DNA from: Planctomycetota bacterium
Lineage (GTDB): Bacteria; Planctomycetota; Planctomycetia; Pirellulales; UBA1268
DNA: 64,000 nt
Direction of reading: 5' to 3'
Assembly: GCA_016872555.1 (NCBI GenBank)
Contig: VGZO01000008.1
Coordinates: 25,323-89,322, forward strand
Both the position numbers and the translations under genes were made by a program. Below the pieces are notes generated by a model. It ran no database searches and was not told the DNA's origin. It saw only the letters and a program-made list of their open reading frames with translations. Of this stretch, positions 1-64,000 are shown piece after piece. How positions within the stretch are numbered: the stretch's first letter is position 1; each line of letters begins with the position of its first letter.

Positions 1-1
1 G

Positions 2-307
2 CTGGCCTTCGACGTCGTCGACCAGCCCGACCCGATGGTCGAACTGTCGCCGTGGCGCCATGTCCATCCGCCGCACCTCGTCGACCGCTCGCTCCGGAGC
101 CAGCGCGGCGAATTCCGCCTCGTCGACCTCGGCGACGGCCGGACGCGCCTCGAGGGGCGGACCTGGTACGTGTTCGACATGCACCCGCAGGGCTACTGGA
201 CGCTGTGGAGCGACCTGTCGATCCACCGGATCCACCGCCGCGTCCTCGACCACATCAAGCGCCTGGCGGAGGCCGATGCGGCGCGGGAGACGGTCACCGC
301 CCGGTGA
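2..307 (+). CDS. SRPBCC/START-fold-like protein, C-terminal fragment (5' end outside window)
   Basis: Frame-2 ORF is open to the window edge (LAFDVVDQPDPMVELSPW...). Amino-acid composition is ordinary. The family call rests only on remembered similarity of the tail TWYVFDMHPQGYWTLWSDLSIHRIHRRVLDHIKRLAE. Confidence 0.45.
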   Translation: MAFDVVDQPDPMVELSPWRHVHPPHLVDRSLRSQRGEFRLVDLGDGRTRLEGRTWYVFDMHPQGYWTLWSDLSIHRIHRRVLDHIKRLAEADAARETVTAR

Positions 308-1985
308 GCGCCTCGGGGCGGGTGAGGACGAGCATGTGGCCGTGGTCGCTGGTCAGAATCACGACCGTGTCGGTCCAACCGCCGTGGGCCTCGATCCAGC
401 CGGTCAGAGCCCGGAAGGCGGCGTCGCCCGACAGCGCCGCGCCGATCGCGGCATCGAGATTGTTGCCATGCGCGGCCCAGTCGACGTCGCCGGCCTCGAC
501 CATGAGCCAGAACGGCCCCCGCGCCGCGAGGACGTCGAGCGCGGCGACGGTCATCTCGGCGAGCGAGGGATTCTCGGCGAGATCGGCCGGTGTGTAGCGG
601 ATCGGCTTGGAGTATTTCCGCTTCAGCCCCTCGAGCCGCTCGCGGTCGGCGTCGGGGAGGAACACCGGGTCGAACTTCCCGTCGGCGGTGGTGAACGGCA
701 GGTTCCCCTCGGCGGTGCCGAAGAAGCCGCACAGGCGGCTGCCGTCGGCAATGCATTCCCGCGTTGCGGCGGCGAGCACCTCCGCGCCGTCGCGCCCCGC
801 CGTCCGCCGCGCGACGCGGTAGCGGCCGCCGTTGGCGACGTCGATGGCAGCGAGCGTCGAGGCGGCGACGTATTTGTTGCCCGGTTCGAGATTCGTCCCC
901 TGCTGCTGCACTTCTTTCTCCATCTCGGCGGGTTTGACGTCGACGCCATGGCCGCAGCCGATGACGACGTCGAGTCCGGCAAGCGCCGCGTCGCGGTGGG
1001 AGACCGAACGCTCGCCGAGCATGTCGCGGGAGATGTCCTGGTAGTCGTCGCGCGAGACGTTGTGGGCGTAGGCGCAGCCGGGCGTGGCGTGGGGAATCGG
1101 CACGCTCGTCACGACGCCGACGGCGAATCCCTGGCGCTGGAGCCGGTGGGCGATCGTGTCGAGCCGGCCACCGACGGGATCGACGTTGATCGCGTCGTTG
1201 TAGGTCTTGTGGCCGGTGCACAGTGACGTCGCCGAGGCCGCCGAATCGGTCACGGCATGGGGGCGCTCGCGGTCCTTGCCGATCAGGTAGGTGGGGTTGG
1301 CAGCCGGATCCCACGGCGTGCGCCCGCCGCGGAGCGCGGCATAGCCCCCCGGCGCCGTGCCGCCGGGATTGGTGACCGCCTGGGCGTCGACGTCGACCTT
1401 CGTGCCGTCGTTGGCGGGGCTGGTGACGCACAGGCCGAAGTCGGTGACCGTGCCGGCGTAGTCCTGGAACGACAGCCCGGTGCCGCGACCGTCACGGTAG
1501 GCGACCGTGCCCGAGGCGGCGATCGCCGCCGAGCGCGTCAGCGTCCAATCCATCCCGTCGAACACGACCAGCACCACCCGCTTCGCACCGCGGGCGACCG
1601 CCTCGGCCTGGAGGCGGAAGACGTCGGTCTGGTCGAAGTGGTCGGCGCCGGGGTCGAGGGTCTCGTCGGGCAGCCGGCCGTACAACGCCTCGAGGCGCGC
1701 CCGATCGCGATACACGCTCCGTTCGCCGGCGACGTCCGCCAGTGTCATCCCGAACGAGTAGACCGGGATCAGCCGGTTGGAGTGATTCGACCAGGAGACG
1801 TAGCGGTCGGGCTGGTCGCCCCAGAAGCCCCAGTCGGCCACGCCCGTCGCCTCGGCGGTCCACTGCAGCGCCGCGAGTCGGTCGCCCGCCCGCGGGGTGC
1901 CGTCGGGTGGTCCCTGGCCGGCCGCTTGAAACCCGGACAGGCACACCAACGACACGAGCAGGCAGGCGACGAACCGGTGGCGCAT
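294..1985 (-). CDS. alkaline phosphatase family protein (secreted)
   Basis: Start moved to the ATG at 1985, giving a signal-like N-terminus MRHRFVACLLVSLVCLSGFQA. Motifs VVFDGMD, TDSAASATSLCTGHKT and VILTSDHGH are typical of PhoA-type alkaline phosphatases. Confidence 0.85.
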   Translation of the reverse strand: MRHRFVACLLVSLVCLSGFQAAGQGPPDGTPRAGDRLAALQWTAEATGVADWGFWGDQPDRYVSWSNHSNRLIPVYSFGMTLADVAGERSVYRDRARLEALYGRLPDETLDPGADHFDQTDVFRLQAEAVARGAKRVVLVVFDGMDWTLTRSAAIAASGTVAYRDGRGTGLSFQDYAGTVTDFGLCVTSPANDGTKVDVDAQAVTNPGGTAPGGYAALRGGRTPWDPAANPTYLIGKDRERPHAVTDSAASATSLCTGHKTYNDAINVDPVGGRLDTIAHRLQRQGFAVGVVTSVPIPHATPGCAYAHNVSRDDYQDISRDMLGERSVSHRDAALAGLDVVIGCGHGVDVKPAEMEKEVQQQGTNLEPGNKYVAASTLAAIDVANGGRYRVARRTAGRDGAEVLAAATRECIADGSRLCGFFGTAEGNLPFTTADGKFDPVFLPDADRERLEGLKRKYSKPIRYTPADLAENPSLAEMTVAALDVLAARGPFWLMVEAGDVDWAAHGNNLDAAIGAALSGDAAFRALTGWIEAHGGWTDTVVILTSDHGHMLVLTRPEALTGR

Positions 1986-2043
1986 GGCGGATCTCCGGGG
2001 AACGACGTCCACTGCGGCGCGGCCGGCGATCCCGGGCCGCCGC

Positions 2044-3657
2044 TCAGGCCGGCACGTCGTCCCACATCGGACACCACAGCGGCATCCGCGGGAAGAGCCA
2101 TGACGCAAATCTCACGGCCGCCTGCGTCGAGGGGACGATCGCCCCGCGGCCGGCCGCTTCGGCGGAATCGCTCTGGCCGAGGACGAGGCGCGTGAGCTCC
2201 TCCGGCGGCAGCCGGAGGTAGCTGCGCCCGATCCGGCCGGTGTGGAGCGTCGCCCGCCCGTCGGCGATCACGATCGATCCACGGAAGCCCGGTTGCCCGT
2301 CGCCGGCGGCGGCGTCGAGCCCCAGTTCCACCGGGTCGGTGATCCCGGCGGCCGCGAGGCGCGGAGCCATCGAGCCGACCAGCGCCGTGATCACGGCGGC
2401 CGGGTCGGGGAGGCGGGCGACGATCATCCGCTCGCCGGCGGCCAAGGCCGGCTCGGGGCCGGCGACCGCGTCGTGGAGCGGATCGGAGGCGGCCGACTCG
2501 AAGAGGATCTCCTGGCGGTCGTTCTCGATCGCCTCGGCACACACCCGGGCGAGCAGGTCGCGCTCGACGCCGGGAAACTCCGGGTCGGCCAGCAGCTCGA
2601 GCACGCGGTTGCCCGACTGGATGCAGTAGCCGACGATCCGCGCGGTCGTCTCGTGGAGGTCGTAGCGATCCTGACCGACCAGCGCCACGAGGAGCGAATC
2701 GAAGCCACCACGGCTCACCAGCCAGCGCGAGTAGACCTCGCCGCGCTCGGCGGGACCGACGAACCGGCCGGCGTTGCTGCCGTAGATCCGCAGGATCGCC
2801 GGCAGCTCGACATGGCGCCACTGGCGCATCGACACCACCTCGCCGTCGCGCGGCGGGGCGTCGAGGAGCCGGGCGAGGATCTCGGCCGGACGTCCGGGAG
2901 TGGCGCGATCACGGCCGAGGATCGTCCACCCCAGGTCCTGGAACGACCCCGGCACGCGCGTCCGCGCGAAGGCGACCCCGGCCCGAACGGCCGTCAGCCG
3001 GGCTTCGGCGGCGCGGATCAGCCGCTGGCCATGGCCGGCACCGCGGCATTCGGGGAGGACCGCCACCCGGTCGACGACGGCGCCGCGGAGCGGCGCCCCG
3101 CCGACCAGCACCGTCCGTGGCTGGACCTCGACATGCCCGACGATCCGCCCCGCCAGCCGGGCGACGAGGCGGTTGGCCGCATCGTGCTCGGGGTGGTCGA
3201 TGATCGCGTGGAACTCGGCTTTGCTCGGCGGGTGCGGCAGGCCGGTGAGGAGCTGGAGAATCTCCGCCTGTTCCCCCGCGCGGGCCCCGGCCACCTCGCA
3301 TTCGGCGAGCATCCACGCCGGCGGCGCGGCGGGGGCGACAGGGTGCTCGGGGAGGTGCCAGACGGCCCGGCGGCGCTTCGCGGCCCGGGCGCGGTACAGC
3401 GTCGACGTGGGGCGGATCACGATCGACGCGATGCTGTCGTCGGACGCCGGTGCGTCGCCCGCCGTGTCGGGCGCGATTTCGAGGGGTGGCTCGTGGCCAT
3501 CGGCCACCGGGGCCGCCCGCCGCGACGACCGGCGCGTCGTCCGCTGTGCCGGGCGGGAGGGCTTCCCTGCCGCCTTCGCTTCACGCGTCGTCGTGGCCGA
3601 TGATCCGGCGCCGACCAGACCGCGGAACGCCTTGCCCGACCGTGCCCCCCGAGCCAT
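2044..3657 (-). CDS. GNAT family N-acetyltransferase, Eis-like architecture (GNAT + C-terminal SCP2-like region)
   Basis: GNAT motif A is present (VAVLPECRGAGHGQRLI). The long C-terminal region resembles Eis-type enzymes. The N-terminal ~115 aa are Arg/Ala-rich and low-complexity, so the alternative ATG at 3312 (MLAECEV) is possible. Confidence 0.65.
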   Translation of the reverse strand: MARGARSGKAFRGLVGAGSSATTTREAKAAGKPSRPAQRTTRRSSRRAAPVADGHEPPLEIAPDTAGDAPASDDSIASIVIRPTSTLYRARAAKRRRAVWHLPEHPVAPAAPPAWMLAECEVAGARAGEQAEILQLLTGLPHPPSKAEFHAIIDHPEHDAANRLVARLAGRIVGHVEVQPRTVLVGGAPLRGAVVDRVAVLPECRGAGHGQRLIRAAEARLTAVRAGVAFARTRVPGSFQDLGWTILGRDRATPGRPAEILARLLDAPPRDGEVVSMRQWRHVELPAILRIYGSNAGRFVGPAERGEVYSRWLVSRGGFDSLLVALVGQDRYDLHETTARIVGYCIQSGNRVLELLADPEFPGVERDLLARVCAEAIENDRQEILFESAASDPLHDAVAGPEPALAAGERMIVARLPDPAAVITALVGSMAPRLAAAGITDPVELGLDAAAGDGQPGFRGSIVIADGRATLHTGRIGRSYLRLPPEELTRLVLGQSDSAEAAGRGAIVPSTQAAVRFASWLFPRMPLWCPMWDDVPA

Positions 3658-3716
3658 GAGTCCTCCTCTCCCTGGAGTGCCTTCCCAGTCCGTTGGGCGT
3701 CAAGATACGGCGCGAC

Positions 3717-5381
3717 TCACCCCTTTTCCAGTAGCAGGAACCTGCGCAGGACGGTTTCCGGAAAAAAGCACCACGGATACTCCCGCGCCCGCAACAGCGC
3801 CGTGGCGCGCACGCGAGTCGCCAACGGTTCGACGTGTGCCTCGAGCGCCACGCGCGCCGGCTCGGCGCGAGCGGCGAGCGCCTCGTTGGCGGCGCGGATC
3901 TCGTGACACCGGCGCCGGGCGAGCGTCGGCGTCGGTGGTGTCTCGATCCACTGCCACTTGCGGCGGACGAGCGCCTCCACCTCCGGTGAGCGCGGCGCGG
4001 CGGGGAGATGCCGCTCCGGGTGGTAGCGCAGGTCGCGGAGCCGGTGGCGAACCAGCCCCAACTCCGCGTGCGGGTCGGAGCCGGCGAGCCCGGGGAAGAC
4101 GTTCTCCAAGGGGAGGTGCAGCGTGCCGGTGACGACGGCATAGCGCGGCTGCTCGCAGCCCGTGAGCCGCTCGACGATGTCGTCGGTGAGCCGGTCGTAG
4201 GCCGCCCCGCCGATGCCGTGCACGAACACGTCGGCGACCAGCAACCGGGCGACGAGCGTCGTCACCAGGGCCCGGGGGCGGAGGCAGAGGCGGTGCTCCT
4301 CGAGCCGGGCCAACGCGTCGACCCATTTCGACGGCGACGTCTCCGGGGTGATCGGCAGCTCGAGCCGGAGCGATTCGAGGTCGGAGAGCAGCAACGTCCC
4401 CGCGGTGCCGGCGTTGGCGTAGACGCGGCGGCGCTGCGGATCGTCGCGCGACCAGATCCACCACGGCACCTCGAACCATGGGCCCTCCCCCGGCCCGCCG
4501 TCGCGGACGACGAGGTCGGGGACGGGGCGGCCGTGGCCTCGGATCCGGTGGCGCCGCCGGTGCGCCGCCAGCGCCGCGTTGTAGGCCTCGTGGACCTCGC
4601 GGGCGCGCGACAACAGCCAGCCCATCAGCACCGACACGGTGGGGAGGCGGACCAACTCGCTGACCGGCAGCTCGAGCGTCTGCAGTCCGAGCCGCTCCTC
4701 CAGCGCGTGACGCGCCTGGGCGATCGCCAGGCCGAGGCGGTGGCTCTCGGCGGCGCGCTCGACGACCAGCGGCCACCAGCGCGCGAGGATCGGGTCGGGG
4801 ACCAGCGGCCGGAGCAGGTCGGTGGCACGGCGGCCGAAGCTGGCGAACGTGTCGGCGGCGACGACGGGGCGTTCCTCCCACGGCATCTCGGAGGCCTCGC
4901 CGTCGAACGCCACGTGCTCGAGGCGCGCGTCGTCGGGGGTGCCGATCGGGAGCGGCACCGCGGCGCGGGCGCAGCGGTCGGTGTCGACGACGAGGTTCAA
5001 GGCCGTGCCGCCGACCTGCCGGGCGTAGGCGTCGAGGGCGAAGTTTTTCAGCCACACGCCCGGATGAAACAGGTCGGGCTGGTGGCCGGCCATCACGATC
5101 GGCCGGGCGATCCAGTCGGCGACGTCGGTGGGACGGTCGACGTCGCGGTAGCTGGCGGTGTAGGTGGCGGCGACGGCGAGGACCTCGCGCCGCGTGGCCG
5201 CGATCAGCTCCCACAGCCGGAGGTCGCCGATCGTCGTGCCGAACGCCGCCCGGAGGAGGCGGTTGTTGTCGACGAGCCTGTCGATGCAGGCCGGCGAGCC
5301 GGCACCGGACACCACCGGGGGATCGACGAGCCGGGCACCGTCGGCCTCGGGGGCGCGGTGGGCAGGGCGTGGGATCGGCAT
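3717..5381 (-). CDS. conserved hypothetical protein (555 aa), weak BshC-like motifs
   Basis: Start set to the ATG at 5381 (MPIPRP), which avoids overlap with the upstream GT2 gene. Composition is normal. The segment MAGHQPDLFHPGVWLKNF resembles the GQQxGLxxGPxYxxxK segment of BshC-type ligases; this is from memory only. Confidence 0.55.
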   Translation of the reverse strand: MPIPRPAHRAPEADGARLVDPPVVSGAGSPACIDRLVDNNRLLRAAFGTTIGDLRLWELIAATRREVLAVAATYTASYRDVDRPTDVADWIARPIVMAGHQPDLFHPGVWLKNFALDAYARQVGGTALNLVVDTDRCARAAVPLPIGTPDDARLEHVAFDGEASEMPWEERPVVAADTFASFGRRATDLLRPLVPDPILARWWPLVVERAAESHRLGLAIAQARHALEERLGLQTLELPVSELVRLPTVSVLMGWLLSRAREVHEAYNAALAAHRRRHRIRGHGRPVPDLVVRDGGPGEGPWFEVPWWIWSRDDPQRRRVYANAGTAGTLLLSDLESLRLELPITPETSPSKWVDALARLEEHRLCLRPRALVTTLVARLLVADVFVHGIGGAAYDRLTDDIVERLTGCEQPRYAVVTGTLHLPLENVFPGLAGSDPHAELGLVRHRLRDLRYHPERHLPAAPRSPEVEALVRRKWQWIETPPTPTLARRRCHEIRAANEALAARAEPARVALEAHVEPLATRVRATALLRAREYPWCFFPETVLRRFLLLEKG

Positions 5382-5502
5382 GCACAAGGCGCGGTCGCCC
5401 GCGTGGTCCCCCTCGGTCCGCTCCGGTCGGCGTCCGCCACCGGACGGTGGCCATGGCAGCCACGCCACCGTGGCCGGCGTCGCGCCATTCCCGGCCGGAA
5501 GT

Positions 5503-6297
5503 TCAGCAGTGTGCCGCCGCGAGCGGATCCTGGCTAGCGCGATTGGCCGCGGGGAGCGGCGGCGCTGCAGGAAGGCGCCAGCCGACGGCCGCCTCGGCGC
5601 GGTCGAGGACGGCGCGGTAATGGGCGAGGCGCGTCTCGGCGTCGTCGAGGGCGCCGCCGAAGCTCCTCGAGAGGTCGAGGTACAGCAGCGGGACGGGGAG
5701 TTCGACGATCGACAGGCCCGCGGCCGCCGCCTGGACCCAGACCTCGAGCGGCATCGCGTAGCCCGTCTCGGTGATCGCCAGGGCCGCCAGTGCCCGCCGC
5801 GAGTAGGCCTTGAAGCCGCAGAAGGCGTCGGTGATCGACAGGCCGAGCCGGGCATTGATCTCAGCGGTGATCGTGGCGTTGATCCGCCGCCGGGCCTCGG
5901 GGGGCTGGCTGTCGCCGGGGAAACGCCGCAGGTAACGGCTGCCGCTGACGATATCGGCGCCGCGGACGGGATCGCTTGCCAGCGCGAGAAACTCGGGGAT
6001 CAACCGCGGCTGGTGCTGGCCGTCGCAGTCGATCGTCACCAGCCCGTCCCACCCGCCGGCCAGCGCCTCGCGGAAGGCGGTCGCCAACGCCGCCCCGTAG
6101 CCCAGGTTCCGCGGATGATGGACGACGCGGACGTCGCCGCGGGCCTCGATCCGGTCGGCGAGGATCCGGGCCGTCCCGTCCGTCGAGCCGTCGTCGACGA
6201 CGCACACGTCGGCGGTGTGGCGGAGGACCTCGTCGAGGACGCCGTCGACATGCGCCGCCTCGTTGAACACCGGCAGGGCCGTGAGGAACCGGGGCAT
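5503..6297 (-). CDS. family 2 glycosyltransferase (dolichyl-phosphate-mannose-synthase-like)
   Basis: Start at ATG 6297 (MPRFLTALPVFNE). Motifs VVDDGSTDGT and TIDCDGQHQP are present. Confidence 0.85.
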   Translation of the reverse strand: MPRFLTALPVFNEAAHVDGVLDEVLRHTADVCVVDDGSTDGTARILADRIEARGDVRVVHHPRNLGYGAALATAFREALAGGWDGLVTIDCDGQHQPRLIPEFLALASDPVRGADIVSGSRYLRRFPGDSQPPEARRRINATITAEINARLGLSITDAFCGFKAYSRRALAALAITETGYAMPLEVWVQAAAAGLSIVELPVPLLYLDLSRSFGGALDDAETRLAHYRAVLDRAEAAVGWRLPAAPPLPAANRASQDPLAAAHC

Positions 6298-6411
6298 GGC
6301 AGGTCCGCCGTGGGGGGGATCGGAGGGGCGCCCTGGCGTCGGGAGGAGTTTTGCCGCACCCCCGGGCCCGATCCCCCAAGCGTAGCGCCGCATTCCGGCC
6401 GGGCAACGAAA

Positions 6412-7233
6412 TCAGCCCTGCAGCGGCAGCCACGGGAGCGGATCGCGGTCGAATCGGCTCTCTCGGCACTCGATGCCGGGCACCGCTGCCTCGAGACGGC
6501 GGCCGAGGGACCGCATCCCGAATTGCTCGCTCGCCTGGTGGCCGACGGCGACCACGGCCACGTCGGCATGGTCGGCCGCGAGGGCGTCGTGGAGGCGCAG
6601 CTCGCCGGTCACGAGCGTCCGGCAGCCGGCGGCGCTGGCCAGCGGAAGACACTCCCCGCCGCTGCCGCACACGATCCCCACCCGCCCGGCCGGCCGGCGG
6701 GGGTCGCCGACCACGTGCGCGCCACAGACGCCCAGGGCGCGGCACAGGCGTGCGGCGACATCGGCCACGGTCGTCAACGCCGGGGAGTCGTCGGGCAGGC
6801 CGCCGCGCCCCGTGCCGACGGTGGGATCGACGGCGTCGGCCACCAGCGGCCTGACATCGGCCAGTCCGAGGAGCGCGGCGAGCTGGTCGTTGATGCCTCC
6901 GGCGGCCGAATCCCAGGCGGTGTGCGAGCTCCACACGCCGATCCCCGCGGTCGCCAGATCGAGGAGCAGGCTGCCGGGCAGACTGTCGTCGACCAGCCGC
7001 GCCACCGGCTTGAACGGGAGCGGATGGTGGGAGACGACCAGGTCGACGCGCTCGGCCACCGCCTCATGGACGACGGCCGATGTCACCGACAGGCAGGTGA
7101 GGATCCGACCGATCGCCGGGCGCCGCGTCGCCACGAGCAGGCCGACGGCATCCCACGGCGCGGCGAGCCGCAGCGGCGCGATCGCTTCCAGGGCCTCGAC
7201 GACGGTGGCCAGCGCGGGCATGCCGGAGAGCAT
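6412..7233 (-). CDS. Nif3-like dinuclear metal center protein
   Basis: Motifs DLVVSHHPLPFKP, SSHTAWDSAAGGINDQLA and TGELRLHD are present. Start is ATG 7233 (MLSGMPAL) or ATG 7221. Confidence 0.8.
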   Translation of the reverse strand: MLSGMPALATVVEALEAIAPLRLAAPWDAVGLLVATRRPAIGRILTCLSVTSAVVHEAVAERVDLVVSHHPLPFKPVARLVDDSLPGSLLLDLATAGIGVWSSHTAWDSAAGGINDQLAALLGLADVRPLVADAVDPTVGTGRGGLPDDSPALTTVADVAARLCRALGVCGAHVVGDPRRPAGRVGIVCGSGGECLPLASAAGCRTLVTGELRLHDALAADHADVAVVAVGHQASEQFGMRSLGRRLEAAVPGIECRESRFDRDPLPWLPLQG

Positions 7234-7269
7234 ACAATTCGGCGGCCTTCGTTCCCCGGGGAATGCTCC

Positions 7270-8064
7270 GTGAGCCCGTTCCGCCTGTGCACTGCGACCG
7301 TCCACCTCTCCGGTTCGCTGCGCTCGGCCCTGCGGCGGGCGCGGACCCTCGGGCTCGACGGCGTCGAGATCGACGCCCGCAACACCCCCGGGGCCGACAG
7401 CCTGTCGAAGACCGGCCGGCGCCAGGTGCGGAAGTGGATCGCCGACGAGGGACTCGCCGTCGCGGCGGTCGCCTTCCCGACGCGCGGCGGCTACGCCGAC
7501 CCCGACCGGCTCGAGGGGCGGATCGCTGCCACGAAGGAGGCAATGACGCTGGCCCACGATCTGGGTGCCGGGCTGGTCTACAACCACGTCGGCGACATTC
7601 CGCCGCCCGGTGCCGACGGCACCCGTGACCCGCGCCGGGCGCTGTTGCTGGAGGTGCTCGGCGATCTGGGCGCGTGGGGGAGCCGCTGCGGGGCGCTATT
7701 CGCCGCCGAGGTCGGTCGGGCGGCGCCCGCCGAGATCGCCACCCTGCTCGACGAGCTCCCCGAGGGGGCGATCGGCTGCCAGCTCGTGACCGGGGCCCTG
7801 GTGGTCAACCGCCACGATCCCGCCGCTACCGTCGCCGTGCTCGGCGACCGGATCCTCCACGTCCATGCCACCGACGCGATCTCGGGGCCGATCGCCGGCC
7901 GCGGGCGGAGCGTGGTCCTCGGGACAGGCCAGGTCGATCTGCCGACGATCCTCGCGGCCCTCGACGACCACGGCTATCGCGGCTGGATCGGCATCGAGCC
8001 GGTCGACACGATCGGCACCGATTCCGAGATCGCCGCGGCCATGCAGGCGATCGCGGCGGTGTGA
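7270..8064 (+). CDS. sugar phosphate isomerase/epimerase (xylose-isomerase-like TIM barrel)
   Basis: This is the C-terminal 265 codons of the 5164..8064 ORF. GTG start at 7270, in frame. Motifs LGLDGVEID, EAMTLAHDLGAGLV, HVHATD and GYRGWIGIEP are present. The upstream part of the ORF is antisense shadow over other genes. Confidence 0.75.
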   Translation: MSPFRLCTATVHLSGSLRSALRRARTLGLDGVEIDARNTPGADSLSKTGRRQVRKWIADEGLAVAAVAFPTRGGYADPDRLEGRIAATKEAMTLAHDLGAGLVYNHVGDIPPPGADGTRDPRRALLLEVLGDLGAWGSRCGALFAAEVGRAAPAEIATLLDELPEGAIGCQLVTGALVVNRHDPAATVAVLGDRILHVHATDAISGPIAGRGRSVVLGTGQVDLPTILAALDDHGYRGWIGIEPVDTIGTDSEIAAAMQAIAAV

Positions 8065-8118
8065 GCGGTGGGATGGCGCGGGCATTCCTGCCCAGGCCCT
8101 TTTGGGCCGCCGCCGCGC

Positions 8119-8157
8119 AAAAAAACCGGGGCCCGCGGTCGGCCGCGGGCCCCGGTT
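8119..8157 (-). terminator. Rho-independent terminator after the DUF1559 operon (bidirectional hairpin between convergent genes)
   Basis: Perfect inverted repeat AACCGGGGCCCGCGG/CCGCGGGCCCCGGTT with a 4-nt loop (8124-8157). On the minus strand it is followed by a run of 7 T (8119-8125). Confidence 0.8.
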
Positions 8158-8184
8158 GAGTTCACAGGACGAGTCGCCGCCGGC

Positions 8185-9303
8185 TCACTCGTTGGCGGTG
8201 TTCTCGGCGCCGGCCTTCGAGCCCAGCGCCCCCCACACGCCGAACGGGCTGGGCGTCTTGTCTTTGTAGGCGACGACCGTCCCGGTGTTGCCGGTGTCGA
8301 TGTTGTCGGCGATGAATCGCACCGAGGCGTCGCAGAACGCCACGCTCACACCACCCGGATGGTAGCTCGACGGCGGCTGGACTGCGTGGTCGTCGTCGGC
8401 ATTATTGATCGGCGCACCGCCCGTGCCCTGACCGGCACCGCACGACGGGGAGTTGGGCGGCAGGACGGTGTTGAAGCCGACCCGGCCGACCTGGCCGTCG
8501 GTCCACTTGTCGCCCCAGTACTGCTTGATGTTGGTACCGGCCACATAGAACTGACCGGCCGCGAGCGTGAGGCAGGCGTTGGGGGTCAAACGGACGGATC
8601 CCAGATGCGCGACGCCGACCCGGATCGGCACGGTGTCCGTCGTGCGGAAGCTGGTGCCGTTTCCACGGATCCGCTCGCTCATCAGGATCGTCTTGCTCGT
8701 GCCATCGACGATATCGGCGATCGTCGTTCCACGCGGCGTGATCGGCGTCGTCCCGCGGTACGCCGTCCGGGTAAACGCTCCGCGGCCGAAGTTGTCTTGC
8801 GTGCGAAGGTTGCTGACCTGATCACCCACGGAAAGCGCGTACGAGTTGGAGGAGATCCGCGAGTCGTTCTCGGTGTCGACCGGGCAGCTCAGGGCCCGCG
8901 GAGCGGTGTTCCACACCGACCAACTGATCCACGCGTACGGTCCACCGGCGGCGATTCCGCCGCCGCCGGCCTGGATCTGGTTGTACATGTTGACTTCCTC
9001 GATGAACGGCAGCAGCTCGACGAATGCACTTCGCCGCGCCGCGTTGTTCGCCGACGAGGGGCCGCCATTCGCCCAGCAACAGGTGCCGCCGGCCGACGCC
9101 GGCAGCGACTTGTTGGTGTTCTCGTAATTCAGGCTGGCCAACGCCAGTTGCTTGATCTTGTTGGTGCAGGCGCTGCGCTGCGCGGCGGCACGCGCGGCTT
9201 GGACCGCGGGCAAGAGCAGGCCGACGAGCGTACCGATGATCGCGATCACGACCAGCAGCTCGACGAGCGTGAAGCCACGCCGGCTGGGATGGGGCTTGTT
9301 CAT
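8185..9303 (-). CDS. DUF1559 / H-X9-DG domain protein with prepilin-type N-terminal methylation motif
   Basis: Start at ATG 9303. N-terminus is [32 protein letters not shown]-terminal signature [26 protein letters not shown] is present. Confidence 0.85.
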
Positions 9304-9427
9304 GGCAACGGGTCCTCGGAAGGAAGTCACGGACGAATGGGACGGATGGATGAAGGGACCGAAACAAACATCTCGAGTGGAAACCGGCAGGCGGGCACCG
9401 AACACGGAATGAACCAATTCAATCGAC

Positions 9428-9919
9428 TCATTTCGCAAGCTCGAAATCGAACGTCGTCGAGCCACCCCCGACGGTCGCCCGAAGTCCCGACTCGCGCGGA
9501 TTGTTGAAACGGGGGGGAATCAGGCTCTTGGCAGGCGGCGGCTCCTTGAGACCTTCCGGGGGAACGTAGTCATCGGAGTTCGCGTTCGCGGATGAACCAG
9601 TCGCCGCTGCCGTTTCATTCTTGACGATCGCGACGCCGTAGTCTCCTGCCACCGCGCCGTCTCCCGCCTCGAACGAAGTCAGGACGTATTTCCCGGCGTC
9701 ATCGGTGATACCGACAGCGGCTCGCCCCCCGGCAGCCACGGGCTGGAAGCTGACGGTTGCGCCGGGCACGGGGGTTCCGTTCATCGTCACCTTCCCCGAC
9801 ACCTTGATGGTAGACGGACGCTTGGGGCCCGACGAGCAGGCCGGGACTGCGACGAGCAGGGCGAGGGCCCCGCCAACGGCCAGAAAACGCGACGCAGTGC
9901 TGCCGGCGAACGAAAGCAT
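9428..9919 (-). CDS. small lipoprotein with carboxypeptidase-regulatory-like beta domain
   Basis: Start at ATG 9919. Lipobox is LLVAVPAC. The segments [19 protein letters not shown]...[11 protein letters not shown] are present. It is a paralog of the 10033..10569 product. Confidence 0.7.
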
Positions 9920-10032
9920 CGAGCGGGGTGCCCTGTGGATGAGTGGACGAAGAACAGGTGGACAGAAGAGGTACGAAACAAACCCAGGCATGCCAGACAA
10001 GCGAAACGAACGAAGAGTCAGCCGACAGAGCG

Positions 10033-10569
10033 TCAATTCTTCAGGTCGAAGACCGCGGGGGCGTTCTCGCCATCCTTGACCTCGACGGTGAGGCCGGACG
10101 TCTTGGCTGCCTTGTACTTGGCCGGGAGCAACTCCTTGGCACCCTTCACGACAGCAGTCACCGCCGTCGAGGGATCATAGGAAGGATCGTCGGCGGTGAG
10201 GGCCCGTCCATCGGGAAACGCCGTCTTGGCGACGGTCACCAGATACTTGCCCGGCACCGCCCCGTCGCGCGATTCGAACGTGGTGAAATTCACCACGCCC
10301 TCGGCGTTGGTCATCCCCGAAGCGGCGTTCCCGGAGCCCCCCTCGGGGGCGAGCACGACCGTCGCCCCTTCGACGGGCGCTCCGTCGAGCGTCACCTTCC
10401 CCGAAAACGGCACCCGCTTGGGGCGCGTATCGACCGGCTTGGCGCAGCCCGCCGTCGCCACCAGCGCGACGACCGCGAGCACGCAAACAAGTGAGCCGAC
10501 ACGTGACGATCCGAGCCCGTCGACCGTTTCCCGTCGCCGACGAATTCCCGAAAGCATGGAGCGGCTCAT
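10033..10569 (-). CDS. small lipoprotein with carboxypeptidase-regulatory-like beta domain
   Basis: ATG 10569 overlaps the upstream stop (ATGA coupling). Lipobox is LVATAGC. The segments [19 protein letters not shown]...[11 protein letters not shown] are present. Confidence 0.7.
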
Positions 10570-11729
10570 TCGTTGCTCACCACTTCGCCACCCGCCTTGG
10601 TGCCCATCGCCCCCCACACGCCGTAGGCGCTCGGGCCCTGGGCGATGTTGGGAAGTGCCAGGTTTCCGGTGTCGATGTTGTCGCTGATGAACCGCACCGA
10701 CGCGTCGGCCATCACGGCGTTGACACCGCCCGGATGGTAGCTCGTCGGCGGGATGAGCTGGTGGGGAAAGTCGTGCGTAGTGCCGCTGTTGCACCCCGGG
10801 CCATTCGGCGGGCTGATCGTGTTGAATCCGTTGAACGCCGGGCGGGCAAACATCCAGTCGCGGCCGGCACGGGGCACGACGACGGCCGATGTGTATGACT
10901 GACCGGAGACCTGGGCCGAACAGACGATCGGGCTGGTCTCGAACCCGGCGACGTTGCCAGCCTGCGTCTCGCGGACCAGGAAGCTGTTGTCACGGCCGCG
11001 GATCCGCTCCGACATCAGGAGCGTCTTGCTCGTGCCGTCGGTGATGTCTTTCATCGCCGTGAAGTTGGGCTCGGTCGGGGCGCCGGGATTGACGCCACCG
11101 ATCAGGCCGCGGCCGAAGATGCCGCGGGTGATCGTCGTCTCGGAGACGTTTTGGCAGACGTCGCCCATCGAGAACACGTAATTGGTCGTGCCACGGTTGC
11201 CGTCCCCGTGGAACGCCGTCGTCCGTCCGTCAGACGGGCAGCGGAGCGTGGGCACCTGGGCCATCATGATGTTGGAGAATGCTCCAGCAGGCCCAGGCAC
11301 ACTTGCAGAGCCTCGCCACGGCTGAAAATTGTCAGGTGGATTCCCTGCCGCTGGGAATGACAAAACCCCCGTGCTCGTCAGCCAGTTGACGATCGTGTCG
11401 TAGTAGGTGCCCTGCTCGTAGAACGGCAGCAGCGGGAGATTCCCGCTCCACCATTCGAGGATGTAGACGTACTGCGGGGCGATCCGCGGGCTGGTGATCT
11501 TCATGTCCTGCCCGCGGAGGGCGACGAAGTGCTTCCGCGAATCATGGTAGGTCTGGTTGGCCAGGCCGAGTTGCTTGAGGTTGTTGGTGCAACGCGAGCG
11601 GTTGGCCGCCTCACGGGCAGCCTGCACGGCGGGCAGCAGCAGCCCGACGAGCGTCCCGATGATGGCGATGACGACGAGCAACTCGACGAGCGTGAAGCCG
11701 CTCGGACCGCGGCGGTGAGCATGTGGCAT
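10566..11729 (-). CDS. DUF1559 / H-X9-DG domain protein with prepilin-type N-terminal methylation motif
   Basis: ATG at 11729. N-terminus is [30 protein letters not shown]-terminal signature [26 protein letters not shown] is present. Confidence 0.85.
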
Positions 11730-11894
11730 CGGACGGCACTCCAGACTGGGAAACGATGACGAGACGATGGATGGGGCCGAAAAATGGGGGAATCAGGATA
11801 AAAATGGCCGGGGTCAGGCAGCGAGCGCAGTCGAGACGATCACCCACGGCGATCGACGAATTCCCCCGCTCCCCAAGGCCCTTGGCAACCTGCA

Positions 11895-11922
11895 AAATTA
11901 TCGGTTGCGGCGCCGGTGTCAA
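11895..11922 (-). promoter_or_regulatory. candidate sigma70-like promoter for the DUF1559/lipoprotein operon
   Basis: The minus strand reads TTGACA-N16-TAATTT (plus-strand tgtcaa at 11917-11922 and aaatta at 11895-11900), about 170 bp upstream of ATG 11729. This is sequence resemblance only. Confidence 0.3.
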
Positions 11923-12054
11923 CATGAAAACGTCATGCTATGGAACGGTTTTCTCGGGGGTTCAAGGGTGTCCCCACCGTTGCGGGGCAGGGTAGGAGTT
12001 CTCCCCACTGCCATCGGCCCATGCCCGGCCAGCCTCGGCCCGACGGCGCGGCCA

Positions 12055-12744
12055 TCACGCGAATCGTGCGGCGGCGGCGAGCGCCGCGGTCTCGACGCGG
12101 AGAACGTGCCGCGAAAATGACACACGCCTCGCGCCAGCGGCCAGGGCGACGGCGATCTCCTCCGGCGTGAAGCCCCCCTCCGGCCCGACGAGCACCAGCA
12201 CCGCTGCCGCACCGGGATCGGGCGCCGGCGCCGCGCCGCCGGCGTCGGCAAGGAGGAGCGACGTCCCCGCGTGCGGGCCGCGAACCGCTTCGTCCATCGT
12301 CGCCGGGGGGAGGATCGTCATCAGGTGATCGCGCCGGCACTGCTTGCAGGCTTCGAGCACCGCGCGCTCGAGCCGCGTGCGGGCCGCGGGGCCGGGCTCG
12401 GCGACGCCGCGCGTCGTCAGCAGCGGCAGCAGGGAAGCGGCCCCCAATTCGGTGAGTTTTTCGGCGAGCCACTGCTGGCGCTCTCCCTTGGGAAGCGCCA
12501 CGGCGACGGTCAGCGACGGACTGCCTGGGACTGGCGTCACCACCGGCGCGCCCGTGGACAGCTCGACGCGGTCGCGGCCGATCGCCGCGACTTCCGCCGG
12601 CCAGCGCGTGCCCCGGCCGTCGAACAGCTCGACGCGATCCCCGACGCGCGCCCGCATCACCCGCGCCAGATGGCGGGCCTCGTCCCCCTCGAGCAGCGCC
12701 CGGCCGTCGCGCGGAGGCTCGGGGAGGAAGAAGCGTTCGCTCAT
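12055..12744 (-). CDS. rsmE: 16S rRNA (uracil1498-N3)-methyltransferase
   Basis: Start at ATG 12744 (MSERFFLPEPP). Motifs DEARHLARVMRARVGD, KGERQQWLAEKLTELG and LVGPEGGFTPEE are present. Confidence 0.85.
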   Translation of the reverse strand: MSERFFLPEPPRDGRALLEGDEARHLARVMRARVGDRVELFDGRGTRWPAEVAAIGRDRVELSTGAPVVTPVPGSPSLTVAVALPKGERQQWLAEKLTELGAASLLPLLTTRGVAEPGPAARTRLERAVLEACKQCRRDHLMTILPPATMDEAVRGPHAGTSLLLADAGGAAPAPDPGAAAVLVLVGPEGGFTPEEIAVALAAGARRVSFSRHVLRVETAALAAAARFA

Positions 12745-12931
12745 CGGATGGACCCCGGGCTCGAGGCGATGGCGGGAAAGGACACGTTTCGGAGGGCAGG
12801 GAAACGACCGCGGCCGCCAGCGGACGAGGCCATTGTCCACTCCCGGGGCCCTCCGCGCCAGCGATTGCCCCTGACCTGCCCCTCGGCCGTCGCTACATTC
12901 GCGGCGACTTCGCTCCCCGCCACTCGTTCCG

Positions 12932-13807
12932 ATGCCGTCTCGCGATCCTCCGCCGGGTCCCGCTCCGTTCGACGGCACGCTGTCGCCGGCGACGTTCCAC
13001 GTCGCGCAGCCGCAGGAAGAAGCGCTGGCCCGGCTCGAATGGCTCCATGGGCAGCGGCAGCGGCTCGGCGTCGTGACCGCGGCAACCGGCGGCGGGAAGA
13101 GCCACTTCCTCGCCGCGGCGGCGCGGAGGCTGGCGGGGGCCGGCGCCGAGGTCGCGGTGCTGTCGCTGGCCGGCCTGGGCGCCGGTGAATGGATCGGGCT
13201 GCTCCTCGAGCGGCTGCCGCTCGACCCGGCCAGCCGCGCCGACCCTGGGAGCGAGTGGAGCCGGCTCGAGGCGCGCCTCCGAGAGAACACGCTCATGGAG
13301 CGGACCACGGCGCTGCTGTTCGACGATGTCGACCGCGGTCCCGCCGACGTGCTGGCCGGCATCGGCCGGCTGACGGGGGGCGCCGAGCCGCGCTTCGCAC
13401 GCGTGCTGGTCGTGGCGACGGCGCTGCCCGAGGCCCTCGCCGCGCTCCCGGCGCAGCTCCGGTCGCAGATCACGCTGCGGATCGATCTGCCGCCGTGGAC
13501 GGAAGCCGAGGTCGCCGCGTTCCTCGACTGGGAAGGGGCCCGGATCGGCGCGCGCGAGCCGCTGTTCTCGCCGGTGGCGGCCGGGGCCCTCGCCCGGTTC
13601 ACCGGCGGTGTCCCCCGCCGCGTGGTGCAGTTGGCGCGACTGGCGCTGGCTGCCGCGGCCGGAGCCAACGTGGCGACGGTCGATCCCGAGCTCGTCGAGC
13701 GCGCGTGGTGCGAGTTGCTTCCCGCCCACGCCCCGGCGCCGCAGGCGACCGTCGAGACGGCCACCACGCCGGCCACGGTCCGCCCGGTCCGCCGCCTCTG
13801 GAGCTGA
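12932..13807 (+). CDS. AAA ATPase, ExeA/GspA-like
   Basis: Walker A is TAATGGGKSHFL and a Walker B-like segment is ALLFDDVD. It is divergent from rsmE. Confidence 0.6.
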   Translation: MPSRDPPPGPAPFDGTLSPATFHVAQPQEEALARLEWLHGQRQRLGVVTAATGGGKSHFLAAAARRLAGAGAEVAVLSLAGLGAGEWIGLLLERLPLDPASRADPGSEWSRLEARLRENTLMERTTALLFDDVDRGPADVLAGIGRLTGGAEPRFARVLVVATALPEALAALPAQLRSQITLRIDLPPWTEAEVAAFLDWEGARIGAREPLFSPVAAGALARFTGGVPRRVVQLARLALAAAAGANVATVDPELVERAWCELLPAHAPAPQATVETATTPATVRPVRRLWS

Positions 13808-13881
13808 TGGGGAAACGCCGATTCCCGGCGCCCGTCGCGGGAAAAACCCTGGTACGATCGACCACTCATCCGGAGGTTCCG

Positions 13882-14682
13882 ATGCCCGTTTCCCCGGCCG
13901 CCAAAGACAGGTCGCCCGACGCCCGGCGGCGCGGGCGGATCGTCGCCGTCTCCCCCGACGACGGCAGCGCGATCGACCTCAAGAACCCGGCGCTGGCGGC
14001 GCTCCTCTCCTGGCTCGTCCCCGGTCTCGGGCAGCTCTACCAGGGGCGCCGCTTCAAAGGTGGCCTGTTGATGGGCATGATCCTGTTCACGCTCGTGGTC
14101 GGGATGTGGCTCGGCGGTGGCCGGTCGGTGTATGCCTCGTGGACCCCGCGGGCGTTGGCTCCGGGGCGGCCGCTCGTGGCGCGGATCGACCGCTGGAGCT
14201 TCCTCTGCCAGGCCGGCATCGGGATCGTCGCCCTGCCGGCGCTGGTCCAGACGTCGAGCCTCCATGGCACCGCCCGCGAGCCGCTGCTTCCCGGTAGCTT
14301 CCTCGCGCCGCCGCTGGTCCCCAGGCAGGTCGTGTCGCGCCGCTATGCCGACCGGCTCGTGCAGGCCGATCCCGACATCGAACCCGACGACTTCGTCGAT
14401 CGTCCCCCGGGGAAGGAGAGCCGCTTCGACCAGGTGTCGCTGTGGCACCGGCGCCTGGGGCGCTGGTTCGACATCGGCACGCTGTGGACGATGCTCGCCG
14501 GGATGCTCAATCTGCTCGTGGTGTACGACGCCTGGGCCGGTCCGATGGTGGCCACCGGAAGCCCGGGGAAGGGAACGCCATCGGGTGATGGCGGCCCCGA
14601 GCCCGGTCCCGGTCGCGGGCCGGGCGGTGGTCGGGAGAGCGGCGGCGACGGCCGCCGCCCGGCGCGGGAGCGCGGCACATGA
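13882..14682 (+). CDS. integral membrane protein (GLGQLYxGRxxKG motif family)
   Basis: ATG 13882 is preceded by GGAGG at 13873-13877. Contains LLSWLVPGLGQLYQGRRFKGGLLMGMILF plus further hydrophobic segments and a Gly/Pro-rich tail. Confidence 0.6.
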   Translation: MPVSPAAKDRSPDARRRGRIVAVSPDDGSAIDLKNPALAALLSWLVPGLGQLYQGRRFKGGLLMGMILFTLVVGMWLGGGRSVYASWTPRALAPGRPLVARIDRWSFLCQAGIGIVALPALVQTSSLHGTAREPLLPGSFLAPPLVPRQVVSRRYADRLVQADPDIEPDDFVDRPPGKESRFDQVSLWHRRLGRWFDIGTLWTMLAGMLNLLVVYDAWAGPMVATGSPGKGTPSGDGGPEPGPGRGPGGGRESGGDGRRPARERGT

Positions 14683-14942
14683 ACAGCTTCACGGCGCTGG
14701 TCGCCGCGTCCGCGGCGCTGCAATCGCCGGTCTGCCTGCCCTTGGCGGTGGGCTGGTTGGGGAGCGTGCCGGGGCTGTTGTTCGGACTGCCGCTGCTGGT
14801 GGTCGCCGGGACCGTCTTCGCCGCCACGCACCACGAGGATCCGACGATGATCCTCCGTGCGACGGGTCACTGGATCGGTTGGCTCGGCGGCATCCTCGGC
14901 GCCGTGCTCGCGGTCGTGATCCTGATCGGCTGGCTCGTCTGA
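14679..14942 (+). CDS. small membrane protein (87 aa)
   Basis: ATGA overlap with the upstream stop. There are three hydrophobic stretches. No recognised family. Confidence 0.5.
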   Translation: MNSFTALVAASAALQSPVCLPLAVGWLGSVPGLLFGLPLLVVAGTVFAATHHEDPTMILRATGHWIGWLGGILGAVLAVVILIGWLV

Positions 14943-15994
14943 TCCGCAGCCGCGTCCGGGGAACATCCCTCGAGCGCCGCCGCACGGCGCAGCTGCCCGC
15001 AGGCGGCGTCGATCCGCGCCCCTTTGCGCCGCCGCACCTGGACGTTCACGCCGGCGTCGCGGAGCACCGTCAGGAAGCCGTCGCGCGCCTGCGCCGAGGG
15101 TTCTTTCCAAGGGAGTCCGGCGACGGCGTTGTACGGGATGACGTTGACCAGCGCCGCCCGCCCGGCGAGCAGCCGGACGAGGTCGCGCGCCTGGCGCGGC
15201 GAGTCGTTGATCCCGCCGAGCAGGACGTATTCGTAGGTCAGCCTCCGTCCCGATGCTTCCCAGTAGCGGTCGGCGGCCGCCATCACCTCCGCCAGACCGA
15301 TCGAGGCGTTGACCGGGACGAGGCGCGTGCGGAGGGCGTCGTCGGCGGCGTGGAGCGAGACGGCGAGATGGTAGCCGGGCGCCGCGGCGGTGAGCCGGTC
15401 GATCCCCTTCGGCAGCCCGACGGTGGAGATCGTGATCCGCCGCGCCGAGATGCCGGGGCCGTCGCGGTCCTCGATGGCGGCCAGGGCGGGGAGGAGCCGG
15501 TCGAGGTTCGCCAGCGGCTCCCCCATCCCCATCACGACGACGTGGCTGAGGCGCTCGAGAGCCGGCAGGAGCCGCGCGAGGCGCAGGACCTGCTCGAGGA
15601 TCTCGCCGGTGGTCAGGTTGCGGATCACGCCATCCAGGCCGCTGGCGCAGAACACGCACCCCATCGCGCAGCCCACCTGCGTGCTGATGCACACCGTCCG
15701 CCGGGCGCCGTCGCGGAGGAGGACGCACTCGATCCGCTGGCCGTCGGCGAGCTGGAGGAGCAGTTTCTCGGTGCCGTCGGCGGTGCGGAGGTGCCGCGCG
15801 ACGGTCGTCGACCAGATCGAGAACGTGCCGGCGAGCTCGTCGCGGAGGCCGGCCGGGAGATCACTCATCGCCGCAAACGATTCCGCCCGGCCGCCGTGGA
15901 GCCAGCGGCGGATGGCCCGTTCGCGCCACGCGGGCTGGCCGCGGCTTGCCAGCCAGTCGGCGAGGTGCGGGCCCGGTTCGAGGATGTGGTGCAT
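14867..15994 (-). CDS. rlmN: 23S rRNA/tRNA (adenine2503-C2)-methyltransferase, radical SAM
   Basis: Radical-SAM cluster motif CAMGCVFC is present, along with VMGMGEPLAN, ISTVG and GARIDAACGQL. Confidence 0.9.
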   Translation of the reverse strand: MHHILEPGPHLADWLASRGQPAWRERAIRRWLHGGRAESFAAMSDLPAGLRDELAGTFSIWSTTVARHLRTADGTEKLLLQLADGQRIECVLLRDGARRTVCISTQVGCAMGCVFCASGLDGVIRNLTTGEILEQVLRLARLLPALERLSHVVVMGMGEPLANLDRLLPALAAIEDRDGPGISARRITISTVGLPKGIDRLTAAAPGYHLAVSLHAADDALRTRLVPVNASIGLAEVMAAADRYWEASGRRLTYEYVLLGGINDSPRQARDLVRLLAGRAALVNVIPYNAVAGLPWKEPSAQARDGFLTVLRDAGVNVQVRRRKGARIDAACGQLRRAAALEGCSPDAAADQTSQPIRITTASTAPRMPPSQPIQ

Positions 15995-16188
15995 GGCGCG
16001 CGGCGAGGTGACGGTCTGGTAACGGCGTTGGATCCGCGGTAGTTTTTCGGGGGCGATCCCGACGCACCCGTGCCGTGCAGGGGCGACCGTCCTGGCGCCC
16101 CCGTGGGTCGGGCGGCGGATCGGTGCCCCGCCGCGGTCGTCAAATTGTCAGTTTCCCCTCTCCTGGGACCTCACGCGAGCCCGCAGCG

Positions 16189-16404
16189 ATGAACGAGCGG
16201 AAATACGAGGAACGGACCCGCTGGGTCTACGACGAGCAGGCGTTTCCGGTCTGGAACCGCGAATTCGAGAAACCGGCCCGCGCCGAGATGATCGCCGAGG
16301 ATCTCTGGGCCGGTCGCAGCATCGCCATCCTGCTGGCGTCGCTGGTGGCGATCGGCTTGATCCTCGCGCTCGGGACGGTTGCTTTCGTCTCCGGCTGGCG
16401 GTGA
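16189..16404 (+). CDS. small membrane-anchored protein (71 aa)
   Basis: Start at ATG 16189 (MNERKYEE). There is a single C-terminal TM segment, SIAILLASLVAIGLILALGTVAFV. Confidence 0.45.
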   Translation: MNERKYEERTRWVYDEQAFPVWNREFEKPARAEMIAEDLWAGRSIAILLASLVAIGLILALGTVAFVSGWR

Positions 16405-16697
16405 TCGGCCGGATCTGGACTCTGCCCATTCGTGGGGCACGCCGAGGCACTCCGCCGCGGTCGCCGTCGAGGCGTTGCGGCGTCGAGGTGAATGCCCCCC
16501 GTCCACGCTCGATCGTCGTGGAGGGGTGGTTCCAGGGGCTTGGTCCAAGGATCCTCCCCCTCGGTCCGCGAGGGTTTCGTGAGGACTCTGTGATGAATCC
16601 ATGAGGGGGGGGGATTGGCAGCCGGCGAGCGATACGTAGTTTTTTGAGGCGGGGCAGGGCTGGTCATCGACGTGCAAAACCAGTGAAGAACCAGTCC

Positions 16698-17663
16698 ATG
16701 GTCATTCCTGAAGGCTTGCATCGGCGTGGCGACCGTCGAGAGATCGGCACGGTCGTCGAGCGCGCCCCCGGCAAGCTGAATCTCACGCTTGCGGTCATTG
16801 CCGGGCGGAGCGACGGCTACCACGACATCGAATCGCTGATGGTCCCGGTGTCGCTGGCCGACACCGTCGCCGTGCGGAGCAACGATGCCGGTCGGTTCAC
16901 GCTCGAGATTTCCACGGCGGGGCGGCTTTCGCGGGGAAAGGTGCCGGCGGGCGACGTTCCCGCCGACGACACGAATCTCGTCCTCCGCGCCGCCCGGCTG
17001 CTCGCGGCGGAATCCGGCGAACGGCGCGGGCTCGACATCGTCCTTTGCAAGGAAATACCGGCCGGTTCGGGGCTCGGGGGCGGATCGAGCGATGCCGCGG
17101 CGCTGCTCCGTGCGGCGTGTGTTGCCTGGGGGCTGACGTGGCCCGCCGAGCGTCTCGCTGCCGTGGGGGCGCGGATCGGCAGCGATATCCCGTGGTTTTT
17201 CGCGGGCGGGGCGGCGATCGTCTCGGGCCGCGGTGAACGCGTCGGACCGTCCCTGCCGATCGGCGCGGGCTGGGCGGTGATCGCCCGCCCGGAGTCGGGG
17301 CTGTCGACGCCGGCCGTCTACCGGGAGTGCCGCCCCGACGGTGCGCGGCGTGGCAGCGCTGCGGCGGTCGCCACGGCGCTGGCGGAGGGGCGCTGGCGCA
17401 GCGCCGTCGCCGGTCTGGGCAACGACCTCGAGCCGGCAGCGATGCGGCTTTCGCCCGACGTCGGCCGGTTGCTGGCGGCGCTCCGCGCCGCCGGTGCGGT
17501 GCGGCCGCTGCTCACCGGCAGCGGGAGCGCATGCTTCGCGCTGACGAGAGGCCAGTTCGAGGCCCGGCGGATCGCCGCGCGGCTGGAAGCGCGGGGGTGG
17601 CCTGGCGTGTGGGTGGTGCGGACGGGAGGCGAGGTGATCGGCTCGTCGAGTCGCGCCGCCTGA
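16698..17663 (+). CDS. ispE: 4-(cytidine 5'-diphospho)-2-C-methyl-D-erythritol kinase
   Basis: Start at ATG 16698. Motifs APGKLNLTL, GYHDIESLM and the GHMP motif IPAGSGLGGGSSDAAA are present. Confidence 0.88.
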   Translation: MVIPEGLHRRGDRREIGTVVERAPGKLNLTLAVIAGRSDGYHDIESLMVPVSLADTVAVRSNDAGRFTLEISTAGRLSRGKVPAGDVPADDTNLVLRAARLLAAESGERRGLDIVLCKEIPAGSGLGGGSSDAAALLRAACVAWGLTWPAERLAAVGARIGSDIPWFFAGGAAIVSGRGERVGPSLPIGAGWAVIARPESGLSTPAVYRECRPDGARRGSAAAVATALAEGRWRSAVAGLGNDLEPAAMRLSPDVGRLLAALRAAGAVRPLLTGSGSACFALTRGQFEARRIAARLEARGWPGVWVVRTGGEVIGSSSRAA

Positions 17664-17717
17664 GGGCGGTCGCAGCGTCGGCTGGCCGGCAGGGAATGGA
17701 CACCAAAGGAGGGCATC

Positions 17718-18242
17718 GTGAGGATCACCGAGGTGCGCATCAAACTCGTCCCGCGGGCGGCCGACCGCCTGCTGGCATTCGGAGCGATCACGATCGACCA
17801 TGAATTCGTCGTCCGTGATCTCAAGCTGATCATGGGCCCCCAAGGGCCGTTCGTGGCGATGCCGAGCCGCAAGCTCACCGGCCACTGTCCGAAGTGCAGT
17901 CAGAAAAACTCCCTCGGCGCACGGTACTGCAACCAGTGCGGGGGCAGGCAACCGGAGATGCCCCCGCCGAGCGATGCCGAGGGACGCCGTCGCCTCTATG
18001 CCGACATCGCCCATCCGATCTCGATCGCCAGCCGGATGACCGTCGAGCGGGTGGTCGTCGAGGAATACGAACGCGAACTGGAGCGCTCACGGCATCCGGG
18101 CTACGCCCCGCGTCACGACGACCTCGGCGACGTCGAGTTCCTCGCCCCGGTGCTGTCCCATGGCATGGGCGGACACCCCGGTGCCGAGGCGCCGTCGCGG
18201 GCGTGCCCGGCAGGCGCGGAGGGGTCGCAGCCGTCCCGGTGA
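17718..18242 (+). CDS. spoVG: SpoVG family protein with internal zinc-ribbon insertion and C-terminal extension
   Basis: GTG start at 17718 is preceded by AAGGAGGG. The SpoVG core is ITEVRIKL...ITIDHEFVVRDLKLIMGPQGPFVAMPSRK...DIAHPIS. A CPKC-x10-CNQC insertion lies between the core parts. Confidence 0.8.
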   Translation: MRITEVRIKLVPRAADRLLAFGAITIDHEFVVRDLKLIMGPQGPFVAMPSRKLTGHCPKCSQKNSLGARYCNQCGGRQPEMPPPSDAEGRRRLYADIAHPISIASRMTVERVVVEEYERELERSRHPGYAPRHDDLGDVEFLAPVLSHGMGGHPGAEAPSRACPAGAEGSQPSR

Positions 18243-18257
18243 CCCCGGGGCGGCGCG

Positions 18258-19121
18258 TCAGCCGCCGGCCCGGACGAGTTGGTGGAACGCCGCGGCGAGG
18301 CGCCGGGTGACCGGCCCGGGGACGCCGTCGCCGATCGCGCGGCCGTCGAGCTCGACGACCGGGACGACCTCGGCGGCCGTCCCGGTGATGAACATCTCGT
18401 CGGCGGTGTAGAGGTCGTGACGGGTGAGCGTCGCCTCGCGGCAGTCGATGCCGGCGGCGACGGCCAGTTCCATCACCGCCCCGCGGGTGATCCCCTCGAG
18501 GATCCCGGCGTCGGGAGGGGGGGTGAGAAGGCGGCTGCCGCGGACCACGAACACGTTGTCGGCCGTGCACTCGGCGACTTCACCCTTGTGGTTGAGCATC
18601 AGGGCCTCGACGCAGCCGGCCTGCTTCCCCTCGAGCTTGGCCATGATGTTGTTGAGGTAGTTGAGCGACTTGATCCGCGGCGATAGCGCCGCCGGGTGGG
18701 AGCGCTGCGTGGCGGCCGTCACCAGCCGCAGACCGCGCTCGACCTGCTCCGCGGGATAGAGGGCGAGCCGGTCGGCGATCACGATCACCTGCGGGGCGCT
18801 GGTCCGCGCCGGATCGAGGCCGAGGCTCCCGGCCCCGCGCGTCACGACGACGCGCACGTAGCCGTCCGGCAGGCCGTTGGCGGCGAGCGTCTCGTCGATG
18901 GCGCGGCCAAGCACGTCGCGGGCGACGGGGATCTCGAGGCAGATCGCCCGGGCGCTGGCCCACAGCCGGTCGAGGTGCTCGGCGAGGCGGAACACGCGGC
19001 CGGAGTAGGCCCGCAAGCCCTCGAACACGCCGTCGCCGTACAGCAGGCCGTGGTCGAAGACGCTCACCCGGGCCTCGGCCTCGGGCACGAGCCGGTCGTT
19101 CATGAACACGAGTCGGGACAT
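18258..19121 (-). CDS. ilvE: branched-chain amino acid aminotransferase (class IV)
   Basis: Motifs DHGLLYGDGVFEGLRAY, KSLNYLNNIMAK and ILEGITR are present. Confidence 0.88.
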   Translation of the reverse strand: MSRLVFMNDRLVPEAEARVSVFDHGLLYGDGVFEGLRAYSGRVFRLAEHLDRLWASARAICLEIPVARDVLGRAIDETLAANGLPDGYVRVVVTRGAGSLGLDPARTSAPQVIVIADRLALYPAEQVERGLRLVTAATQRSHPAALSPRIKSLNYLNNIMAKLEGKQAGCVEALMLNHKGEVAECTADNVFVVRGSRLLTPPPDAGILEGITRGAVMELAVAAGIDCREATLTRHDLYTADEMFITGTAAEVVPVVELDGRAIGDGVPGPVTRRLAAAFHQLVRAGG

Positions 19122-19136
19122 GGTCCACCCGGCGGA

Positions 19137-19844
19137 TCAGGCGTCCTCGACCCTGCCGGCCGCCAGCCGGACGACGCGATCGGCCCGCGCGGCGATCGCG
19201 GGATCGTGCGTGACCAAGACTATAGAAAGGCCGTCGGCGCGGTTCAACTCGACCAGCGCGTCGAGGATCCCCGCGCCGCTGTCGGCGTCGAGGTTGCCGG
19301 TCGGCTCGTCGGCGAGGAGCACGCCCGGCCGCGTGACCAGTGCCCGGGCGATCGCCACGCGCTGCATCTCGCCCCCCGACAGCTGCCGGGGCTTGTGGTG
19401 GAGCCGCCCGGACAGGCCGAACCGTCCGAGCAGTTCCTCGGCGTCGCGCCGGGCGGCCTGCCGACGGGAGAGCCAGGCGAGGGGCCCGTGGCGCACCAGC
19501 AGCGGCGACAGCACGTTTTCCACCGCGTCGAGCTCGGGGAGGAGGTGATACGACTGGAACACCATCCCGATCGCCGTGTTGCGGAGGCGGTCGCGGCGCC
19601 CGGCAGGCTGGTCGTCGGCACGGACGCCGTCGAGGAGCACCGCGCCGCCGTCGGGAGCGTCGAGCAGCCCCATCAGGTGCAACAGCGTGCTTTTCCCGGA
19701 GCCGCTCGACCCGACGATCGCCACGAACTCGCCCGGGGCGACTGCCAGGTCGATCCCGCGGAGCACGTCGAGCGTGCCGCCGCCGGAGCGGTAGCGCTTG
19801 ACGAGGCCCTCGACGGCGATCGCGGCAGGCGCGGCATCAATCAT
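19137..19844 (-). CDS. ABC transporter ATP-binding protein, LolD-like
   Basis: Start at ATG 19844, an 8-bp overlap with the permease stop. Walker A is GSSGSGKST, signature is LSGGEMQRVAIARAL and Walker B is LLADEPTGNLD. Confidence 0.85.
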   Translation of the reverse strand: MIDAAPAAIAVEGLVKRYRSGGGTLDVLRGIDLAVAPGEFVAIVGSSGSGKSTLLHLMGLLDAPDGGAVLLDGVRADDQPAGRRDRLRNTAIGMVFQSYHLLPELDAVENVLSPLLVRHGPLAWLSRRQAARRDAEELLGRFGLSGRLHHKPRQLSGGEMQRVAIARALVTRPGVLLADEPTGNLDADSGAGILDALVELNRADGLSIVLVTHDPAIAARADRVVRLAAGRVEDA

Positions 19845-21456
19845 GGCGCAGCGCCTCCACCGGATGGAGCCGTGCGGCGCGGAGCGCCGGGAGGACGCTG
19901 GCGGCGACGGCGATCCCCACCGCACCGGCGATGATCCAGGCCACCGTCCACGGATCGACGATCGTCGGGATGCGGAAGAAGTAGTAGATCGAGGGGTCGA
20001 AGACGCGCTGCCCGGTGATCCACTCGACCGCCTCGCGGACGCGGTTGATGTTCCAGGTGATCGCCAGGCCGAGCGCCAGCCCGGCACCGGCGCCGACGAG
20101 GCCGAGGAACAGGCCGTAGCCGAGGAACACGGCCGCCACGCCCCCCGCGCCGGCGCCGAGGCTCTTGAGGATCCCGATGTCGCGCGTCTTCTCGACGACG
20201 ATCATGAAGAAGATCGCCAGGATCCCGAATCCGGCCACGGCCACGATCATGAACAGGAGGATGTTGAGGACCGCCATTTCCATGTCGACCGCCGCGAGAA
20301 GCGGCCCCTGCTTGTCTTTCCAGGTCGAGATCGAATAGACGTCGGCCGGAAAGGCGCGGCGGAGCCGGTCGCGGACGCTGTCGAGATCGGCCCCGGGGGC
20401 GAGGCGGATCTGGATCGAGTTGACGCTCGGGATCCCGGTTTGCGGGTCGACCATCCCGCGGAGCCGCTCGAGGTCGGCGATCGGCACGAACACGAAGTTC
20501 GCGTCGTACTCGCTCATCTTGCTTTCGTAGAAGTCGACCACCGTGAACGTGTCGGTGACCGCCTTGGGGGGCGTGCCCGCGGTCGGGAAGGTGATCTTCA
20601 CGTCGTCGCCGGGGAGGATCAGGAACCGGTCAGTGCCGGTGGAATCGCGGAAGCTCGCCAGGCCGATCCCGGGCACGACGCCGATCGACTGCTCGGTGGC
20701 CGGATCGAAGATGTGCCCCTCGTCCGGTGCCGCGGCGCGGAACGGATCGACGGGTGCCGCGCTCGCCTCCGGCACCGGCGCCGTGACCGTGGCCTGCACC
20801 ACCTCGCCACCGGTGGCGGCGAGGACCGCGTCGACCTGGCGGTCGATCGAGCGCACCGCCCCGTCGCCCGCCGGCGCGGCGCTGATCCCCGTGGCCGACT
20901 GCCGCTCGCGCCAGGCCCGCTCCCGGGCGACGCGCATCCGCCGGTGGGGCCAGCCCGCCCCCTCGAGCGCCGGCCGCCCGGAGCCGCCCTCGGCCTGATG
21001 GTCGACGGTGTCGTAGCCGCCGTCGCGGAGCGCGAACGACAGCTGCCGGCGGTTGTCGGGGTGCTGGAGGTAGCGGGAGAAGTCGCTGACCGCGGCATGG
21101 GTCTGCTCGTCGATCCCGATCAGCATCACCTGGCGCGTGACCCACTGGCCGCGGACCTGGAAGTTGAGCATCGCCGGCACCGCCACCGTCGGCGTCATCC
21201 CGGCGATCTCGTCGCCGGCGGCCCGGCGCAGCTCTTCCATGTGCCACTGTGGATCCTGGAACCCGGAGAGCGAATGGCTCTCGAAGACGAGGTCGGAGAG
21301 GATCCCGTGGATCCGCGTCTGCATCTCGTGGGCGAACCCCGCCATCACCGCGTTGACGACGATCATCGTCGCCACGCCGAGGGTCACGCTGACGACGCTG
21401 GCCAGCGCGATGAATCGCGTGCGGAGGTAGCGGCAGCAGAGGAACAGGACGTACAT
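19837..21456 (-). CDS. ABC transporter permease, FtsX/LolCE family, with large periplasmic insertion
   Basis: N-terminus is RYLRTRFIALASVVSVTLGVATMIVVNAVMAGF. The C-terminal FtsX-like TM bundle ends ...LRAARLHPVEALRHD. Confidence 0.8.
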   Translation of the reverse strand: MYVLFLCCRYLRTRFIALASVVSVTLGVATMIVVNAVMAGFAHEMQTRIHGILSDLVFESHSLSGFQDPQWHMEELRRAAGDEIAGMTPTVAVPAMLNFQVRGQWVTRQVMLIGIDEQTHAAVSDFSRYLQHPDNRRQLSFALRDGGYDTVDHQAEGGSGRPALEGAGWPHRRMRVARERAWRERQSATGISAAPAGDGAVRSIDRQVDAVLAATGGEVVQATVTAPVPEASAAPVDPFRAAAPDEGHIFDPATEQSIGVVPGIGLASFRDSTGTDRFLILPGDDVKITFPTAGTPPKAVTDTFTVVDFYESKMSEYDANFVFVPIADLERLRGMVDPQTGIPSVNSIQIRLAPGADLDSVRDRLRRAFPADVYSISTWKDKQGPLLAAVDMEMAVLNILLFMIVAVAGFGILAIFFMIVVEKTRDIGILKSLGAGAGGVAAVFLGYGLFLGLVGAGAGLALGLAITWNINRVREAVEWITGQRVFDPSIYYFFRIPTIVDPWTVAWIIAGAVGIAVAASVLPALRAARLHPVEALRHD

Positions 21457-21478
21457 CGGAGGCCTCGTGGCGGAGCGG

Positions 21479-22999
21479 TCAGTCGCCGACGGGGCGCAGC
21501 AGCGGGAACAGGATCACGTCGCGGATCGACGACGACTCCGTCAGCAGCATCACCAGCCGGTCGATGCCGATGCCGAGGCCCCCGGCCGGAGGCATGCCGT
21601 GGCGCAGGGCGCGGAGGAAATCGTGGTCCATCCGCGCCATCGACTCCTCGGCCGGCAGGCCGGCGAGCTGCGTGCGGAACAGCTCCTCCTGGAGGTCGGG
21701 GTCGTTGAGCTCGGTGTAGGCGTTGGCCAGCTCCATCCCCGCGACGTACAGCTCGAAGCGCTCGGCGATCTCCGGCCGGCCCGCTTTCCGCTTGGTGAGC
21801 GGGCAGATCGCCGCCGGGTAGTCGATCACGAACGTCGGCGCCACGAGCGACTGCTCGCAGGTGGCCTCGAACAGGTCGCTCTTGATGACGTCGGGGTGGC
21901 GGCCGGTGGTCTCGATGCCGCGCGCGGCGGCGGCGGCAGCCAGCGCCCCGGGGTCGGCCGGATCGCAGCCGACCACCTCGGCGAGGAGGTCGTCGTAGCG
22001 CACCCGGCGGAACGGCCGGGCGAGATCGACGTCGCGCCCCATCCACCGGACCACCGGCGGCGTGCCGGCGGCGGCCGCCGCGGCGGCGACGATCGCCTCG
22101 GTGAGGTCCATCATCGTCGTGTAGTCGCCGTAGGCCTCGTAGGCCTCGAGCATCGTGAACTCGGGGTTGTGGCGCGGGCTGACCCCTTCGTTGCGGTAGA
22201 CGCGGCCGAGTTCGAAGACCCGCTCCAGCCCGCCGACGAGGAGCCGCTTGAGGTGCAGCTCCAGCGCGATCCGTAGCACGAGCGCCATGTCGAGCGCGTT
22301 GTGGTGCGTGGAGAACGGCCGGGCCGCGGCGCCGCCGGCCGATTCCTGGAGCGTCGGCCCCTCGACCTCGAGGTAGCCGCGTTCGGTGAGCGTCTGGCGG
22401 ACGGCGGCGACGATCCGGCTGCGGGCCATGAAGCGCTCGCGCACACCCTCGCCGTGGATCAGGTCGAGGTACCGCTGGCGCTGCTTCTGCTCGGGATCGA
22501 CGAGGCCGTGGTATTTGTCGGGGGGCGTCTCCAGCGACTTGCCGAGAAACGCCAGGGCCGAGGCGAAGATCGTCATCTCGCCGGTCTTCGACCAGCCGAG
22601 CCGGCCGTCGATGCCGACGAGGTCGCCGAGGTCGAGGCAGTCGGCCAACTGCCAGGCCTCGGGGCCGACCTGCTTCTTGCCGATCATCACCTGGATCCGG
22701 CCGCTGCGGTCGGCGAGATCGAGGAACACCAGGCTCCCGGCGCTGCGCTGGAGCATGATCCGCCCCGCCACGCGCACCGCAGGTCCGTCGTCGGCCGGCG
22801 GCTCTCCGGCCGGGCGGCGGAGCGGCTCGCCGGCGGCGCGGACCGTGGCGATCGGTGTCGCGCCGTCGAAGCGGCGGCCCCACGGGTCGTGGCCGAGGGC
22901 GGCGATCCGGGCGAGCTTGTCGCGGCGCGCCTTCTCGAGCGCGGCGGCGACGCCGCCCGAGTCGGAGTCGTGGCCGAAGGGTGAAGGGGGCGGGGGCAT
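21479..22999 (-). CDS. lysS: lysine--tRNA ligase (class II)
   Basis: Start at ATG 22999. Motifs FLDLADRSGRIQV, YLEVEGPTL, RIALELHLKRLLVGG, VFELGRVYRNEG and GIGIDRLVMLL are present. Confidence 0.9.
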   Translation of the reverse strand: MPPPPSPFGHDSDSGGVAAALEKARRDKLARIAALGHDPWGRRFDGATPIATVRAAGEPLRRPAGEPPADDGPAVRVAGRIMLQRSAGSLVFLDLADRSGRIQVMIGKKQVGPEAWQLADCLDLGDLVGIDGRLGWSKTGEMTIFASALAFLGKSLETPPDKYHGLVDPEQKQRQRYLDLIHGEGVRERFMARSRIVAAVRQTLTERGYLEVEGPTLQESAGGAAARPFSTHHNALDMALVLRIALELHLKRLLVGGLERVFELGRVYRNEGVSPRHNPEFTMLEAYEAYGDYTTMMDLTEAIVAAAAAAAGTPPVVRWMGRDVDLARPFRRVRYDDLLAEVVGCDPADPGALAAAAAARGIETTGRHPDVIKSDLFEATCEQSLVAPTFVIDYPAAICPLTKRKAGRPEIAERFELYVAGMELANAYTELNDPDLQEELFRTQLAGLPAEESMARMDHDFLRALRHGMPPAGGLGIGIDRLVMLLTESSSIRDVILFPLLRPVGD

Positions 23000-23207
23000 G
23001 GCGGGTCGCGCAGGGGAGGGACGGCGGCGATTGTCGGGATCGGTGCCGATTTGGAGAAGGGCAGTCGGCGCGGCGGTTTTCTCGGCTGTTTCCCACTGGC
23101 CGGCGGTCGCGCTCCTTTCCCGCCCCCGCCGGCGGTGCGACACTTCCCGGCAGCCGGCGCCGTGCCAGCCGCCAGGGACCTCCCACCTCCCGCTGCCGGA
23201 GCCTCCG

Positions 23208-23585
23208 ATGACATCCCTCCAGCCCGAGACGGTGGCGCTGTTCTGTGTCGAGATCCGCACCGCCCGCTGGGCAGAGCTCGTGGCGTGGTACCGCCACGCC
23301 CTGGGATTACGGGTCCTGATGCGCGGCCTCGACGAGGGCTATGCGCTCGTCGCCGCCGGCACCGCGCGGCTGGCGCTGCTGGCGCGGGCCGACGCCCCCC
23401 CCGACAGCCGCCGCTGGAGCCTGGCGTTCGAGGTCCACGATCTCGACGCCGCGCGGGCCCGGCTCGAGGAGGCGGGCACCGCCGCCCCTCCTCCGACCGC
23501 GCACGCCGAGGGGTTCCGCGAACTGGTCGTCAGCGACCCCGACGGGAATCGCGTCCGCCTCTTCGAGTGGCCGCGCCACGGCTGA
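23208..23585 (+). CDS. VOC (glyoxalase/bleomycin-resistance fold) family protein
   Basis: Start at ATG 23208. Contains FCVEIRTARWAELVAWYRHALGLRV...VSDPDGNRVRLFEW. Confidence 0.7.
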   Translation: MTSLQPETVALFCVEIRTARWAELVAWYRHALGLRVLMRGLDEGYALVAAGTARLALLARADAPPDSRRWSLAFEVHDLDAARARLEEAGTAAPPPTAHAEGFRELVVSDPDGNRVRLFEWPRHG

Positions 23586-23586
23586 C

Positions 23587-23760
23587 GCCATGGATGGCTT
23601 TGTCCACGGACGACGAGTTGGCGATGGAAGCGGTGGTCCGCCGCAGGAGGCGGCGGCAGGTGACCCGGGAAACCCTTGGCGTTTCCCGCGGTCACCCGAG
23701 TGGACTGGTTGCGCCGGCCGTCCCGCGGCCGGAATGGGCCATGGATGGCTTTGTCCACGG
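23587..23760. repeat. 23-bp perfect direct repeats (151-bp period) flanking a near-perfect hairpin
   Basis: GCCATGGATGGCTTTGTCCACGG occurs at 23587-23609 and 23738-23760. An internal inverted repeat GGTGACCCGGGAAAC / GTTTCCCGCGGTCACC lies at 23659-23696. Confidence 0.8.
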
Positions 23761-23765
23761 TGAAG

Positions 23766-24284
23766 TCAGAAAAACGGGATCGAGATCGGGTATTTCCAGA
23801 CCTTGCCGTCGGCGGCTTTGATCGCGCCGACGATCGGCCAGGCGATCCCGACCAGTCCGAGGAGCAGCATCAGCGGGATGCCGATCAGGAAGAAGCTGAG
23901 GATGAACGCCAGGAATCCGTAGAGCACCCAGCTGATGATCCAGTTGGCCACGGCGCGGCCGTGCCGGTCGATGTCGGGCAGGGAATCCTTCTTCACCTGC
24001 CAGATCACGAACGGGACGACGAACCCGGCCAACGGGATCAGGTAGCCGGCGAACTGCGAGAGGTGGAGGAGGATCGCCCAGAACCGGGTGAGTGCCTCGG
24101 GCGCCGCGGAGGGATCGCCTTCGGCATCGGCACTCCGCCCTGCGGCGAGGTCGTCGGCGAAGCTCCTGTCGAGCGGCGAGGCGCGCGGAAGGAGCCGCTC
24201 CTTGGCGGCGACGAATTCCTCGGTCGTGATCGCCCCCGAGCGGTGGAGGGCGGTGAGCCGTTCGAGTTCGGCGAACATGTCCAT
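23766..24284 (-). CDS. SHOCT domain + DUF4870-type membrane protein
   Basis: Start at ATG 24284 (MDMFAELERLTALHRSGAITTEEFVAAKERLL, SHOCT-like). The C-terminal half has multi-TM segments resembling DUF4870. Confidence 0.65.
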   Translation of the reverse strand: MDMFAELERLTALHRSGAITTEEFVAAKERLLPRASPLDRSFADDLAAGRSADAEGDPSAAPEALTRFWAILLHLSQFAGYLIPLAGFVVPFVIWQVKKDSLPDIDRHGRAVANWIISWVLYGFLAFILSFFLIGIPLMLLLGLVGIAWPIVGAIKAADGKVWKYPISIPFF

Positions 24285-24309
24285 CGCTTCGTCCCTCCTG
24301 CCGCCCCGG

Positions 24310-25365
24310 TCACGGTCCCGGCAGCGGCCCCTTCGTCGCCAACCGGACGCGGCAGAGGTGCGAATCGGCGGTGACATACAGCGTCGAGCCGTCGTCGCCG
24401 AACGCGCAGTTGGCCGTCGCCTGCCCCGTGAGGATCGTGCCGAGGTGGGTCCCGTCCGGGGCGATCACGAGCACGCCGCCGGGCCCGGTGGCAAACAGGT
24501 TGCCGGCGGTGTCGACCTTGAGGCCGTCGGGGAGCCCCTTCTTCCGCTTCTGGAACAGCGCCGTGCCGTCGAAGAACGTCTTGCCCGCGTCGAGCGTGCC
24601 GTCGGCCTGGACGGCGAACACCTTCCAGATCGGCGCCGCCGGGTCGGACTGGGCGACGTACAGCTTCTTCTCGTCGGGGGAGAAGGCGATCCCGTTGGGG
24701 CGCGTCATCGTGTCGCACAACAGCGTCACGGCGCCGTCGGGTGTGACGCGGTAGACCCCGCAGAAGTCGAGCTCACGGCGCGGGTCGTCGTAGCCGCCGG
24801 GGAGGCCGTAGGGGGGATCGGTGAAGTAGATCGCCCCCGACGAGTGGACGGCGCAGTCGTTGGGGCTGTTGAAGCGCTTGCCGCCATGGTTGTCGGCCAC
24901 GGTGCGCTTGCCGCCACCGGGTGTCAGCCGGCTGACGCGCCGGTCGCCGTGCTCACACGAGATCAGCAACCCCTGGCGGTCGAGCGTGAGGCCGTTGCTG
25001 CCACGCTCGCTGCCGTAGGCGCCCGGCCCGGTGAACCCGGCCGGCTCGAGGAACACGCTCAGTCCCTGCCCCGGCTTCCACTTGTGGACGCGGTTGTTGG
25101 GGATGTCGGAAAACAGCAGGTGCCCCTCCGCCTTGACCCACACCGGTCCCTCGGCCCAGACGAAGCCGCTGGCGAGGACCTCGATCTTCGCGTCCTTGGG
25201 CACCAGCGCGTCGAAGCGCGGGTCGAGGCGCTCGATCGAGCCGAGCGTGGGCAGCAGGTCGGGGCCCCCCTCCTGGGCCGACGACGACGCGGTCGCCAGC
25301 GCCGTCACCACCAGACCGACCAACAGCAGGATCGAAGGCAGTCTCGGGTGCGCGGCGCGGGGCAT
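24310..25365 (-). CDS. SMP-30/gluconolactonase/LRE family protein (secreted)
   Basis: N-terminus is signal-like. Motifs EGPVW, LLFSDIPNNR, NSPNDCAV, FTDPPYG and RPNGIAFSPDEKKLYV are present. Confidence 0.85.
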   Translation of the reverse strand: MPRAAHPRLPSILLLVGLVVTALATASSSAQEGGPDLLPTLGSIERLDPRFDALVPKDAKIEVLASGFVWAEGPVWVKAEGHLLFSDIPNNRVHKWKPGQGLSVFLEPAGFTGPGAYGSERGSNGLTLDRQGLLISCEHGDRRVSRLTPGGGKRTVADNHGGKRFNSPNDCAVHSSGAIYFTDPPYGLPGGYDDPRRELDFCGVYRVTPDGAVTLLCDTMTRPNGIAFSPDEKKLYVAQSDPAAPIWKVFAVQADGTLDAGKTFFDGTALFQKRKKGLPDGLKVDTAGNLFATGPGGVLVIAPDGTHLGTILTGQATANCAFGDDGSTLYVTADSHLCRVRLATKGPLPGP

Positions 25366-25618
25366 GGCGGATCTCCGGCGGGAAAAGGGCGTTCACTTCA
25401 TCGTAGCGACCGGTCGGCCGCGCTTCATCACTCGAGCGTGGGCGCGAATCTCGCGGAGGCCGGGGTGCGGTCGGAGCGGTGGCGCCGGTCATGCTGCGGC
25501 ACGCACCGCGCCCGGTGCCGGTGGCGGCTCCGGCGGCGGGTGGCGCTGCCGGTCGCGGGCTATATTCGACCAGCGGGGATCGTGCGGGGATCGCGTGGGG
25601 CGGAAGGGCCGTGAGCCG

Positions 25619-27967
25619 ATGAGCGTTGACGCCGAACTGCTCAAGGAGTTCCTCATCGAGTCGACGGAGAGCCTCGACCAGCTCGACCGCGACCTCGTCG
25701 CCCTCGAAGACAACCCGCGCGACGCCCAGCGGCTGTCGAGCATCTTCCGCACCGTCCACAACATCAAGGGGATCTGCGGGTTCCTCGGGTTCGTCAAGCT
25801 CGGGGCGATCGCCCACAGCGGCGAACACCTCCTCGGCCGGCTCCGCGACGGGTCGATCGACCTCGACGAGCGCGTCACCGGGGCGCTGTTGAGCTTCGTC
25901 GACACCGTGCGGGTGATCCTCGGCACGATCGAGCGCACCGGCGGCGAGGGGGACGGCGACTACCGCGACCTCTCGCAGTCACTGGCGACGCTCGCCGAGG
26001 AGGCCGCCGCGGCCCGGGCGCGGAGCGGCGGCGACATCGTCGTCACGCGGCTCACGCCGCCGGGTGCGGCGCCGCCGCCACCGCCGGAACCCGCCCCGGC
26101 AGCCACGCCCGCTGCCGCGATCGCCCCTGCTGCCACGCCCGCCCCTGCGGCCGTACCGGCGACCAGCGCGGTCGTGGAGCCGGTGGCCGAGGTCGCGCCG
26201 GCCGTGTCCGCCCCGCCGGTGGCGGCCCCACCGCCTCCCCCTGCGGCGGCCGCGCCAGCTGCCAAAGCCACCGCCGGCACGCGGCCGACGGCGGCGCCGG
26301 TCAGCGAATCGGCGATCCGCGTCGACGTCGGCCTGCTCGGGGCGCTCGTCGACCTCGTCGGCGAGCTCGTCCTGGCCCGCAACCAGCTCCAGGCGACCGT
26401 CCGGCGCCTGTCGAGCACGCGCGGCAGCGAGGACGCCGAGCTGCTCAAGGTCGCCCACCGGATCGACACCGTGACTGGCGCCCTGCAGACGGCCGCGCTG
26501 AAGACGCGGATGCAGCCGATCGACCAGGTGTTCAACAAGTTTCCGCGCGTCGTCCGCGACCTGGCCGTCGGCTGTGGCAAGGAAGTGCAGCTCACGATCC
26601 AGGGCGCCGACACCGAGCTCGACCGGTCGCTCATCGAGACGATCCGCGATCCGCTCACCCACCTCCTCCGCAACGCCGTCGACCACGGCATCGAGCCGCC
26701 GAGCGTGCGCATCGAGCGCGGCAAGCCGGCCACCGGCACGCTCGCCCTTCGCGCCTTCCACGAGAGCGGACAGGTGACGATCGAGATCACCGACGACGGC
26801 GGCGGGATCCGCGTCGAGGCGGTCCGCGAGAAGGCGATCGCCCGGGGGCTGGTCAGCGCCGAGCAGGCGGCGCTGTTGCCCGACGACCGCGTGTTCCAGT
26901 TCATCTTCGAGCCGGGGTTCTCGACCGCCGCGACGGTGACGGCGATCTCCGGTCGTGGCGTCGGCATGGACGTCGTCCGCACCAACATCGAGGCGATCGG
27001 CGGCACGGTCGAGCTCGACAGCCGCCCCGGCCTCGGCACGACGTTCCGCGTCCGGATCCCGCTCACGCTGGCGATCATGCCGGCGCTGATCGTCCATGCC
27101 GCCGGGCAGCGGTTCGCGATCCCGCAGGGGGCGGTCCGCGAGCTGATCGCGCTGGGGGGCTCGCGTTCGGCGGCGGTGATCGAGGGGCTCGACGGCGCGC
27201 CGGTGACTCGGCTCCGCGACCGGCTCCTGCCGCTGGTCTTCCTCCGCGGCCTGCTCGGTCTCGACGCCGGCGCCACCGCGGCGCCGGCGGGCACGGTGAT
27301 CGTGCTCCGCGTCGATTCGCAGGAATTCGGTCTCGTCGTCGACGGCGTGGCGTTGGCGGAGGACATCGTCGTCAAGCCGATCGCGCGGGCCCTGGTGGCG
27401 CTGGGCGTGTACGCCGGCGCGACCGTTCTCGGCGACGGCGACGTGGTGTTGATCGTCGACCCGCGCGGCGTGGCCCAGGTGGCGCGGATCGCGTCGCGGC
27501 CGCCCGCCGACGAGGCGCCGGTCGCGCCGGCCGCGACCGCCCGCCCCCGGTACCTCGTCTGCGAGACGCAGCGCGGTCGGCGGATGGCTGTGCCGCTCGA
27601 AGACGTGCAGCGGCTCGAAACCTTCCCCCGCGAGCGGCTCGAGGAGGCCGCCGGGCGGCTCGTCGCCCACCGCGAGGGGCAGCTGCTGCCGCTGGCCGAC
27701 GTCGACGCCGTCGTCGAGGGTTCGGCCGAGCCGGTCGGCGGTGCCGTGACCGCGGTGATCGTCGCCCCCGGCCGGGGTGACGTCGGCCTGCGTGTGCGCC
27801 GGATCCTCGAGGTGGTCGAGCCGACGCAGCCGCTCGATCCGTCCCTGGCCGCGGCCGGTCTGCTCGGCACCGTCGTCATCGACGGCCGGGCGATCGAGGT
27901 CGTCGACGTCGGCCGGGCGCTGGCGGCGCCGGCGCCGCGCCTGCTGTCCCGCGGAGGTGCGCGATGA
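25619..27967 (+). CDS. cheA: chemotaxis histidine kinase CheA (Hpt-linker-dimerisation-HATPase followed by two CheW-like domains)
   Basis: Start at ATG 25619. The P1 site is IFRTVHNIKG. Kinase motifs are DPLTHLLRNAVDHGIE, DDGGGI and SGRGVGMDVV. There are two successive CheW-like segments at the C-terminus. Confidence 0.9.
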   Translation: MSVDAELLKEFLIESTESLDQLDRDLVALEDNPRDAQRLSSIFRTVHNIKGICGFLGFVKLGAIAHSGEHLLGRLRDGSIDLDERVTGALLSFVDTVRVILGTIERTGGEGDGDYRDLSQSLATLAEEAAAARARSGGDIVVTRLTPPGAAPPPPPEPAPAATPAAAIAPAATPAPAAVPATSAVVEPVAEVAPAVSAPPVAAPPPPPAAAAPAAKATAGTRPTAAPVSESAIRVDVGLLGALVDLVGELVLARNQLQATVRRLSSTRGSEDAELLKVAHRIDTVTGALQTAALKTRMQPIDQVFNKFPRVVRDLAVGCGKEVQLTIQGADTELDRSLIETIRDPLTHLLRNAVDHGIEPPSVRIERGKPATGTLALRAFHESGQVTIEITDDGGGIRVEAVREKAIARGLVSAEQAALLPDDRVFQFIFEPGFSTAATVTAISGRGVGMDVVRTNIEAIGGTVELDSRPGLGTTFRVRIPLTLAIMPALIVHAAGQRFAIPQGAVRELIALGGSRSAAVIEGLDGAPVTRLRDRLLPLVFLRGLLGLDAGATAAPAGTVIVLRVDSQEFGLVVDGVALAEDIVVKPIARALVALGVYAGATVLGDGDVVLIVDPRGVAQVARIASRPPADEAPVAPAATARPRYLVCETQRGRRMAVPLEDVQRLETFPRERLEEAAGRLVAHREGQLLPLADVDAVVEGSAEPVGGAVTAVIVAPGRGDVGLRVRRILEVVEPTQPLDPSLAAAGLLGTVVIDGRAIEVVDVGRALAAPAPRLLSRGGAR

Positions 27968-28458
27968 TCGCCCCCGCCACCGTCACCATCGGCGCCGAGG
28001 GACCAACGCTGCGGGTCTGCGCGTTCCAGGTGTCGGGGCGCTGGTTCGCGATCGACGCGGCACGGATCCACGAGGTCCTCCGCAGCCAGAAGACGACCCC
28101 GGTGCCGCTGGCCCATCCGGCCGTGCGCGGGCTGCTCAACCTCCGCGGCCGGATCGTGCCGGTGATCGACATGCGGATCCGCCTCGGGCTGGCCGGCAGC
28201 GCGGCGGACACTGACTCGGCCGGGACGTTCGTCGTCGTCGAGGTCGACGACGAGGCGTTCAGCCTGCTCGTCGATCGTCTCGCCGACGTGGTCGAGATCC
28301 CGCTGGCCGCGATCGAACCGGCCACCACGGCCGACCGGCCGGGGCAGGATGCGATCGAGGGAGTCTGGCCGGCGCGGTTCGGATTGGTGCACCTGCTCGA
28401 CACGGCGCGGCTCGTGGCGGCGATCGCGGTTTCGGCCGCGGAAAGGAAAGGGCGATGA
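27964..28458 (+). CDS. cheW: chemotaxis coupling protein CheW
   Basis: ATGA overlap with the cheA stop. Contains [18 protein letters not shown]...[18 protein letters not shown]. Confidence 0.88.
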
Positions 28459-30626
28459 ACGCGATGGCGGATTCCCGCGCGGCCGGTTCGTGGGTCGGGC
28501 GGATCGGGCGTTTCCTCGGCAACCCGCTGCTGGTGGCGCTGCTGGCGATGTCGCTGCTGCCCCTGGCGCTGACCGGGATCGCCACCCACTGGCTGTCGAG
28601 CGACACGCTCGACGCGTCGTCGCGGCAGAAGCTCGAGGTCGTGCGCTCGATCACCGTCAAGCAGGTGGAGCGCTACTTCACCGGCCTCCACGACCAGATC
28701 GCCGTGCTCGCGGAAGATCCGTCTTCGCTCGAAGCCCTCCGCGATCTCGGTGCCGGATTCCGCGATCTCGGAACGCCGGGTGCGGAGACCGCCGCCGACC
28801 TCGCGCGGACCCGGGCCGATCTCGACGCCTGGTATGCCGCCGAGTTCGCACCGCGCTACCGCGAGGAAAGTGGCGGCCGTCAGGCGTTAGAGGGGCTGAC
28901 AAGGCTGCTCGGCGACGCCGGCGTGCGGCTCCAGGACCTGTACATCCGCCGCAACGAGCATCCGGTCGGCGAGAAGGACACGCTCGACGCCGCCGCCGAC
29001 GACTCGGCCTACACCCAAGCCCATGCCCGCCACCACCCGGTGCTCCGCGGCATCCTCGATCGCTTCGGTCTCTACGACATCTTCCTCGTCGATGCCGAGA
29101 CGGGCGACGTCGTGTACAGCGTCTTCAAGGAGGTCGACTTCGCCACCTCGCTGCGCGGCGGGGCGTTCGCCGAGACCAATCTCGGCAAGGTGTTCCGCCA
29201 GGCGGCCGCTGCCGGCCGCGCCGGAGTGGTCTCGTTCGGCAACTTCGGTCCCTACCAGCCGTCGTACGACAAGCCGGCCGGATTCCTCGCCGCGCCGATC
29301 GTCGACGGCCGCAAGGTCGTCGGCGTCATCGCCTTCCAGCTCCCGCTCAACCGGATCAACGACGTCGTCGGCGAGACGCTCGGCATGGGGCGGACGGGCG
29401 AGACCTACGCCGTCGGTTCCGACCACCTGTTCCGCACCGATTCGCGGTTCCTCGACGAGCTCGGTCAGCAGGTCGGCGAGACGGTGAAGACGACGATCTG
29501 CAATCCCCGGTTCAAGGTCGACACCGTTCCGGTCCGCGACGTCTTCGAGCGGAACGGCAGCGGCACCGGCCCGACGGCCGACTACCGTGGGCAGCCGGTG
29601 CTGTCGAGCTGGGGGCCGGCCCGGATCCACCAGGGCAACGGCCCCGGCGACGCCGACGTCACCTGGGCGGTCGTCTCCGAGATCGACGCCGCCGAGACCG
29701 ATGCGCCGATGCGGCGCCTGCGCTGGCTGTCGCAGCTGATCTTCGGCCTCACGACGCTCGGCGTGGTCTGGCTGTCGGCGCAGATCGCGGGCCGCTTCAC
29801 CCGGGCGGCGCGTCGCCAGGCGGCGCTCGTCGACGGCATCAAGGGCAACACCCACACCCTCGCCAGCGCCTCGGAGGAGCTGACGAGCGTCAGCCAGCAG
29901 ATGAGCGCCGCGGCCGAGGAGACCACGGCGCAGGCGAACCTCGTGTCGGCCGCCGCCGAGCAGGTCAGCAGCAGCACGAAGACCGTCTCGACGTCGGTCG
30001 AGAGCCTCGTCGCCAACATCTACGACATCGCCAAGAGCGCCCAGGACGCCGCCGCCGTCGCCCGCCAGTCGGTCGACATGGCCCGGGCCACGAGCCGGAC
30101 GATGGACGAGCTGGGCAGTTCCAGCGCCCAGATCGGCCAGGTCGTCAAGGTGATCAACTCGATCGCCGAGCAGACCAACCTCCTGGCGCTCAACGCCACG
30201 ATCGAGGCGGCGCGCGCCGGCGAGGCGGGCAAGGGATTCGCCGTCGTCGCCAACGAGGTCAAGGAACTGGCGCGCGAGACCGCCAAGGCCACCGAGGACA
30301 TCGCCGGCCGGATCGAGGCGATGCAGGCCGACACGAGCCGGGCGGTCGGGGCGATCGCCGAGATCGTGGCGGTGATCGAGAAGATCGACGCCTTGCAGAC
30401 GAAGATCGCCCAGGCGGTCGAGGAGCAGTCGGTGACGACCGCCGAGATCGGCCGCAACATCGGCGAGGCGACGACCGGCTCGACCGAGATCGCGCAGAAC
30501 ATCGGCCAGGTCGCCCACGCGGCGCAGAGCACGGCCGAGGGCGCCGCCAACACCCAGGTCTCGTCGCAGGAGCTCGCCCGGCTGGCCCACGATCTGGCGA
30601 AGCTCGTGGAGGAATACCGCTCCTGA
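28455..30626 (+). CDS. methyl-accepting chemotaxis protein with periplasmic Cache-like sensor
   Basis: ATGA overlap with the cheW stop. There are two TM segments flanking a sensor of about 300 aa. The signalling hairpin motif is [37 protein letters not shown]. Confidence 0.88.
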
Positions 30627-30707
30627 TCGCCGGCAACCGGGGGGCGGTTGGCGGCGCGGGGCAGGCGGGCATACTGGAAGCGGTCCCTCCCCACGCGGGG
30701 TGACGCC

Positions 30708-32144
30708 GTGAACGCGCTGATCGTCGACGACTCCAAGCCCGCCCGGACGATCCTCGCGCGGGCGCTGGCGGCCCTCGATCTGGAGTGCCACGAGGCGGCC
30801 AACGGCCGCGAGGCCCTCGACCTCCTCACCCGGATCGCCCGGCCCGACGTCGTGACCGTCAATCTCCACATGCCGGAGATGGACGGCATCGAATTGATCA
30901 CCCGCCTGCGGCGCGAGCCGGCCTGGCGCTCGCTCAAGCTGGTGATGGTGTCTGGGGAGCAGAATCCGGGGCGCGTCGCCGCGGCGCTCGAGGCCGGGGC
31001 CGACCGGTTCGTCGCCAAGCCGTTCACCGCCGCGGCCCTCCACGAGGTGATCCTCGGCCTCGGTGTCGGGCGGCGCGTCGTGGCACCCGCCGCGCCGATC
31101 CGCGTGCTCGTCGTCGACGACTCGGCGGTGATCCGGAGCGTGCTCTCGGCGACGCTCGCCACCGAGCCGGGAATCGCCGTCGCCGGGACGGCGGCCGACG
31201 GGCGGCAGGCGCTCTCGCGGATCGCCGCCGATCCCCCCGACCTGGTCCTCCTCGACGTCGAGATGCCGGTGATGGACGGGATCACGACGCTCAGGGAGCT
31301 GCGCGCCCTGCATCCCAAGCTCCCGGTGGTGATGTTCTCGAGCCTCACCGAGCGCGGCGCGAAGGCGGCGATCGACGCGCTCCTCGCCGGGGCCAACGAC
31401 TACGTCGCCAAGCCGAAGGAGACGTCGGCCGACGCCGTCGCCGCGCGGATCCGTGAGGAGCTCGTGCCACGGATCCGCCAGCTCGTGCCCCGCACGGCCG
31501 GCGCCGCGCCGGTGGCGGCCGCGGCGGCCCCCGCGGCCCCTGCCCGGCGGGCGGCGCGCGAACCGGTGGCGGCGGTCGTCGTCGCCGTCTCGACCGGCGG
31601 CCCCAACGCGCTGGCCGGGTTCCTCCCCGGGTTCGTGCGGAATGTCCCGGTGCCGGTGCTCGTCGTCCAGCACATGCCGCCGCTGTTCACGGCGCAGTTG
31701 GCGGAGCGGCTGGCCCGGATCTGCGGGATCGACGTCCGCGAAGCGCTCCACGGCGAGGCCCTCGCCCCCGGCCGCGTCCTCCTCGCCCCCGGCGGGCGCC
31801 ACATGAAAGTCGCGCGCGGCGACGGCGGCGTGGTCGCGGAGCTGTCCGACGAGCCGCCGGAGAACGCCTGCCGGCCGGCGGCCGATCCGCTGTTCCGCAC
31901 GGCCGCGGCCGTCTGGGGGGCGGGCACGCTCGGCGTCGTCCTCACCGGCATGGGGCGCGACGGGCTCGAGGGCGCGCGGGCGATCGTCGCCGCGGGCGGC
32001 GCCGTGATCGTCCAGGACGAATTCACGAGCACGATCTGGGGCATGCCCGGCCACGTCGCCCGTGCCGGGCTCGCCGACGCCGTGCTTCCCCTCGGGCAGC
32101 TCGGCGCCGAGGTAGCGCTGCGCGTGTCGCGGCGGGCGCGGTGA
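30708..32144 (+). CDS. cheB: REC(pseudo)-REC-CheB protein-glutamate methylesterase
   Basis: I prefer the GTG start at 30708 (VNALIVDD); the ORF also has an in-frame TTG at 30648. The first receiver has Asn at the phospho-acceptor position (VVTVNLHMPEMDG). The second receiver is canonical (LVLLDVEMPVMDG). The methylesterase domain carries AVSTGGP, VVQHMP and LTGMGRDG. Confidence 0.85.
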   Translation: MNALIVDDSKPARTILARALAALDLECHEAANGREALDLLTRIARPDVVTVNLHMPEMDGIELITRLRREPAWRSLKLVMVSGEQNPGRVAAALEAGADRFVAKPFTAAALHEVILGLGVGRRVVAPAAPIRVLVVDDSAVIRSVLSATLATEPGIAVAGTAADGRQALSRIAADPPDLVLLDVEMPVMDGITTLRELRALHPKLPVVMFSSLTERGAKAAIDALLAGANDYVAKPKETSADAVAARIREELVPRIRQLVPRTAGAAPVAAAAAPAAPARRAAREPVAAVVVAVSTGGPNALAGFLPGFVRNVPVPVLVVQHMPPLFTAQLAERLARICGIDVREALHGEALAPGRVLLAPGGRHMKVARGDGGVVAELSDEPPENACRPAADPLFRTAAAVWGAGTLGVVLTGMGRDGLEGARAIVAAGGAVIVQDEFTSTIWGMPGHVARAGLADAVLPLGQLGAEVALRVSRRAR

Positions 32145-32169
32145 CGGCCGTGGCGGAAAGCAACACGCC

Positions 32170-32994
32170 ATGGTGAGTGCCGCCGACTTCGCCTGCATCC
32201 GTGAGTTCCTCCGCCGGCGCAGTGGCGTGGTCCTCGATCCGTCGAAGGGCTATCTCGTCGAGGCCCGGCTGCTTCCGGTGGTGAAGCGCCACGGGTGCGG
32301 CGGCCTCGACGCCCTGGTCGGGCGGCTGCGGCAGGGGGGCGACACGGCCCTCGAGCGCGACATCCTCAACGCGATGATGACCCACGAGACGTCGTTCTTC
32401 CGCGACCGCGCGCCGTTCGAGACGGTGCGGAAGATCCTCCCCGACCTGCTCGCGCGCCGCGCCGTGTCGCGGCACCTGACGATCTGGTCGGCCGCCGCCT
32501 CGACGGGGCAGGAGGCGTACAGCCTGGCGATGCTCCTCGAGGAGCACTTCCGCCCGCTGCTCGCCGGGTGGCGCGTGCGGATCCTCGCCACCGACATCTC
32601 CGACGTCGTCCTCGAACAGGCGCGGACGGGGAGCTACGGCACGCTCGAGATGGCGCGCGGCCTGCCCGATGACTACCGGCAGAAATACTTCGTGCCGCTG
32701 CTGGGGCGGTGGAGCATCGCGCAGGACTGCCGCAAGCTGGTCGAGTTCCGCCAGTTCAACCTCGCCGCGCCATGGCAGGGGATCCCGGCCTGCGACATCG
32801 TCTTCCTCCGCAACGTCCTCATCTACTTCGACATCCCGACGCGCGTGCGGATCCTCGACCAGATGCGCTCCGTCGTCCGCCCCGACGGCAGCCTGTTCAT
32901 CGGCGGCGCCGAGACGCTGCTCGGGGTGTGCGACACCTTCGAGCGCCTCCAGGGGGCCGGCTGCGGCTATTACCGCCCGAAGCCGGCGCGGTAG
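32170..32994 (+). CDS. cheR: chemotaxis protein methyltransferase CheR
   Basis: Motifs HETSFFRD, IWSAAASTGQEAYSLAM, DISDVVLEQAR and IVFLRNVLIYFD are present. Confidence 0.9.
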   Translation: MVSAADFACIREFLRRRSGVVLDPSKGYLVEARLLPVVKRHGCGGLDALVGRLRQGGDTALERDILNAMMTHETSFFRDRAPFETVRKILPDLLARRAVSRHLTIWSAAASTGQEAYSLAMLLEEHFRPLLAGWRVRILATDISDVVLEQARTGSYGTLEMARGLPDDYRQKYFVPLLGRWSIAQDCRKLVEFRQFNLAAPWQGIPACDIVFLRNVLIYFDIPTRVRILDQMRSVVRPDGSLFIGGAETLLGVCDTFERLQGAGCGYYRPKPAR

Positions 32995-33380
32995 CCGAGC
33001 CCGGCGACTTTTGGGCCAGCGCCCCCAGTATCGGATGCTGCCTGGAATGGTCGTGGACGACCCTCGCCATCCATTGGATCGAGCCCGCGAGGGTAACCGA
33101 GTCGGGAGACAACATCGACGACCCCACGGCTGCCGAGATCGAGGAAGTCGGGCGGCCCGAAGACGCACTCCTTGCTCTGGCGGGGGGGCAGGAAAACCAT
33201 CGAATTGACTGAATCAGGGGCCTTCGGACGGCGGGCTGCGTTTAGGAACAGCGGCACTTTGTTGCCGAATCAACGTGCCCTTCTATGAAAAGCGCAAGTT
33301 AGCAGCGGCGTGATCGAAGGGAAGAGTTGCGGCGATATGACGATGAACGCTGGGTGGGCCTCGATTTGGGTGTTCCCGGC

Positions 33381-33421
33381 CGGAGCGGCGGCAGGCCCCC
33401 AAGCAGCCTGCCGCCGCTCCG
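33381..33421 (-). terminator. perfect 16-bp stem hairpin 22 bp downstream of the DndB-like gene (candidate terminator, no U-tract)
   Basis: CGGAGCGGCGGCAGGC (33381-33396), a 9-nt loop, then GCCTGCCGCCGCTCCG (33406-33421). Confidence 0.45.
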
Positions 33422-33442
33422 TGACCGCGGGCAAGGGCGCCC

Positions 33443-34600
33443 TCAAGCGGTCACGAGAGCGCCGGCCCGGATCCGCTGATAGTTGGGCTGAGTGGGATCA
33501 GTAAGGGCCCGGTAAACGGCATACGCCGTCTCCTTGGAGCCTCCGATCGACAGCTTGCCGCTCGGGCTCAGCTTGCCGGCGATGCCGTTCCAGTGCTCGC
33601 CCTTATCCCAATCGACCGACTTCAGCTCGTCGATCAGTCGCTTCATCTCCTGCTGCCGGTTCGGAAGGTTGACGAGGGAATGCCCCATCGCCCCGATGGC
33701 CGCCAGCACCGCCGGCGCGGAGGCCACCGACTGATCCCTCAACTCCATGGCTGGCCTGATCGCCTCGGCCACGGCTCCGAACCACTCCTTCGCAACCTCG
33801 GTGAGGTGCTTCAGATCTCCCGCCACGGCGACCGGCTTGGCCCCGTGCTTCACGCCGCCAATGCCCTCGGCAAGCGTGACGCAGGCACCGCGGAGCGCCG
33901 TAATCGTGACGACATGCCTATCCGACCTCCGCAGTTGCCGCCGCACGGTGTTGACCCTGTCCTTGAAGAACGGGACCTCCTGCTCGAGAGTCCTGGCAAT
34001 GCCCGTTGCCGGATCCCGGGCGTCCATCGAGATACCCACGGCGGCGTTCGGCCGAACGCCGCACATGTTCAGGTCATGAAAGACCTGACGAGCCCAGGTC
34101 AGGTCGAGCCCGTGACAGATCATCACCGGGACTGACGCGGCCTGCGTGGACGGATCCATGCTCGCCGCCTCAAACCGGGCGGCCAACTGCGTCTCGCCAT
34201 CGATGGCGATGAGCATGGTTCCGTACGGGATCTGGATCTGGCCCCCGGCGTCTGGAGAGTTGGTCCACTTCAACTTCTCCTTGGTGAACAGGATGATCGG
34301 CGGCGCCATCCCGTTCTGACCGTTGTGGACGGCGACGAGGTAGTCGGCGTAGGGCCCGACGTTCCGCTCCTTCGCCCCCTCAAACAACCGCTGCACCATC
34401 TCGCGGATCTTGCGGGTCTCACTGAGCGAGGCGTCCGCCGCGACCTGCTTCTCGTCCTCGGTCCGCCGAGGATCCTGCGCCACCTGCATCAACTGGGCGG
34501 CCTTCATCCGGCCCAGAAACCGGTGGGTGTCGAGGGAGACTCCCGCGACGATGTGCCCCTCGGTGGTATTCAGTCGATCGATCGATTCAGAAGATTCCAT
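33443..34600 (-). CDS. DndB / DGQHR-domain-like protein (ParB/Srx-fold), divergent motif DGETQ, orphan
   Basis: ATG 34600 is preceded by GAGGG 8 nt upstream; the ORF-track start at 34666 is a TTG. FLGRMKAAQLMQV, VQRLF..AKERNVGPYADYL....APPIILF and LIAIDGETQLAARFEA parallel remembered DndB segments (..LRGRM.., IQR..., FAIDGQHRLAA). Confidence 0.6.
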   Translation of the reverse strand: MESSESIDRLNTTEGHIVAGVSLDTHRFLGRMKAAQLMQVAQDPRRTEDEKQVAADASLSETRKIREMVQRLFEGAKERNVGPYADYLVAVHNGQNGMAPPIILFTKEKLKWTNSPDAGGQIQIPYGTMLIAIDGETQLAARFEAASMDPSTQAASVPVMICHGLDLTWARQVFHDLNMCGVRPNAAVGISMDARDPATGIARTLEQEVPFFKDRVNTVRRQLRRSDRHVVTITALRGACVTLAEGIGGVKHGAKPVAVAGDLKHLTEVAKEWFGAVAEAIRPAMELRDQSVASAPAVLAAIGAMGHSLVNLPNRQQEMKRLIDELKSVDWDKGEHWNGIAGKLSPSGKLSIGGSKETAYAVYRALTDPTQPNYQRIRAGALVTA

Positions 34601-34672
34601 TTGAACAACCCTCAGTTGTGACTGCGCCCCCTCGCCAAAGCGGCTCGGGCGTCGCTTCGAGTTCAAAATATC

Positions 34673-34755
34673 GACCCGAGTCGATCCGTCAACAACTCGA
34701 GTTGCAGCTGTGAAAACTCGGGTCTTTTTTCAGGCTGTTTCTCATGACCCGAGCT
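34673..34755. promoter_or_regulatory. phased array of four palindromic ACYCGRGY cores upstream of the DndB-like gene
   Basis: GACCCGAGTC (34673-34682), the perfect 12-bp palindrome CAACTCGAGTTG (34693-34704), AACTCGGGTC (34715-34724) and GACCCGAGCT (34746-34755). Centre-to-centre spacing is 21, 21 and 31 bp. Confidence 0.35.
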
Positions 34756-34992
34756 CGCAATTCTGATCTAGACACTTGGTGTCTGCGAATTTCCTGGGGT
34801 CCTCCGAAGGGCTCAATAACTGCTAAAGCCCTTGATGACGGAGGTTTATGATTTTTTTAGCATGGCTGCAGGCGCGTTCAGAGCATCCCTTGTGCCGCAG
34901 CACCGCCGTGCACCAGGCCTGCCCGAAGCCCGCATCCTGATTGGATTGGGCCCGGGGGAAGGGGCCCAGAAACTTTGGGCAGCAGAATCCGC

Positions 34993-35883
34993 TCACGAGG
35001 CTGCGGCGTCCTCGATCCCGTCGAGCAGCGTGGGGATCTTGTTCGCCCGGATCGTGGCTATGACCGCCGACGAGGATTTCCAGGGCTCTCCCGGCATGCG
35101 GGTGATGAGTTGCCGCCACACTCGACCAAACGCCGCGATCGCCGTCTCCTCGTCAAAAATCACCCCTGCTGGCAGCAGCGGAGCAACGTCTTCCGTCAGG
35201 CTCCGGTTGAGCTTCTGCAGCATCCGCTCCTCGCTGATGGCCCGGGTGATTGGATGTCCTTCCAGTTCCAGGTAGTGCCGAAAACAGTCGATCAACCGGT
35301 CGTGGTCGAGCCCTGGCAGCAGCAGCGCCTCGTTGAGGTCGAACAAATCGCGATTCTTGTTCCGCTGCAGGAGGGCCCGCAGTTTTGTGGCGAGCAATTC
35401 CTCCCGGTCGTACGACATGATCTCGACCCGCCCGCGGTGCCAGTCGCTTTCGACTGCGTAAGGATAGGCGAGAAGCCCATGCCGGCTCTGGTGTTCCCGG
35501 GTGTTGATCTCGATCTTGAGCTTGAGCGGCTGGTCGCTGGTCTCCTCGGGAGTGAATCTGAAGATGAGCGCGGTCGAGCGCTGGCCTTGAATCCGCTTTC
35601 CTCGCCCAAGCCACGAGAGTGCATCTTGAACTCCGTCGATCACCGGCCCGATCGCCTCCGCTCGAGTCTGCACGAGGTCGATATCCTCGGAATAACGCAG
35701 CGGCTTCGCGAACAGGAGTTTGTGAAGCGCAGTTCCGCCGCGAAATGCGATCCGATCGCGGATTGCTCTGCTGGCGAAGAGATCGCACAGGGCGCGGGAA
35801 ATGACCAGATCCTGTTCGACCTGTCGGAGATCGGGCCACGGCGCGGCAGCGGTCCAGTGTTGGATGTACGCCCGTGGGATCAT
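34993..35883 (-). CDS. abiEii: AbiEii/AbiGii-family nucleotidyltransferase toxin (type IV TA / abortive infection)
   Basis: MIPRAYIQHWTAAAPW..., FRGGTALHKL and RYSEDIDL (NTase motif) are present. The length of about 296 aa is typical. ATGA overlap with abiEi. Confidence 0.8.
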   Translation of the reverse strand: MIPRAYIQHWTAAAPWPDLRQVEQDLVISRALCDLFASRAIRDRIAFRGGTALHKLLFAKPLRYSEDIDLVQTRAEAIGPVIDGVQDALSWLGRGKRIQGQRSTALIFRFTPEETSDQPLKLKIEINTREHQSRHGLLAYPYAVESDWHRGRVEIMSYDREELLATKLRALLQRNKNRDLFDLNEALLLPGLDHDRLIDCFRHYLELEGHPITRAISEERMLQKLNRSLTEDVAPLLPAGVIFDEETAIAAFGRVWRQLITRMPGEPWKSSSAVIATIRANKIPTLLDGIEDAAAS

Positions 35884-36698
35884 GCGTCGATCTCGACGTC
35901 ACTATTGATCGTGAGTTTCCAGGGCTTGTTCCGCTCTTCGCAAGCGGCCAACGGTCGTGCTGCCGGCTTGAGCGACGGGTCGAGCAGCGTGAATGACTTC
36001 GCCTGCTCGGCATACTGCGCGAGAGATCGAGATTGACGGGTGTACCCGAAATGCTCGAGAAGGTATCCGAGCCTGCGCACCGCCGTGTTGTCGTAGGCCT
36101 TGGCTGCGGCGGCGAGAACGCTGCCGCGGGCCTTGTCTCCAAGATCGTGCACGGCCTGGGCCGCGGCATTGAGCCCTCCCGCGCGGTGGAAATAGCCGCA
36201 CATGTCGAGCAGCGTCAGTTCGAGGCCGGCGACCTTGGCAAACCCCGCGTCGGTCTTGAGGCGATCGAGCCACGCGGGCTGGTTCGTTCGCGCGAAGGCC
36301 TCGGCCGTCTGGTAGAGGAACTCGATCCGATGCCGGCCGATCACGATGAGCGGAAGCTGCCGCGGCGAAATCACCTGAAAGACCATGGCGGCTTGGTGGG
36401 CGGCGCCATGGAAGGCTGCGGCCCTCAGCAGCGACACCCGATAGTCGAGCCCAAGATGCGCCATCAGCGGGTCGATCCAACGGGCTGGATCGGGGGCGCC
36501 GAGGAGGCGATCCTCGGGCCGTAGAATCAAATAAAAGCCTCGGCGGGGGGACACGAGGCGGCCCTTTTTGGCCAGCCGTGAAGCCGCCGCCTGCAAGGCC
36601 TTGGGTGATTGCCGAAGTGCCGCCAGTGCCGCGGGCTTCGTGAAGAAAGCCCGGCCGTTCAGACGCTGCTGATCGATGAAATCTTCCAGTTCACCCAT
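35880..36698 (-). CDS. abiEi: AbiEi-family antitoxin/transcriptional regulator (type IV TA)
   Basis: Positioned immediately upstream of abiEii and overlapping it. The N-terminal wHTH-like segment is FFTKPAALAALRQSPKALQAAASRLAKKGRLVSPRRGFYLI. The C-terminal segment is AFHGAAHQ. Confidence 0.75.
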   Translation of the reverse strand: MGELEDFIDQQRLNGRAFFTKPAALAALRQSPKALQAAASRLAKKGRLVSPRRGFYLILRPEDRLLGAPDPARWIDPLMAHLGLDYRVSLLRAAAFHGAAHQAAMVFQVISPRQLPLIVIGRHRIEFLYQTAEAFARTNQPAWLDRLKTDAGFAKVAGLELTLLDMCGYFHRAGGLNAAAQAVHDLGDKARGSVLAAAAKAYDNTAVRRLGYLLEHFGYTRQSRSLAQYAEQAKSFTLLDPSLKPAARPLAACEERNKPWKLTINSDVEIDA

Positions 36699-36755
36699 GC
36701 CCCGATCATATGAGAAAAACGACGTGCGGCGAGTGTTTTCTCATATGATCGGGGC
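36699..36755 (-). promoter_or_regulatory. perfect 20-bp inverted repeat abutting the abiEi start codon (candidate AbiEi operator)
   Basis: GCCCCGATCATATGAGAAAA (36699-36718) and its exact reverse complement (36736-36755) are separated by 17 nt. The proximal arm ends at the base before ATG 36698. Confidence 0.45.
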
Positions 36756-36792
36756 GTGAGCCGGTCTGCTTGTGTTGGGGCCTTGGTTCCCA

Positions 36793-38226
36793 TCACCCCG
36801 CCGCCGGGCCCGCCCACTCCAGGCACAGGATCGAGACGTCGTCGAGCGGCCCCTTCGGCTGGCACCAGGCCTGCACGCTCTCGAGCAGGCGCACGACGTT
36901 AACGTCGACCGAGTCGCCGCGGAGCGACTCGACCAGCGCCGTCATCCGCTCGTTGCCCATCTGCTCGAGCTTCTCGTCCATCGCCTCCGGCACGCCGTCG
37001 GAGTAGAGGATCACGCGGTCGCCCGGGGCGAGCTGGAGCGTCTCCTCGGCGAACTCGACGTCGGGCACGAACCCGACGGGGAAGCTCTCCACCTCGAACA
37101 GCTTGAGCGCCCCGGTCTTCGGGACGTGGAGCAGGGGCGGGTGGCCCCCCGACACGAAGCGCAGCTTGCCGCTGGGCACGTGGAGGATGCCGTACACGAT
37201 CGTGAAGTACAGCCCGGCCTGGTTGTCGGCCTGGAACAGGTTGTTGAGCTGGGTCACCACCTCGGCCGGGGCCGCCACCAGCGGCTTGCCGCCGTCGGGC
37301 GACGGACGCAGGAGGAGCGACGTGTCGGAGACGCGCGGCGTGAGGAACGCCCCGACGGTCACCGCCAGCAGCGAGCTGGGCACACCGTGGCCGCTGACGT
37401 CGACGACGAACATCCCGACGTGCTCGTCGTCGAGCGCGAAGATGTTGAGGAAGTCGCCGGCCAGCTCGTTGCACGGCACGTAGCGCCAGGCCGACGCGGT
37501 CGCCGGCATGTCGAGCGCGGCCTGGGGGAGGAGCGACTGCTGGACCTTGGCGGCGGCGTGCAGGTCGCGCGTCATCCGTCGGTTGCTGCGCTCGATCTGC
37601 TCGTTGACGGCGACCAGCTCGGTGTTGGCTTTCTGGAGCTGGTCGCGTGCCACCGACAGCGACTGGTTGGTCGAGATCAGCTCCTTGTTCTTGGTGACGG
37701 CGTTCTCGAACACCGACACCAGCAGGTTGAGGACCTGCTGCCTCCCGGCGTTGACCTTGAAGGTCTGGCCGGCGACGGTGACCTCCATCTCGTTGCCGGC
37801 CGTCGCATCGGCGGCCGCCAGCGGGGAGGCGAGCAGCGAGTCCATCCGGCCGAGGAGGTACTCCGGCTCGTAGGGCTTGGTGACGTAGTTGTCGGCCCCG
37901 GCGTCGAGCCCGCGGATGATGTCGACCGGGTCGCCGAGCGACGACAGGAGGATCAGCGGGATCGTGCGCAGATCGGGATCGGTCTTGACGATCTTGCAGA
38001 GCTCGTAGCCCGTCATCTCCGGCATCTCGATGTCGGAGATGATGATGTCGGGCCGCCGCTCGCGGACCAGCGCCAGGGCCTTGCCGCCATCGGCCCCCCA
38101 GCGCACGGCATGGCCGGCCTCGGTGAGCCGGCGCTCGAGGAGCTTGGCCTGGATCTTGCTGTCCTCGGCAATCACCACGTCGACCGGCCGATGGGCGCGG
38201 GGAGGGCTGGAGTCGGCGGAGGCCAT
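36793..38226 (-). CDS. response regulator receiver + PP2C/SpoIIE-type serine phosphatase (RsbU-like)
   Basis: Start at ATG 38226. The REC domain has VVIAEDS, IIISDIEMPEMTG, LILLSS and YVTKP. The PP2C domain has GDFLNIF, FVVDVSGHGVPSS, GGHPP and LYSDGV. Confidence 0.88.
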   Translation of the reverse strand: MASADSSPPRAHRPVDVVIAEDSKIQAKLLERRLTEAGHAVRWGADGGKALALVRERRPDIIISDIEMPEMTGYELCKIVKTDPDLRTIPLILLSSLGDPVDIIRGLDAGADNYVTKPYEPEYLLGRMDSLLASPLAAADATAGNEMEVTVAGQTFKVNAGRQQVLNLLVSVFENAVTKNKELISTNQSLSVARDQLQKANTELVAVNEQIERSNRRMTRDLHAAAKVQQSLLPQAALDMPATASAWRYVPCNELAGDFLNIFALDDEHVGMFVVDVSGHGVPSSLLAVTVGAFLTPRVSDTSLLLRPSPDGGKPLVAAPAEVVTQLNNLFQADNQAGLYFTIVYGILHVPSGKLRFVSGGHPPLLHVPKTGALKLFEVESFPVGFVPDVEFAEETLQLAPGDRVILYSDGVPEAMDEKLEQMGNERMTALVESLRGDSVDVNVVRLLESVQAWCQPKGPLDDVSILCLEWAGPAAG

Positions 38227-38293
38227 GGCGAGGTCCCGGGGGCGGAAGGCTGACGGAGATCCGGCCCGACCCACGGGCCGCGACCGCCGCCGC

Positions 38294-38665
38294 TCAGGTG
38301 AACTTCGCCATCGCCTCGGCCGCGTCCTTGTGGATCGCGAACAGCTTGTTGAGGTTGGTGAGCTTGAAGACCTCGTAGATCTGCGGATGGATGCTGCACA
38401 TCTTCAGCCGCCCCTTGAGCGTCGTGCCGACCTTGCGGTGGATCGTGCCGAGGAGGCCGAGGGCGGCGCTCGACATGAACTCGACGTTGCCGAAGTCGAG
38501 GAGCAGGTCGAGCCCCGGGCGGTCGGCGATCAGCCGCAGCAGCTCGACCTTGATCTCGTCGAGCGCCGTCTCGTCGAGGATCTTCTTGTCCTTGAACTTC
38601 GCGATCTCCACCTTGCCAACCTTCGTCACGTCGATCCGGCGATAGGGTTCTGCGGTCATCGGCAT
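38294..38665 (-). CDS. STAS-domain anti-sigma-factor antagonist
   Basis: LLLDFGNVEFMSSAALGLL and KLTNLNKLFAIHKDAAEA are present. It lies directly upstream of the REC-PP2C gene. Confidence 0.8.
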   Translation of the reverse strand: MPMTAEPYRRIDVTKVGKVEIAKFKDKKILDETALDEIKVELLRLIADRPGLDLLLDFGNVEFMSSAALGLLGTIHRKVGTTLKGRLKMCSIHPQIYEVFKLTNLNKLFAIHKDAAEAMAKFT

Positions 38666-38887
38666 CCTCGGGGGCTGCGGCCGGCGGAGCGCCGGTCAGG
38701 TCTGGGGGCGACGGGTCCTCGGCGGTGTCTGCCGCGGCACTGCTTCACGGCGGCGGCGCCGATCGGCAGGGGTGGAGGAAAAGTGTAGCCGACGCCACGG
38801 CCGTCGCACGCGGCCGCGCGGGCCGCGGAATAGCCCCCCGCCGGCGCGCGGGCCGCGCCGGCCCGGGGCGACGGCGGAACGGCTCTT

Positions 38888-39796
38888 TCAGGGGGTTTCT
38901 CGTGCCGCGGTGGGTGGTGCCGGAGCCGGGCCGAGATGGTCGTCGAACCACGACACCATCGCCGTCACGGCGGTCGCCAGGTCCTGCCCCTGGAAGCCGT
39001 GCCCCGCCTGTTCGAGGACCACCAACCGCGACGCGACTCCCTGGGCGGCAAGGGCATCGTGGATCTTCCGCGAATGCTCGGGCGGGACCAGCTCGTCGCG
39101 GCCGCCGGCGATCAACAGCGCCGGGGCGTCGTCGCGCGACACGGCCAGCAACGGCGACATCCGCGCCGCCTCTGCCTGGTCGAGGTCGAGGGCGGGGAAA
39201 CGCTCGTACTGTTTGTGATGGTCGGGATGGCTCCAGACGACGTGGCGGAGGTCGGTCGGTGCCACCCAGGCACAGGCCGCCCTGACACGGGCACCGGTGC
39301 GGAGCACCGGATCACCGCTCGACTCGTCGCCGTCGTCGCCGGTCGTCGCCAGCATCAGCGACAGGTGTCCTCCGGCACTCATCCCGAAGACGCCGATCCG
39401 CTCCGGATCGACCGCGAACCGGGCGGCGTTGTGGCGCACGAAGCGGACCGCACGGCGCACGTCGTCGACCGCCTCGGGGATCGTGAACTTCGGGCTGCTG
39501 CCGTGGCGGACGGCGAGCACGGTGTAGCCCTTGTCGGTGAGCGGCGCGAACATCGGCCGGGCCTGGTCGGGGGGCATCCAGGCCGAGTACCACCCGCCGC
39601 TGACCATGAACAGCAGCACGGCGCCGTTGGCATCCGTCTCCGGCCGGAACATGTCGCAGGTCATCGCCAGGCCGTGCTTGTGGCCGTAGACGATGTCGGG
39701 GGTGATCCGCACCTCGCCGGACAACCCGGTGCTCGCGGCGAGCGCCAGACCGAGGGCCATCCCCACTGACCGCACCAGACTGTCTCGCGATTGCAT
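38888..39796 (-). CDS. alpha/beta hydrolase (esterase/lipase-like), secreted
   Basis: ATG at 39796; the ORF-track start at 39799 is a GTG. The nucleophile elbow is GMSAGGH. LLFMVSGGW and GHGF are present. Confidence 0.8.
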   Translation of the reverse strand: MQSRDSLVRSVGMALGLALAASTGLSGEVRITPDIVYGHKHGLAMTCDMFRPETDANGAVLLFMVSGGWYSAWMPPDQARPMFAPLTDKGYTVLAVRHGSSPKFTIPEAVDDVRRAVRFVRHNAARFAVDPERIGVFGMSAGGHLSLMLATTGDDGDESSGDPVLRTGARVRAACAWVAPTDLRHVVWSHPDHHKQYERFPALDLDQAEAARMSPLLAVSRDDAPALLIAGGRDELVPPEHSRKIHDALAAQGVASRLVVLEQAGHGFQGQDLATAVTAMVSWFDDHLGPAPAPPTAARETP

Positions 39797-40080
39797 CACT
39801 AAACCCCTTGGAGGTGTTCCTTCCGATGGGGGGTGGTGAACGGACCGTATTTTGTCGCAAAACCCACCCAGCCGGTCGACCGACCCCTTTCGACAGCGTA
39901 TCCTATCCCAGGGGCATGGCCGTCCCGCTGCCGATCAGCGATTGTTAGCGTATCGTCTCCCCCTGACGGCGGTCCCGACCGCGAGACGCCGACCCGTGGG
40001 CTCGGGACAACGATCCCGGTGATTCTGCGGTCGTCTCTCCCGTCCGGCTCCGGGTCTCCCCCTCCCCACGGAAAACCACC

Positions 40081-40719
40081 ATGGCCCAGTCGCTCTCGCT
40101 GCTCGTCGCCTACCCCAAGCCCGTCATCCGCGCGGGGCTTTTGAGGATGCTCGAGGGCTCCGGTATCAAGGTGATCGGCGAGGCGAACCATGCCCGCGAC
40201 GCGGTCTCGATGGCGCGGAAGCTGTCGCCGACGGTGATCCTCATCGACGCCATCCTTCCGGGCGTCGACAGCTTCGACGTCGTCCGCAAGCTGCGGTCGA
40301 CCGTGCCCGATGCGAAGCTGCTCGTGTTGTCGGCCGTCGACAATCCGACCTACATGGCCCGGGCCCACGCCGCCGGGGCGACCGACTATCTCCTCGAGTC
40401 GCTGTCCGCCGACGAGCTGGTGACGACGATCAAGAACGCCGCTGCCGGCAAGCCGCCAGGGAAGGGGAGCCGCTACGCAGCGTTCCTGGCCCAGCTCGAT
40501 GCGCGCGAGTCGACGGGGCCGGCTTCCGGCCGGCTGACGCCGCGCGAGCAGCAGGTGCTGCGGCACATCTCGCTCGGCCTGCCGAACAAGGAGATCGCCT
40601 CGTCGCTGGCGATCAGTGTCGAGACGGTCAAGGAGCACGTTCAAAACATCCTCCGCAAGATGGGGCTCAAGGACCGCACCCAGGCGGCCGTCTGGGCGGC
40701 GCAGCATGAGCCCGCCTGA
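40081..40719 (+). CDS. LuxR/NarL-family response regulator with degenerate receiver
   Basis: The HTH_LuxR segment is LTPREQQVLRHISLGLPNKEIASSLAISVETVKEHVQNILRKMG. The receiver keeps the Asp in VILIDAILPG, but it has AY instead of the DD pair and E instead of the conserved Lys (DYLLES). Confidence 0.8.
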   Translation: MAQSLSLLVAYPKPVIRAGLLRMLEGSGIKVIGEANHARDAVSMARKLSPTVILIDAILPGVDSFDVVRKLRSTVPDAKLLVLSAVDNPTYMARAHAAGATDYLLESLSADELVTTIKNAAAGKPPGKGSRYAAFLAQLDARESTGPASGRLTPREQQVLRHISLGLPNKEIASSLAISVETVKEHVQNILRKMGLKDRTQAAVWAAQHEPA

Positions 40720-41383
40720 CGGCGACGCCATGCGGCAGGTGCTGGTGCGCCACGGCGAGAGCGTCTCCAACGCCGCGGGGCGTGTGCAGGGTCAGGCCCA
40801 GGTGCCCCTGTCGTCGCTGGGTGAACGGCAGGCTGCCGCCGTGGCCACCTGGGCTGCAGGGTTGGTCGCCGCCGACGCGATCGACGAAGTCTGGTCGAGC
40901 CCTCTGCGGCGCGCTCGCCAGACCGCGGACGTGATCGCCGCGGCGCTCGGGCTCCCCGTCGCCGTCGACGACCGGCTCGCCGAGCTGCACGCCGGGATTT
41001 TCGAGGGCCACCTCTGGGCCGACCTCGCGGTGCGCTTCCCCGCCGAGTTGGCCGCGTGGCAGGCCGGTGACCCCGACTACGTGATCCCCGGTGGCGAGTC
41101 GCGCGGGGCGCTGGCAACGCGGGGGCGGGCGGCGCTCGAGAGCCTCGCGCTGCGACCGGCGCGGACGATCGTCGTCGTCGCCCACGGCGGCCTGCTCACC
41201 GCGGCGCTGGGGAGCTTGGTGGGCAATGCCGACGCGCTGCTGGCCGCAGCGGTCACGCGCCCCTTCACCCGCCTGCCGGCGCTGGCCAATGCGTCGCTCA
41301 CGCTGCTGCGCTGGCCCGGTCCGCAGCTCGAGGCGTTCAACGACACCGGCCACCTCGCGGCCGTGGCGTCACCTGGCGGCTGA
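40706..41383 (+). CDS. histidine phosphatase family protein (phosphoglycerate-mutase-like)
   Basis: The catalytic motif is VLVRHGES. SSPLRRARQTA and VVAHGG are present. Start is ATG 40706 (overlaps the LuxR gene end) or ATG 40730. Confidence 0.85.
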   Translation: MSPPDGDAMRQVLVRHGESVSNAAGRVQGQAQVPLSSLGERQAAAVATWAAGLVAADAIDEVWSSPLRRARQTADVIAAALGLPVAVDDRLAELHAGIFEGHLWADLAVRFPAELAAWQAGDPDYVIPGGESRGALATRGRAALESLALRPARTIVVVAHGGLLTAALGSLVGNADALLAAAVTRPFTRLPALANASLTLLRWPGPQLEAFNDTGHLAAVASPGG

Positions 41384-41471
41384 GCGGCGGTTCCTCCGCC
41401 ATGGTCAGCGCGGCCTGTGCCTGTGACTGTGCCTGTACCGCGGCGATCCCGCGCCCGCAGGCCGTCTGGAA

Positions 41472-41975
41472 ATGACCGGCTGTGGTAGGCTCGCCGCGGT
41501 TTCGGTCGCGCCGCCAGGCCGCCCGATGCTCCCCGGGTGGCCCGCGATGCCGAGCGATTCCGTCCCGACTGCCGATCCGTCGTTCGCTGCCATCCTGGCG
41601 AGGATGATCGCGCTGCTCGACGGCCGGCTCACCCCCCGGCAGCGCGAGCAGCTCGCCGCCGCGATGCCCGACATCCTCTGGGAGTTCCCCGACGTCGACG
41701 GCCGCCTCCATCTCCGCGCCACCGCGACGGGGCTCGAGGTCGCCCCCCCCGGCGGCGCGCCGCCGTTCGTCGTGCGGATGCCGAGGGCGACGCTCGAGGA
41801 TGCGGCCTTCGGACGGCGCTCGCTCGGGGCGGCATTCCTCGCCGGGAAGATCCACGTCCGCGGCATGAATCCCCTGCGCCTGCGCGAGTTCATCATGCTC
41901 GTCGATCCGCTGCTCGATGCCTACCGCGAGGCCCACCGTGAATGCACCCCCGCGTCGCCACCGCCTGTACCGTGA
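41472..41975 (+). CDS. SCP2 sterol-binding-domain-like protein
   Basis: The C-terminal segment LGAAFLAGKIHVRGMNPLRLREFIMLVDPLLDAY is typical of SCP2-fold proteins. The start is uncertain (ATG 41472 or the internal Met at MPSDS). Confidence 0.55.
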   Translation: MTGCGRLAAVSVAPPGRPMLPGWPAMPSDSVPTADPSFAAILARMIALLDGRLTPRQREQLAAAMPDILWEFPDVDGRLHLRATATGLEVAPPGGAPPFVVRMPRATLEDAAFGRRSLGAAFLAGKIHVRGMNPLRLREFIMLVDPLLDAYREAHRECTPASPPPVP

Positions 41976-42954
41976 TTCCGACGCCGATCCCGGGGCTCTC
42001 GCCGACTGCACCGTGGCCCTGCTCGGCTACGGCCTCCTCGGCCGGCCGCTGGCGCTGAACCTCCGCGATGCCCTGCCCGCGGCCGCCGCCGCCCGCATCG
42101 TCGTCGGCAGCGACGACGCCGCGTCGAGCGCCCGGGCCGCCGCCGACGGCTTCGTGCCGCAGAGCCTCGCGGCCGCCGCGGCTGCCGCCGACGTGGCGCT
42201 GGTGATGCTCCCCGACGAGGCCCAGCCGGAACTGATGCCCGGCCTGATGGCGGCGCTCGAGCCGGGGGCGACGCTCGTCTTCGCCTCGGGCTACGTCCTG
42301 GCCTGGGATCTCGTAGCGCCGCCGGCGGGAATCGACGTGGCGCTATTCGCGCCGCGGATGGGGGGCGACGCGATCCGCGAGCGCACGCTGTCGGGACGCG
42401 GGTACTTGAGCTACGTCGGCGTCGAGCGCGATGCCAGCGGCCGGGCCTGGCCGCGGCTGTTGGCGCTGGCCAGCGCCTGCGGGTCGCTGCGCCACGGGGG
42501 CCTCGGGATGACCGCCCGCGACGAGGCGCTGCTCGACCTGTTCGTCGAGCAGGCGCTCGGGCCCTGGCTCGGGGCCGCCGTCCTGTCGGCGTTCCACGTC
42601 GGCATCGAGGCCGGGCTGCCGCCGCTGGGGCTGCTGCTCGAGATGTATCTCTCCGGCGAGATGAGCGAGACGTTCGCGCAGATGGCGGCCGACGGCTTCC
42701 TCCGCTCGACGCGCGCCCACGGCTACGCCGCCGCGTTCGGTGGGATGACGCGGGCACTGGCCGTCGACCGCGAGCAGATGGCGACGATGATGCGCGAGGT
42801 GTTCGCCGACATCGACGCGGGGGGCTTTGCCCGGTCGCTCCAGGAGGAACACGCCACCGGCTATCCCTGCCGTCCGTTCCTCGAGCAGGTGGTCGCCGAC
42901 GAGGATCTCCTCAACGCCACCGAAGACGAATACCGGCGGCTCCGCGGGGAGTGA
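41917..42954 (+). CDS. ketol-acid reductoisomerase-like protein (divergent paralog)
   Basis: Collinear with class I IlvC: VALLGYGLLGRPLALNL matches IIGYGSQGHAHALNL, and VMLLPDE, FASGY, DLFVEQA and GFARSL are present. Several canonical cofactor residues are altered. An alternative GTG start lies at 41938. Confidence 0.6.
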   Translation: MPTARPTVNAPPRRHRLYRDSDADPGALADCTVALLGYGLLGRPLALNLRDALPAAAAARIVVGSDDAASSARAAADGFVPQSLAAAAAAADVALVMLPDEAQPELMPGLMAALEPGATLVFASGYVLAWDLVAPPAGIDVALFAPRMGGDAIRERTLSGRGYLSYVGVERDASGRAWPRLLALASACGSLRHGGLGMTARDEALLDLFVEQALGPWLGAAVLSAFHVGIEAGLPPLGLLLEMYLSGEMSETFAQMAADGFLRSTRAHGYAAAFGGMTRALAVDREQMATMMREVFADIDAGGFARSLQEEHATGYPCRPFLEQVVADEDLLNATEDEYRRLRGE

Positions 42955-43081
42955 GCCGGCGTTGGGCGCGCGGGGGCCTGATCGGTTTCGTGCGTGCCCG
43001 CCCGGCTGGCCGGGCCGCGGCCTGCTATCCTCGCGACAGGATGGCGGGCCCGCGGCGGGCCGGCGGGCGGGGAACGCGGGC

Positions 43082-43720
43082 ATGGCGCGAGAGTGGCACT
43101 ACGCGATCGACGGCACACGCGCCGGCCCCGTCGAACCGGCCGAGCTCAAGGCGCTCGCCGCAGCCGGGCGGCTCGGCCCCGACGATCTCGTCTGGAAGCC
43201 GGGGCTCGCCGAGTGGGTCGCGGCGCGGAGCGTGCGTGGGCTGTTTGCCCCCGGGCCGCCGCCGCTCCCGGTGGCCACGGCGGCTGCCCCGCGAGGCGGC
43301 GAGACACCCGTGTGGCGCGGCCGGCCGTCGCAGGTGTTGAACCTCCCCTGGTTCTTCCTGGCGATCGCGTTGTGCTGGTTGTTCGTGCCGGTGATCTTCG
43401 CGCTGTGGCGATTGTGCGTGGTGCTCTGCACCCGCTATGAGCTCACCAACGAACGCCTCCGCCGCACCAGCGGCGTCTTCTCGCGCGTCACCGAGGAGCT
43501 CGAGCTCTACCGGGTGAAGGACACGCGGCTGTCCGAGCCGTGGTGGCTCCGCCCGTTCGCGCTCGGCGACATTGAGGTTGTCGCCTCCGACGTCACCACG
43601 CCGCGGCTCGTGATCCGCGCGATTCCGATCGCGACGGCGCGCCAGCTGCGCGAGATGATCCGCGGCGCGGTCGAGGAGCTGCGCGGGCGCAAAGGCGTGC
43701 GCGAGATCGACGCCACGTGA
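43082..43720 (+). CDS. GYF_2 (DUF4339) + bacterial PH (YdbS/YdbT-like) domain membrane protein
   Basis: Start at ATG 43082. WHYAIDGTRAGPVEPAELKALAAAGRLGPDDLVWKPGLAEWV is GYF_2-like. Two TM segments follow, then YELTNERLRRTSGVFSRVTEELELYRVKD is bPH-like. Confidence 0.7.
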   Translation: MAREWHYAIDGTRAGPVEPAELKALAAAGRLGPDDLVWKPGLAEWVAARSVRGLFAPGPPPLPVATAAAPRGGETPVWRGRPSQVLNLPWFFLAIALCWLFVPVIFALWRLCVVLCTRYELTNERLRRTSGVFSRVTEELELYRVKDTRLSEPWWLRPFALGDIEVVASDVTTPRLVIRAIPIATARQLREMIRGAVEELRGRKGVREIDAT

Positions 43721-43873
43721 CGCTGGTCCGCGGGCGAGCTGCGGCCGGGCCGGGCGGGGCAGGGTCGATTGAAACCGGGCAGCCAGCCAGATATGATGAA
43801 CGCCCGTCCATGCAGAGCCCACAGCCTGCCAAGGTTTGACAAGCCTGGCGGGGACCTATCTCGAGGTGCTTCG

Positions 43874-44086
43874 ATGAACGCCGAGACGATCCGCGAGTAC
43901 ATCCACCGGAAGCCGTTCGAGCCGTTCGTGATCCGGCTGTCGAACGGCGAGAGCCACGAGGTCCGTCATCCGGAGTGCGTGCTCCTGATGAAGACGAAGG
44001 TCCTCGTCTACTACCCGGACGACGATCGGAGCGTGATCTGCGCGCTCATCCACATCAACGCGGTCGAGTCGCTCCAGCGCACCTGA
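43874..44086 (+). CDS. small hypothetical protein (70 aa)
   Basis: Start at ATG 43874. Composition is balanced (MNAETIREYIHRKPFEPFVIRLSNGESHEVRHPE...). No family recognised. Confidence 0.55.
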   Translation: MNAETIREYIHRKPFEPFVIRLSNGESHEVRHPECVLLMKTKVLVYYPDDDRSVICALIHINAVESLQRT

Positions 44087-44119
44087 CGCCGCGCCGGTCG
44101 ATCGGGCCATGGTGTCTCG

Positions 44120-45637
44120 TCAAAAGACGTATTCGAGCCCGAGAGTCAGGCCCTGGGCCCAAAAGTCGGTGGTCTGCAGATCGAACGCCGGGGCGGCAGG
44201 GCCGGTGAGCGTGCCCGGCGGGAATTGCGTCGGGTTGACCGTGGGGTCGATCTGGGCCCCGGCGCGGGCGACCTGTGACCACCAGATGCAGGTGTAGCCC
44301 ACCGAGCAGCGGAGCTGCGGGAGCAGCGCGTAGTCGAGGGCGACGCCGACCTCGCCGACCGCGGCAAACGCGCTCGACCACCGGTTGCCACTGTTGGTCG
44401 GCTGCGCGAGGACGCCGCCGGGAGTGCTCGACACGAGTGTCGCGGTCGTCGTGCCGTCGGCGTTGAGGACCGTCTGCGTCCCCTGGGTGAGGCCGCTGAC
44501 GGCGCTCGAGATCCCGGTGCCGCCGAAGCCCACCTTGCCGGTTGCCATCAGGCCCCAGCGGTGGTGCCACCAGCGCTCGATGAGGCCGAACTCGCCGCCA
44601 TGGAATTGGTTGACGACGTCGAATTGGTCGCGGCTCCCGATCGAGAGTTGCGGGTAGCCCCCCGGCGTGCCGGTCGAAATGACGTTGGTCTGCGTGATGC
44701 CGAGCCGGTCGATGAGGCCGAAGTAGCGGTAGCCGCCGACGAGGTAGCGGCGGTGGAACAGGTCGCAGACCAGCGAATGCCGCAGCAGGACCTCGGCGCC
44801 GTTGAACAGGCTCGTGCTGCCGACCTGGATCGACTGGGAAAGGAGCGCCGGGTCGGCGGGGAAGGCGCCGGGCGCGGGGACGACGACGGCGGCGTTGGCC
44901 CCGGTGACGGCGTCGACGTACGGGCGGGCGAGGATCGCGCCGGAGGCGTTGCCCCAGGTGCCGCCGTGGCGCGCCAGCGCCAATTCCAGATAGCTGGCCT
45001 CGATGCCGTCGAGCTGGCGCGGGTCGAACCAGACGCCGACGGTGAACCTCCCGCCGGGGCGCATCGTCCCCAGGGCGTCGCCGCCGCCGAACAGCGTGGC
45101 GGTGCCCGGCTGGCCGAGGATGCCGGCGGTGGCAGGGGGCGTGCCGGCCGGGCTGGCGGTGGCCAGCGCCGGGAAGGAGTCGGCGGACGTCGCCCAGAGG
45201 AGCAGCTCCATGCTCGACCAGAGCGTGCCCATGTAGCCCATGCGGAACATCCGCGTGTGGTCGCGTGTGCACCAGCACTGCCCCGGACTCTTGTGGTAGG
45301 CGTATTCCCCCGGGCCCATCCATGCCGGATCGACGAGGTTGCGGTCGCACGGCGACGGCCCGAACGGCTCCTCGAACCACGACAGGCGGTGCTCGGGATC
45401 GCCGTCCTCGAATGGCGGCGCCCGCGCCGGATCGACGCCGCCGCGCGGCCGCAGTTGGTCGGGGATCGAGAACGGCTCGGCGGCGGAATCGGCCTCCCCG
45501 CTGGCGTCGGCAGCGGTCGGGTCGGTTGCCGACGCGGGATACCCGAGCGGATCGTCGGCGGCCCGTGCCGCGGTCAACGCCAGCGCGGCGACGAGCGCCA
45601 CCCAGCCCTGTTGCGGCAATCGTCCCGTCCGGTTCAT
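44120..45637 (-). CDS. BBP7-like outer-membrane beta-barrel protein
   Basis: Start at ATG 45637, with signal peptide ...ALVAALALTAARA. The C-terminal half has alternating beta-strand character and ends ...LTLGLEYVF (terminal Phe). It resembles planctomycete BBP7 proteins. Confidence 0.65.
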   Translation of the reverse strand: MNRTGRLPQQGWVALVAALALTAARAADDPLGYPASATDPTAADASGEADSAAEPFSIPDQLRPRGGVDPARAPPFEDGDPEHRLSWFEEPFGPSPCDRNLVDPAWMGPGEYAYHKSPGQCWCTRDHTRMFRMGYMGTLWSSMELLLWATSADSFPALATASPAGTPPATAGILGQPGTATLFGGGDALGTMRPGGRFTVGVWFDPRQLDGIEASYLELALARHGGTWGNASGAILARPYVDAVTGANAAVVVPAPGAFPADPALLSQSIQVGSTSLFNGAEVLLRHSLVCDLFHRRYLVGGYRYFGLIDRLGITQTNVISTGTPGGYPQLSIGSRDQFDVVNQFHGGEFGLIERWWHHRWGLMATGKVGFGGTGISSAVSGLTQGTQTVLNADGTTTATLVSSTPGGVLAQPTNSGNRWSSAFAAVGEVGVALDYALLPQLRCSVGYTCIWWSQVARAGAQIDPTVNPTQFPPGTLTGPAAPAFDLQTTDFWAQGLTLGLEYVF

Positions 45638-45902
45638 GGGTCGTTCGACTCGGCGGATCACGACAGGGAAGGGCACGCAAACTCTTCTTTCCCTATCGGT
45701 CGAATCGATCGTGCCGGGTGAGTCGAGGGTGGCGGTTTTTCCACCAAGACCCCCCAGGTGGCAGCAATTCCCCGATTTCTCCAGTCGCCAGGATCGCTAA
45801 AGCCGGGCGGCCGTGGCGGTCGATCTTCCCGGTGTGGGTCCGGTCCGGCGCTGTTGGTCTGCCGACCCCGGGAGTCTCCAGGGGGGCCTGGATGCACGCC
45901 CG

Positions 45903-48900
45903 ATGCCGCTGTCGCGTTTCATCGCCCTGCGCCTCGTCCTGGCGGCGGCTGTCGCCGTCTCCGGGACCGCCGGCTGCACGCGCGGCCGCTACTACCTCCA
46001 GGCCGACCGGGAGGTGAGCACGCTGCTGGCGGAGAAGTCGTGCGACCCGCGCTGGAATCTCCCCTTCAACTACACCGTGCGGATGGATCCGCGCAGCCGG
46101 TTCTACGACGAGTACAGCCAGATCTTCCCGCCGATGCCGTCCGACGATCCGACGTCGCACCGCTACATGCACTGCGTCGACGGCAAGCCGGGCTGGCCGC
46201 GCTGGCACGCCAACGGCGACCGCACCGACCTCGAAAACGGCAGCTGGCGCGAGTGGGTCGGTGAGTTCGCCGAGATCACCGCCGCCGGCGCGATCCGGCT
46301 CGACCTGCCGACGGCGGTCCGCCTGGCGTACCTCAACTCGCTCGACTGGCAGGACCAGCTCGAGACGCTGTATCTCTCGGCGCTCGACGTCAGCACCGAG
46401 CGCTTCCGGTTCGACGTCCAGCTGTTCGGCGGCAACACCACCGCCTACGCCAACCGCGGCCCGCTCAACGCTGCCGGGGCGTCGACGATGTGGACGACCG
46501 ATTCGTTTCTCCAGGCGCGGAAATACTTCGCCACCGCCGGCACGCTCTCCGTCGGCCTCCTCAATTCGGTGATGTGGCAGTTCGCCGGCCCCGACAAATA
46601 CAACAATGTCTCGCTGGTGAATTTCAACTTCGTCCAGCCGCTCCTCCAGCGCGCCGGCCGGTCGATCGCCCTGGAGCCGCTGACGATCGTCGAGCGGGCG
46701 CTGCTGGCCAACCTGCGGACGCTGCAGTTCTACCGCCAGGGGTTCTTCCTCCAGGTGGCGTTCGGCGGGGGCGCCCCGCAGCAGCTCCAGCGCCGCGGCG
46801 GCTTCTTCGGCGGCACCGGATTCACCGGCTTCACGGGCACCGGCATCGGTGGCTTCGGCAACCTCGGCGGCGTGTTTTTCGGCGGCCAGGGCGTCGGCCT
46901 CCAGGTCGGTGGCGGCGGCACCGGCGGCGCGGGGTTTGCCGGCGGCGGTGCCGGCAACGTCGGCGGCTTCTTCGGACTCCTCCAGCTGCGCCAGCAGGTC
47001 CGCAACGCCGAGCAGAACCTCGCCGCCCAGGAGCGCGCCTTGGCGCTGCTCGATGCCAATCTCGAAGGCGGCCTGGTGGGCCTCGACCAGGTCGATCAGC
47101 TCCGCCAGAGCGTCGAGACCAACCGGGCGGGGCTGCTCCAGGCGAAGACCACGCTCACCAACCAGCTCGAGAGCTTCAAGGTCAACATCCTCTGCATCCC
47201 CTCCGACACGCCGATCGCCCTCGACGAGACGTTCATCGAGCCGTTCCAGTTCATCAGCCCGCAACTCCAGGAGCTGCAGAACGACATCGGGACGTTCCTC
47301 GCCACCAACACCGTGGGGGCGGAGGAGACGCTCAAGGAGACCGAGGATCCGCGCGCCGACGACGGCGATGATGAAGCCGCCGCCGGCACCGCGGCGACCG
47401 AGGAGTTGCCGGCCCCCGACGCCGCGCCGGCCCCGGCCGGCACCGCTCCCACGGAACCGGCCCCTGCCACGGCGCCGACTGCTGCCGAGGCCGGCACCGA
47501 CACGACTGCCGACGCCGCCACGAAGGCCGACCCGGCGACCGAGAAGGCCGAGGCGAAGGCCGATCGCAAGCTGATCACCGAGAGCCTCGCCCGCCTCGGC
47601 GAGCTCCGCGACCGTGTCGAGCGCCAGGCGGCGGAGGTCAAGGACGACCTCTCCCGGGCGACGGCGAACACCGCCGGCCGCCTCGCCGGGATGCGCCCCA
47701 CCGAGCGCGACACCTTCGCCCGCGAGATGAAGCTCCTCGGCGACGATCTCGCCAAGCTTCTCCGCCGGATCGACGAGCACGAGGTGGAGATGGAGCGCTT
47801 CGGCGGCGTTGTCTCCGACGCCGACCTGCGCAAGACGGCCGACCGGTTCGTGAAGCTCGTCACCGACATCGCCGCCTCGGTCGACGAGATGTCGCTGATC
47901 CAGGCCCGGGCCCGGGTCGAGGCGATCACGATCGACTTCGAGCCGCTCGACCCCGACGTCGCCTTCGAGATCGCCCGCGCCAACCGCCTCGACTGGATGA
48001 ACAACCGCGCGGCACTGGTCGACCAGTGGCGCCTCATCCAGTTCAACGCCATGGCGCTGCTCTCCGGGCTCGAGGTCGTCGTCGACGGCGGCATCAACAC
48101 CACCGGCAACAACCCCGCCAAGTTCCGCGCCCCGACCGGGAGCCTCGCCGCCGGGTTGCAGTTCGACGCGCCGTTCACGCGGCTCGTCGAGCGCAACAAT
48201 TTTCGCCAGGCGATCCTCGACTACCAGCAGGTCCGCCGCCAGCAGATCCAGTACGAGGACCGGATCAAGCTCGCGATCCGCCAGTCGCTCCGCCAGCTCG
48301 CGCTCGACAAGGCGAACCTCGAGACCCAGCGCCGGGCCGTGATCATCGCCATCCGCCGCGTCGACCAGACGCGGCTCACCCTCTCGCAGCCGGCGCCGCC
48401 GCCGCCGATGCCCGGCCCCGACGGGATCACGCCCCAGGTCGATCCGACCGCCGGCCAGCTCGGCCCCACCGCCACGCTCAACCTGATCTTCGCGTTCAAC
48501 GACCTGCGCAGTTCGCAGGACGCGCTGACGAGCATCTGGATCAATTACTACGCCACCAAGGCGGCGCTGTCGCAGCAGCTCGGCGTGATGGAGCTCACCG
48601 ACGACGGGATCTGGATCGAGAAGCCGCTCGACTGTGCCGAGCGCGCCCGCGAGGAGGAGATGCCGCTGCCGCCGGCAGTGCCGCAGGAATGGCTCGACCA
48701 TTTGGAGGAGGTGAAGGCACCCCCCCCGCGCCGCGCCGATGCAGCCGCCCCCGCCGATGCGAAGGCCGCCCCCCTGCCGGCTGCCGATGCCCCGGCTGCC
48801 GCCCCCACCTCCCAAAGCGGCTCCCAAGACGGCGCGACGCCGCCGGCAGCCGCGCCCGAGAGCCGATCGTCAGGGCTGCCGCTGCGCCTGCCCCGCCTGC

Positions 48901-48920
48901 CGCGCTTCCCCGGCGGCTGA
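45903..48920 (+). CDS. TolC-family outer membrane efflux lipoprotein, oversized (1005 aa) with Gly/Phe-rich and acidic Ala/Pro-rich insertions
   Basis: Start at ATG 45903, with lipobox VSGTAGC. There are two TolC-like halves: LDLPTAVRLAYLNSLDWQDQLE... and ...VAFEIARANRLDWMNNRAALVDQWR. Confidence 0.75.
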   Translation: MPLSRFIALRLVLAAAVAVSGTAGCTRGRYYLQADREVSTLLAEKSCDPRWNLPFNYTVRMDPRSRFYDEYSQIFPPMPSDDPTSHRYMHCVDGKPGWPRWHANGDRTDLENGSWREWVGEFAEITAAGAIRLDLPTAVRLAYLNSLDWQDQLETLYLSALDVSTERFRFDVQLFGGNTTAYANRGPLNAAGASTMWTTDSFLQARKYFATAGTLSVGLLNSVMWQFAGPDKYNNVSLVNFNFVQPLLQRAGRSIALEPLTIVERALLANLRTLQFYRQGFFLQVAFGGGAPQQLQRRGGFFGGTGFTGFTGTGIGGFGNLGGVFFGGQGVGLQVGGGGTGGAGFAGGGAGNVGGFFGLLQLRQQVRNAEQNLAAQERALALLDANLEGGLVGLDQVDQLRQSVETNRAGLLQAKTTLTNQLESFKVNILCIPSDTPIALDETFIEPFQFISPQLQELQNDIGTFLATNTVGAEETLKETEDPRADDGDDEAAAGTAATEELPAPDAAPAPAGTAPTEPAPATAPTAAEAGTDTTADAATKADPATEKAEAKADRKLITESLARLGELRDRVERQAAEVKDDLSRATANTAGRLAGMRPTERDTFAREMKLLGDDLAKLLRRIDEHEVEMERFGGVVSDADLRKTADRFVKLVTDIAASVDEMSLIQARARVEAITIDFEPLDPDVAFEIARANRLDWMNNRAALVDQWRLIQFNAMALLSGLEVVVDGGINTTGNNPAKFRAPTGSLAAGLQFDAPFTRLVERNNFRQAILDYQQVRRQQIQYEDRIKLAIRQSLRQLALDKANLETQRRAVIIAIRRVDQTRLTLSQPAPPPPMPGPDGITPQVDPTAGQLGPTATLNLIFAFNDLRSSQDALTSIWINYYATKAALSQQLGVMELTDDGIWIEKPLDCAERAREEEMPLPPAVPQEWLDHLEEVKAPPPRRADAAAPADAKAAPLPAADAPAAAPTSQSGSQDGATPPAAAPESRSSGLPLRLPRLPRFPGG

Positions 48921-48999
48921 GGCCACCGGCCGCGCCGTGCCGTACAATCGAGACCGGCCGTCGGTCGGCGGCCGATTCCGCCGTGGAGCCCGCGCTGTC

Positions 49000-50709
49000 A
49001 TGTCCACCATCATCGAACCACGGTCCACGCCCCGCCCGGGTGGGGCGGTCGCCCCGGCCGACGACGTGTCGGCGATCGCCGGGATCCTCGGCGACCACGC
49101 CCCCGCCGCCGAGCCTGCACCACGCCGGTGGGGGTGGTTTCCCTGGCGGCTGCTGTTCGCCACCGGCGTGATCGGCGGGCTGGCGGCCGTCGCGCCGTGG
49201 GCGATGGCCCGGCTCGGCACCGGCGAGGGGTCGGCGGTCGACGAGCTGCTCACTCACACCGTCGAGCGGGGGCCGATGCGGGTCTCGGTCACAGAGGACG
49301 GCAGCCTCGTCAGCGACGAGAACGTCGACATCGTCTGCGGTGTCGCCGGCGGGGCGACGATCATCTGGCTGATCGACGACGGCGCCCAGGTGACCGAGGG
49401 GACGGAGCTGGTCAAGCTCGACAGCTCGACCCTCTCGGAGAGCGTGACGGCGCAGAAGATCGCCTTCGAGAAGGCCCGGGCGGCGGGGATCCAGGCCGAG
49501 AAGGACTATTCGGCCGCCAAGATCGCCGTCGAGGAATACACCGAAGGGACCTACAAAAAAGACCTCCGCAAAGCGAAGTCCGACGTCACGGCCGCCAAGG
49601 AGCGGCTCCAGGCGGCGGAAAACGGCCTCGCCCACGGCGAGAAGATGTTTCGCAAGGGCTACATCGCCCCGCAGCAGCTCGACGCGCAGAAATCGGCGGT
49701 CGACCGGGCCAAGCTCGACCTCGGCACCGCCGAGATCGCGCTCGACGTCCTCGAGCGGTTTGCCAAGCCGAAGATGATCACCGAGCTGGCCAGCCGGCGC
49801 GACGCGATGGAGGCCAAGCGCGACGCCGAGAACGCCGCCCTGGAGCTCGAGAAGGCGAAGCTCGAGCGGCTCACGTCGCAGCTGGCCAAGTGCGTTCTCA
49901 AGGCACCCAAGGACGGGCTGGTGATCTACGCCAACGAACGCACGCGCGACGCCCAGAGCGAGATCAAGAACGGCGCCAAGGTCACCGAGGGGACGACGAT
50001 CATCCGCCTCCCCAACCTGTCGCGGATGCGTGCCGACGTCGAGGTCCACGAGTCGAAGGTCGACCGCATCCAGCCGGGGATGAAGGCGCGGATCCGCGTC
50101 CAGGGGCGCTCGTTCGACGGCACGGTGTCCACCGTCGCCAACCGGCCGCAGTCGAACTGGATGAGCACGGTGAAGAAATACGTCGTCCAGGTGAAGATCG
50201 ACGGCGAGTCGGGCGTGCTCCGCCCGGGCTTGACCGCCGAGGTCGAGATCGTCGTCGCCGACCTCGACGGCGTGCTCGCGGTGCCTGTCGCCGCGGTCTT
50301 CGAGCAGGGGGGGACGTACGTCTGCGGCGTGCGGACCGGGAAGACGGTCGAGCGGCGCGAGGTGACGCTCGGCCAGGGCAACGACAAGCTGGTCGAGATC
50401 ACCGCCGGCCTCGAACCGGGAGACGTCGTCGTCCTCAATCCGCGGACGGCGCTCGGTGATCCGGCCGACGGCGCCTCGGCAGCGAACGGCCGCCCCGACG
50501 GCGCCGGCGGCTGGAAGCGCGACGGCGCTGGCGCCCGGCCCGAGGCTGCCGGGCCTCCGGGTGGCGGGCCTCCGGGTGGCGGACCTCCGGGTGGCGGACC
50601 TCCGGGCGGCGGACCTCCGGGTGGCGGGCGGCCCGAGGGCCCGGCCGGGGGGCAGCGTCGCGGTGGGCCTCCGGGGGGCGCTCCTCAGGGTGGCGCGCCG
50701 GGCGCCTGA
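49000..50709 (+). CDS. efflux periplasmic adaptor (HlyD/MacA-type MFP) with (GPPGG)n C-terminal tail
   Basis: Start at ATG 49000, followed by a TM anchor. Features include a lipoyl-like VTEGTELVKLDSS segment, a long coiled coil, a beta-barrel segment RPGLTAEVEIV and [15 protein letters not shown]. Confidence 0.85.
   Translation: MSTIIEPRSTPRPGGAVAPADDVSAIAGILGDHAPAAEPAPRRWGWFPWRLLFATGVIGGLAAVAPWAMARLGTGEGSAVDELLTHTVERGPMRVSVTEDGSLVSDENVDIVCGVAGGATIIWLIDDGAQVTEGTELVKLDSSTLSESVTAQKIAFEKARAAGIQAEKDYSAAKIAVEEYTEGTYKKDLRKAKSDVTAAKERLQAAENGLAHGEKMFRKGYIAPQQLDAQKSAVDRAKLDLGTAEIALDVLERFAKPKMITELASRRDAMEAKRDAENAALELEKAKLERLTSQLAKCVLKAPKDGLVIYANERTRDAQSEIKNGAKVTEGTTIIRLPNLSRMRADVEVHESKVDRIQPGMKARIRVQGRSFDGTVSTVANRPQSNWMSTVKKYVVQVKIDGESGVLRPGLTAEVEIVVADLDGVLAVPVAAVFEQGGTYVCGVRTGKTVERREVTLGQGNDKLVEITAGLEPGDVVVLNPRTALGDPADGASAANGRPDGAGGWKRDGAGARPEAAGPPGGGPPGGGPPGGGPPGGGPPGGGRPEGPAGGQRRGGPPGGAPQGGAPGA
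50551..50640 (+). repeat. 15-bp in-frame tandem repeat (5 good copies + 1 degenerate) encoding GPPGG units
   Basis: GG(G/A)CCTCCGGG(T/C)GGC is repeated at 50551, 50566, 50581, 50596 and 50611. A degenerate copy lies at 50626-50640. Confidence 0.9.
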
Positions 50710-50740
50710 CGACTCCACCCGCGTCGCCGGGGCAACGGCC

Positions 50741-52066
50741 GTGAACATCCTCCAGCAGCTCCGCCTCGGCTTCCGCAGCCTCATGCTGCACAAGCTGCGC
50801 TCGGCGCTGGCCGTGCTCGGGATCCTCATCGGCGTCACCGCCGTGATCTGGCTGGTGGCGATGGGGGAGGGGGTCAGCTGGCAGGCGCAGCAGCAGATCA
50901 AGGACCTCGGCGCCACGAGCATCATCGTCCGCAGCATCAAGCCCTCGGAGGGCTCGAGCCGCGAGGCGGGCGGCCGGATGGGGATCGCCTACGGCCTGCT
51001 CCGCGAGGACTTCGACCGGATCGTCGCCAACGTCCCCACGCTCCAGCGCGCCGTCCCGATGCGCGAGATCAGCCGTGAGGTCCGCCGCGGCGAGCAATTC
51101 ATCGACGCCCAGTTGATCGGCTGCACGCCCGACTACTTCACGATGAACCGGCTGGGGATGGCCCGCGGCCGGCCGCTCTCCGAGCTCGACATGGAGAGCT
51201 ATGCCAACGTTGCCGTCCTCGCCTACCGCGCCGCCGAGAAGCTGTTTCCGATCGAGGATCCGCTCGGCCGCACGGTCCAGGTCGGGCAGGAGTTCTACCG
51301 CGTCGTCGGTGTCGCCGCCGACCGCAACGCCGCCGCGGCGATCGGCGGCAGCCTCGATGCCCGGCAGTACGACCGCGACGTCTACGTGCCGCTGTCGACG
51401 TTCCGGTCGCGGATCGGCGACCGGGTGTTCACGATGCGCGCCGGGAGCACGCAGCTCGAGACGGTCGAGCTGTCGCAGATCACCGCCGTGGTCGACGAGA
51501 TGCGCGACGTCGATTCCTCCGCCGGCGTCATCAAGAGCCTCCTCGAGCGCTACCACAAGACGGTCGACTACGCGGTCGTGGTTCCCAAGGAGCTGCTCGA
51601 GCAGGCGGAGACGATGCGCGCGATGTTCAACGTGCTCCTCGTGCTGATCGCCGGGATCTCGCTGCTCGTCGGCGGCATCGGGATCATGAACATCATGCTC
51701 GCCACCGTCACCGAACGGACGCGCGAGATCGGCATCCGCCGGGCCCTCGGCGCGACGCGCGGCGAGATCGTGCAGCAGTTCCTCTGGGAGACGGTCGTCC
51801 TCTCCGGCACCGGCGGGCTGCTCGGGGTGGCGTTCGGGTTCCTCTGCGGGCCGACGGTGACGGCGCTGCGGCAGGGGATCCAGACGCTGCTCCCCGAGGT
51901 CTGGTCGGCGCTGCCCCCGAACATCCGCAACCTCGAGCCGCGCCTCGCCCCCTGGTCGGTGATCGCGGCGTTCGCGATCTCGGTCGGCGTCGGGATCATC
52001 TTCGGCATCTACCCGGCGCGGCGGGCCGCGGCGATGGACCCGATCGAGGCGCTGCGCCATGAGTGA
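50741..52066 (+). CDS. ABC transporter permease, MacB/FtsX type
   Basis: GTG start at 50741 (VNILQQLRLGFRSLMLHKLRSALAVLGILIGV). The periplasmic domain is MacB_PCD-like. The C-terminus is GIMNIMLATVTERTREIGIRRALGA...PARRAAAMDPIEALRHE. Confidence 0.85.
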   Translation: MNILQQLRLGFRSLMLHKLRSALAVLGILIGVTAVIWLVAMGEGVSWQAQQQIKDLGATSIIVRSIKPSEGSSREAGGRMGIAYGLLREDFDRIVANVPTLQRAVPMREISREVRRGEQFIDAQLIGCTPDYFTMNRLGMARGRPLSELDMESYANVAVLAYRAAEKLFPIEDPLGRTVQVGQEFYRVVGVAADRNAAAAIGGSLDARQYDRDVYVPLSTFRSRIGDRVFTMRAGSTQLETVELSQITAVVDEMRDVDSSAGVIKSLLERYHKTVDYAVVVPKELLEQAETMRAMFNVLLVLIAGISLLVGGIGIMNIMLATVTERTREIGIRRALGATRGEIVQQFLWETVVLSGTGGLLGVAFGFLCGPTVTALRQGIQTLLPEVWSALPPNIRNLEPRLAPWSVIAAFAISVGVGIIFGIYPARRAAAMDPIEALRHE

Positions 52067-52844
52067 CGACCGACGGCTCCGCGACGACGGCCGCACGGGC
52101 CTGCCGTCCGTCACGCGCGAGCGGCGCGTGGTGGCGCGCGTCGAGAAGGTGACGAAGGTCTACCGCCTCGGCGGCCACGACGTCCGCGCCCTCGACGGCG
52201 TGTCGATCGATTTCCTGGAGGGGGATTTCGTCGCCATCATGGGCTCGTCGGGGTCGGGGAAGAGCACGCTGCTCAACCTCCTCGGCTGCCTCGACCGGCC
52301 GACGACGGGGCGCTACGTGCTCGCCGGCGAGGACGTGGCGAGCATGGACGACGAGACGCTGTCGCGGATCCGTGGCCGCTACCTCGGCTTCATCTTCCAG
52401 TCGTACAACCTCATCCAGCAGTTGTCGGTCGTGGAGAACATCGAGGTCCCGCTGTCCTACCAGCGCCCGCCGCTCCCCGGCGGGCGCGAGCGCTGCCTGA
52501 AGCTCGCGGCGCTGGTCGGTCTCGGCGGGCGCCTCGGCCACCGCCCCACCGAACTGTCGGGCGGCCAGCAGCAGCGCGTGGCGATCGCCCGGGCGCTGGT
52601 CAACAACCCGCAGGTGATCCTCGCCGACGAGCCCACCGGCAATCTCGACAGCGCCACCAGCCACGAGATCATGAATCTCCTCGACGCCCTCAACCATGCC
52701 GGGCGGACGATCGTGATGGTGACCCACGAGGAGGACATCGCGGCCCGCGCGCGGCGCGTGATCCGGCTCCGCGACGGGCGGATCGACACCGTCTCCGAAA
52801 ACCGGCCGCTGGCCCCGGCGGCCGAGGTGCCGGCGTTGCGATGA
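52059..52844 (+). CDS. ABC transporter ATP-binding protein, MacB-type
   Basis: The ATG overlaps the permease stop by 8 bp. Motifs GSSGSGKSTLLN, LSGGQQQRVAIARAL and ILADEPTGNLD are present. Confidence 0.9.
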   Translation: MSDDRRLRDDGRTGLPSVTRERRVVARVEKVTKVYRLGGHDVRALDGVSIDFLEGDFVAIMGSSGSGKSTLLNLLGCLDRPTTGRYVLAGEDVASMDDETLSRIRGRYLGFIFQSYNLIQQLSVVENIEVPLSYQRPPLPGGRERCLKLAALVGLGGRLGHRPTELSGGQQQRVAIARALVNNPQVILADEPTGNLDSATSHEIMNLLDALNHAGRTIVMVTHEEDIAARARRVIRLRDGRIDTVSENRPLAPAAEVPALR

Positions 52845-52912
52845 CATCCACCCCGGGGTAGGGTTTGGGTCGCCGGAAGCCGTGCAGTGCGGCGGAAGCC
52901 GGGAGGGTGGCG

Positions 52913-55294
52913 ATGGGGTGCAGGCCGTCGAGCAGGTTCGCCGTCGGCAACCGCGGGGCCCGCCTCGCCGTGGCGGCCATCGCCCTGGCACTCGGCTCGA
53001 TGGCCGTCGCCGAGGTCCCCGCGCCGCCCGATTGTGCCGCGGCGATCGACGCGATCGTCGAGCGCGAGGCGGTCGGGGCGGTCGCCGCGCCGTGCGCCGC
53101 CGCCGAATTCGTCCGCCGGGTGCACCTCGATCTCGCCGGCACGATCCCGACCGCCGACCGCGTCCGTGCGTTCCTCGCCGATCCCGCCGCCGACAAGCGC
53201 GCCCGACTCGTCGACGAATTGCTCGACGGGCCGGCCTTCTCCCGCCACCTGGCCCTGGTCCTCGACGCCTGGCTCCTGGAGCGCAAAGGGGCGGGCGGCG
53301 AGGCCGCGGCATGGCGCGAATGGCTCGCCACGGCGCTGGCCACCGACCGGCCGCTCGACCAGATCTGTGCCGACGTGATCGCCGCCGACGGCGCCGAGCC
53401 GCTGCCCCACGCCGCGGCCACGTTTCTCCTCGTGCGCGAGGTCGATCCGCTGCGGCTGACGCGCTCGATCGGGCGGGTGTTCCTCGGCCGCGACCTCGAG
53501 TGCTGCCAGTGCCACGACCACCCCGACAACGCCGACCTCCGCCAGGACGATTACCATGCGCTCCGCGCGTTCGTCGACCGCAGCAGCCTGTTCAAGCCGG
53601 CGGCCGACAAGCCGGCGCTGGTCGGTGAGAAGGCCGATGGCGAGGTCGACTACACGTCGGTGTTCACCAAGGAGTCGGTCAAGGGAGTACGCCCCCGGGT
53701 CCCCGCCGGGCCCGCGCTCGTCGACGAGCCGCTCCCCGAGGCGGCCGACGCCTACCTGACGGCGCCGGCCAAGGACGTCCGCGGGGTGGCCCGCCACGGC
53801 CGCCGCGCGGCGCTGGCGCGGCTGCTCGTCGAGTCGGAGGAGTTTTCCCGCGTCCTCGCCAACCGGCTGTGGGCCCATCTCTTCGGCCGCGGCCTCGTCC
53901 ATCCGCTCGACGGCCACGATCCCGACAATCCGCCGGTCCATCCCGACGTCCTCGCCCTCCTCGCCGAGCGCCTCCGCGCCGACGGATTCCACGTCCGGGC
54001 GCTCGTCCGCGGGATCGCGTTGTCGCGGACCTACCAGCGGAGCGTCGTGCCCCCGCCGCTCGACCCGGCCGGGCTCGACGCGCTCGCCAAGCGCCTCGCC
54101 GCCGAGCGCGCGGCGGCCGAGGCGGCGCTTTTACCCCTGGCGACCGCGCAGGCAGCGGCCGCCGCTCACCGCCAGGCGCTGCTCGACGCCGATGCCGCGG
54201 CCGTGGCCGCCGCCGCGCCGCTGCGCGAGCCGCGCGACAAGGCCCGCGCCGCGGCCGACGCCGCCGCCACGGCGCTGAAGGGGGCTGCCGACGACCTGGC
54301 CGCGAAGACCGCCCAGGCGTCCGCCCTCGCCGCCGCGGCGAGCCAGGCCGGCGCCGCGGCCAAGCTGCTGGCCGACGACAAGGTCCTCGCGGGCGCCGCG
54401 GCGATCATCGAGGCGCGGAGCGTCGAGTTCACCCCGGTGGTCGAGGGGGCGAAGGGGGTGCTGGCGGCGCGGACCACCGAAGAGGAAGCGGCCCGCGGGG
54501 GGCTGGCGGCCGCCCGCGCGGCGTTCGACGAGGTGCTGGCCAAGCGCTTCCCCGTCGCGGAGCGCGCCGCCGCCGACCGGGCGGCGCTGGCGGCGGCCGC
54601 CGCCTGGCGCGACGCCCGCGCCGCCCTCGCCCGGATCGACCTGCGCCTCGCCCTGGCCGCCGACATCCTCCGCCACGGTGAGCTGGCCGCGACCGACCCG
54701 GCCGGCGCGGCGGCGCTCGCCGCGAGCATCGACGAGCGCCGCACGGCGCTCGGGCAGGTGGCCCGCGTGCGGGCGCTGTCTCCCGAACAATTGGCGCTGT
54801 CGCTGGCCACGGCAACTGGGGCCGACGAGGCCGCCCGGGCGGCGGCGACTGCCGCACTCGACAAGGAGCCCCCCGCGGTGCTTCGGTCGGCGGCGCCCGA
54901 GATCGCGCCGCGGCTCCGCGCGGTGCTCGTCGAAGTGGGGGCGGTGTCGCAGCAGGCGGGCCTGGTGAACACCGTCGCCGGGCTGTACGGCGATCCGCTC
55001 GCCGGCGAGTTCCAGGCCTCGGTCAATCAGGCGCTGTGGCTGGGCAATGCTCCCGACCTTGCCAATCGGCTGGCGCCGTCGGGTGGGTCGCTCGTCGGCC
55101 GGTTGGTGGCGCTGGCCGACGACGGCGCCGTCACCGACGAGGTGGTGCTGGCGATCCTCTCCCGTCCTGCCGAGCCCGAGGAGCGCGATGATCTGGTCCG
55201 CTTTCTCGCCGACCGGGGGGGCGATCGGCCGGCCGCGATCGCCGAGCTGGTGTGGGCCTTGTTGGCAAGCGCCGAGTTTCGCTTCAATCATTGA
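52913..55294 (+). CDS. DUF1549/DUF1553 domain protein (PSD1-like)
   Basis: ATG 52913 is preceded by GGGAGGG; the ORF-track start at 52865 is a TTG. FVRRVHLDLAGTIPTADRVRAFL is DUF1549-like, CCQCHDHP is present, and the C-terminal ...LASAEFRFNH is DUF1553-like. Confidence 0.8.
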   Translation: MGCRPSSRFAVGNRGARLAVAAIALALGSMAVAEVPAPPDCAAAIDAIVEREAVGAVAAPCAAAEFVRRVHLDLAGTIPTADRVRAFLADPAADKRARLVDELLDGPAFSRHLALVLDAWLLERKGAGGEAAAWREWLATALATDRPLDQICADVIAADGAEPLPHAAATFLLVREVDPLRLTRSIGRVFLGRDLECCQCHDHPDNADLRQDDYHALRAFVDRSSLFKPAADKPALVGEKADGEVDYTSVFTKESVKGVRPRVPAGPALVDEPLPEAADAYLTAPAKDVRGVARHGRRAALARLLVESEEFSRVLANRLWAHLFGRGLVHPLDGHDPDNPPVHPDVLALLAERLRADGFHVRALVRGIALSRTYQRSVVPPPLDPAGLDALAKRLAAERAAAEAALLPLATAQAAAAAHRQALLDADAAAVAAAAPLREPRDKARAAADAAATALKGAADDLAAKTAQASALAAAASQAGAAAKLLADDKVLAGAAAIIEARSVEFTPVVEGAKGVLAARTTEEEAARGGLAAARAAFDEVLAKRFPVAERAAADRAALAAAAAWRDARAALARIDLRLALAADILRHGELAATDPAGAAALAASIDERRTALGQVARVRALSPEQLALSLATATGADEAARAAATAALDKEPPAVLRSAAPEIAPRLRAVLVEVGAVSQQAGLVNTVAGLYGDPLAGEFQASVNQALWLGNAPDLANRLAPSGGSLVGRLVALADDGAVTDEVVLAILSRPAEPEERDDLVRFLADRGGDRPAAIAELVWALLASAEFRFNH

Positions 55295-55313
55295 CCTCCG
55301 CGGAGACGTCGCC

Positions 55314-56588
55314 ATGCCAGCCTTCGACAGCCCTGCCTGCGGCTCGGCGGCCCACCGCCTCTCGCGGCGCGCGCTGTTGGGGGGCATGGCCGCAGCGGCC
55401 GCCGGGGGGATCGCCGCGCGGCCGGCGCTGTCGCGCACGGTCGCCGGCAGCGGCAAGCGCGTCCTCCAGATTTTCCTCCACGGCGGCGTCAGCCAGCTCG
55501 AGAGCTGGGATCCCAAGCCGGGCACGGCGACCGGCGGACCGTTCCGGGCGATCCCGACCAGCGTGCCGGGGATCCATGTCAGCGAGCTGCTGCCGTTCAC
55601 CGCCCGGCAGATGCACCACCTCGGCCTCGTGCGCGGGATGGCCGGTGGCTCCGACGACCATGGCCGCGGCCAGCGCGAGATGTTCAGCGGGCGCGACCAG
55701 CCGGCGCCGCTCGACGTGCCCGATCTGGGCGCCGTCGTCGCCAAGGCCTGCCTGGCCGACGAGTTCCCTCTCCCCGGCCACGTCCTCATCCGCGGCGCCG
55801 GTGGCGGCCCCGGCAATGCCTCGTACCTCGGCCCGCGCTACGCCGGCGTGATCATGGAGGATGCCAAGCCGCCGGCGTTCACCGACCGACCGGCCGGCCT
55901 CTCGGCCGAGGCGGAGCGGCGCCGCGCCGCGCTCCGTGCCCGCCTCGACGCGCGGTTCACCGGCCGTCGGCGCACCGCCGACACCGAGGCCTACACCTTC
56001 TCGCACGAGCAGGCCCTCGACCTCCTCGACCGGCGGCAGGTGTTCGACGTCTCCCTCGAGCCCGAGCGCGACCACGACCGCTACGGGAGGAGCGAGTTTG
56101 GCCGCCATTGCCTGATGGCCCGGCGGCTGCTCGAGCACGGCGTGCCGTTCGTCCAGGTGAACCACTCCAACTACGATACCCACTTCGAGAATTTCGACTT
56201 CCACGTCGAGCAGCTCGGCGAATTCGACCGGCCGTTCGCGACGCTCGTCGAGGACCTGGCCACGCGTGGCCTCCTCGACGACACGCTGGTCTGTGTGATG
56301 AGCGAGTTCGGCCGCACGCCGCGGATCAACGCCGGCTACGGCCGCGACCACTGGGGCAAGAGCTGGAGCATCCTCCTCGGCGGTGCCGGGATCCAGCGCG
56401 GCGCCGTGGTCGGGAAAACCAACACCGACGGCACCGAGGTGATCGAGCGGCCGGTCGATCACGGCCATGTGTTTCACACCGTGCTCCGCGCCATCGGCGT
56501 CGATTCCGCCGGGAGCTTCCATGTCGGCGGCCGCGACCTGCCGATCGCCGACCCGGCCAAGGGGCCGATCACCGAGCTGCTCGCCTGA
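55314..56588 (+). CDS. DUF1501 domain protein (sulfatase-like fold), Tat signal
   Basis: Start at ATG 55314. The twin-arginine motif is SRRALLGG. LQIFLHGGVSQLESWDPKP and SEFGRTPRIN..GRDHW are present. Confidence 0.85.
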   Translation: MPAFDSPACGSAAHRLSRRALLGGMAAAAAGGIAARPALSRTVAGSGKRVLQIFLHGGVSQLESWDPKPGTATGGPFRAIPTSVPGIHVSELLPFTARQMHHLGLVRGMAGGSDDHGRGQREMFSGRDQPAPLDVPDLGAVVAKACLADEFPLPGHVLIRGAGGGPGNASYLGPRYAGVIMEDAKPPAFTDRPAGLSAEAERRRAALRARLDARFTGRRRTADTEAYTFSHEQALDLLDRRQVFDVSLEPERDHDRYGRSEFGRHCLMARRLLEHGVPFVQVNHSNYDTHFENFDFHVEQLGEFDRPFATLVEDLATRGLLDDTLVCVMSEFGRTPRINAGYGRDHWGKSWSILLGGAGIQRGAVVGKTNTDGTEVIERPVDHGHVFHTVLRAIGVDSAGSFHVGGRDLPIADPAKGPITELLA

Positions 56589-56604
56589 CGCCCCGGAGGT
56601 CGCC

Positions 56605-57615
56605 ATGGCCGATCCCGCGCCGATCGATCCCGCCGCGACCCACGAGACGGCCAGCCACAAGCACGGCCGGCCGCTCGTGGGCTGCGCCTGGGATCCGGCC
56701 GGCGCGTGGATCGCGTTTTCCGCAGAGGACGCGACCGTCCACCGCCTCACCGCCGCCATGGGCGCCGCCGCCGACCTGCCGGGGCCGGCGCACGACAGCT
56801 GGCCGTGGGCGCTGCGATTCTCCCCCGACGGGACGCGTCTGTTTTCCGGCGGCTACGACGGCCGGCTCGTCGCCTGGTCGCTCGGCGAGCCGGCCGCGGC
56901 GGCCTGGCTCGTGACCGCCCACGACGGCTGGCTCCGCGGCCTCGCCGTCAGCCCCGACGGCACCACCGTGGCCACCTGCGGCAACGACCGGACGGTGAAA
57001 CTGTGGCGCGGCGCCGACGGCGGAGCGCTGGCCACGAGCCCCGGTCACGAGTCGCACGTCTACGCGGTCGCCTGGCACCCCGACGGCCAGCGGCTGGTGT
57101 CGTGCGACCTCAAGGGGTTTCTCAAGGAGTGGGACGCCGCCGGCGCCCCCGTCCGCGACCTCGGCAGGGCCGAGGCGCTGTGGAAATACGACACGCAGTT
57201 TCGCGCCGACATCGGCGGCGCGCGGACGATCGCCTTTCGCGCCGACGGCGCCCAACTCGCCGTCGGCGGGATCACCGCCGTCACCAATGCCTTCGCCGGC
57301 ATCGGCCATCCGGCGGTCTGCCTCCTCGACCACGCCGACGGCAAGCAGGCCCTGCTCCTCGAGCCGAAGGACAAACAGCAGGGGGTCTGCTGGGGCGTCG
57401 CCTGGCACCCGCAGGGGTTCTGGGTGAGCGTCGCCGGTGGCGGGGGCGGCGGCTGGCTGCGGTTCTTCAGGCCGGGAGAGGCTGGCGAGTTTCACGCCCT
57501 CAAGCTGCCGGCCAACGGCCGCAGTCTGGCCCTCTCCCCCGACGGGCGCCAGGTGGCGGTGGCGCTGGCCGACGGCACGCTGCGCACGTACGGATTGTTT
57601 GCCAAGACCGCCTGA
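56605..57615 (+). CDS. WD40/beta-propeller repeat protein
   Basis: ATG 56605 is preceded by GGAGG. Repeated segments are SPDGT.L.SGGYDGRLV.W, VSPDGTTVATCGNDRTVKLW and WHPDGQRLVS. Confidence 0.8.
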   Translation: MADPAPIDPAATHETASHKHGRPLVGCAWDPAGAWIAFSAEDATVHRLTAAMGAAADLPGPAHDSWPWALRFSPDGTRLFSGGYDGRLVAWSLGEPAAAAWLVTAHDGWLRGLAVSPDGTTVATCGNDRTVKLWRGADGGALATSPGHESHVYAVAWHPDGQRLVSCDLKGFLKEWDAAGAPVRDLGRAEALWKYDTQFRADIGGARTIAFRADGAQLAVGGITAVTNAFAGIGHPAVCLLDHADGKQALLLEPKDKQQGVCWGVAWHPQGFWVSVAGGGGGGWLRFFRPGEAGEFHALKLPANGRSLALSPDGRQVAVALADGTLRTYGLFAKTA

Positions 57616-57659
57616 ACGGCCCCTGTCCATCGAGACGGTTCCCCCGAGGAGGATTCGCC

Positions 57660-58964
57660 ATGTCGTCCCCGCGCCGTGGATCCGCGAGCTTCGGCATCTC
57701 TCCGCGCCGCACGCTGCTGCGGCTGGCGGCGCTGGGAGCGGCGAGCGTGCCCCTCGGCAGCCACGCCGCCGCCGACGAGCCGCGCCGGCTGCGCGTCGGA
57801 ATCGTCGGCCTCGGCCGTGGCGCTGCCTACATCAAGACGCTCCTCGGCCTGCCCGGCGTGGAGATTGCCTGGCTCGCCGAGGTCGATCCGCGCCGCCTGG
57901 CCGCCGCGATGAAGCGCGTCGAGGGGAGCCAGCCGGCGGCCTGCCGCGGGCTCTCTGATTTCCGTGCCGGCCTCGACGACCCGCAGCTCGACTGTGTGTT
58001 CATCGCGCTGCCCAATTTCTGGCACACCCCGGCGGCGCTGTTGTGCCTCGCGGCGGGCAAGCACGTCTACGTCGAGAAGCCGGGGAGCCACGACATCCGC
58101 GAGGGGGAGTGGCTGGTGGCCGCGGCGGCGCGATCAGGCAAGCAGGTGCAGATGGGCAACCAGCGCCGGACCTGGATGAAGGACGCGATCGCCGCACTCC
58201 ACGCCGGTGCGATCGGCACGGTGCGCTTCGGCCGCGGCTTCTACTATGCCTCGCGCGGTCCGGTGGGCGCGCCGCGCGCCCCGGTCGCCGGTCTCGCCGC
58301 CGATCTGTGGCAGGGGCCGGTGCCCGACGACCCGCGCCACGACATCCGCCAACTCGCCCACTACGACTGGCACTGGTTCTGGCACTGGGGCAACGGCGAG
58401 CTGGGCAACAACGGCATCCACTTCCTCGACATCCTTCGCTGGGGGCTGAAGGCGGAGCATCCGCTGCGCGTCAGCTACACCGGCGGCCGCTATGCCTTCG
58501 CCGACGCCCAGGAGACCCCCGACACCGGCACCGCCGTCTACGACTTCGGCCACGCCGGCTGCGAGTGGGTGCAGAGCTCCTGCCATCCGCGGCCGGTGGA
58601 GCAGCCGCCGGCCGAGATCGTGTTTTACGGCGACGGCGGATCGATGGTCATCAACCGCGACACGTGGGTGATCTACGACACCAAGGGTGTCGAGACGTCG
58701 ATGAGCACCAGTTCCGTGGTCGGCACCGGCGACGCCTCCCACATCGGCAACTTCCTCGATGCCGTCCGCGGCACCGCCACGCTCAACAGCCCGATCGACG
58801 AGGGGCAGAAGAGCACGCGCCTCTGCCACCTCGGCAACATCGCCTACCGGACCTCGACGGTGGTCCGCTGCGATCCCGTCAGCGGCGCGATCCTCGACAA
58901 CCCCGCGGCGCTGGAGCTGATCGGCAGGCCGCACTACCGCGACGGCTGGGAGGTGAGGGCGTAG
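57660..58964 (+). CDS. Gfo/Idh/MocA family oxidoreductase, Tat signal
   Basis: ATG 57660 is preceded by GAGGAGG. SPRRTLLRLAALGAA is the Tat-like signal. LRVGIVGLGRG is Rossmann-type and HVYVEKP is present. Confidence 0.85.
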   Translation: MSSPRRGSASFGISPRRTLLRLAALGAASVPLGSHAAADEPRRLRVGIVGLGRGAAYIKTLLGLPGVEIAWLAEVDPRRLAAAMKRVEGSQPAACRGLSDFRAGLDDPQLDCVFIALPNFWHTPAALLCLAAGKHVYVEKPGSHDIREGEWLVAAAARSGKQVQMGNQRRTWMKDAIAALHAGAIGTVRFGRGFYYASRGPVGAPRAPVAGLAADLWQGPVPDDPRHDIRQLAHYDWHWFWHWGNGELGNNGIHFLDILRWGLKAEHPLRVSYTGGRYAFADAQETPDTGTAVYDFGHAGCEWVQSSCHPRPVEQPPAEIVFYGDGGSMVINRDTWVIYDTKGVETSMSTSSVVGTGDASHIGNFLDAVRGTATLNSPIDEGQKSTRLCHLGNIAYRTSTVVRCDPVSGAILDNPAALELIGRPHYRDGWEVRA

Positions 58965-58980
58965 CCGGGGCGGGCGGCGC

Positions 58981-59655
58981 TCACGGCCGGCAGATGCCGA
59001 CCGCGCAGGCTGGCGGGCAGGAATCGTCGATCACCGGCTCGGCGCCGCCGTAGCCGACGGTGGTCGAGCGGTAGCCGCTGCCGGTCCAGGCCCACGAGTT
59101 TCCCCCGGTGTTGAAGACCGGGACGGGGCGGCCGAGCTGCAACTCGTAGCGTTCGCCGGTGGCGAGGTCGAACACCCGCCCCGAGTTGGTCGCCTGATCG
59201 AGCCGCCAGCGGTTGTTTTCGTCGAGGCGAAGCGAGGGGCGGGCACCCTGTGTCGCCAGCCGGCGGGCCAGCTCCGGGGCGCGCTTCTCGAGCGCCTTGC
59301 GGCGCGTCTCCTGGTCGGCCACCGGATCGAACAGGCGCACCGGGAACGACGAACCGGGGCCGAGCTCGTAGCGGAAGTCGCCGCTCTCGTCGAACCGGCT
59401 CCACATGTGCTTGCCCCCGGAGGGCCCCGGGCGGAGGTAGATGTGGCCGGCCTTGAGGTCCTTGCGTGCGATCGGCGCGAGCTTTTCGGTGAGCGGGTCG
59501 TAGCGGTAGATCACCGCCGGGTCGAGCCGGTCGTCGAGCGAGTATTCCTTGGCGGGCGTGGGGGCCGGTTCGGCGGCGCGGGCGCTGACCGGAAGGAGCG
59601 CGAGCACCGCGAGCAGGATGGCGTGGCGGCGGTGCAGGAAAGCAAGCGAGGGCAT
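58981..59655 (-). CDS. secreted hypothetical protein (224 aa) with Cys-rich C-terminus
   Basis: The signal peptide is AILLAVLALLPVSARA. Composition is balanced. The tail is ...DDSCPPACAVGICRP. No family recognised. Confidence 0.6.
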   Translation of the reverse strand: MPSLAFLHRRHAILLAVLALLPVSARAAEPAPTPAKEYSLDDRLDPAVIYRYDPLTEKLAPIARKDLKAGHIYLRPGPSGGKHMWSRFDESGDFRYELGPGSSFPVRLFDPVADQETRRKALEKRAPELARRLATQGARPSLRLDENNRWRLDQATNSGRVFDLATGERYELQLGRPVPVFNTGGNSWAWTGSGYRSTTVGYGGAEPVIDDSCPPACAVGICRP

Positions 59656-59824
59656 CGGAGGGCCTGCGGGGAGCGACGGCAGGCCGCGCAGGCCGCCAAC
59701 GGGATCGTACCTCGCGATTTGTGGTCAGGTCGGCTGAATCGCGGTGGCGGCTGATGAGGTGAGGGGAGCCGCGGGTCGGGATGTGCAGAGGGACGCGGGT
59801 GACGGCCGATCAGTCAGTCGTTAT

Positions 59825-60116
59825 GGAGCCTCAGCTCGGGCTCTGCAGAGGGACGCCCCCCGCGCCTTTGCCCTCGCATCGACCCGCACGAAGTTGCGAC
59901 GGGCCGATGCGAGGGCGACGGCGGAGGGGCTTCGCGGGTCCCTGGGCGCGGGGGATCGGGCGATCGGTCGGTTGGCGGGGAGCCTCGGCTCGGGCTCTGC
60001 AGAGGGACGCCCCCCGCGCCTTTGCCCTCGCATCGACCCGCACGAAGTTGCGACGGGCCGATGCGAGGGCGACGGCGGAGGGGCTTCGCGGGTCCCTGGG
60101 CGCGGGGGATCGGGCG
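59825..60116. repeat. tandem duplication: two 138-bp copies (137/138 identical) with 154-bp period, each containing a 12-bp perfect inverted repeat
   Basis: Copy 1 is 59825-59962 and copy 2 is 59979-60116, with a single A/G difference (59833 vs 59987). The internal hairpins GCCCTCGCATCG...CGATGCGAGGGC lie at 59870-59916 and 60024-60070. A degenerate partial copy lies at about 59784-59810. Confidence 0.9.
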
Positions 60117-60214
60117 CGGGATGGGGGGGCGGTCAGGTCGGTGCGGCTCACGGAGAGTGAGTGGATGTCGTTCGGCGGTGGTGTCGCTCGGGCGGGGTTG
60201 GGTTGTGCTGTGGT

Positions 60215-60310
60215 GGGGCTGTGCCGGGGGCGGGCTGTGACGTGGTGGGGCTGTGACGTGGTGGGGCTATGACGTGGCGGGGCTATGACGTGGCGGGGCT
60301 ATGACGTGGC
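60215..60310. repeat. 16-bp tandem repeat, about 6 copies, consensus GGGGCTRTGACGTGGY
   Basis: Units start at 60215 (degenerate), 60231, 60247, 60263, 60279 and 60295. The last three are identical (GGGGCTATGACGTGGC). Confidence 0.9.
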
Positions 60311-60356
60311 GGGTGATGCGATCGTTGCGATTGTCGTGTCGGGGCCGCTCGGGGGG

Positions 60357-61001
60357 TCAGCTGGATGACGCGGCGCGGGCGAGCGCCGTGATCGCGTCCC
60401 AGTCGCCGACGCGGATCAGTTCGGCCGGGGTGACCCATGAGCCGCCGACGACCGGACAGTTGCGCAGGGCCCGGTAGGCGGCGCCGTCCTCGCGCCTGAT
60501 CCCGCCGGTCGGGCAGAAGACCACGTCGGGGAGCACCGGCGCCAGCGCCTGGAGAAACGCGATCCCGGCGGTGCCATGGGCGGGAAACAGCTTCTGCTCG
60601 AGGAAGCCGTGGGCGCGGGCGGCGATCGCCTCGCTCGGCGTCGCCACGCCGGGGAGAAAGGGCAACGCGCTGGCGTTCACCGCGGCGGCGATCTCGGGGG
60701 TCAGCCCGGGAGAGACGCCGAACGTCGCCCCGGCGGCGACGGCGCGCTCGACGTCGGCCGCCGACAGGAGCGTGCCGAGGCCGACGTCGGCGTCGGGCTC
60801 CGCGGCCCGCATCGCGCCGACAGCCGCGCACGCCGCCGGCGTCCGCAACACGATCTCGATCACCCGGATCCCGCCGGCGACCAGCGCCCGCGCCAGCGCC
60901 GCGGCGACGGAGACATCGTCGATCGTGACGATCGGGATCACCGGGCCACGCGACAGGATCGCGCGCATCGGCCGGACGTGCCCGGTTGCTCCTGCGGCCA
61001 T
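60357..61001 (-). CDS. eda: 2-dehydro-3-deoxy-phosphogluconate (KDPG) / KHG aldolase
   Basis: PVIPIVTID, GIRVIEIVLRTP, FGVSPG, LPGVATPSE, KLFPA (Schiff-base Lys region) and FCPTGGI are present. An alternative ATG lies at 60968. Confidence 0.85.
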   Translation of the reverse strand: MAAGATGHVRPMRAILSRGPVIPIVTIDDVSVAAALARALVAGGIRVIEIVLRTPAACAAVGAMRAAEPDADVGLGTLLSAADVERAVAAGATFGVSPGLTPEIAAAVNASALPFLPGVATPSEAIAARAHGFLEQKLFPAHGTAGIAFLQALAPVLPDVVFCPTGGIRREDGAAYRALRNCPVVGGSWVTPAELIRVGDWDAITALARAASSS

Positions 61002-61078
61002 CGCGATTTTCCTCGGGGGCTGCCTGACATCACGGCGTGGCCACGCATCGGCATCCGGCTGATCGCGCGGACCGGGCC

Positions 61079-61708
61079 TCAGTCGAGCGACAGGAGCGAC
61101 GACCTCACCTCGCGGAGCCGCGCCAGCGTGGGCGCGTCGCGCAGGTGCGGATACTCCTCCAGCAGGGCGACGACATCGGCGATGTCGTGCTGCCGCTTGC
61201 TCGGCCGTCGCTGCGGCTCGGCCGCTGCCGCGAGTTTGAGCACGATCATGTCGATCGGTGTCGCCACACGGATCACCAGTCCGTCGGCAAGATGCGTCGG
61301 TTCGGCGCGACTGACGGCATCGGCGATCCCCACATCGTCGGCCGAAAACCGCACCGTCGTTCGCAGGCTGCCGGAACCACCTGCCGGAGCCTGCCAGGTG
61401 TCGCTGTGAGCATGCCGGCCCCTATGCTCGAATCCGGCGGCGACAAGCGCGGCACGCGGAATATCGTCGAATCGCGGGACGGCGATGTCGATGCCGAGCG
61501 TCGTCCGTGGCTCGCCCGTGCGGATCTGCATGGCCACGCCACCGATCAGCGCATAGGCCACCCGTTCGCGGTTGAGGAGGGTCGCCACCAGCCGAAGCGG
61601 CCCCTCCTTCGTGTCGCTCGGATCGATGCCCATCGTCTCGGTCCAGAGGTGATCGAGCGCCAACCCGATCAGGAGCCGCTCGCGGGCAGCCTCGGCAGAA
61701 GAGGTCAT
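61079..61708 (-). CDS. minimal nucleotidyltransferase-fold protein (MNT/AbiEii-like), no adjacent partner
   Basis: Start at ATG 61708. The NTase-like motif is ALIGGVAMQIRTGEPRTTLGIDIAV. ...KRQHDIADVVALL is also present. Confidence 0.55.
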   Translation of the reverse strand: MTSSAEAARERLLIGLALDHLWTETMGIDPSDTKEGPLRLVATLLNRERVAYALIGGVAMQIRTGEPRTTLGIDIAVPRFDDIPRAALVAAGFEHRGRHAHSDTWQAPAGGSGSLRTTVRFSADDVGIADAVSRAEPTHLADGLVIRVATPIDMIVLKLAAAAEPQRRPSKRQHDIADVVALLEEYPHLRDAPTLARLREVRSSLLSLD

Positions 61709-61976
61709 GGCACGCTCTCGGGATCGGGTCGCCGACCGCACTCTCCGCGGTCGCTGATCGAATGAGTCCGGCCGTGCCGCGCCGGTCGTCATCGTCACGG
61801 GCGTCGGGGACGGGAGTGGGCCATCGCCCCGACTCCAGCCACCATTGTAATCGGCAGCGATACCGCGATCGGCGCCCCGAGGCCGCCCAGCGGCCACCGA
61901 GGGCTCGCCGTCACCCCGTTTGATCGGGCGCCCCCGGTATGCTCGAGCAGGACCGATGACCTCCGGAGGGGTGGCG

Positions 61977-62546
61977 ATGCACGAGATGCTGTCGGTAACG
62001 CTGACGTTGTTTGCCGGGGTTCTCGCGGGCGACGGCGCCCTGCTTCCGCTTCTCGACTTTGCCGCTCCCGACGCCGGGCAGGTGTGGCAGGCGGTGAACG
62101 ACGGCGTGATGGGTGGGCGTTCGCAGGGGCGCTTCAGGATCACCGAGACCAAATCGCTCGAGTTTTCGGGAAACCTGTCGCTCGAGAACAACGGCGGCTT
62201 CGCGTCGGTGCGCACCAAGCCGATGGCGCTGGGGATCGCGGCGGGCGACACGCTCGTCATGCGCCTCAAGGGAGACGGCCGCGAATACATGGTCAATATC
62301 TACACCACGGCCCGGCGCATGGCGTTTTCCTACCGGGCCGTCGTGGCGACGGAGAAAGACCGGTGGCAGGAGATCCACGTGCCGCTTGACCGGTTCGAGC
62401 CGACCTCGTTCGGCCGGATCGTGCCCGGCATGGGCCCTGTCGCCCCCGACCAGATCAACGGCTTCGGCTTCATGCTCGGCGACAAGAAGCCGGGCGCGTT
62501 CCGTCTGGAAGTCGAGTGGGTCAAGGTGCTCCGCGGCAGCGAGTGA
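61977..62546 (+). CDS. CIA30 (complex I intermediate-associated protein 30)-like family protein
   Basis: ATG 61977 is preceded by GGAGGG. WQAVNDGVMGGRSQGRF, NNGGFASVR and FMLGDKKPGAFRLEVEWVKV are present. Confidence 0.75.
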   Translation: MHEMLSVTLTLFAGVLAGDGALLPLLDFAAPDAGQVWQAVNDGVMGGRSQGRFRITETKSLEFSGNLSLENNGGFASVRTKPMALGIAAGDTLVMRLKGDGREYMVNIYTTARRMAFSYRAVVATEKDRWQEIHVPLDRFEPTSFGRIVPGMGPVAPDQINGFGFMLGDKKPGAFRLEVEWVKVLRGSE

Positions 62547-62612
62547 GCCGGGGCCATCGGCCGCGCGCGGGCCTCGTGGTGCAGCGCCGCAAAACAGGTA
62601 CAACAAGGCCGC

Positions 62613-62685
<73 letters not shown>

Positions 62686-62796
62686 GTTGGTTTCGCCGGT
62701 CCGCGAGGTTGTCGAGCGACGTGCTGCCGAATCGCCGATTGAACAGGCGGCAGCGTGGTTTTGAGGCAGAGGATTGACCGGCGGAGGAGCACGACC

Positions 62797-63105
62797 ATGG
62801 CGACCGTTTCCTACCCGCACATCGCACTGAGCGCGGACGGTGTGCCCTATCTCGAAGGCACGCGCACCAAAGTCGTCGAGATTGCCCTCGACAGCCTCGC
62901 CCATCATTGGGATGCCGACGACATCCAGCGACAGCATCCGCACCTGACGATGGGGCAAATTCATACCGCCCTGGCGTATTACCACGATCATCGTGAGGCC
63001 CTTGACGCCGTGATCGCCCAGCAACTGGCGGACGTCGATCGAATCGCCGGCGCACAGCAACCCTCCGTGCTGCGCGAGAGACTGAAGCACGTGGGGCGGC
63101 AGTGA
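62797..63105 (+). CDS. DUF433 domain protein (putative antitoxin)
   Basis: ATG 62797 is preceded by GGAGGA. LSADGVPYLEGTRTKVVEIALDSLAHHWDADDIQRQHPHLTMGQIHTALAYY is typical of DUF433. Confidence 0.7.
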   Translation: MATVSYPHIALSADGVPYLEGTRTKVVEIALDSLAHHWDADDIQRQHPHLTMGQIHTALAYYHDHREALDAVIAQQLADVDRIAGAQQPSVLRERLKHVGRQ

Positions 63106-63449
63106 GCCTCCGGCTGTATTTCGACCACCATGTGCCACGGGCGATCGCTGTCGGCGTGCGGCAGCAGGGCATCGACGTACTGACCACGGACACGGACGGC
63201 ATGGCCGACCGTGACGACGAACTTCTTCTGCAACGTGCGACCGACCTCGACCGCGTCATATTCACGCAGGACAGGGATTTCTTGGCGCTGGCGGCGGCAT
63301 GGCAGCAGACCCGTCGAGAGTTCACCGGTATGGTGTACGCTCATCAGTTGCGGATCACCATCGGCGCGGCGATCCGGGACCTCGTCGTGATCGCTTCGTT
63401 GATGCATCCCGACGAGATGCGAAATCGTGTCGAATTCCTGCCGCTCTGA
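63102..63449 (+). CDS. DUF5615 (PIN-like/Mut7-C-like) protein (putative toxin)
   Basis: GTG 63102 overlaps the upstream stop (GTGA). RLYFDHHVPRAIAVGVRQQGIDVLT...IFTQDRDF is present. Confidence 0.65.
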   Translation: MSLRLYFDHHVPRAIAVGVRQQGIDVLTTDTDGMADRDDELLLQRATDLDRVIFTQDRDFLALAAAWQQTRREFTGMVYAHQLRITIGAAIRDLVVIASLMHPDEMRNRVEFLPL

Positions 63450-63526
63450 TTCGTTTTCGAACGTCATCGCAGCCCGACGCCGGATGCCATCGATGGGCGG
63501 GGCCCTCGCGGTGCTGCCATTCCCGC

Positions 63527-64000
63527 CTACTCGATCACCTCGATGTCTGCCAGCACCCAGGAGCGGTCGAAGTAGGCCTGGGTCGGGCCGTAGAGGCGGA
63601 AGTAGCTGAACCAGCCTTTGCCCGGGAGGGGCTTGATCCAGTTGCTCTCCGGCGTGCCGGCGGGGACCGCGGGGCCGAACGTGATGGTCACCGAGCCGTC
63701 GGAGTTGGTGACGATCGCATCGCGCGACGAACGATCCGGTGGAACACCCGTGTCGACGAAGCACCGGGTCTCGTTGTCGTACACGGTGACCGACCAAAAC
63801 TGCGCCACGGGAACGTCCTTGGGAACCGTGAGGCGATAGGTCTTGCCACCATCGAGCCAGCGGCCGTGAGCGTCTTTCGCGGCCTCGAGGTAGACCTGGC
63901 CGACCCCGACCGCCCGGCCCATCATCCCGACCGACACGCCGACCGCCTCGTAAAAACCAGCTCGTGCGCTCGTCCAACTGCGTGTGGTGCGGGGCTTCTT
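63527..64000 (-). CDS. DUF1214 domain protein, C-terminal part (5' end outside window)
   Basis: The reading frame stays open upstream of the ORF-track GTG (63937) to the window edge (...TRSWTSARAGFYEAVGVSVGMM...). FWSVTVYD and GWFSYFRLYGP are typical of DUF1214. Confidence 0.7.
   Translation of the reverse strand, partial: KKPRTTRSWTSARAGFYEAVGVSVGMMGRAVGVGQVYLEAAKDAHGRWLDGGKTYRLTVPKDVPVAQFWSVTVYDNETRCFVDTGVPPDRSSRDAIVTNSDGSVTITFGPAVPAGTPESNWIKPLPGKGWFSYFRLYGPTQAYFDRSWVLADIEVIE

Follow-up and report, generated by a model that had tools for sequence, protein, structure and literature searches.

The gene group lying between cheR and a REC-PP2C gene in the window (the whole 64-kb stretch of DNA analysed here) raised the question of where it came from and whether its members work together. 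The group consists of abiEi (35880..36698), abiEii (34993..35883) and a DndB-like gene (33443..34600). An earlier note had described a lower-GC accessory insertion of 3.8 kb and offered two readings of it, a functional trio or independent neighbours in a mini defence island. Its coordinates and the shared minus-strand orientation of the three genes all hold. All parts of the junction given below with a span (start..end) are on the minus strand except the insertion as a whole, which is assigned no strand.

The cheR/REC-PP2C junction carries a lineage-specific insertion at 32998..36806, between the cheR stop at 32994 and the REC-PP2C gene, whose stop codon is at 36793-36795. In about 55 relatives (CheR identity 54-84%), cheR and the REC-PP2C gene are directly convergent with a gap of 0-130 nt, and abiEi, abiEii and the DndB-like gene are all absent from the junction. 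Homology to the closest relative (L096) ends at 32997 and restarts at 36807. At 0.629, the GC content of the region is lower than that of any other 3.8-kb stretch of the 64 kb (mean 0.712, sd 0.025), and the earlier hand count of 28/60 G+C at 34681-34740 was exact. GC3 was 0.76 for abiEi and abiEii and 0.84 for the DndB-like gene, versus 0.94-0.96 for the flanking genes, a drop of 0.1-0.2. Because of the empty sites, the sharp homology breaks and the GC3 contrast, we conclude that 32998-36806 is a horizontally acquired accessory insertion. Two of the checks proposed earlier, sliding-window GC and synteny, agree with the insertion claim, and the opposite pattern, relatives carrying the trio with flank-like composition, was not what we found. 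The insertion also altered the 3' end of the REC-PP2C gene (36793..36807): the protein ends in EW[KHQ]G in the relatives compared and in EWAGPAAG in the window, where four extra codons (PAAG) and a new stop codon come from junction DNA. This displacement of the stop codon was found only in the window. No integrase, transposase or flanking direct repeat was found at the insertion and no tRNA adjoins it, the only one being at 62613, in agreement with the earlier note.

The island came in as a unit. In blastn, one HSP of 3763 nt (3.76 kb, 87.6% identity) aligned 36758->33013 with positions 212-3956 of contig L189, so that the block at 33013..36758 is homologous to L189 from end to end, across both gene modules, the spacer between them and a gene remnant next to cheR. 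The genomic context of L189 differs from the cheR/PP2C junction, and its gene order is abiEi-abiEii, dndB-like and then a second pair, DUF6088/toxin. The remnant in the window (33013..33239) is the dead 5' stub of a DUF6088 antitoxin gene (AbiEi_4-type wHTH), truncated at the cheR junction. Its segment 33230->33081 aligned with residues 4-58 of the L189 DUF6088 protein (49% amino acid identity, E 1e-10), which itself matches PF19570 (1e-44). The roughly 0.4 kb between the DndB-like gene and cheR, apparently empty, is thus occupied by a decayed stub, which adds to the earlier description. Nucleotide identity to L189 was 70% for the stub, the neutral rate, and 89-92% for the live genes. With a synonymous divergence of roughly 25% from L189, all three genes showed purifying selection (pN/pS 0.15 for abiEi, 0.18 for abiEii and 0.10 for the DndB-like gene). 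Since one contiguous homologous block is present at both places, we read the two trios as shared descent and not as independent co-occurrence. Moreover, L189 holds the whole arrangement colinear in different flanks, and therefore its assembly predates the arrival at the cheR/PP2C site.

Judged by its sequence features, the AbiE module is canonical. AbiEi (272 aa), the predicted antitoxin and autorepressor, matched AbiEi_1 (PF09407, 8e-20) and, over its full length, the PADLOC AbiEi model (2e-85). AbiEii (296 aa), the predicted DUF1814 nucleotidyltransferase toxin, matched PF08843 (6e-29) and PADLOC AbiEii (2e-94), and carries motifs I and II (FRGGT..DID) at residue 47, III (KLRALLQR) at 167 and IV (RDLFD) at 178. 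These matches bear out the gene assignments of the earlier note, and the 4-nt overlap, ATGA, between the two genes also holds. The AbiE control region (36696..36758) contains two 23-nt inverted repeats, 36696-36718 and 36736-36758, which are 96% complementary and have 17 nt between them. The proximal arm runs up to the abiEi ATG and overlaps it, suggesting a very short or absent leader, and a TATGAT precedes this ATG by 6 nt (CGGGGC). According to published work, AbiEi operators consist of two inverted repeats of 23 bp (PMC7319586). The repeats are kept in L189 and upstream of AbiE relatives at 83% and 77% identity, and homology to all of these begins at the control region.

The DndB-like gene sits in a self-contained cassette (33374..34790) comprising a 5' edge motif, operator boxes, promoter, leader, coding sequence and 3' hairpin. 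Homology to independent relatives was confined to this cassette (34704->33377 for L001 and 34789->33374 for L190), and in a four-way alignment the cassettes share their 5' edge, TCGCARAYACCAAGTGTC, as well as their 3' edge, which lies just beyond the hairpin. A sigma-70-like promoter (34665..34692; TTGACG, 16 nt, TATTTT) is the sole promoter-like site in 32800-37000 and is kept in L001, L189 and L190. We take ATG 34600 as the start codon in preference to TTG 34666, since the latter sits in the -10 box and homologues start at or after ATG 34600. Five self-complementary CYCGRG boxes (34644..34753, namely 34753-34748, 34722-34717, 34701-34696, 34680-34675 and 34649-34644) are all kept in the four closest cassettes. 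The middle three are exactly 21 bp apart; one box directly precedes the -35 hexamer and another lies within the promoter spacer. Across the DndB-like family, the density of CYCGRG was 2.19 per 220 nt, compared with 0.39 in the background and 0.28 in shuffles. The boxes showed a phasing of 21/31/42/52 nt, with 31/75 consecutive spacings exactly 21 nt, and 25 of the 42 family loci had a 21-nt pair (null mean 0.85, null maximum 5). TTGA followed a box after 1-4 nt in 18/42 loci. Footprinting has placed DndB on palindromes within the promoter of its own gene (PMC4507180), and the 21-bp phasing here suggests autorepression by the DndB-like protein. A host factor could instead bind the boxes.

Downstream, 21 nt past the stop codon, lies the perfect 16-bp hairpin already reported (33381..33421; GC-rich arms 33381-33396 and 33406-33421, 9-nt loop). 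Its stem is kept in the four closest cassettes, with a variable stop-to-stem linker and, in L190, pairing retained via G.U. In 24/41 family loci, the stop codon is followed within 110 nt by a stem of 9 bp or more; the sequences differ and a T tract is absent. The hairpin is likely a terminator or 3' stabiliser. On the other side, the gap between abiEii and the DndB-like ATG is 392 nt, just as the earlier note stated. The part of it outside the cassette, the spacer at 34791..34992, found homology in L189 only (78% identity, near the neutral rate). This spacer contains an imperfect hairpin around 34800-34843 (fold z-score -2.6) and no U-tract terminator. No convincing terminator lies in this gap, and read-through transcription from abiEii into the DndB-like gene may occur.

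We then asked whether the AbiE pair and the DndB-like gene form one three-component system, in which, for example, a ParB-fold protein would sense or recruit foreign DNA and trigger or modulate AbiEii. The missing terminator would fit such a system, as would the same order and orientation in two genomic contexts, the window and L189. The adjacency has also been kept under purifying selection through the synonymous divergence given above, which is expected of a functional unit too, and Makarova et al. 2013 noted links of Dnd components to Abi/TA systems. However, the window and L189 instances are one homologous block. Among 82 other DndB-like loci, tblastn found window-type AbiE within 10 kb of none, a search covering one AbiE subfamily. 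At most 1/148 nearest neighbours of DndB-like loci could be AbiE by Pfam/PADLOC HMMs, run on the closest two genes to either side of a locus. These 148 neighbours belong to 134 Pfam families, AbiE not being among the families seen twice or more, and no neighbour was common to more than 5/42 close DndB-like loci. Distant or more remote AbiE genes could escape a test of this scope. The enrichment of the family next to AbiE, which the earlier note had proposed as a check, therefore fails. The nearest relatives of each module also lack the other: DndB-like relatives at 88-92% adjoin UvrD/PD-(D/E)XK, RNase_T/PIF1 or other DNA, neither L001 and L190 nor the P0004 contig has AbiE, and the nearest AbiE relatives (77-83%) are plain pairs. 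Each module's homology to independent relatives ends at its own control region, and in each context compared the DndB-like gene comes with a promoter and operator of its own. The functional trio is thus unsupported and, in our judgement, unlikely; we favour the other reading, that the AbiE pair and the DndB-like gene are neighbours in a mini defence island rather than a new three-gene system.

A second possibility is that the DndB-like protein (385 aa) is a genuine DndB and a trans-acting regulator of a dndCDE phosphorothioation cluster at another genomic site. In its favour, the Pfam (PF14072, 2e-28) and PADLOC DndB models match, in many sources homologues carry the name DNA sulfur modification protein DndB, and the motif QxFxDLN...D.RD is common to this protein and Salmonella DndB. 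On the other hand, it scored 85.5 against TIGR03233, the true DndB equivalog, whose cutoff is 328, and only 22-27% identity to operon-type DndB was found. The broader DGQHR model, TIGR03187, was passed with 63.9 bits (cutoff 58.85), which together with PF14072 upholds the earlier label of a DndB/DGQHR-like gene. A segment invariant among homologues, AIDGETQLAAR, aligns with NDGQHRRKA of Salmonella DndB; with DGQHR replaced by DGETQ, the P-motif arginine is lost in the solo clade. Furthermore, no dnd gene is a conserved neighbour across the 42 close loci, and the phased boxes that the protein probably binds occur within the 64 kb only at its own promoter. Judged from these scores and motifs, the protein is not a true DndB and belongs to a compact solo clade; regulation of a distant dnd cluster is very unlikely.

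Two separate insertions at a permissive hotspot, AbiE first and the DndB-like cassette later, would explain why each module has its own boundaries against independent relatives, as well as the slight GC3 difference (0.76 vs 0.84). The junction does accept other DNA, since other lineages carry unrelated insertions there (470 nt in L096, ~2 kb in L104/L108 and ~1.2 kb in L145). Nevertheless, the L189 block is colinear in different flanks, including the spacer and the DUF6088 region, and contigs with identical CheR or AbiEii included no single-module variants at the junction, making this history highly improbable. Finally, an ancestral region deleted in relatives would fit the absence of a mobility gene or target duplication, but is hardly credible given the empty sites in all ~55 relatives, the lowered GC3, the block in an unrelated context (L189), its end inside the truncated DUF6088 gene and the PP2C stop displaced only in the window.

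The explanation we prefer, with a probability of about 0.8, is a horizontally acquired TA/defence islet, one 3.75-kb block that combines a canonical AbiE module with a separate, self-regulated solo DndB-like cassette. The window islet would be a truncated copy of a larger one, whose fuller form in L189 is [abiEi-abiEii] - [solo dndB-like] - [DUF6088-toxin pair]. Dropped as one piece into the convergent cheR/REC-PP2C junction of an uncultured lineage, probably planctomycete judging by marker families, it would have been cut within the DUF6088 gene, leaving the dead stub beside cheR, and would have displaced the PP2C stop codon at its other end. The block would then work as two independent, self-regulated units. 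By analogy with its family, AbiEi may bind the paired 23-nt repeats over the promoter and start codon, repressing the operon, and may also neutralise AbiEii. The latter would act as a DUF1814 GTP-binding nucleotidyltransferase and arrest growth, as characterised relatives do by targeting tRNA or translation; phage infection or module loss may free this toxin. The DndB-like unit would be monocistronic. Sequence statistics point to its protein, with a predicted ParB/DUF262-type fold and DGETQ in place of the DGQHR P-motif, binding the phased CYCGRG palindromes that flank the -35 and fill the promoter spacer, and so bringing about an autorepression like that of Salmonella DndB at its palindromes. 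Our best guess for its effector role is a DNA-directed one in mobile-element conflict, independent of the canonical NTP-binding arginine.

How does this islet compare with known systems? Using published AbiE definitions (PMC3985639, PMC7319586), the first module resembles the type IV TA and abortive-infection systems of S. agalactiae (AbiEi-AbiEii) and M. tuberculosis (Rv2827c-Rv2826c): of its two genes the antitoxin gene leads and overlaps the toxin gene by 4 nt, the C-terminal domain of AbiEi is of the AbiEi_1 type, the DUF1814 toxin motifs I-IV are intact, and paired 23-nt inverted repeats lie at the promoter. The spacing of the repeats differs (17 nt in the window, 3 nt for S. agalactiae, 13 nt for Rv2827c), and so does the placing of the proximal arm, which abuts the ATG here. 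The DndB-like protein appears to share with Salmonella enterica-type DndB (dndBCDE) an N-terminal ParB/DUF262-type fold and a helical C-terminal half, in addition to the QxFxDLN...VRP...D.RD motif and palindromic repeats in its own promoter, consistent with autorepression. It differs in its identity of ~23%, its invariant DGETQ, a monocistronic, solo gene never linked to dndCDE in the loci compared, and CYCGRG boxes at 21-bp phasing in place of TACG-N10-CGTA. The AF2 model (pLDDT 86.5) matches DUF262/GmrS, DndB-like and ParB-like viral proteins, with GmrSD N-terminal domains as the top structural matches in the viral library. The predicted fold and the second motif are thus those of DUF262/GmrS-type ParB-fold NTPase domains (GmrSD, SspE, DndI), although the fused HNH/DUF1524 nuclease is lacking. 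In DndI (D83GQQR87), both ATPase activity and defence depend on R87 (PMC11662687), a position at which the DndB-like protein has Gln. As a whole, the islet differs from defence/TA islets at permissive intergenic junctions in being very small, cut within a gene at one end and bounded by no integrase, tRNA or repeat, but it resembles them in its foreign composition, its stacked TA/defence-type genes and a junction whose content differs between relatives.

Compositionally, the island at 32998-36806, which carries abiEi, abiEii and a DndB-like gene between cheR (stop at 32994) and a REC-PP2C gene, stands apart from its surroundings. Its G+C content of 0.629 was the minimum among all 3.8-kb windows of the 64 kb (mean 0.712, sd 0.025), which bears out the drop described in the earlier note; the hand count of 28/60 G+C reported there for 34681-34740 was reproduced exactly. 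The contrast extended to codons, with GC3 values of 0.76, 0.76 and 0.84 in the island genes vs 0.94-0.96 in their neighbours. All three open reading frames were found on the minus strand where they had been placed: abiEi at 36698-35880, abiEii at 35883-34993 and the DndB-like gene with its end at 33443. By family scans, one flanking gene encodes CheR; the other encodes a response-regulator-PP2C (SpoIIE) protein, and a gene for a STAS protein comes next.

Two other patches of the window had a lowered G+C content (both 0.65). The patch at 61082-63446, around tRNA-Met (62613-62685), is a second small TA islet. It encodes a 405-aa protein whose C-terminal AbiEii domain is divergent (PF08843, 2e-7; minus strand, 61082-62296) and an overlapping pair, DUF433 (62755-63102) and DUF5615/PIN_10 (63102-63446). 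In the patch at 8188-11729, two minus-strand genes (8188-9465 and 10569-11729) code for DUF1559 proteins that carry prepilin N-methylation motifs. The source contig also has a BBP7 gene, and together these families suggest a planctomycete host.

Scanning metagenome contigs with CheR gave 80 relatives. In about 55 of these (54-84% CheR identity), an orthologous REC-PP2C gene is directly convergent after cheR, with a gap of 0-130 nt between the two stop codons, so the flanking genes are indeed neighbours elsewhere; AbiEi, AbiEii and the DndB-like protein are encoded by none of these roughly 55 relatives. Against L096, the closest relative at this junction (CheR 84%, PP2C 90%), DNA homology ends at 32997 and restarts at 36807. 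The PP2C protein ends in EW[KHQ]G in relatives and in EWAGPAAG in the window, which indicates that the native stop codon was displaced by the insertion. Exact-sequence look-ups recovered the identical arrangement, always the same, from several metagenomes, representing an uncultured population.

The junction itself has received other DNA. L096 has a 470-nt spacer there (10823-11298), so even this sister lineage lacks a minimal empty site. In contigs L104 and L108, some 2 kb of unrelated DNA has been inserted there (approximately 10817-12876 in L108), encoding a large multi-pass membrane protein, and extra DNA amounts to about 1.2 kb in L145 and about 0.5 kb in L119/L120. The junction thus tolerates insertions and is a recurrent insertion spot. 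Within the L096 spacer, a repeat of about 180 nt (GCTCGGGG(A/G)CGGCAAAAGTCTCCTCGCTGAGGCCGGGGCGGCCTCACGCTCGTCGAGCG...) occurs twice, and the L096 PP2C gene has three extra C-terminal residues.

The island has a single-block origin. Contig L189, which comes from another sample and carries the same block in a different genomic context, has the gene order AbiEi, AbiEii (92% aa), DndB-like (94.6% aa), DUF6088 and, at its beginning only, a further DUF1814-like toxin. It aligned with the window in one 3763-nt segment spanning window 36758-33013 (87.6% identity), and its upstream flank is unrelated to PP2C. The match extends through the spacer into the supposed filler beside cheR, where window 33230-33081 aligns with residues 4-58 of the L189 DUF6088 protein (E 1e-10), itself a PF19570 member (1e-44) with an AbiEi_4-type wHTH. 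This decayed stub is 70% identical to L189 and diverges like noncoding DNA; the intact genes are 89-92% identical, with pN/pS values of 0.15, 0.18 and 0.10 for abiEi, abiEii and the DndB-like gene, respectively. Together, the colinear match and the stub indicate that an islet composed of abiEi-abiEii, dndB-like and DUF6088-toxin units is present here in truncated form, with the cut 19 nt from the cheR stop. Two independently inserted cassettes had been considered on the basis of separate homology limits and a filler that had no match: the DndB-like gene shares DNA only over window 34704-33377 with L001 and only over 34789-33374 with L190 (both 92% aa), and for the AbiE pair the DNA match to the 83% and 77% relatives is confined to about 36758-35008. 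That reading was dropped because the L189 block is colinear over 3.76 kb and the filler is the DUF6088 stub.

The single-block origin, the DUF6088 stub and the displaced PP2C stop codon are new points of the present analysis. Otherwise, the island is an ordinary example of small TA/defence blocks pasted into permissive convergent junctions, and its main use is as a clean case in which the boundaries are exact, a stop codon was displaced and a cargo gene was cut short.

Of the two readings offered by the earlier note, the cautious one, an acquired mini-islet made of independent genes, was upheld. The other, a functional trio of AbiE and the DndB-like protein, found no support: this AbiE occurred in 0/82 DndB-like loci and in at most one of 148 neighbours. 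The context set comprised 82 loci, each with at most 10 kb of flank per side, throughout which no relative of this AbiEi or AbiEii was encoded, and no family of flanking ORFs recurred in more than five of the 42 close loci. A GC3-based gene picker was used to call genes, both for the clustering of neighbours and for the Pfam scan of the Streptomyces loci described below. The two nearest genes on each side of the DndB-like gene yielded 148 proteins and 134 Pfam families; transposases, methylases, AbiU, SoFic and PDC-S48 appeared now and then among housekeeping genes, and no AbiE family was seen more than once. The closest DndB-like relatives adjoin UvrD/PD-(D/E)XK genes or RNase T/PIF1 genes, or lie in an IS/TA-rich region, and the AbiE relatives at 83% and 77% are plain two-gene modules, one amid housekeeping genes and the other in a resolvase/primase element. 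The only other instance of the trio, L189, is the same DNA block, which points to shared descent rather than independent association. Read-through from abiEii into the DndB-like gene may nevertheless occur, because the 392-nt spacer between them has no convincing terminator.

Some further features of the spacer and the modules were observed. At 34800-34843 (minus strand), after an A-rich run, the spacer contains an imperfect two-part hairpin (CCTCCG..AAGGGCT-loop-AGCCCTT-CGGAGG), partially conserved in L189, which could be a weak abiE terminator; the whole spacer folds better than shuffles (z -2.6). The element around the 77% AbiE relative (L181-L186) is mobile: besides two resolvases, it encodes a DUF3987/Toprim primase, an HTH_17 excisionase-like protein and a DUF2201 protein. 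Since a DUF2201 gene also adjoins an 88% DndB-like relative (P0004 contig), such resolvase/DUF2201 elements may be vehicles that shuffle AbiE and DndB-like cassettes.

The AbiE assignment was confirmed for both proteins. AbiEi matched PF09407 (AbiEi_1, 8e-20) and the PADLOC AbiEi profile (2e-85, residues 3-271), with a weak AbiEi_4 wHTH match of 17.5 bits, below the cutoff of 25. Members of the AbiEi family have a wHTH at the N-terminus and the AbiEi domain at the C-terminus. AbiEii matched PF08843 (6e-29) and the PADLOC AbiEii profile (2e-94), and the overlap of the two genes is ATGA, as described. AbiE systems are defined as bicistronic, with the antitoxin gene first and a 4-nt overlap with the toxin gene, and their toxins by motifs I (hG[GS]), II (DhD), III (KLxAaxxR) and IV (+DxxD) (PMC3985639). 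Motifs I-IV of the nucleotidyltransferase are intact in AbiEii (FRGGT-x16-DID at residue 47, KLRALLQR at 167, RDLFD at 178). At the start of abiEi we found paired 23-nt inverted repeats, with arms 96% complementary, a 17-nt spacer and a proximal arm that abuts the ATG; the repeats are kept in three relatives. Paired 23-bp inverted repeats in AbiE promoters are bound by AbiEi (PMC7319586). Judged by its sequence, the pair agrees with the published system at every sequence-level point. By analogy with published AbiE studies, AbiEi would repress its own operon and neutralise AbiEii, and AbiEii would be a growth-blocking, GTP-binding nucleotidyltransferase of the MenT/DUF1814 family. A TATGAT lies 6 nt (CGGGGC) before the abiEi ATG, within the proximal operator arm (36699-36725, minus strand), a position suggesting that the abiE transcript is leaderless or near-leaderless.

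The DndB/DGQHR-like label given to the third gene was borne out at the superfamily level (PF14072, 2e-28; TIGR03187, 63.9 vs a cutoff of 58.85). On its profile scores, on the other hand, the gene is evidently not a true DndB, as the TIGR03233 equivalog score was 85.5 bits vs a cutoff of 328. ORF and family scans revealed no dnd genes in the island; linkage to dndCDE was never seen, and the 42 close loci showed no conserved neighbour. The motif DGETQ (AIDGETQLAAR), invariant in 32/32 aligned members, aligns with NDGQHRRKA of Salmonella DndB, and a second motif, QxFxDLN...VRP...D.RD, is kept. An AlphaFold model of the protein (pLDDT 86.5) gave no significant Foldseek match against the PDB, the weak top ones being ParB-N and DndI, and a PDB sequence-profile search found nothing. 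Among viral structures, it matched GmrSD-N/DUF262, DndB-like, AIPR and ParB-like models, the best E value being 6e-9. The domain score and the predicted fold place the protein in the DGQHR-domain/ParB-DUF262 superfamily.

The sole sigma-70-like site of the island (TTGACG-16-TATTTT, 34692-34665) lies ahead of the DndB-like gene. Around this promoter are five self-complementary CYCGRG boxes (minus strand, first bases at 34753, 34722, 34701, 34680 and 34649), one just upstream of the -35 hexamer and one within the promoter spacer. The four closest cassettes, a cassette being promoter, gene and 3' hairpin, share all five boxes, the leader and a 5' edge (TCGCARAYACCAAGTGTC). Across 42 family loci from several phyla, the upstream box density was 2.19 per 220 nt, vs 0.39 in the remainder of these loci and 0.28 after shuffling (shuffle maximum 0.57). 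Consecutive boxes were spaced by exactly 21 nt in 31 of 75 cases, and most other spacings were 31-32, 42 or 52-53 nt, which correspond to whole helical turns. A 21-nt box pair occurred in 25 of the 42 loci vs 0.85 expected (maximum 5 in 2000 trials), and a regulon search found the phased pair nowhere else in the 64-kb window. Salmonella DndB footprints on palindromes in its own promoter and represses it (PMC4507180). By this analogy, the most economical reading is that the DndB-like protein binds the predicted operator boxes and represses itself.

The perfect 16-bp hairpin noticed after the gene is present at 33381-33396 / 33406-33421. In 24 of 41 family loci, the stop codon is followed within 110 nt by a stem of 9 bp or more; these stems have unrelated sequences, and all lack a T tract. 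By its sequence features, the hairpin seems to behave as a terminator or stabiliser. An attC-like recombination site was also considered, with the stem 100% conserved between the window and L001, and was dropped: the family keeps the structure, not the sequence, and one change retains a G.U pair.

Globally, a search for the DGETQ family, solo DndB-like proteins with DGETQ in place of DGQHR, returned several hundred proteins, each some 380-390 aa long. Identity is still 55-65% between members from Acidobacteriota, Alphaproteobacteria, Planctomycetota, Massilia, Pseudomonas and Chloroflexota. The clade is compact: at E <= 1e-30 it comprises 186 clusters (50% identity) out of 1.84 billion representatives, about 1000 hits reach E <= 0.001, and full-length members of about 370-430 aa have a single architecture. 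Collections of sequenced plasmids and phages contained no close member, the best being 30% identical. The solo clade, probably an autoregulated travelling cassette, is a new point of the analysis and a modestly novel variant of a known superfamily. A bolder reading, which we consider unlikely, is that the clade is an undescribed minimal mobile unit: a lone ParB/DUF262-fold gene in a 1.4-kb promoter-gene-hairpin cassette that crosses phyla without a partner or mobility gene, tightly autorepressed via palindromic boxes on one helix face. The protein would then be a stand-alone, DNA-directed anti-plasmid/anti-phage or selfish factor in which the canonical NTP-binding arginine is no longer used.

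Distant DGETQ-type relatives (30-38% identity) with conserved synteny occur in Streptomyces and kin (L041-L052, L055-L083). One group has the DndB-like gene between hisF and trpE, with an NYN-domain RNase after it. In the second group, which may be an undescribed conflict system, it is flanked by a Ser/Thr kinase and a 725-aa N6-DNA methylase on one side and by a 634-aa protein and an Hsp70-NYN fusion on the other. These conserved NYN and methylase neighbours hint at nucleic-acid conflict for the wider group and are not evidence on the clade in the window. In practical terms, the MAG proteins that are routinely given the label 'DNA sulfur modification protein DndB' include members of a compact solo clade unrelated to dnd operons, and phosphorothioation should not be inferred from such matches. 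The protein and its predicted DNA target (window 34640-34760) are defined well enough for a simple binding and defence test.

Compared with known systems, the island differs from a classical integrase-mediated genomic island in having no integrase or recombinase, no tRNA/att site and no flanking direct repeats. The absence of an integrase, a transposase, a close tRNA and a flanking repeat had been claimed before and holds: ORF and family scans of the island found no integrase, transposase or recombinase ORF, no flanking direct repeats or target duplication were found at its ends, and the only tRNA of the window is 26 kb away. An Rfam search of 32800-37000 gave nothing credible. The DndB-like protein is about 23% identical to the operon-encoded DndB of Salmonella, whose gene lies directly before dndCDE, whereas the window gene has no dnd neighbours. 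In ParB-fold proteins and DndI, the arginine of the P-motif GxxR is needed for NTP binding/hydrolysis (bioRxiv 10.1101/2025.10.10.680097; PMC11662687). At this position the window protein reads G135-E-T-Q138, with an invariant R142 four residues on, so that, relative to ParB-CTPase-fold NTP switches, the arginine is replaced by Gln (Q138). For AbiE, the differences concern the promoter: the inverted-repeat spacer is 17 bp in the window vs 3 bp in S. agalactiae and 13 bp in Rv2827c (PMC7319586), and the suggested leaderless or near-leaderless start contrasts with the 26-nt abiE leader of S. agalactiae (PMC3985639).

Follow-up and report, generated by a model that had tools for sequence, protein, structure and literature searches.

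The locus analysed here raises the question of what a protein of the DndB family does when the name-giving residues of its signature motif are replaced and no gene of the DndB pathway accompanies it. The gene lies in a 64-kb stretch of DNA (the window) that is planctomycete-like in content, with DUF1559, DUF1501, DUF1549 and N-terminal methylation motifs. Our reading, to which we assign a probability of about 60%, is that the locus is a horizontally spread monocistronic cassette encoding a member of a stand-alone DndB-type clade, a putative self-repressor with a remodelled nucleotide loop.

A DndB family protein with DGETQ in place of DGQHR

The coding features of the locus are the following:

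33443..34600, minus strand: DndB-family gene of the DG[E/D]TQ clade (385 aa; profile matches and AF2 model)
34388..34393, minus strand: codons of the QR pair, Q70 and R71, kept in DndB (alignment)
34187..34201, minus strand: codons of DGETQ, residues 134-138, contained in the segment LIAIDGETQLAARFEA, at the DGQHR position of DndB (alignment)
34067..34081, minus strand: codons of FHDLN, residues 174-178, the FxxxN motif of the DGQHR domain (alignment; definition of PMC4619093)

The longest form of the open reading frame encodes 407 residues from a TTG at 34666, and the form that begins at the ATG at 34600 encodes 385. The shorter form is preferred because the homologs are 385 residues long with an identical N-terminus (MES..E....RLN), because a GAGG-type ribosome site lies just 5' of the ATG, and because the TTG sits within a promoter-like -10 box.

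The original prediction had described the 385-residue product as collinear with DndB and DGQHR proteins, and the profiles agree. The only Pfam match is to DndB (PF14072; 100 bits, E 1.8e-28, residues 97-339), the PADLOC DndB model scores 96 bits, and the DGQHR domain model TIGR03187 scores 64.1 bits, above its cutoff of 58.85, which makes the protein a member by profile without the residues that give the domain its name. The score against the DndB equivalog model TIGR03233 is 85.7 bits, well under its cutoff of 328. The segments on which the prediction had relied are all present: FLGRM at residues 28-32, VQR at 69-71, PPIILF at 100-105 and the signature segment itself. In a MAFFT alignment of the window protein and four relatives with two operon-encoded DndB proteins, from the Ti plasmid of Agrobacterium larrymoorei (dndA adjoining dndBCDE) and from a Pseudomonas aeruginosa plasmid (dndBCDE), DGETQ matches DGQHR column for column, so the predicted exchange of Q-H-R for E-T-Q falls exactly on the signature. 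Identity to the operon-encoded DndB is 22-24%, and the shared features include the QR pair, the D-G of the signature, FxDLN, an MD.RD-like segment and a C-terminal W..G motif. Judged by profile and alignment, the window protein is a true member of the DndB/DGQHR family in which E-T-Q replaces Q-H-R.

The protein has two parts, an N-terminal half that is ParB/Srx-like and a helical C-terminal half of the DndB type, and many polar residues are invariant in the alignment of its homologs. The AF2 model has a mean pLDDT of 86. Foldseek matches in the PDB are to ParB-N, PadC, DndI and SspE and are all weak (E>0.2), and for this reason the structural argument rests on sequence homology and on the order of secondary structures. 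Matches among the viral structures of BFVD, to DndB-like, GmrSD-N, AIPR and ParB-like proteins, have low TM-scores and place the protein at the superfamily level only. A sequence search of the PDB, with the single protein and with a profile, gave nothing meaningful.

The DG[E/D]TQ clade

A word-indexed search finds more than 451 homologs of the window protein, and at least 113 of the 120 best homologs tallied contain AIDGETQLA. In a scan of 185,579 species (one genome per species), which is biased in that the DGETQ motif was one of its two search patterns, 186 loci were found, and DGETQ is retained in nearly all of them, down to 30% identity. The loci at 45-61% identity belong to Acidobacteriota, Alpha-, Beta-, Gamma- and Deltaproteobacteria, Planctomycetota and Dehalococcoidia, and those at 29-38% identity to Streptomyces, Kitasatospora and Micromonospora; the clade as a whole is found in Planctomycetota, Acidobacteriota, Proteobacteria, Chloroflexota and Actinomycetota.

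An exhaustive HMMER search served as the unbiased test. Among the 1.84 billion representatives of 50%-identity clusters that it covered, 186 clusters match at E<=1e-30, the number rising to 534 at E<=1e-10 and to 1010 at E<=0.001. The best 150 clusters were aligned to the profile, and 127 of these span the motif. DGETQ is present in 84 and DGDTQ in 20 of the 127, DGQHR in none, and the remainder are single-residue variants; position 3 of the motif is acidic in about 110. The QR pair is kept in 104 of the 112 best clusters that span its position. This distribution indicates that the acidic residue at position 3, the threonine at position 4 and the glutamine at position 5 are selected features and not signs of decay. 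In the longer clade members, too, PF14072 is the only Pfam match, with no further domain.

No clade member occurs in IMG/VR or among 50,697 phage records, the latter containing solely distant DndB-family matches at 21-27% identity. Plasmids hold two members only, both actinobacterial and about 30% identical. Some of the copies found in the species scan are split or truncated. The patchy occurrence of the gene in distant phyla, together with an identity of 50-60% across phyla, suggests horizontal transfer of an accessory gene. A full-text literature search (DGETQ, DndB-like, orphan dndB) returned no relevant description of the clade, and a detailed reappraisal of Dnd systems makes no mention of it (PMC10853773). 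In sequence terms, the clade is a large, conserved, stand-alone branch of the DndB family without an earlier description.

A solitary gene beside an AbiE pair

The gene shares a 3.7-kb island of 63-64% GC with an AbiE toxin-antitoxin pair; the flanks are of 70-72% GC, and the island is bordered by cheR and by a response-regulator/PP2C gene.

34993..36698, minus strand: abiEi-abiEii pair, a separately acquired neighbouring module outside the feature (Pfam and PADLOC)

As the original prediction stated, the pair adjoins the DndB-like gene: abiEi (35880-36698) and abiEii (34993-35883) precede it on the same strand, with 392 bp between abiEii and the gene. The same protein occurs, identical and with the same neighbours, in eight metagenome contigs, which are for this reason taken as one population. 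By tblastn, AbiE adjoins the gene only in the window and in contigs of this population (L090-L092), and homologs of AbiEi and AbiEii are absent from every other family locus examined, including relatives 85-92% identical. The adjacency is a coincidence, and the AbiE-associated function that had been proposed is not supported. The neighbours of the 85-92% relatives are different ones: AddAB-like helicase-nuclease genes, a PIF1 helicase with an RNase T/BRCT protein, a 690-residue protein without known function, and an IS21 helper gene.

The wider neighbourhood gives the same picture. All-against-all clustering of open reading frames at 36 loci of 45-61% identity reveals no neighbour common to more than five loci, and the census of gene neighbourhoods yields neither a conserved neighbour nor a link to AbiE. 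When two genes on each side (126 proteins) were compared with Pfam and PADLOC, most proved to be oxidoreductases, methyltransferases, amidohydrolases, transporters and kinases; about 6-8 of the 126 are defence-like, and DNA methyltransferases make up most of these, alongside a single SoFic and a single WYL protein. One copy of the gene lies within an lpxD-fabZ-lpxA cluster. The defence context originally ascribed to the gene is therefore not borne out in the close clade, whose flanks are mostly metabolic; defence genes are consistent neighbours only of the actinobacterial branches.

With DndA, DndC, DndD and DndE of the two reference operons as queries, tblastn found no homolog within 8 kb of any family locus examined or in the window, and the PADLOC models for Dnd, Ssp and Dpd have zero matches among the 44 open reading frames of the window. 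Both searches agree with the claim that the 64 kb contain no dnd, dpd or ssp partner. The gene had also been called an orphan, and its stand-alone product a candidate for an undescribed function. That it belongs to an undescribed stand-alone group is upheld, in that neither linkage to dnd, dpd or ssp nor a description of the clade was found; the word orphan is apt insofar as the gene is solitary at the loci examined, and misplaced insofar as it suggests a lone oddity, since the motif defines a large conserved clade.

A phased hexamer array over the promoter

DNA similarity between the window and three related loci (L086, L088 and L089) delimits a cassette. Its upstream border lies about 180-235 bp before the ATG, some 160 bp from abiEii, and its downstream border about 75 bp behind the stop codon. 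The GC content of the cassette is 63.6%, against 70-72% in the flanks. Its parts, in order, are a promoter that lies within an array of five phased CTCGRG hexamers, then the gene, then a GC hairpin:

about 33377..34835, minus strand: cassette of about 1.46 kb (extent of DNA similarity to L086, L088 and L089)
34665..34692, minus strand: sigma-70-like promoter, TTGACG-16-TATTTT (position conserved in L086, L088 and L089)
34644..34753, no strand assigned: candidate operator of five CTCGRG/CYCGAG hexamers (sequence)
33385..33417, minus strand: GC-rich hairpin with a 13-bp stem, about 25 nt after the stop codon (one compensatory pair)

The hexamers, at 34644-49, 34675-80, 34696-701, 34717-22 and 34748-53, are spaced by 31, 21, 21 and 31 bp and alternate in orientation about a central palindrome, ACTCGAGT; one of them lies in the promoter spacer and another in the leader. 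Exact copies of CTCGGGTC number three in the 64 kb, where 7.5 would be expected window-wide, and all three are within 81 bp upstream of the gene. The window contains no second hexamer array of comparable phasing.

The array is not confined to the window. When 7-mers in the 250-bp upstream regions of 41 loci were counted de novo and compared with the rest of those loci, the top words were solely variants of wCTCGRGw, enriched 25-55 fold and each present in 20-25 loci. Sites that fit the strict pattern number 99 in these upstream regions, against about 5.5 expected, and 30 of the 41 loci, from several phyla, have two or more. The spacing between hexamers is exactly 21 bp in 32 of 63 cases and 31 bp in 11 of 63; the others are mostly 22, 30, 32, 42 or 52 bp, and the spacings correspond to whole helical turns. 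The hosts range from Acidobacteriota to Pseudomonas and Massilia. Phased sites are absent from 8 of the 41 close loci, and the CTCGRG hexamer is absent upstream of the genes of the Streptomyces branches. The hexamer array over the promoter is co-inherited with the gene across phyla, and the conserved promoter and array, which did not figure in the original prediction, are the most informative feature of the locus.

The hairpin behind the gene is probably the terminator of a monocistronic unit. An integron attC-like site was considered as another reading of this hairpin and rejected: the cassette has a long promoter region of its own and does not form part of cassette arrays, and from one relative to another its upstream border fades gradually, with no sharp end. 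A hairpin in the leader RNA has weak support.

Proposed mechanism and the nucleotide loop

In the dnd operon, DndB represses the dndBCDE promoter, and thus its own gene, through two TACG-N10-CGTA palindromes (PMC4507180). We propose that the cassette protein would likewise bind the CTCGRG array as a multimer and repress its own transcription, with several dimers occupying one face of the promoter DNA and shutting the gene off. The encoded protein is the simplest putative binder of the array because it is common to all these hosts. Another factor could instead recognise the hexamers. Because the operator controls nothing else in cis, the protein itself would be the payload of the cassette.

The second element of the proposal concerns the loop that carries the signature. 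The DGxxR loop is homologous to the phosphate-binding motif GxxRxxA of ParB (PMC12065111), and the motif arginine is required for NTPase activity in SspE and, as the R87A mutant showed, in DndI (PMC11662687, PMC10164549). DpdB, with DGQQR, is an ATPase (PMC10164549), and DndB has been described as an ATP-modulated repressor (PMC12065111, PMC11662687, PMC10164549). The clade has G-E/D-T-Q-x-x-A in this loop: it retains the glycine, the alanine that caps the helix and, as in the 'GE' of ParB, an acidic residue, there is no basic residue, and glutamine stands in place of the arginine that contacts the NTP phosphates in DndB, DpdB, SspE, DndI and ParB. Because this arginine is gone, nucleotide handling is expected to be lost or changed, and the ATP-driven release switch of DndB would be either lost or re-tuned to another ligand. 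An arginine four residues after the loop glutamine Q138, R142, is invariant in the close clade only; together with T137 and Q138 it may still bind nucleotide.

Comparison with known systems

DndB (DptB) of the dndBCDE operon, as in Salmonella enterica Cerro 87, is the closest point of reference, with the same Pfam family and the same two-part architecture. Both genes have repeated palindromic or palindrome-like sites at the promoter, through which DndB represses itself (PMC4507180); the sites differ, TACG-N10-CGTA for DndB and a candidate CTCGRG operator phased at 21 and 31 bp here. The window protein has a longer N-terminal segment and DG[E/D]TQ in place of DGQHR, a pentapeptide almost invariant in DndB, and whereas DndB is encoded in an operon with dndCDE, the window gene is monocistronic, ends in a hairpin and has no dndCDE downstream. 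By analogy, the protein probably works like DndB as a self-repressing DNA binder, without a modification operon to control.

DpdB of the 7-deazaguanine (Dpd) system is a homodimer of similar-sized subunits, with a ParB-like N-domain, a helical C-domain and no nuclease motif (PMC10164549). It differs in having DGQQR, a robust ATPase activity and DpdA as a partner, and the window protein has no match to the NCBIfam DpdB model, nor has the window a PADLOC match to Dpd. The DUF262-DUF1524/HNH sensors (SspE, DndI, GmrSD, BrxU) and NsnA of Menshen share the ParB/Srx-derived N-domain superfamily, the QR, DGxxR and FxxxN motifs and a related helical domain, middle or C-terminal (PMC4619093, PMC12065111). 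The DUF262-type sensors need the motif arginine for NTPase activity, and the window protein lacks it; Pfam finds no DUF262, DUF1524 or nuclease domain in the window protein or in the longer clade members.

Other stand-alone proteins of the ParB fold are known. KorB, VirB and Noc are CTP switches with a regulatory role that load at specific DNA sites; their family is another one, with an HTH DNA-binding domain and two arginines in the loop. The start of the clade loop (GE..) resembles the GERRxRA motif of ParB, but both arginine positions are taken by T and Q, and the window protein has no sequence-level match to ParB models.

Alternative explanations

The preferred reading, a self-repressing protein that travels in its own cassette, has to be weighed against several others. 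The most serious is a single-gene effector enzyme (a nuclease, an NTPase or a nucleotide-degrading enzyme) in which the acidic residue of DG[E/D]TQ is catalytic or binds metal and the array keeps a toxic product repressed. Selection on the acidic position 3 and the many invariant polar residues would suit an enzyme, ParB/Srx members with nuclease or NTPase activity exist and a nucleotide-degrading effector role of DndB has been discussed as a possibility (PMC10853773), and a tight operator of several sites is, we infer, typical of toxic genes. We nevertheless hold this reading to be possible only as a minority view, since no nuclease domain or fusion is recognisable, the protein otherwise retains the core that it has in common with the regulator DndB, and the neighbours in the close clade do not mark a defence island. 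The HEPN motif Rx4-6H, known from the HEPN-containing DndB architecture (Makarova 2013), is likewise absent from the C-terminal half: it is not conserved anywhere in residues 230-385 of the homolog alignment, and the conserved H307 lies 19 residues from R288. An unlikely reading is a plain transcription factor or nucleoid-associated protein that has been domesticated for the control of host genes and plays no part in conflict. The mostly metabolic and housekeeping genes in the flanks and the absence of the clade from phages, viral contigs and almost all plasmids would fit such a role, which is at odds with the patchy distribution (186 loci among 185,579 species genomes, at 50-60% identity between phyla), a GC content below that of the host, several split or truncated copies, the lack of a second phased array in the window, and actinobacterial branches embedded among restriction and RNase genes.

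Still less probable is an ordinary trans-acting regulator or accessory ATPase of the DndB or DpdB type that serves a dnd, ssp or dpd cluster at another genomic location. Membership in the DndB family and the frequent separation of dndA from the other dnd genes (PMC3632139) speak for it. On the other side, the family loci examined have no Dnd gene within 8 kb, DndB in Dnd-positive taxa is described as part of the operon (PMC10853773, PMC4507180), and dndBCD occurs in just 568 of 31,478 genomes (PMC11662687). The characterised partners, moreover, all carry DGQHR or DGQQR with the arginine, as none of the top clade clusters does, and the candidate operator fronts the gene itself, with a terminator hairpin behind. 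That the gene is a third component of the adjacent AbiE system, as originally suggested, is very improbable: although it lies on the same strand as abiEii within one low-GC island, the loci of its relatives at 85-92% identity have no AbiE homologs, nor has any other family locus examined outside its own population, the similarity of the cassette stops short of abiEii, the gene has a predicted promoter of its own, and AbiE is already complete as two genes by the Pfam and PADLOC models.

Possible role in genome conflict

For the cassette as we read it, genome conflict is the likeliest role, whether as defence against foreign DNA or as its control, a proposal that we make tentatively and at somewhat less than even odds. 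It is suggested by the patchy cross-phylum distribution, the lower GC content and the occasional split copies, and by the tight multi-site putative repression and the actinobacterial contexts. In the close clade the defence-island signal is unclear and the enrichment among neighbours weak, and a conflict role is plausible and has better support in the actinobacteria. At 28 Streptomyces loci the gene for an HTH-type I-like methyltransferase, with hsdR and hsdM next to it, is oriented divergently from the DndB-like gene, which is followed by uncharacterised genes and then by an Hsp70-NYN fusion. At all of 10 other Streptomyces and Kitasatospora loci, the next gene on the same strand encodes an NYN protein that matches HEC-09 of PADLOC.

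A more far-reaching version, which we regard as doubtful, is that DG[E/D]TQ proteins are new DNA sensors of the ParB/Srx fold without the arginine-dependent NTP switch, a one-gene system against foreign DNA that is silenced by a five-site operator and that in actinobacteria is coupled to an RNase effector of the HEC-09-type NYN kind. Such coupling, if true, would explain why HEC-09 alone gave no protection.

Implications

Proteins of the clade are annotated in their sources as 'DNA sulfur modification protein DndB' or as 'DGQHR domain-containing protein'. The DndB label is misleading, as the clade has neither the motif nor the pathway, and counts of phosphorothioation systems that rely on it are inflated for this reason. 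The cassette is small and self-contained, with its own candidate operator and promoter, and it has culturable hosts, among them Massilia alkalitolerans DSM 17462, Pseudomonas sp. PB101 and many Streptomyces, so that DNA binding, nucleotide and phage-challenge tests would be straightforward. Should the actinobacterial gene and its HEC-09 NYN neighbour prove to work as a pair, they would constitute a new two-gene system. The clade also offers a natural experiment on the nucleotide loop of the ParB/Srx superfamily, in which an arginine held to be essential is replaced and strong purifying selection persists.

Conserved elements flanking the DndB-family gene

The leader and the 3' flank of the family gene in the window each contain a conserved element:

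34603-34660, minus strand: leader, from the putative transcription start to the ATG of the family gene
33385-33417: GC hairpin with a 13-bp stem and without a T tract, about 25 nt past the family-gene stop codon

Across four relatives, the leader retains a near-invariant block (CGAC.CCCGAG.C..TT.GGC.A.GG) that includes the fifth CTCGRG hexamer and a weak predicted hairpin. Elsewhere in the window, three hexamers of the CTCGRG type occur with roughly phased spacing (30 and 42 bp) only at 12688-12765, probably by chance. Relatives that are 85-92% identical share the GC hairpin, in which one base pair has changed in a compensatory manner. It is probably a terminator, but it could conceivably have a role in the mobility of the cassette.

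Other genes in the window

The 44 ORFs of the window include matches to the PADLOC models mad3 (4e-36), mad8 (1.6e-9), HEAT-ARM_XIII and CARF3, which may be generic domain matches. The window also contains a second AbiEii-like gene, located in another stretch of lower GC content (61-64 kb):

61079-62296, minus strand: divergent AbiEii-like ORF, 405 aa (Pfam AbiEii, 2.2e-7)

This ORF is most likely the source of the PADLOC AbiEii match at 7.3e-9. The region 8000-12500 (65% GC) contains two DUF1559/N-terminal-methylation genes, which belong to typical planctomycete families and do not mark a foreign island:

8185-9465 and 10566-11729: DUF1559/N-terminal-methylation genes

Family members and their neighbors at other loci

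At five loci (L033, L034, L035, L040 and L047) the family gene is truncated or divided into two ORFs, and these copies are either pseudogenes or frameshift errors of long-read metagenome assemblies. The Pseudomonas aeruginosa dnd plasmid (L084) encodes, after dndBCDE, a second DGQHR-domain protein adjoining an HNH endonuclease (11679-13590), which is a sensor-plus-nuclease arrangement in the form of separate genes.

In Streptomyces, the DGETQ gene lies within a conserved island:

about 1-14500 in each of L050-L080 (for example, L052): conserved island with DGETQ gene

In order, the island holds HsdR, a likely specificity gene and HsdM, then a divergent methyltransferase gene (HTH/type I-like, fused to a specificity part), and then the DGETQ gene. 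Next come three genes whose products (191, 587 and 216 aa) have no Pfam or PADLOC matches, and after them a gene for an Hsp70-NYN fusion protein with a weak match to PDC-M61B.

A different NYN-domain gene neighborhood is found in all ten loci of a further Streptomyces and Kitasatospora set, 3' of the DGETQ gene:

about 9130-9990 in each of L036-L039 and L041-L046, same strand as the DGETQ gene: NYN-domain gene (PADLOC HEC-09)

The encoded protein matches HEC-09 with E values down to 4e-57. HEC-09 on its own gave no phage protection in the assays of the paper that originally proposed it, and the DGETQ protein may be the partner that HEC-09 needs.
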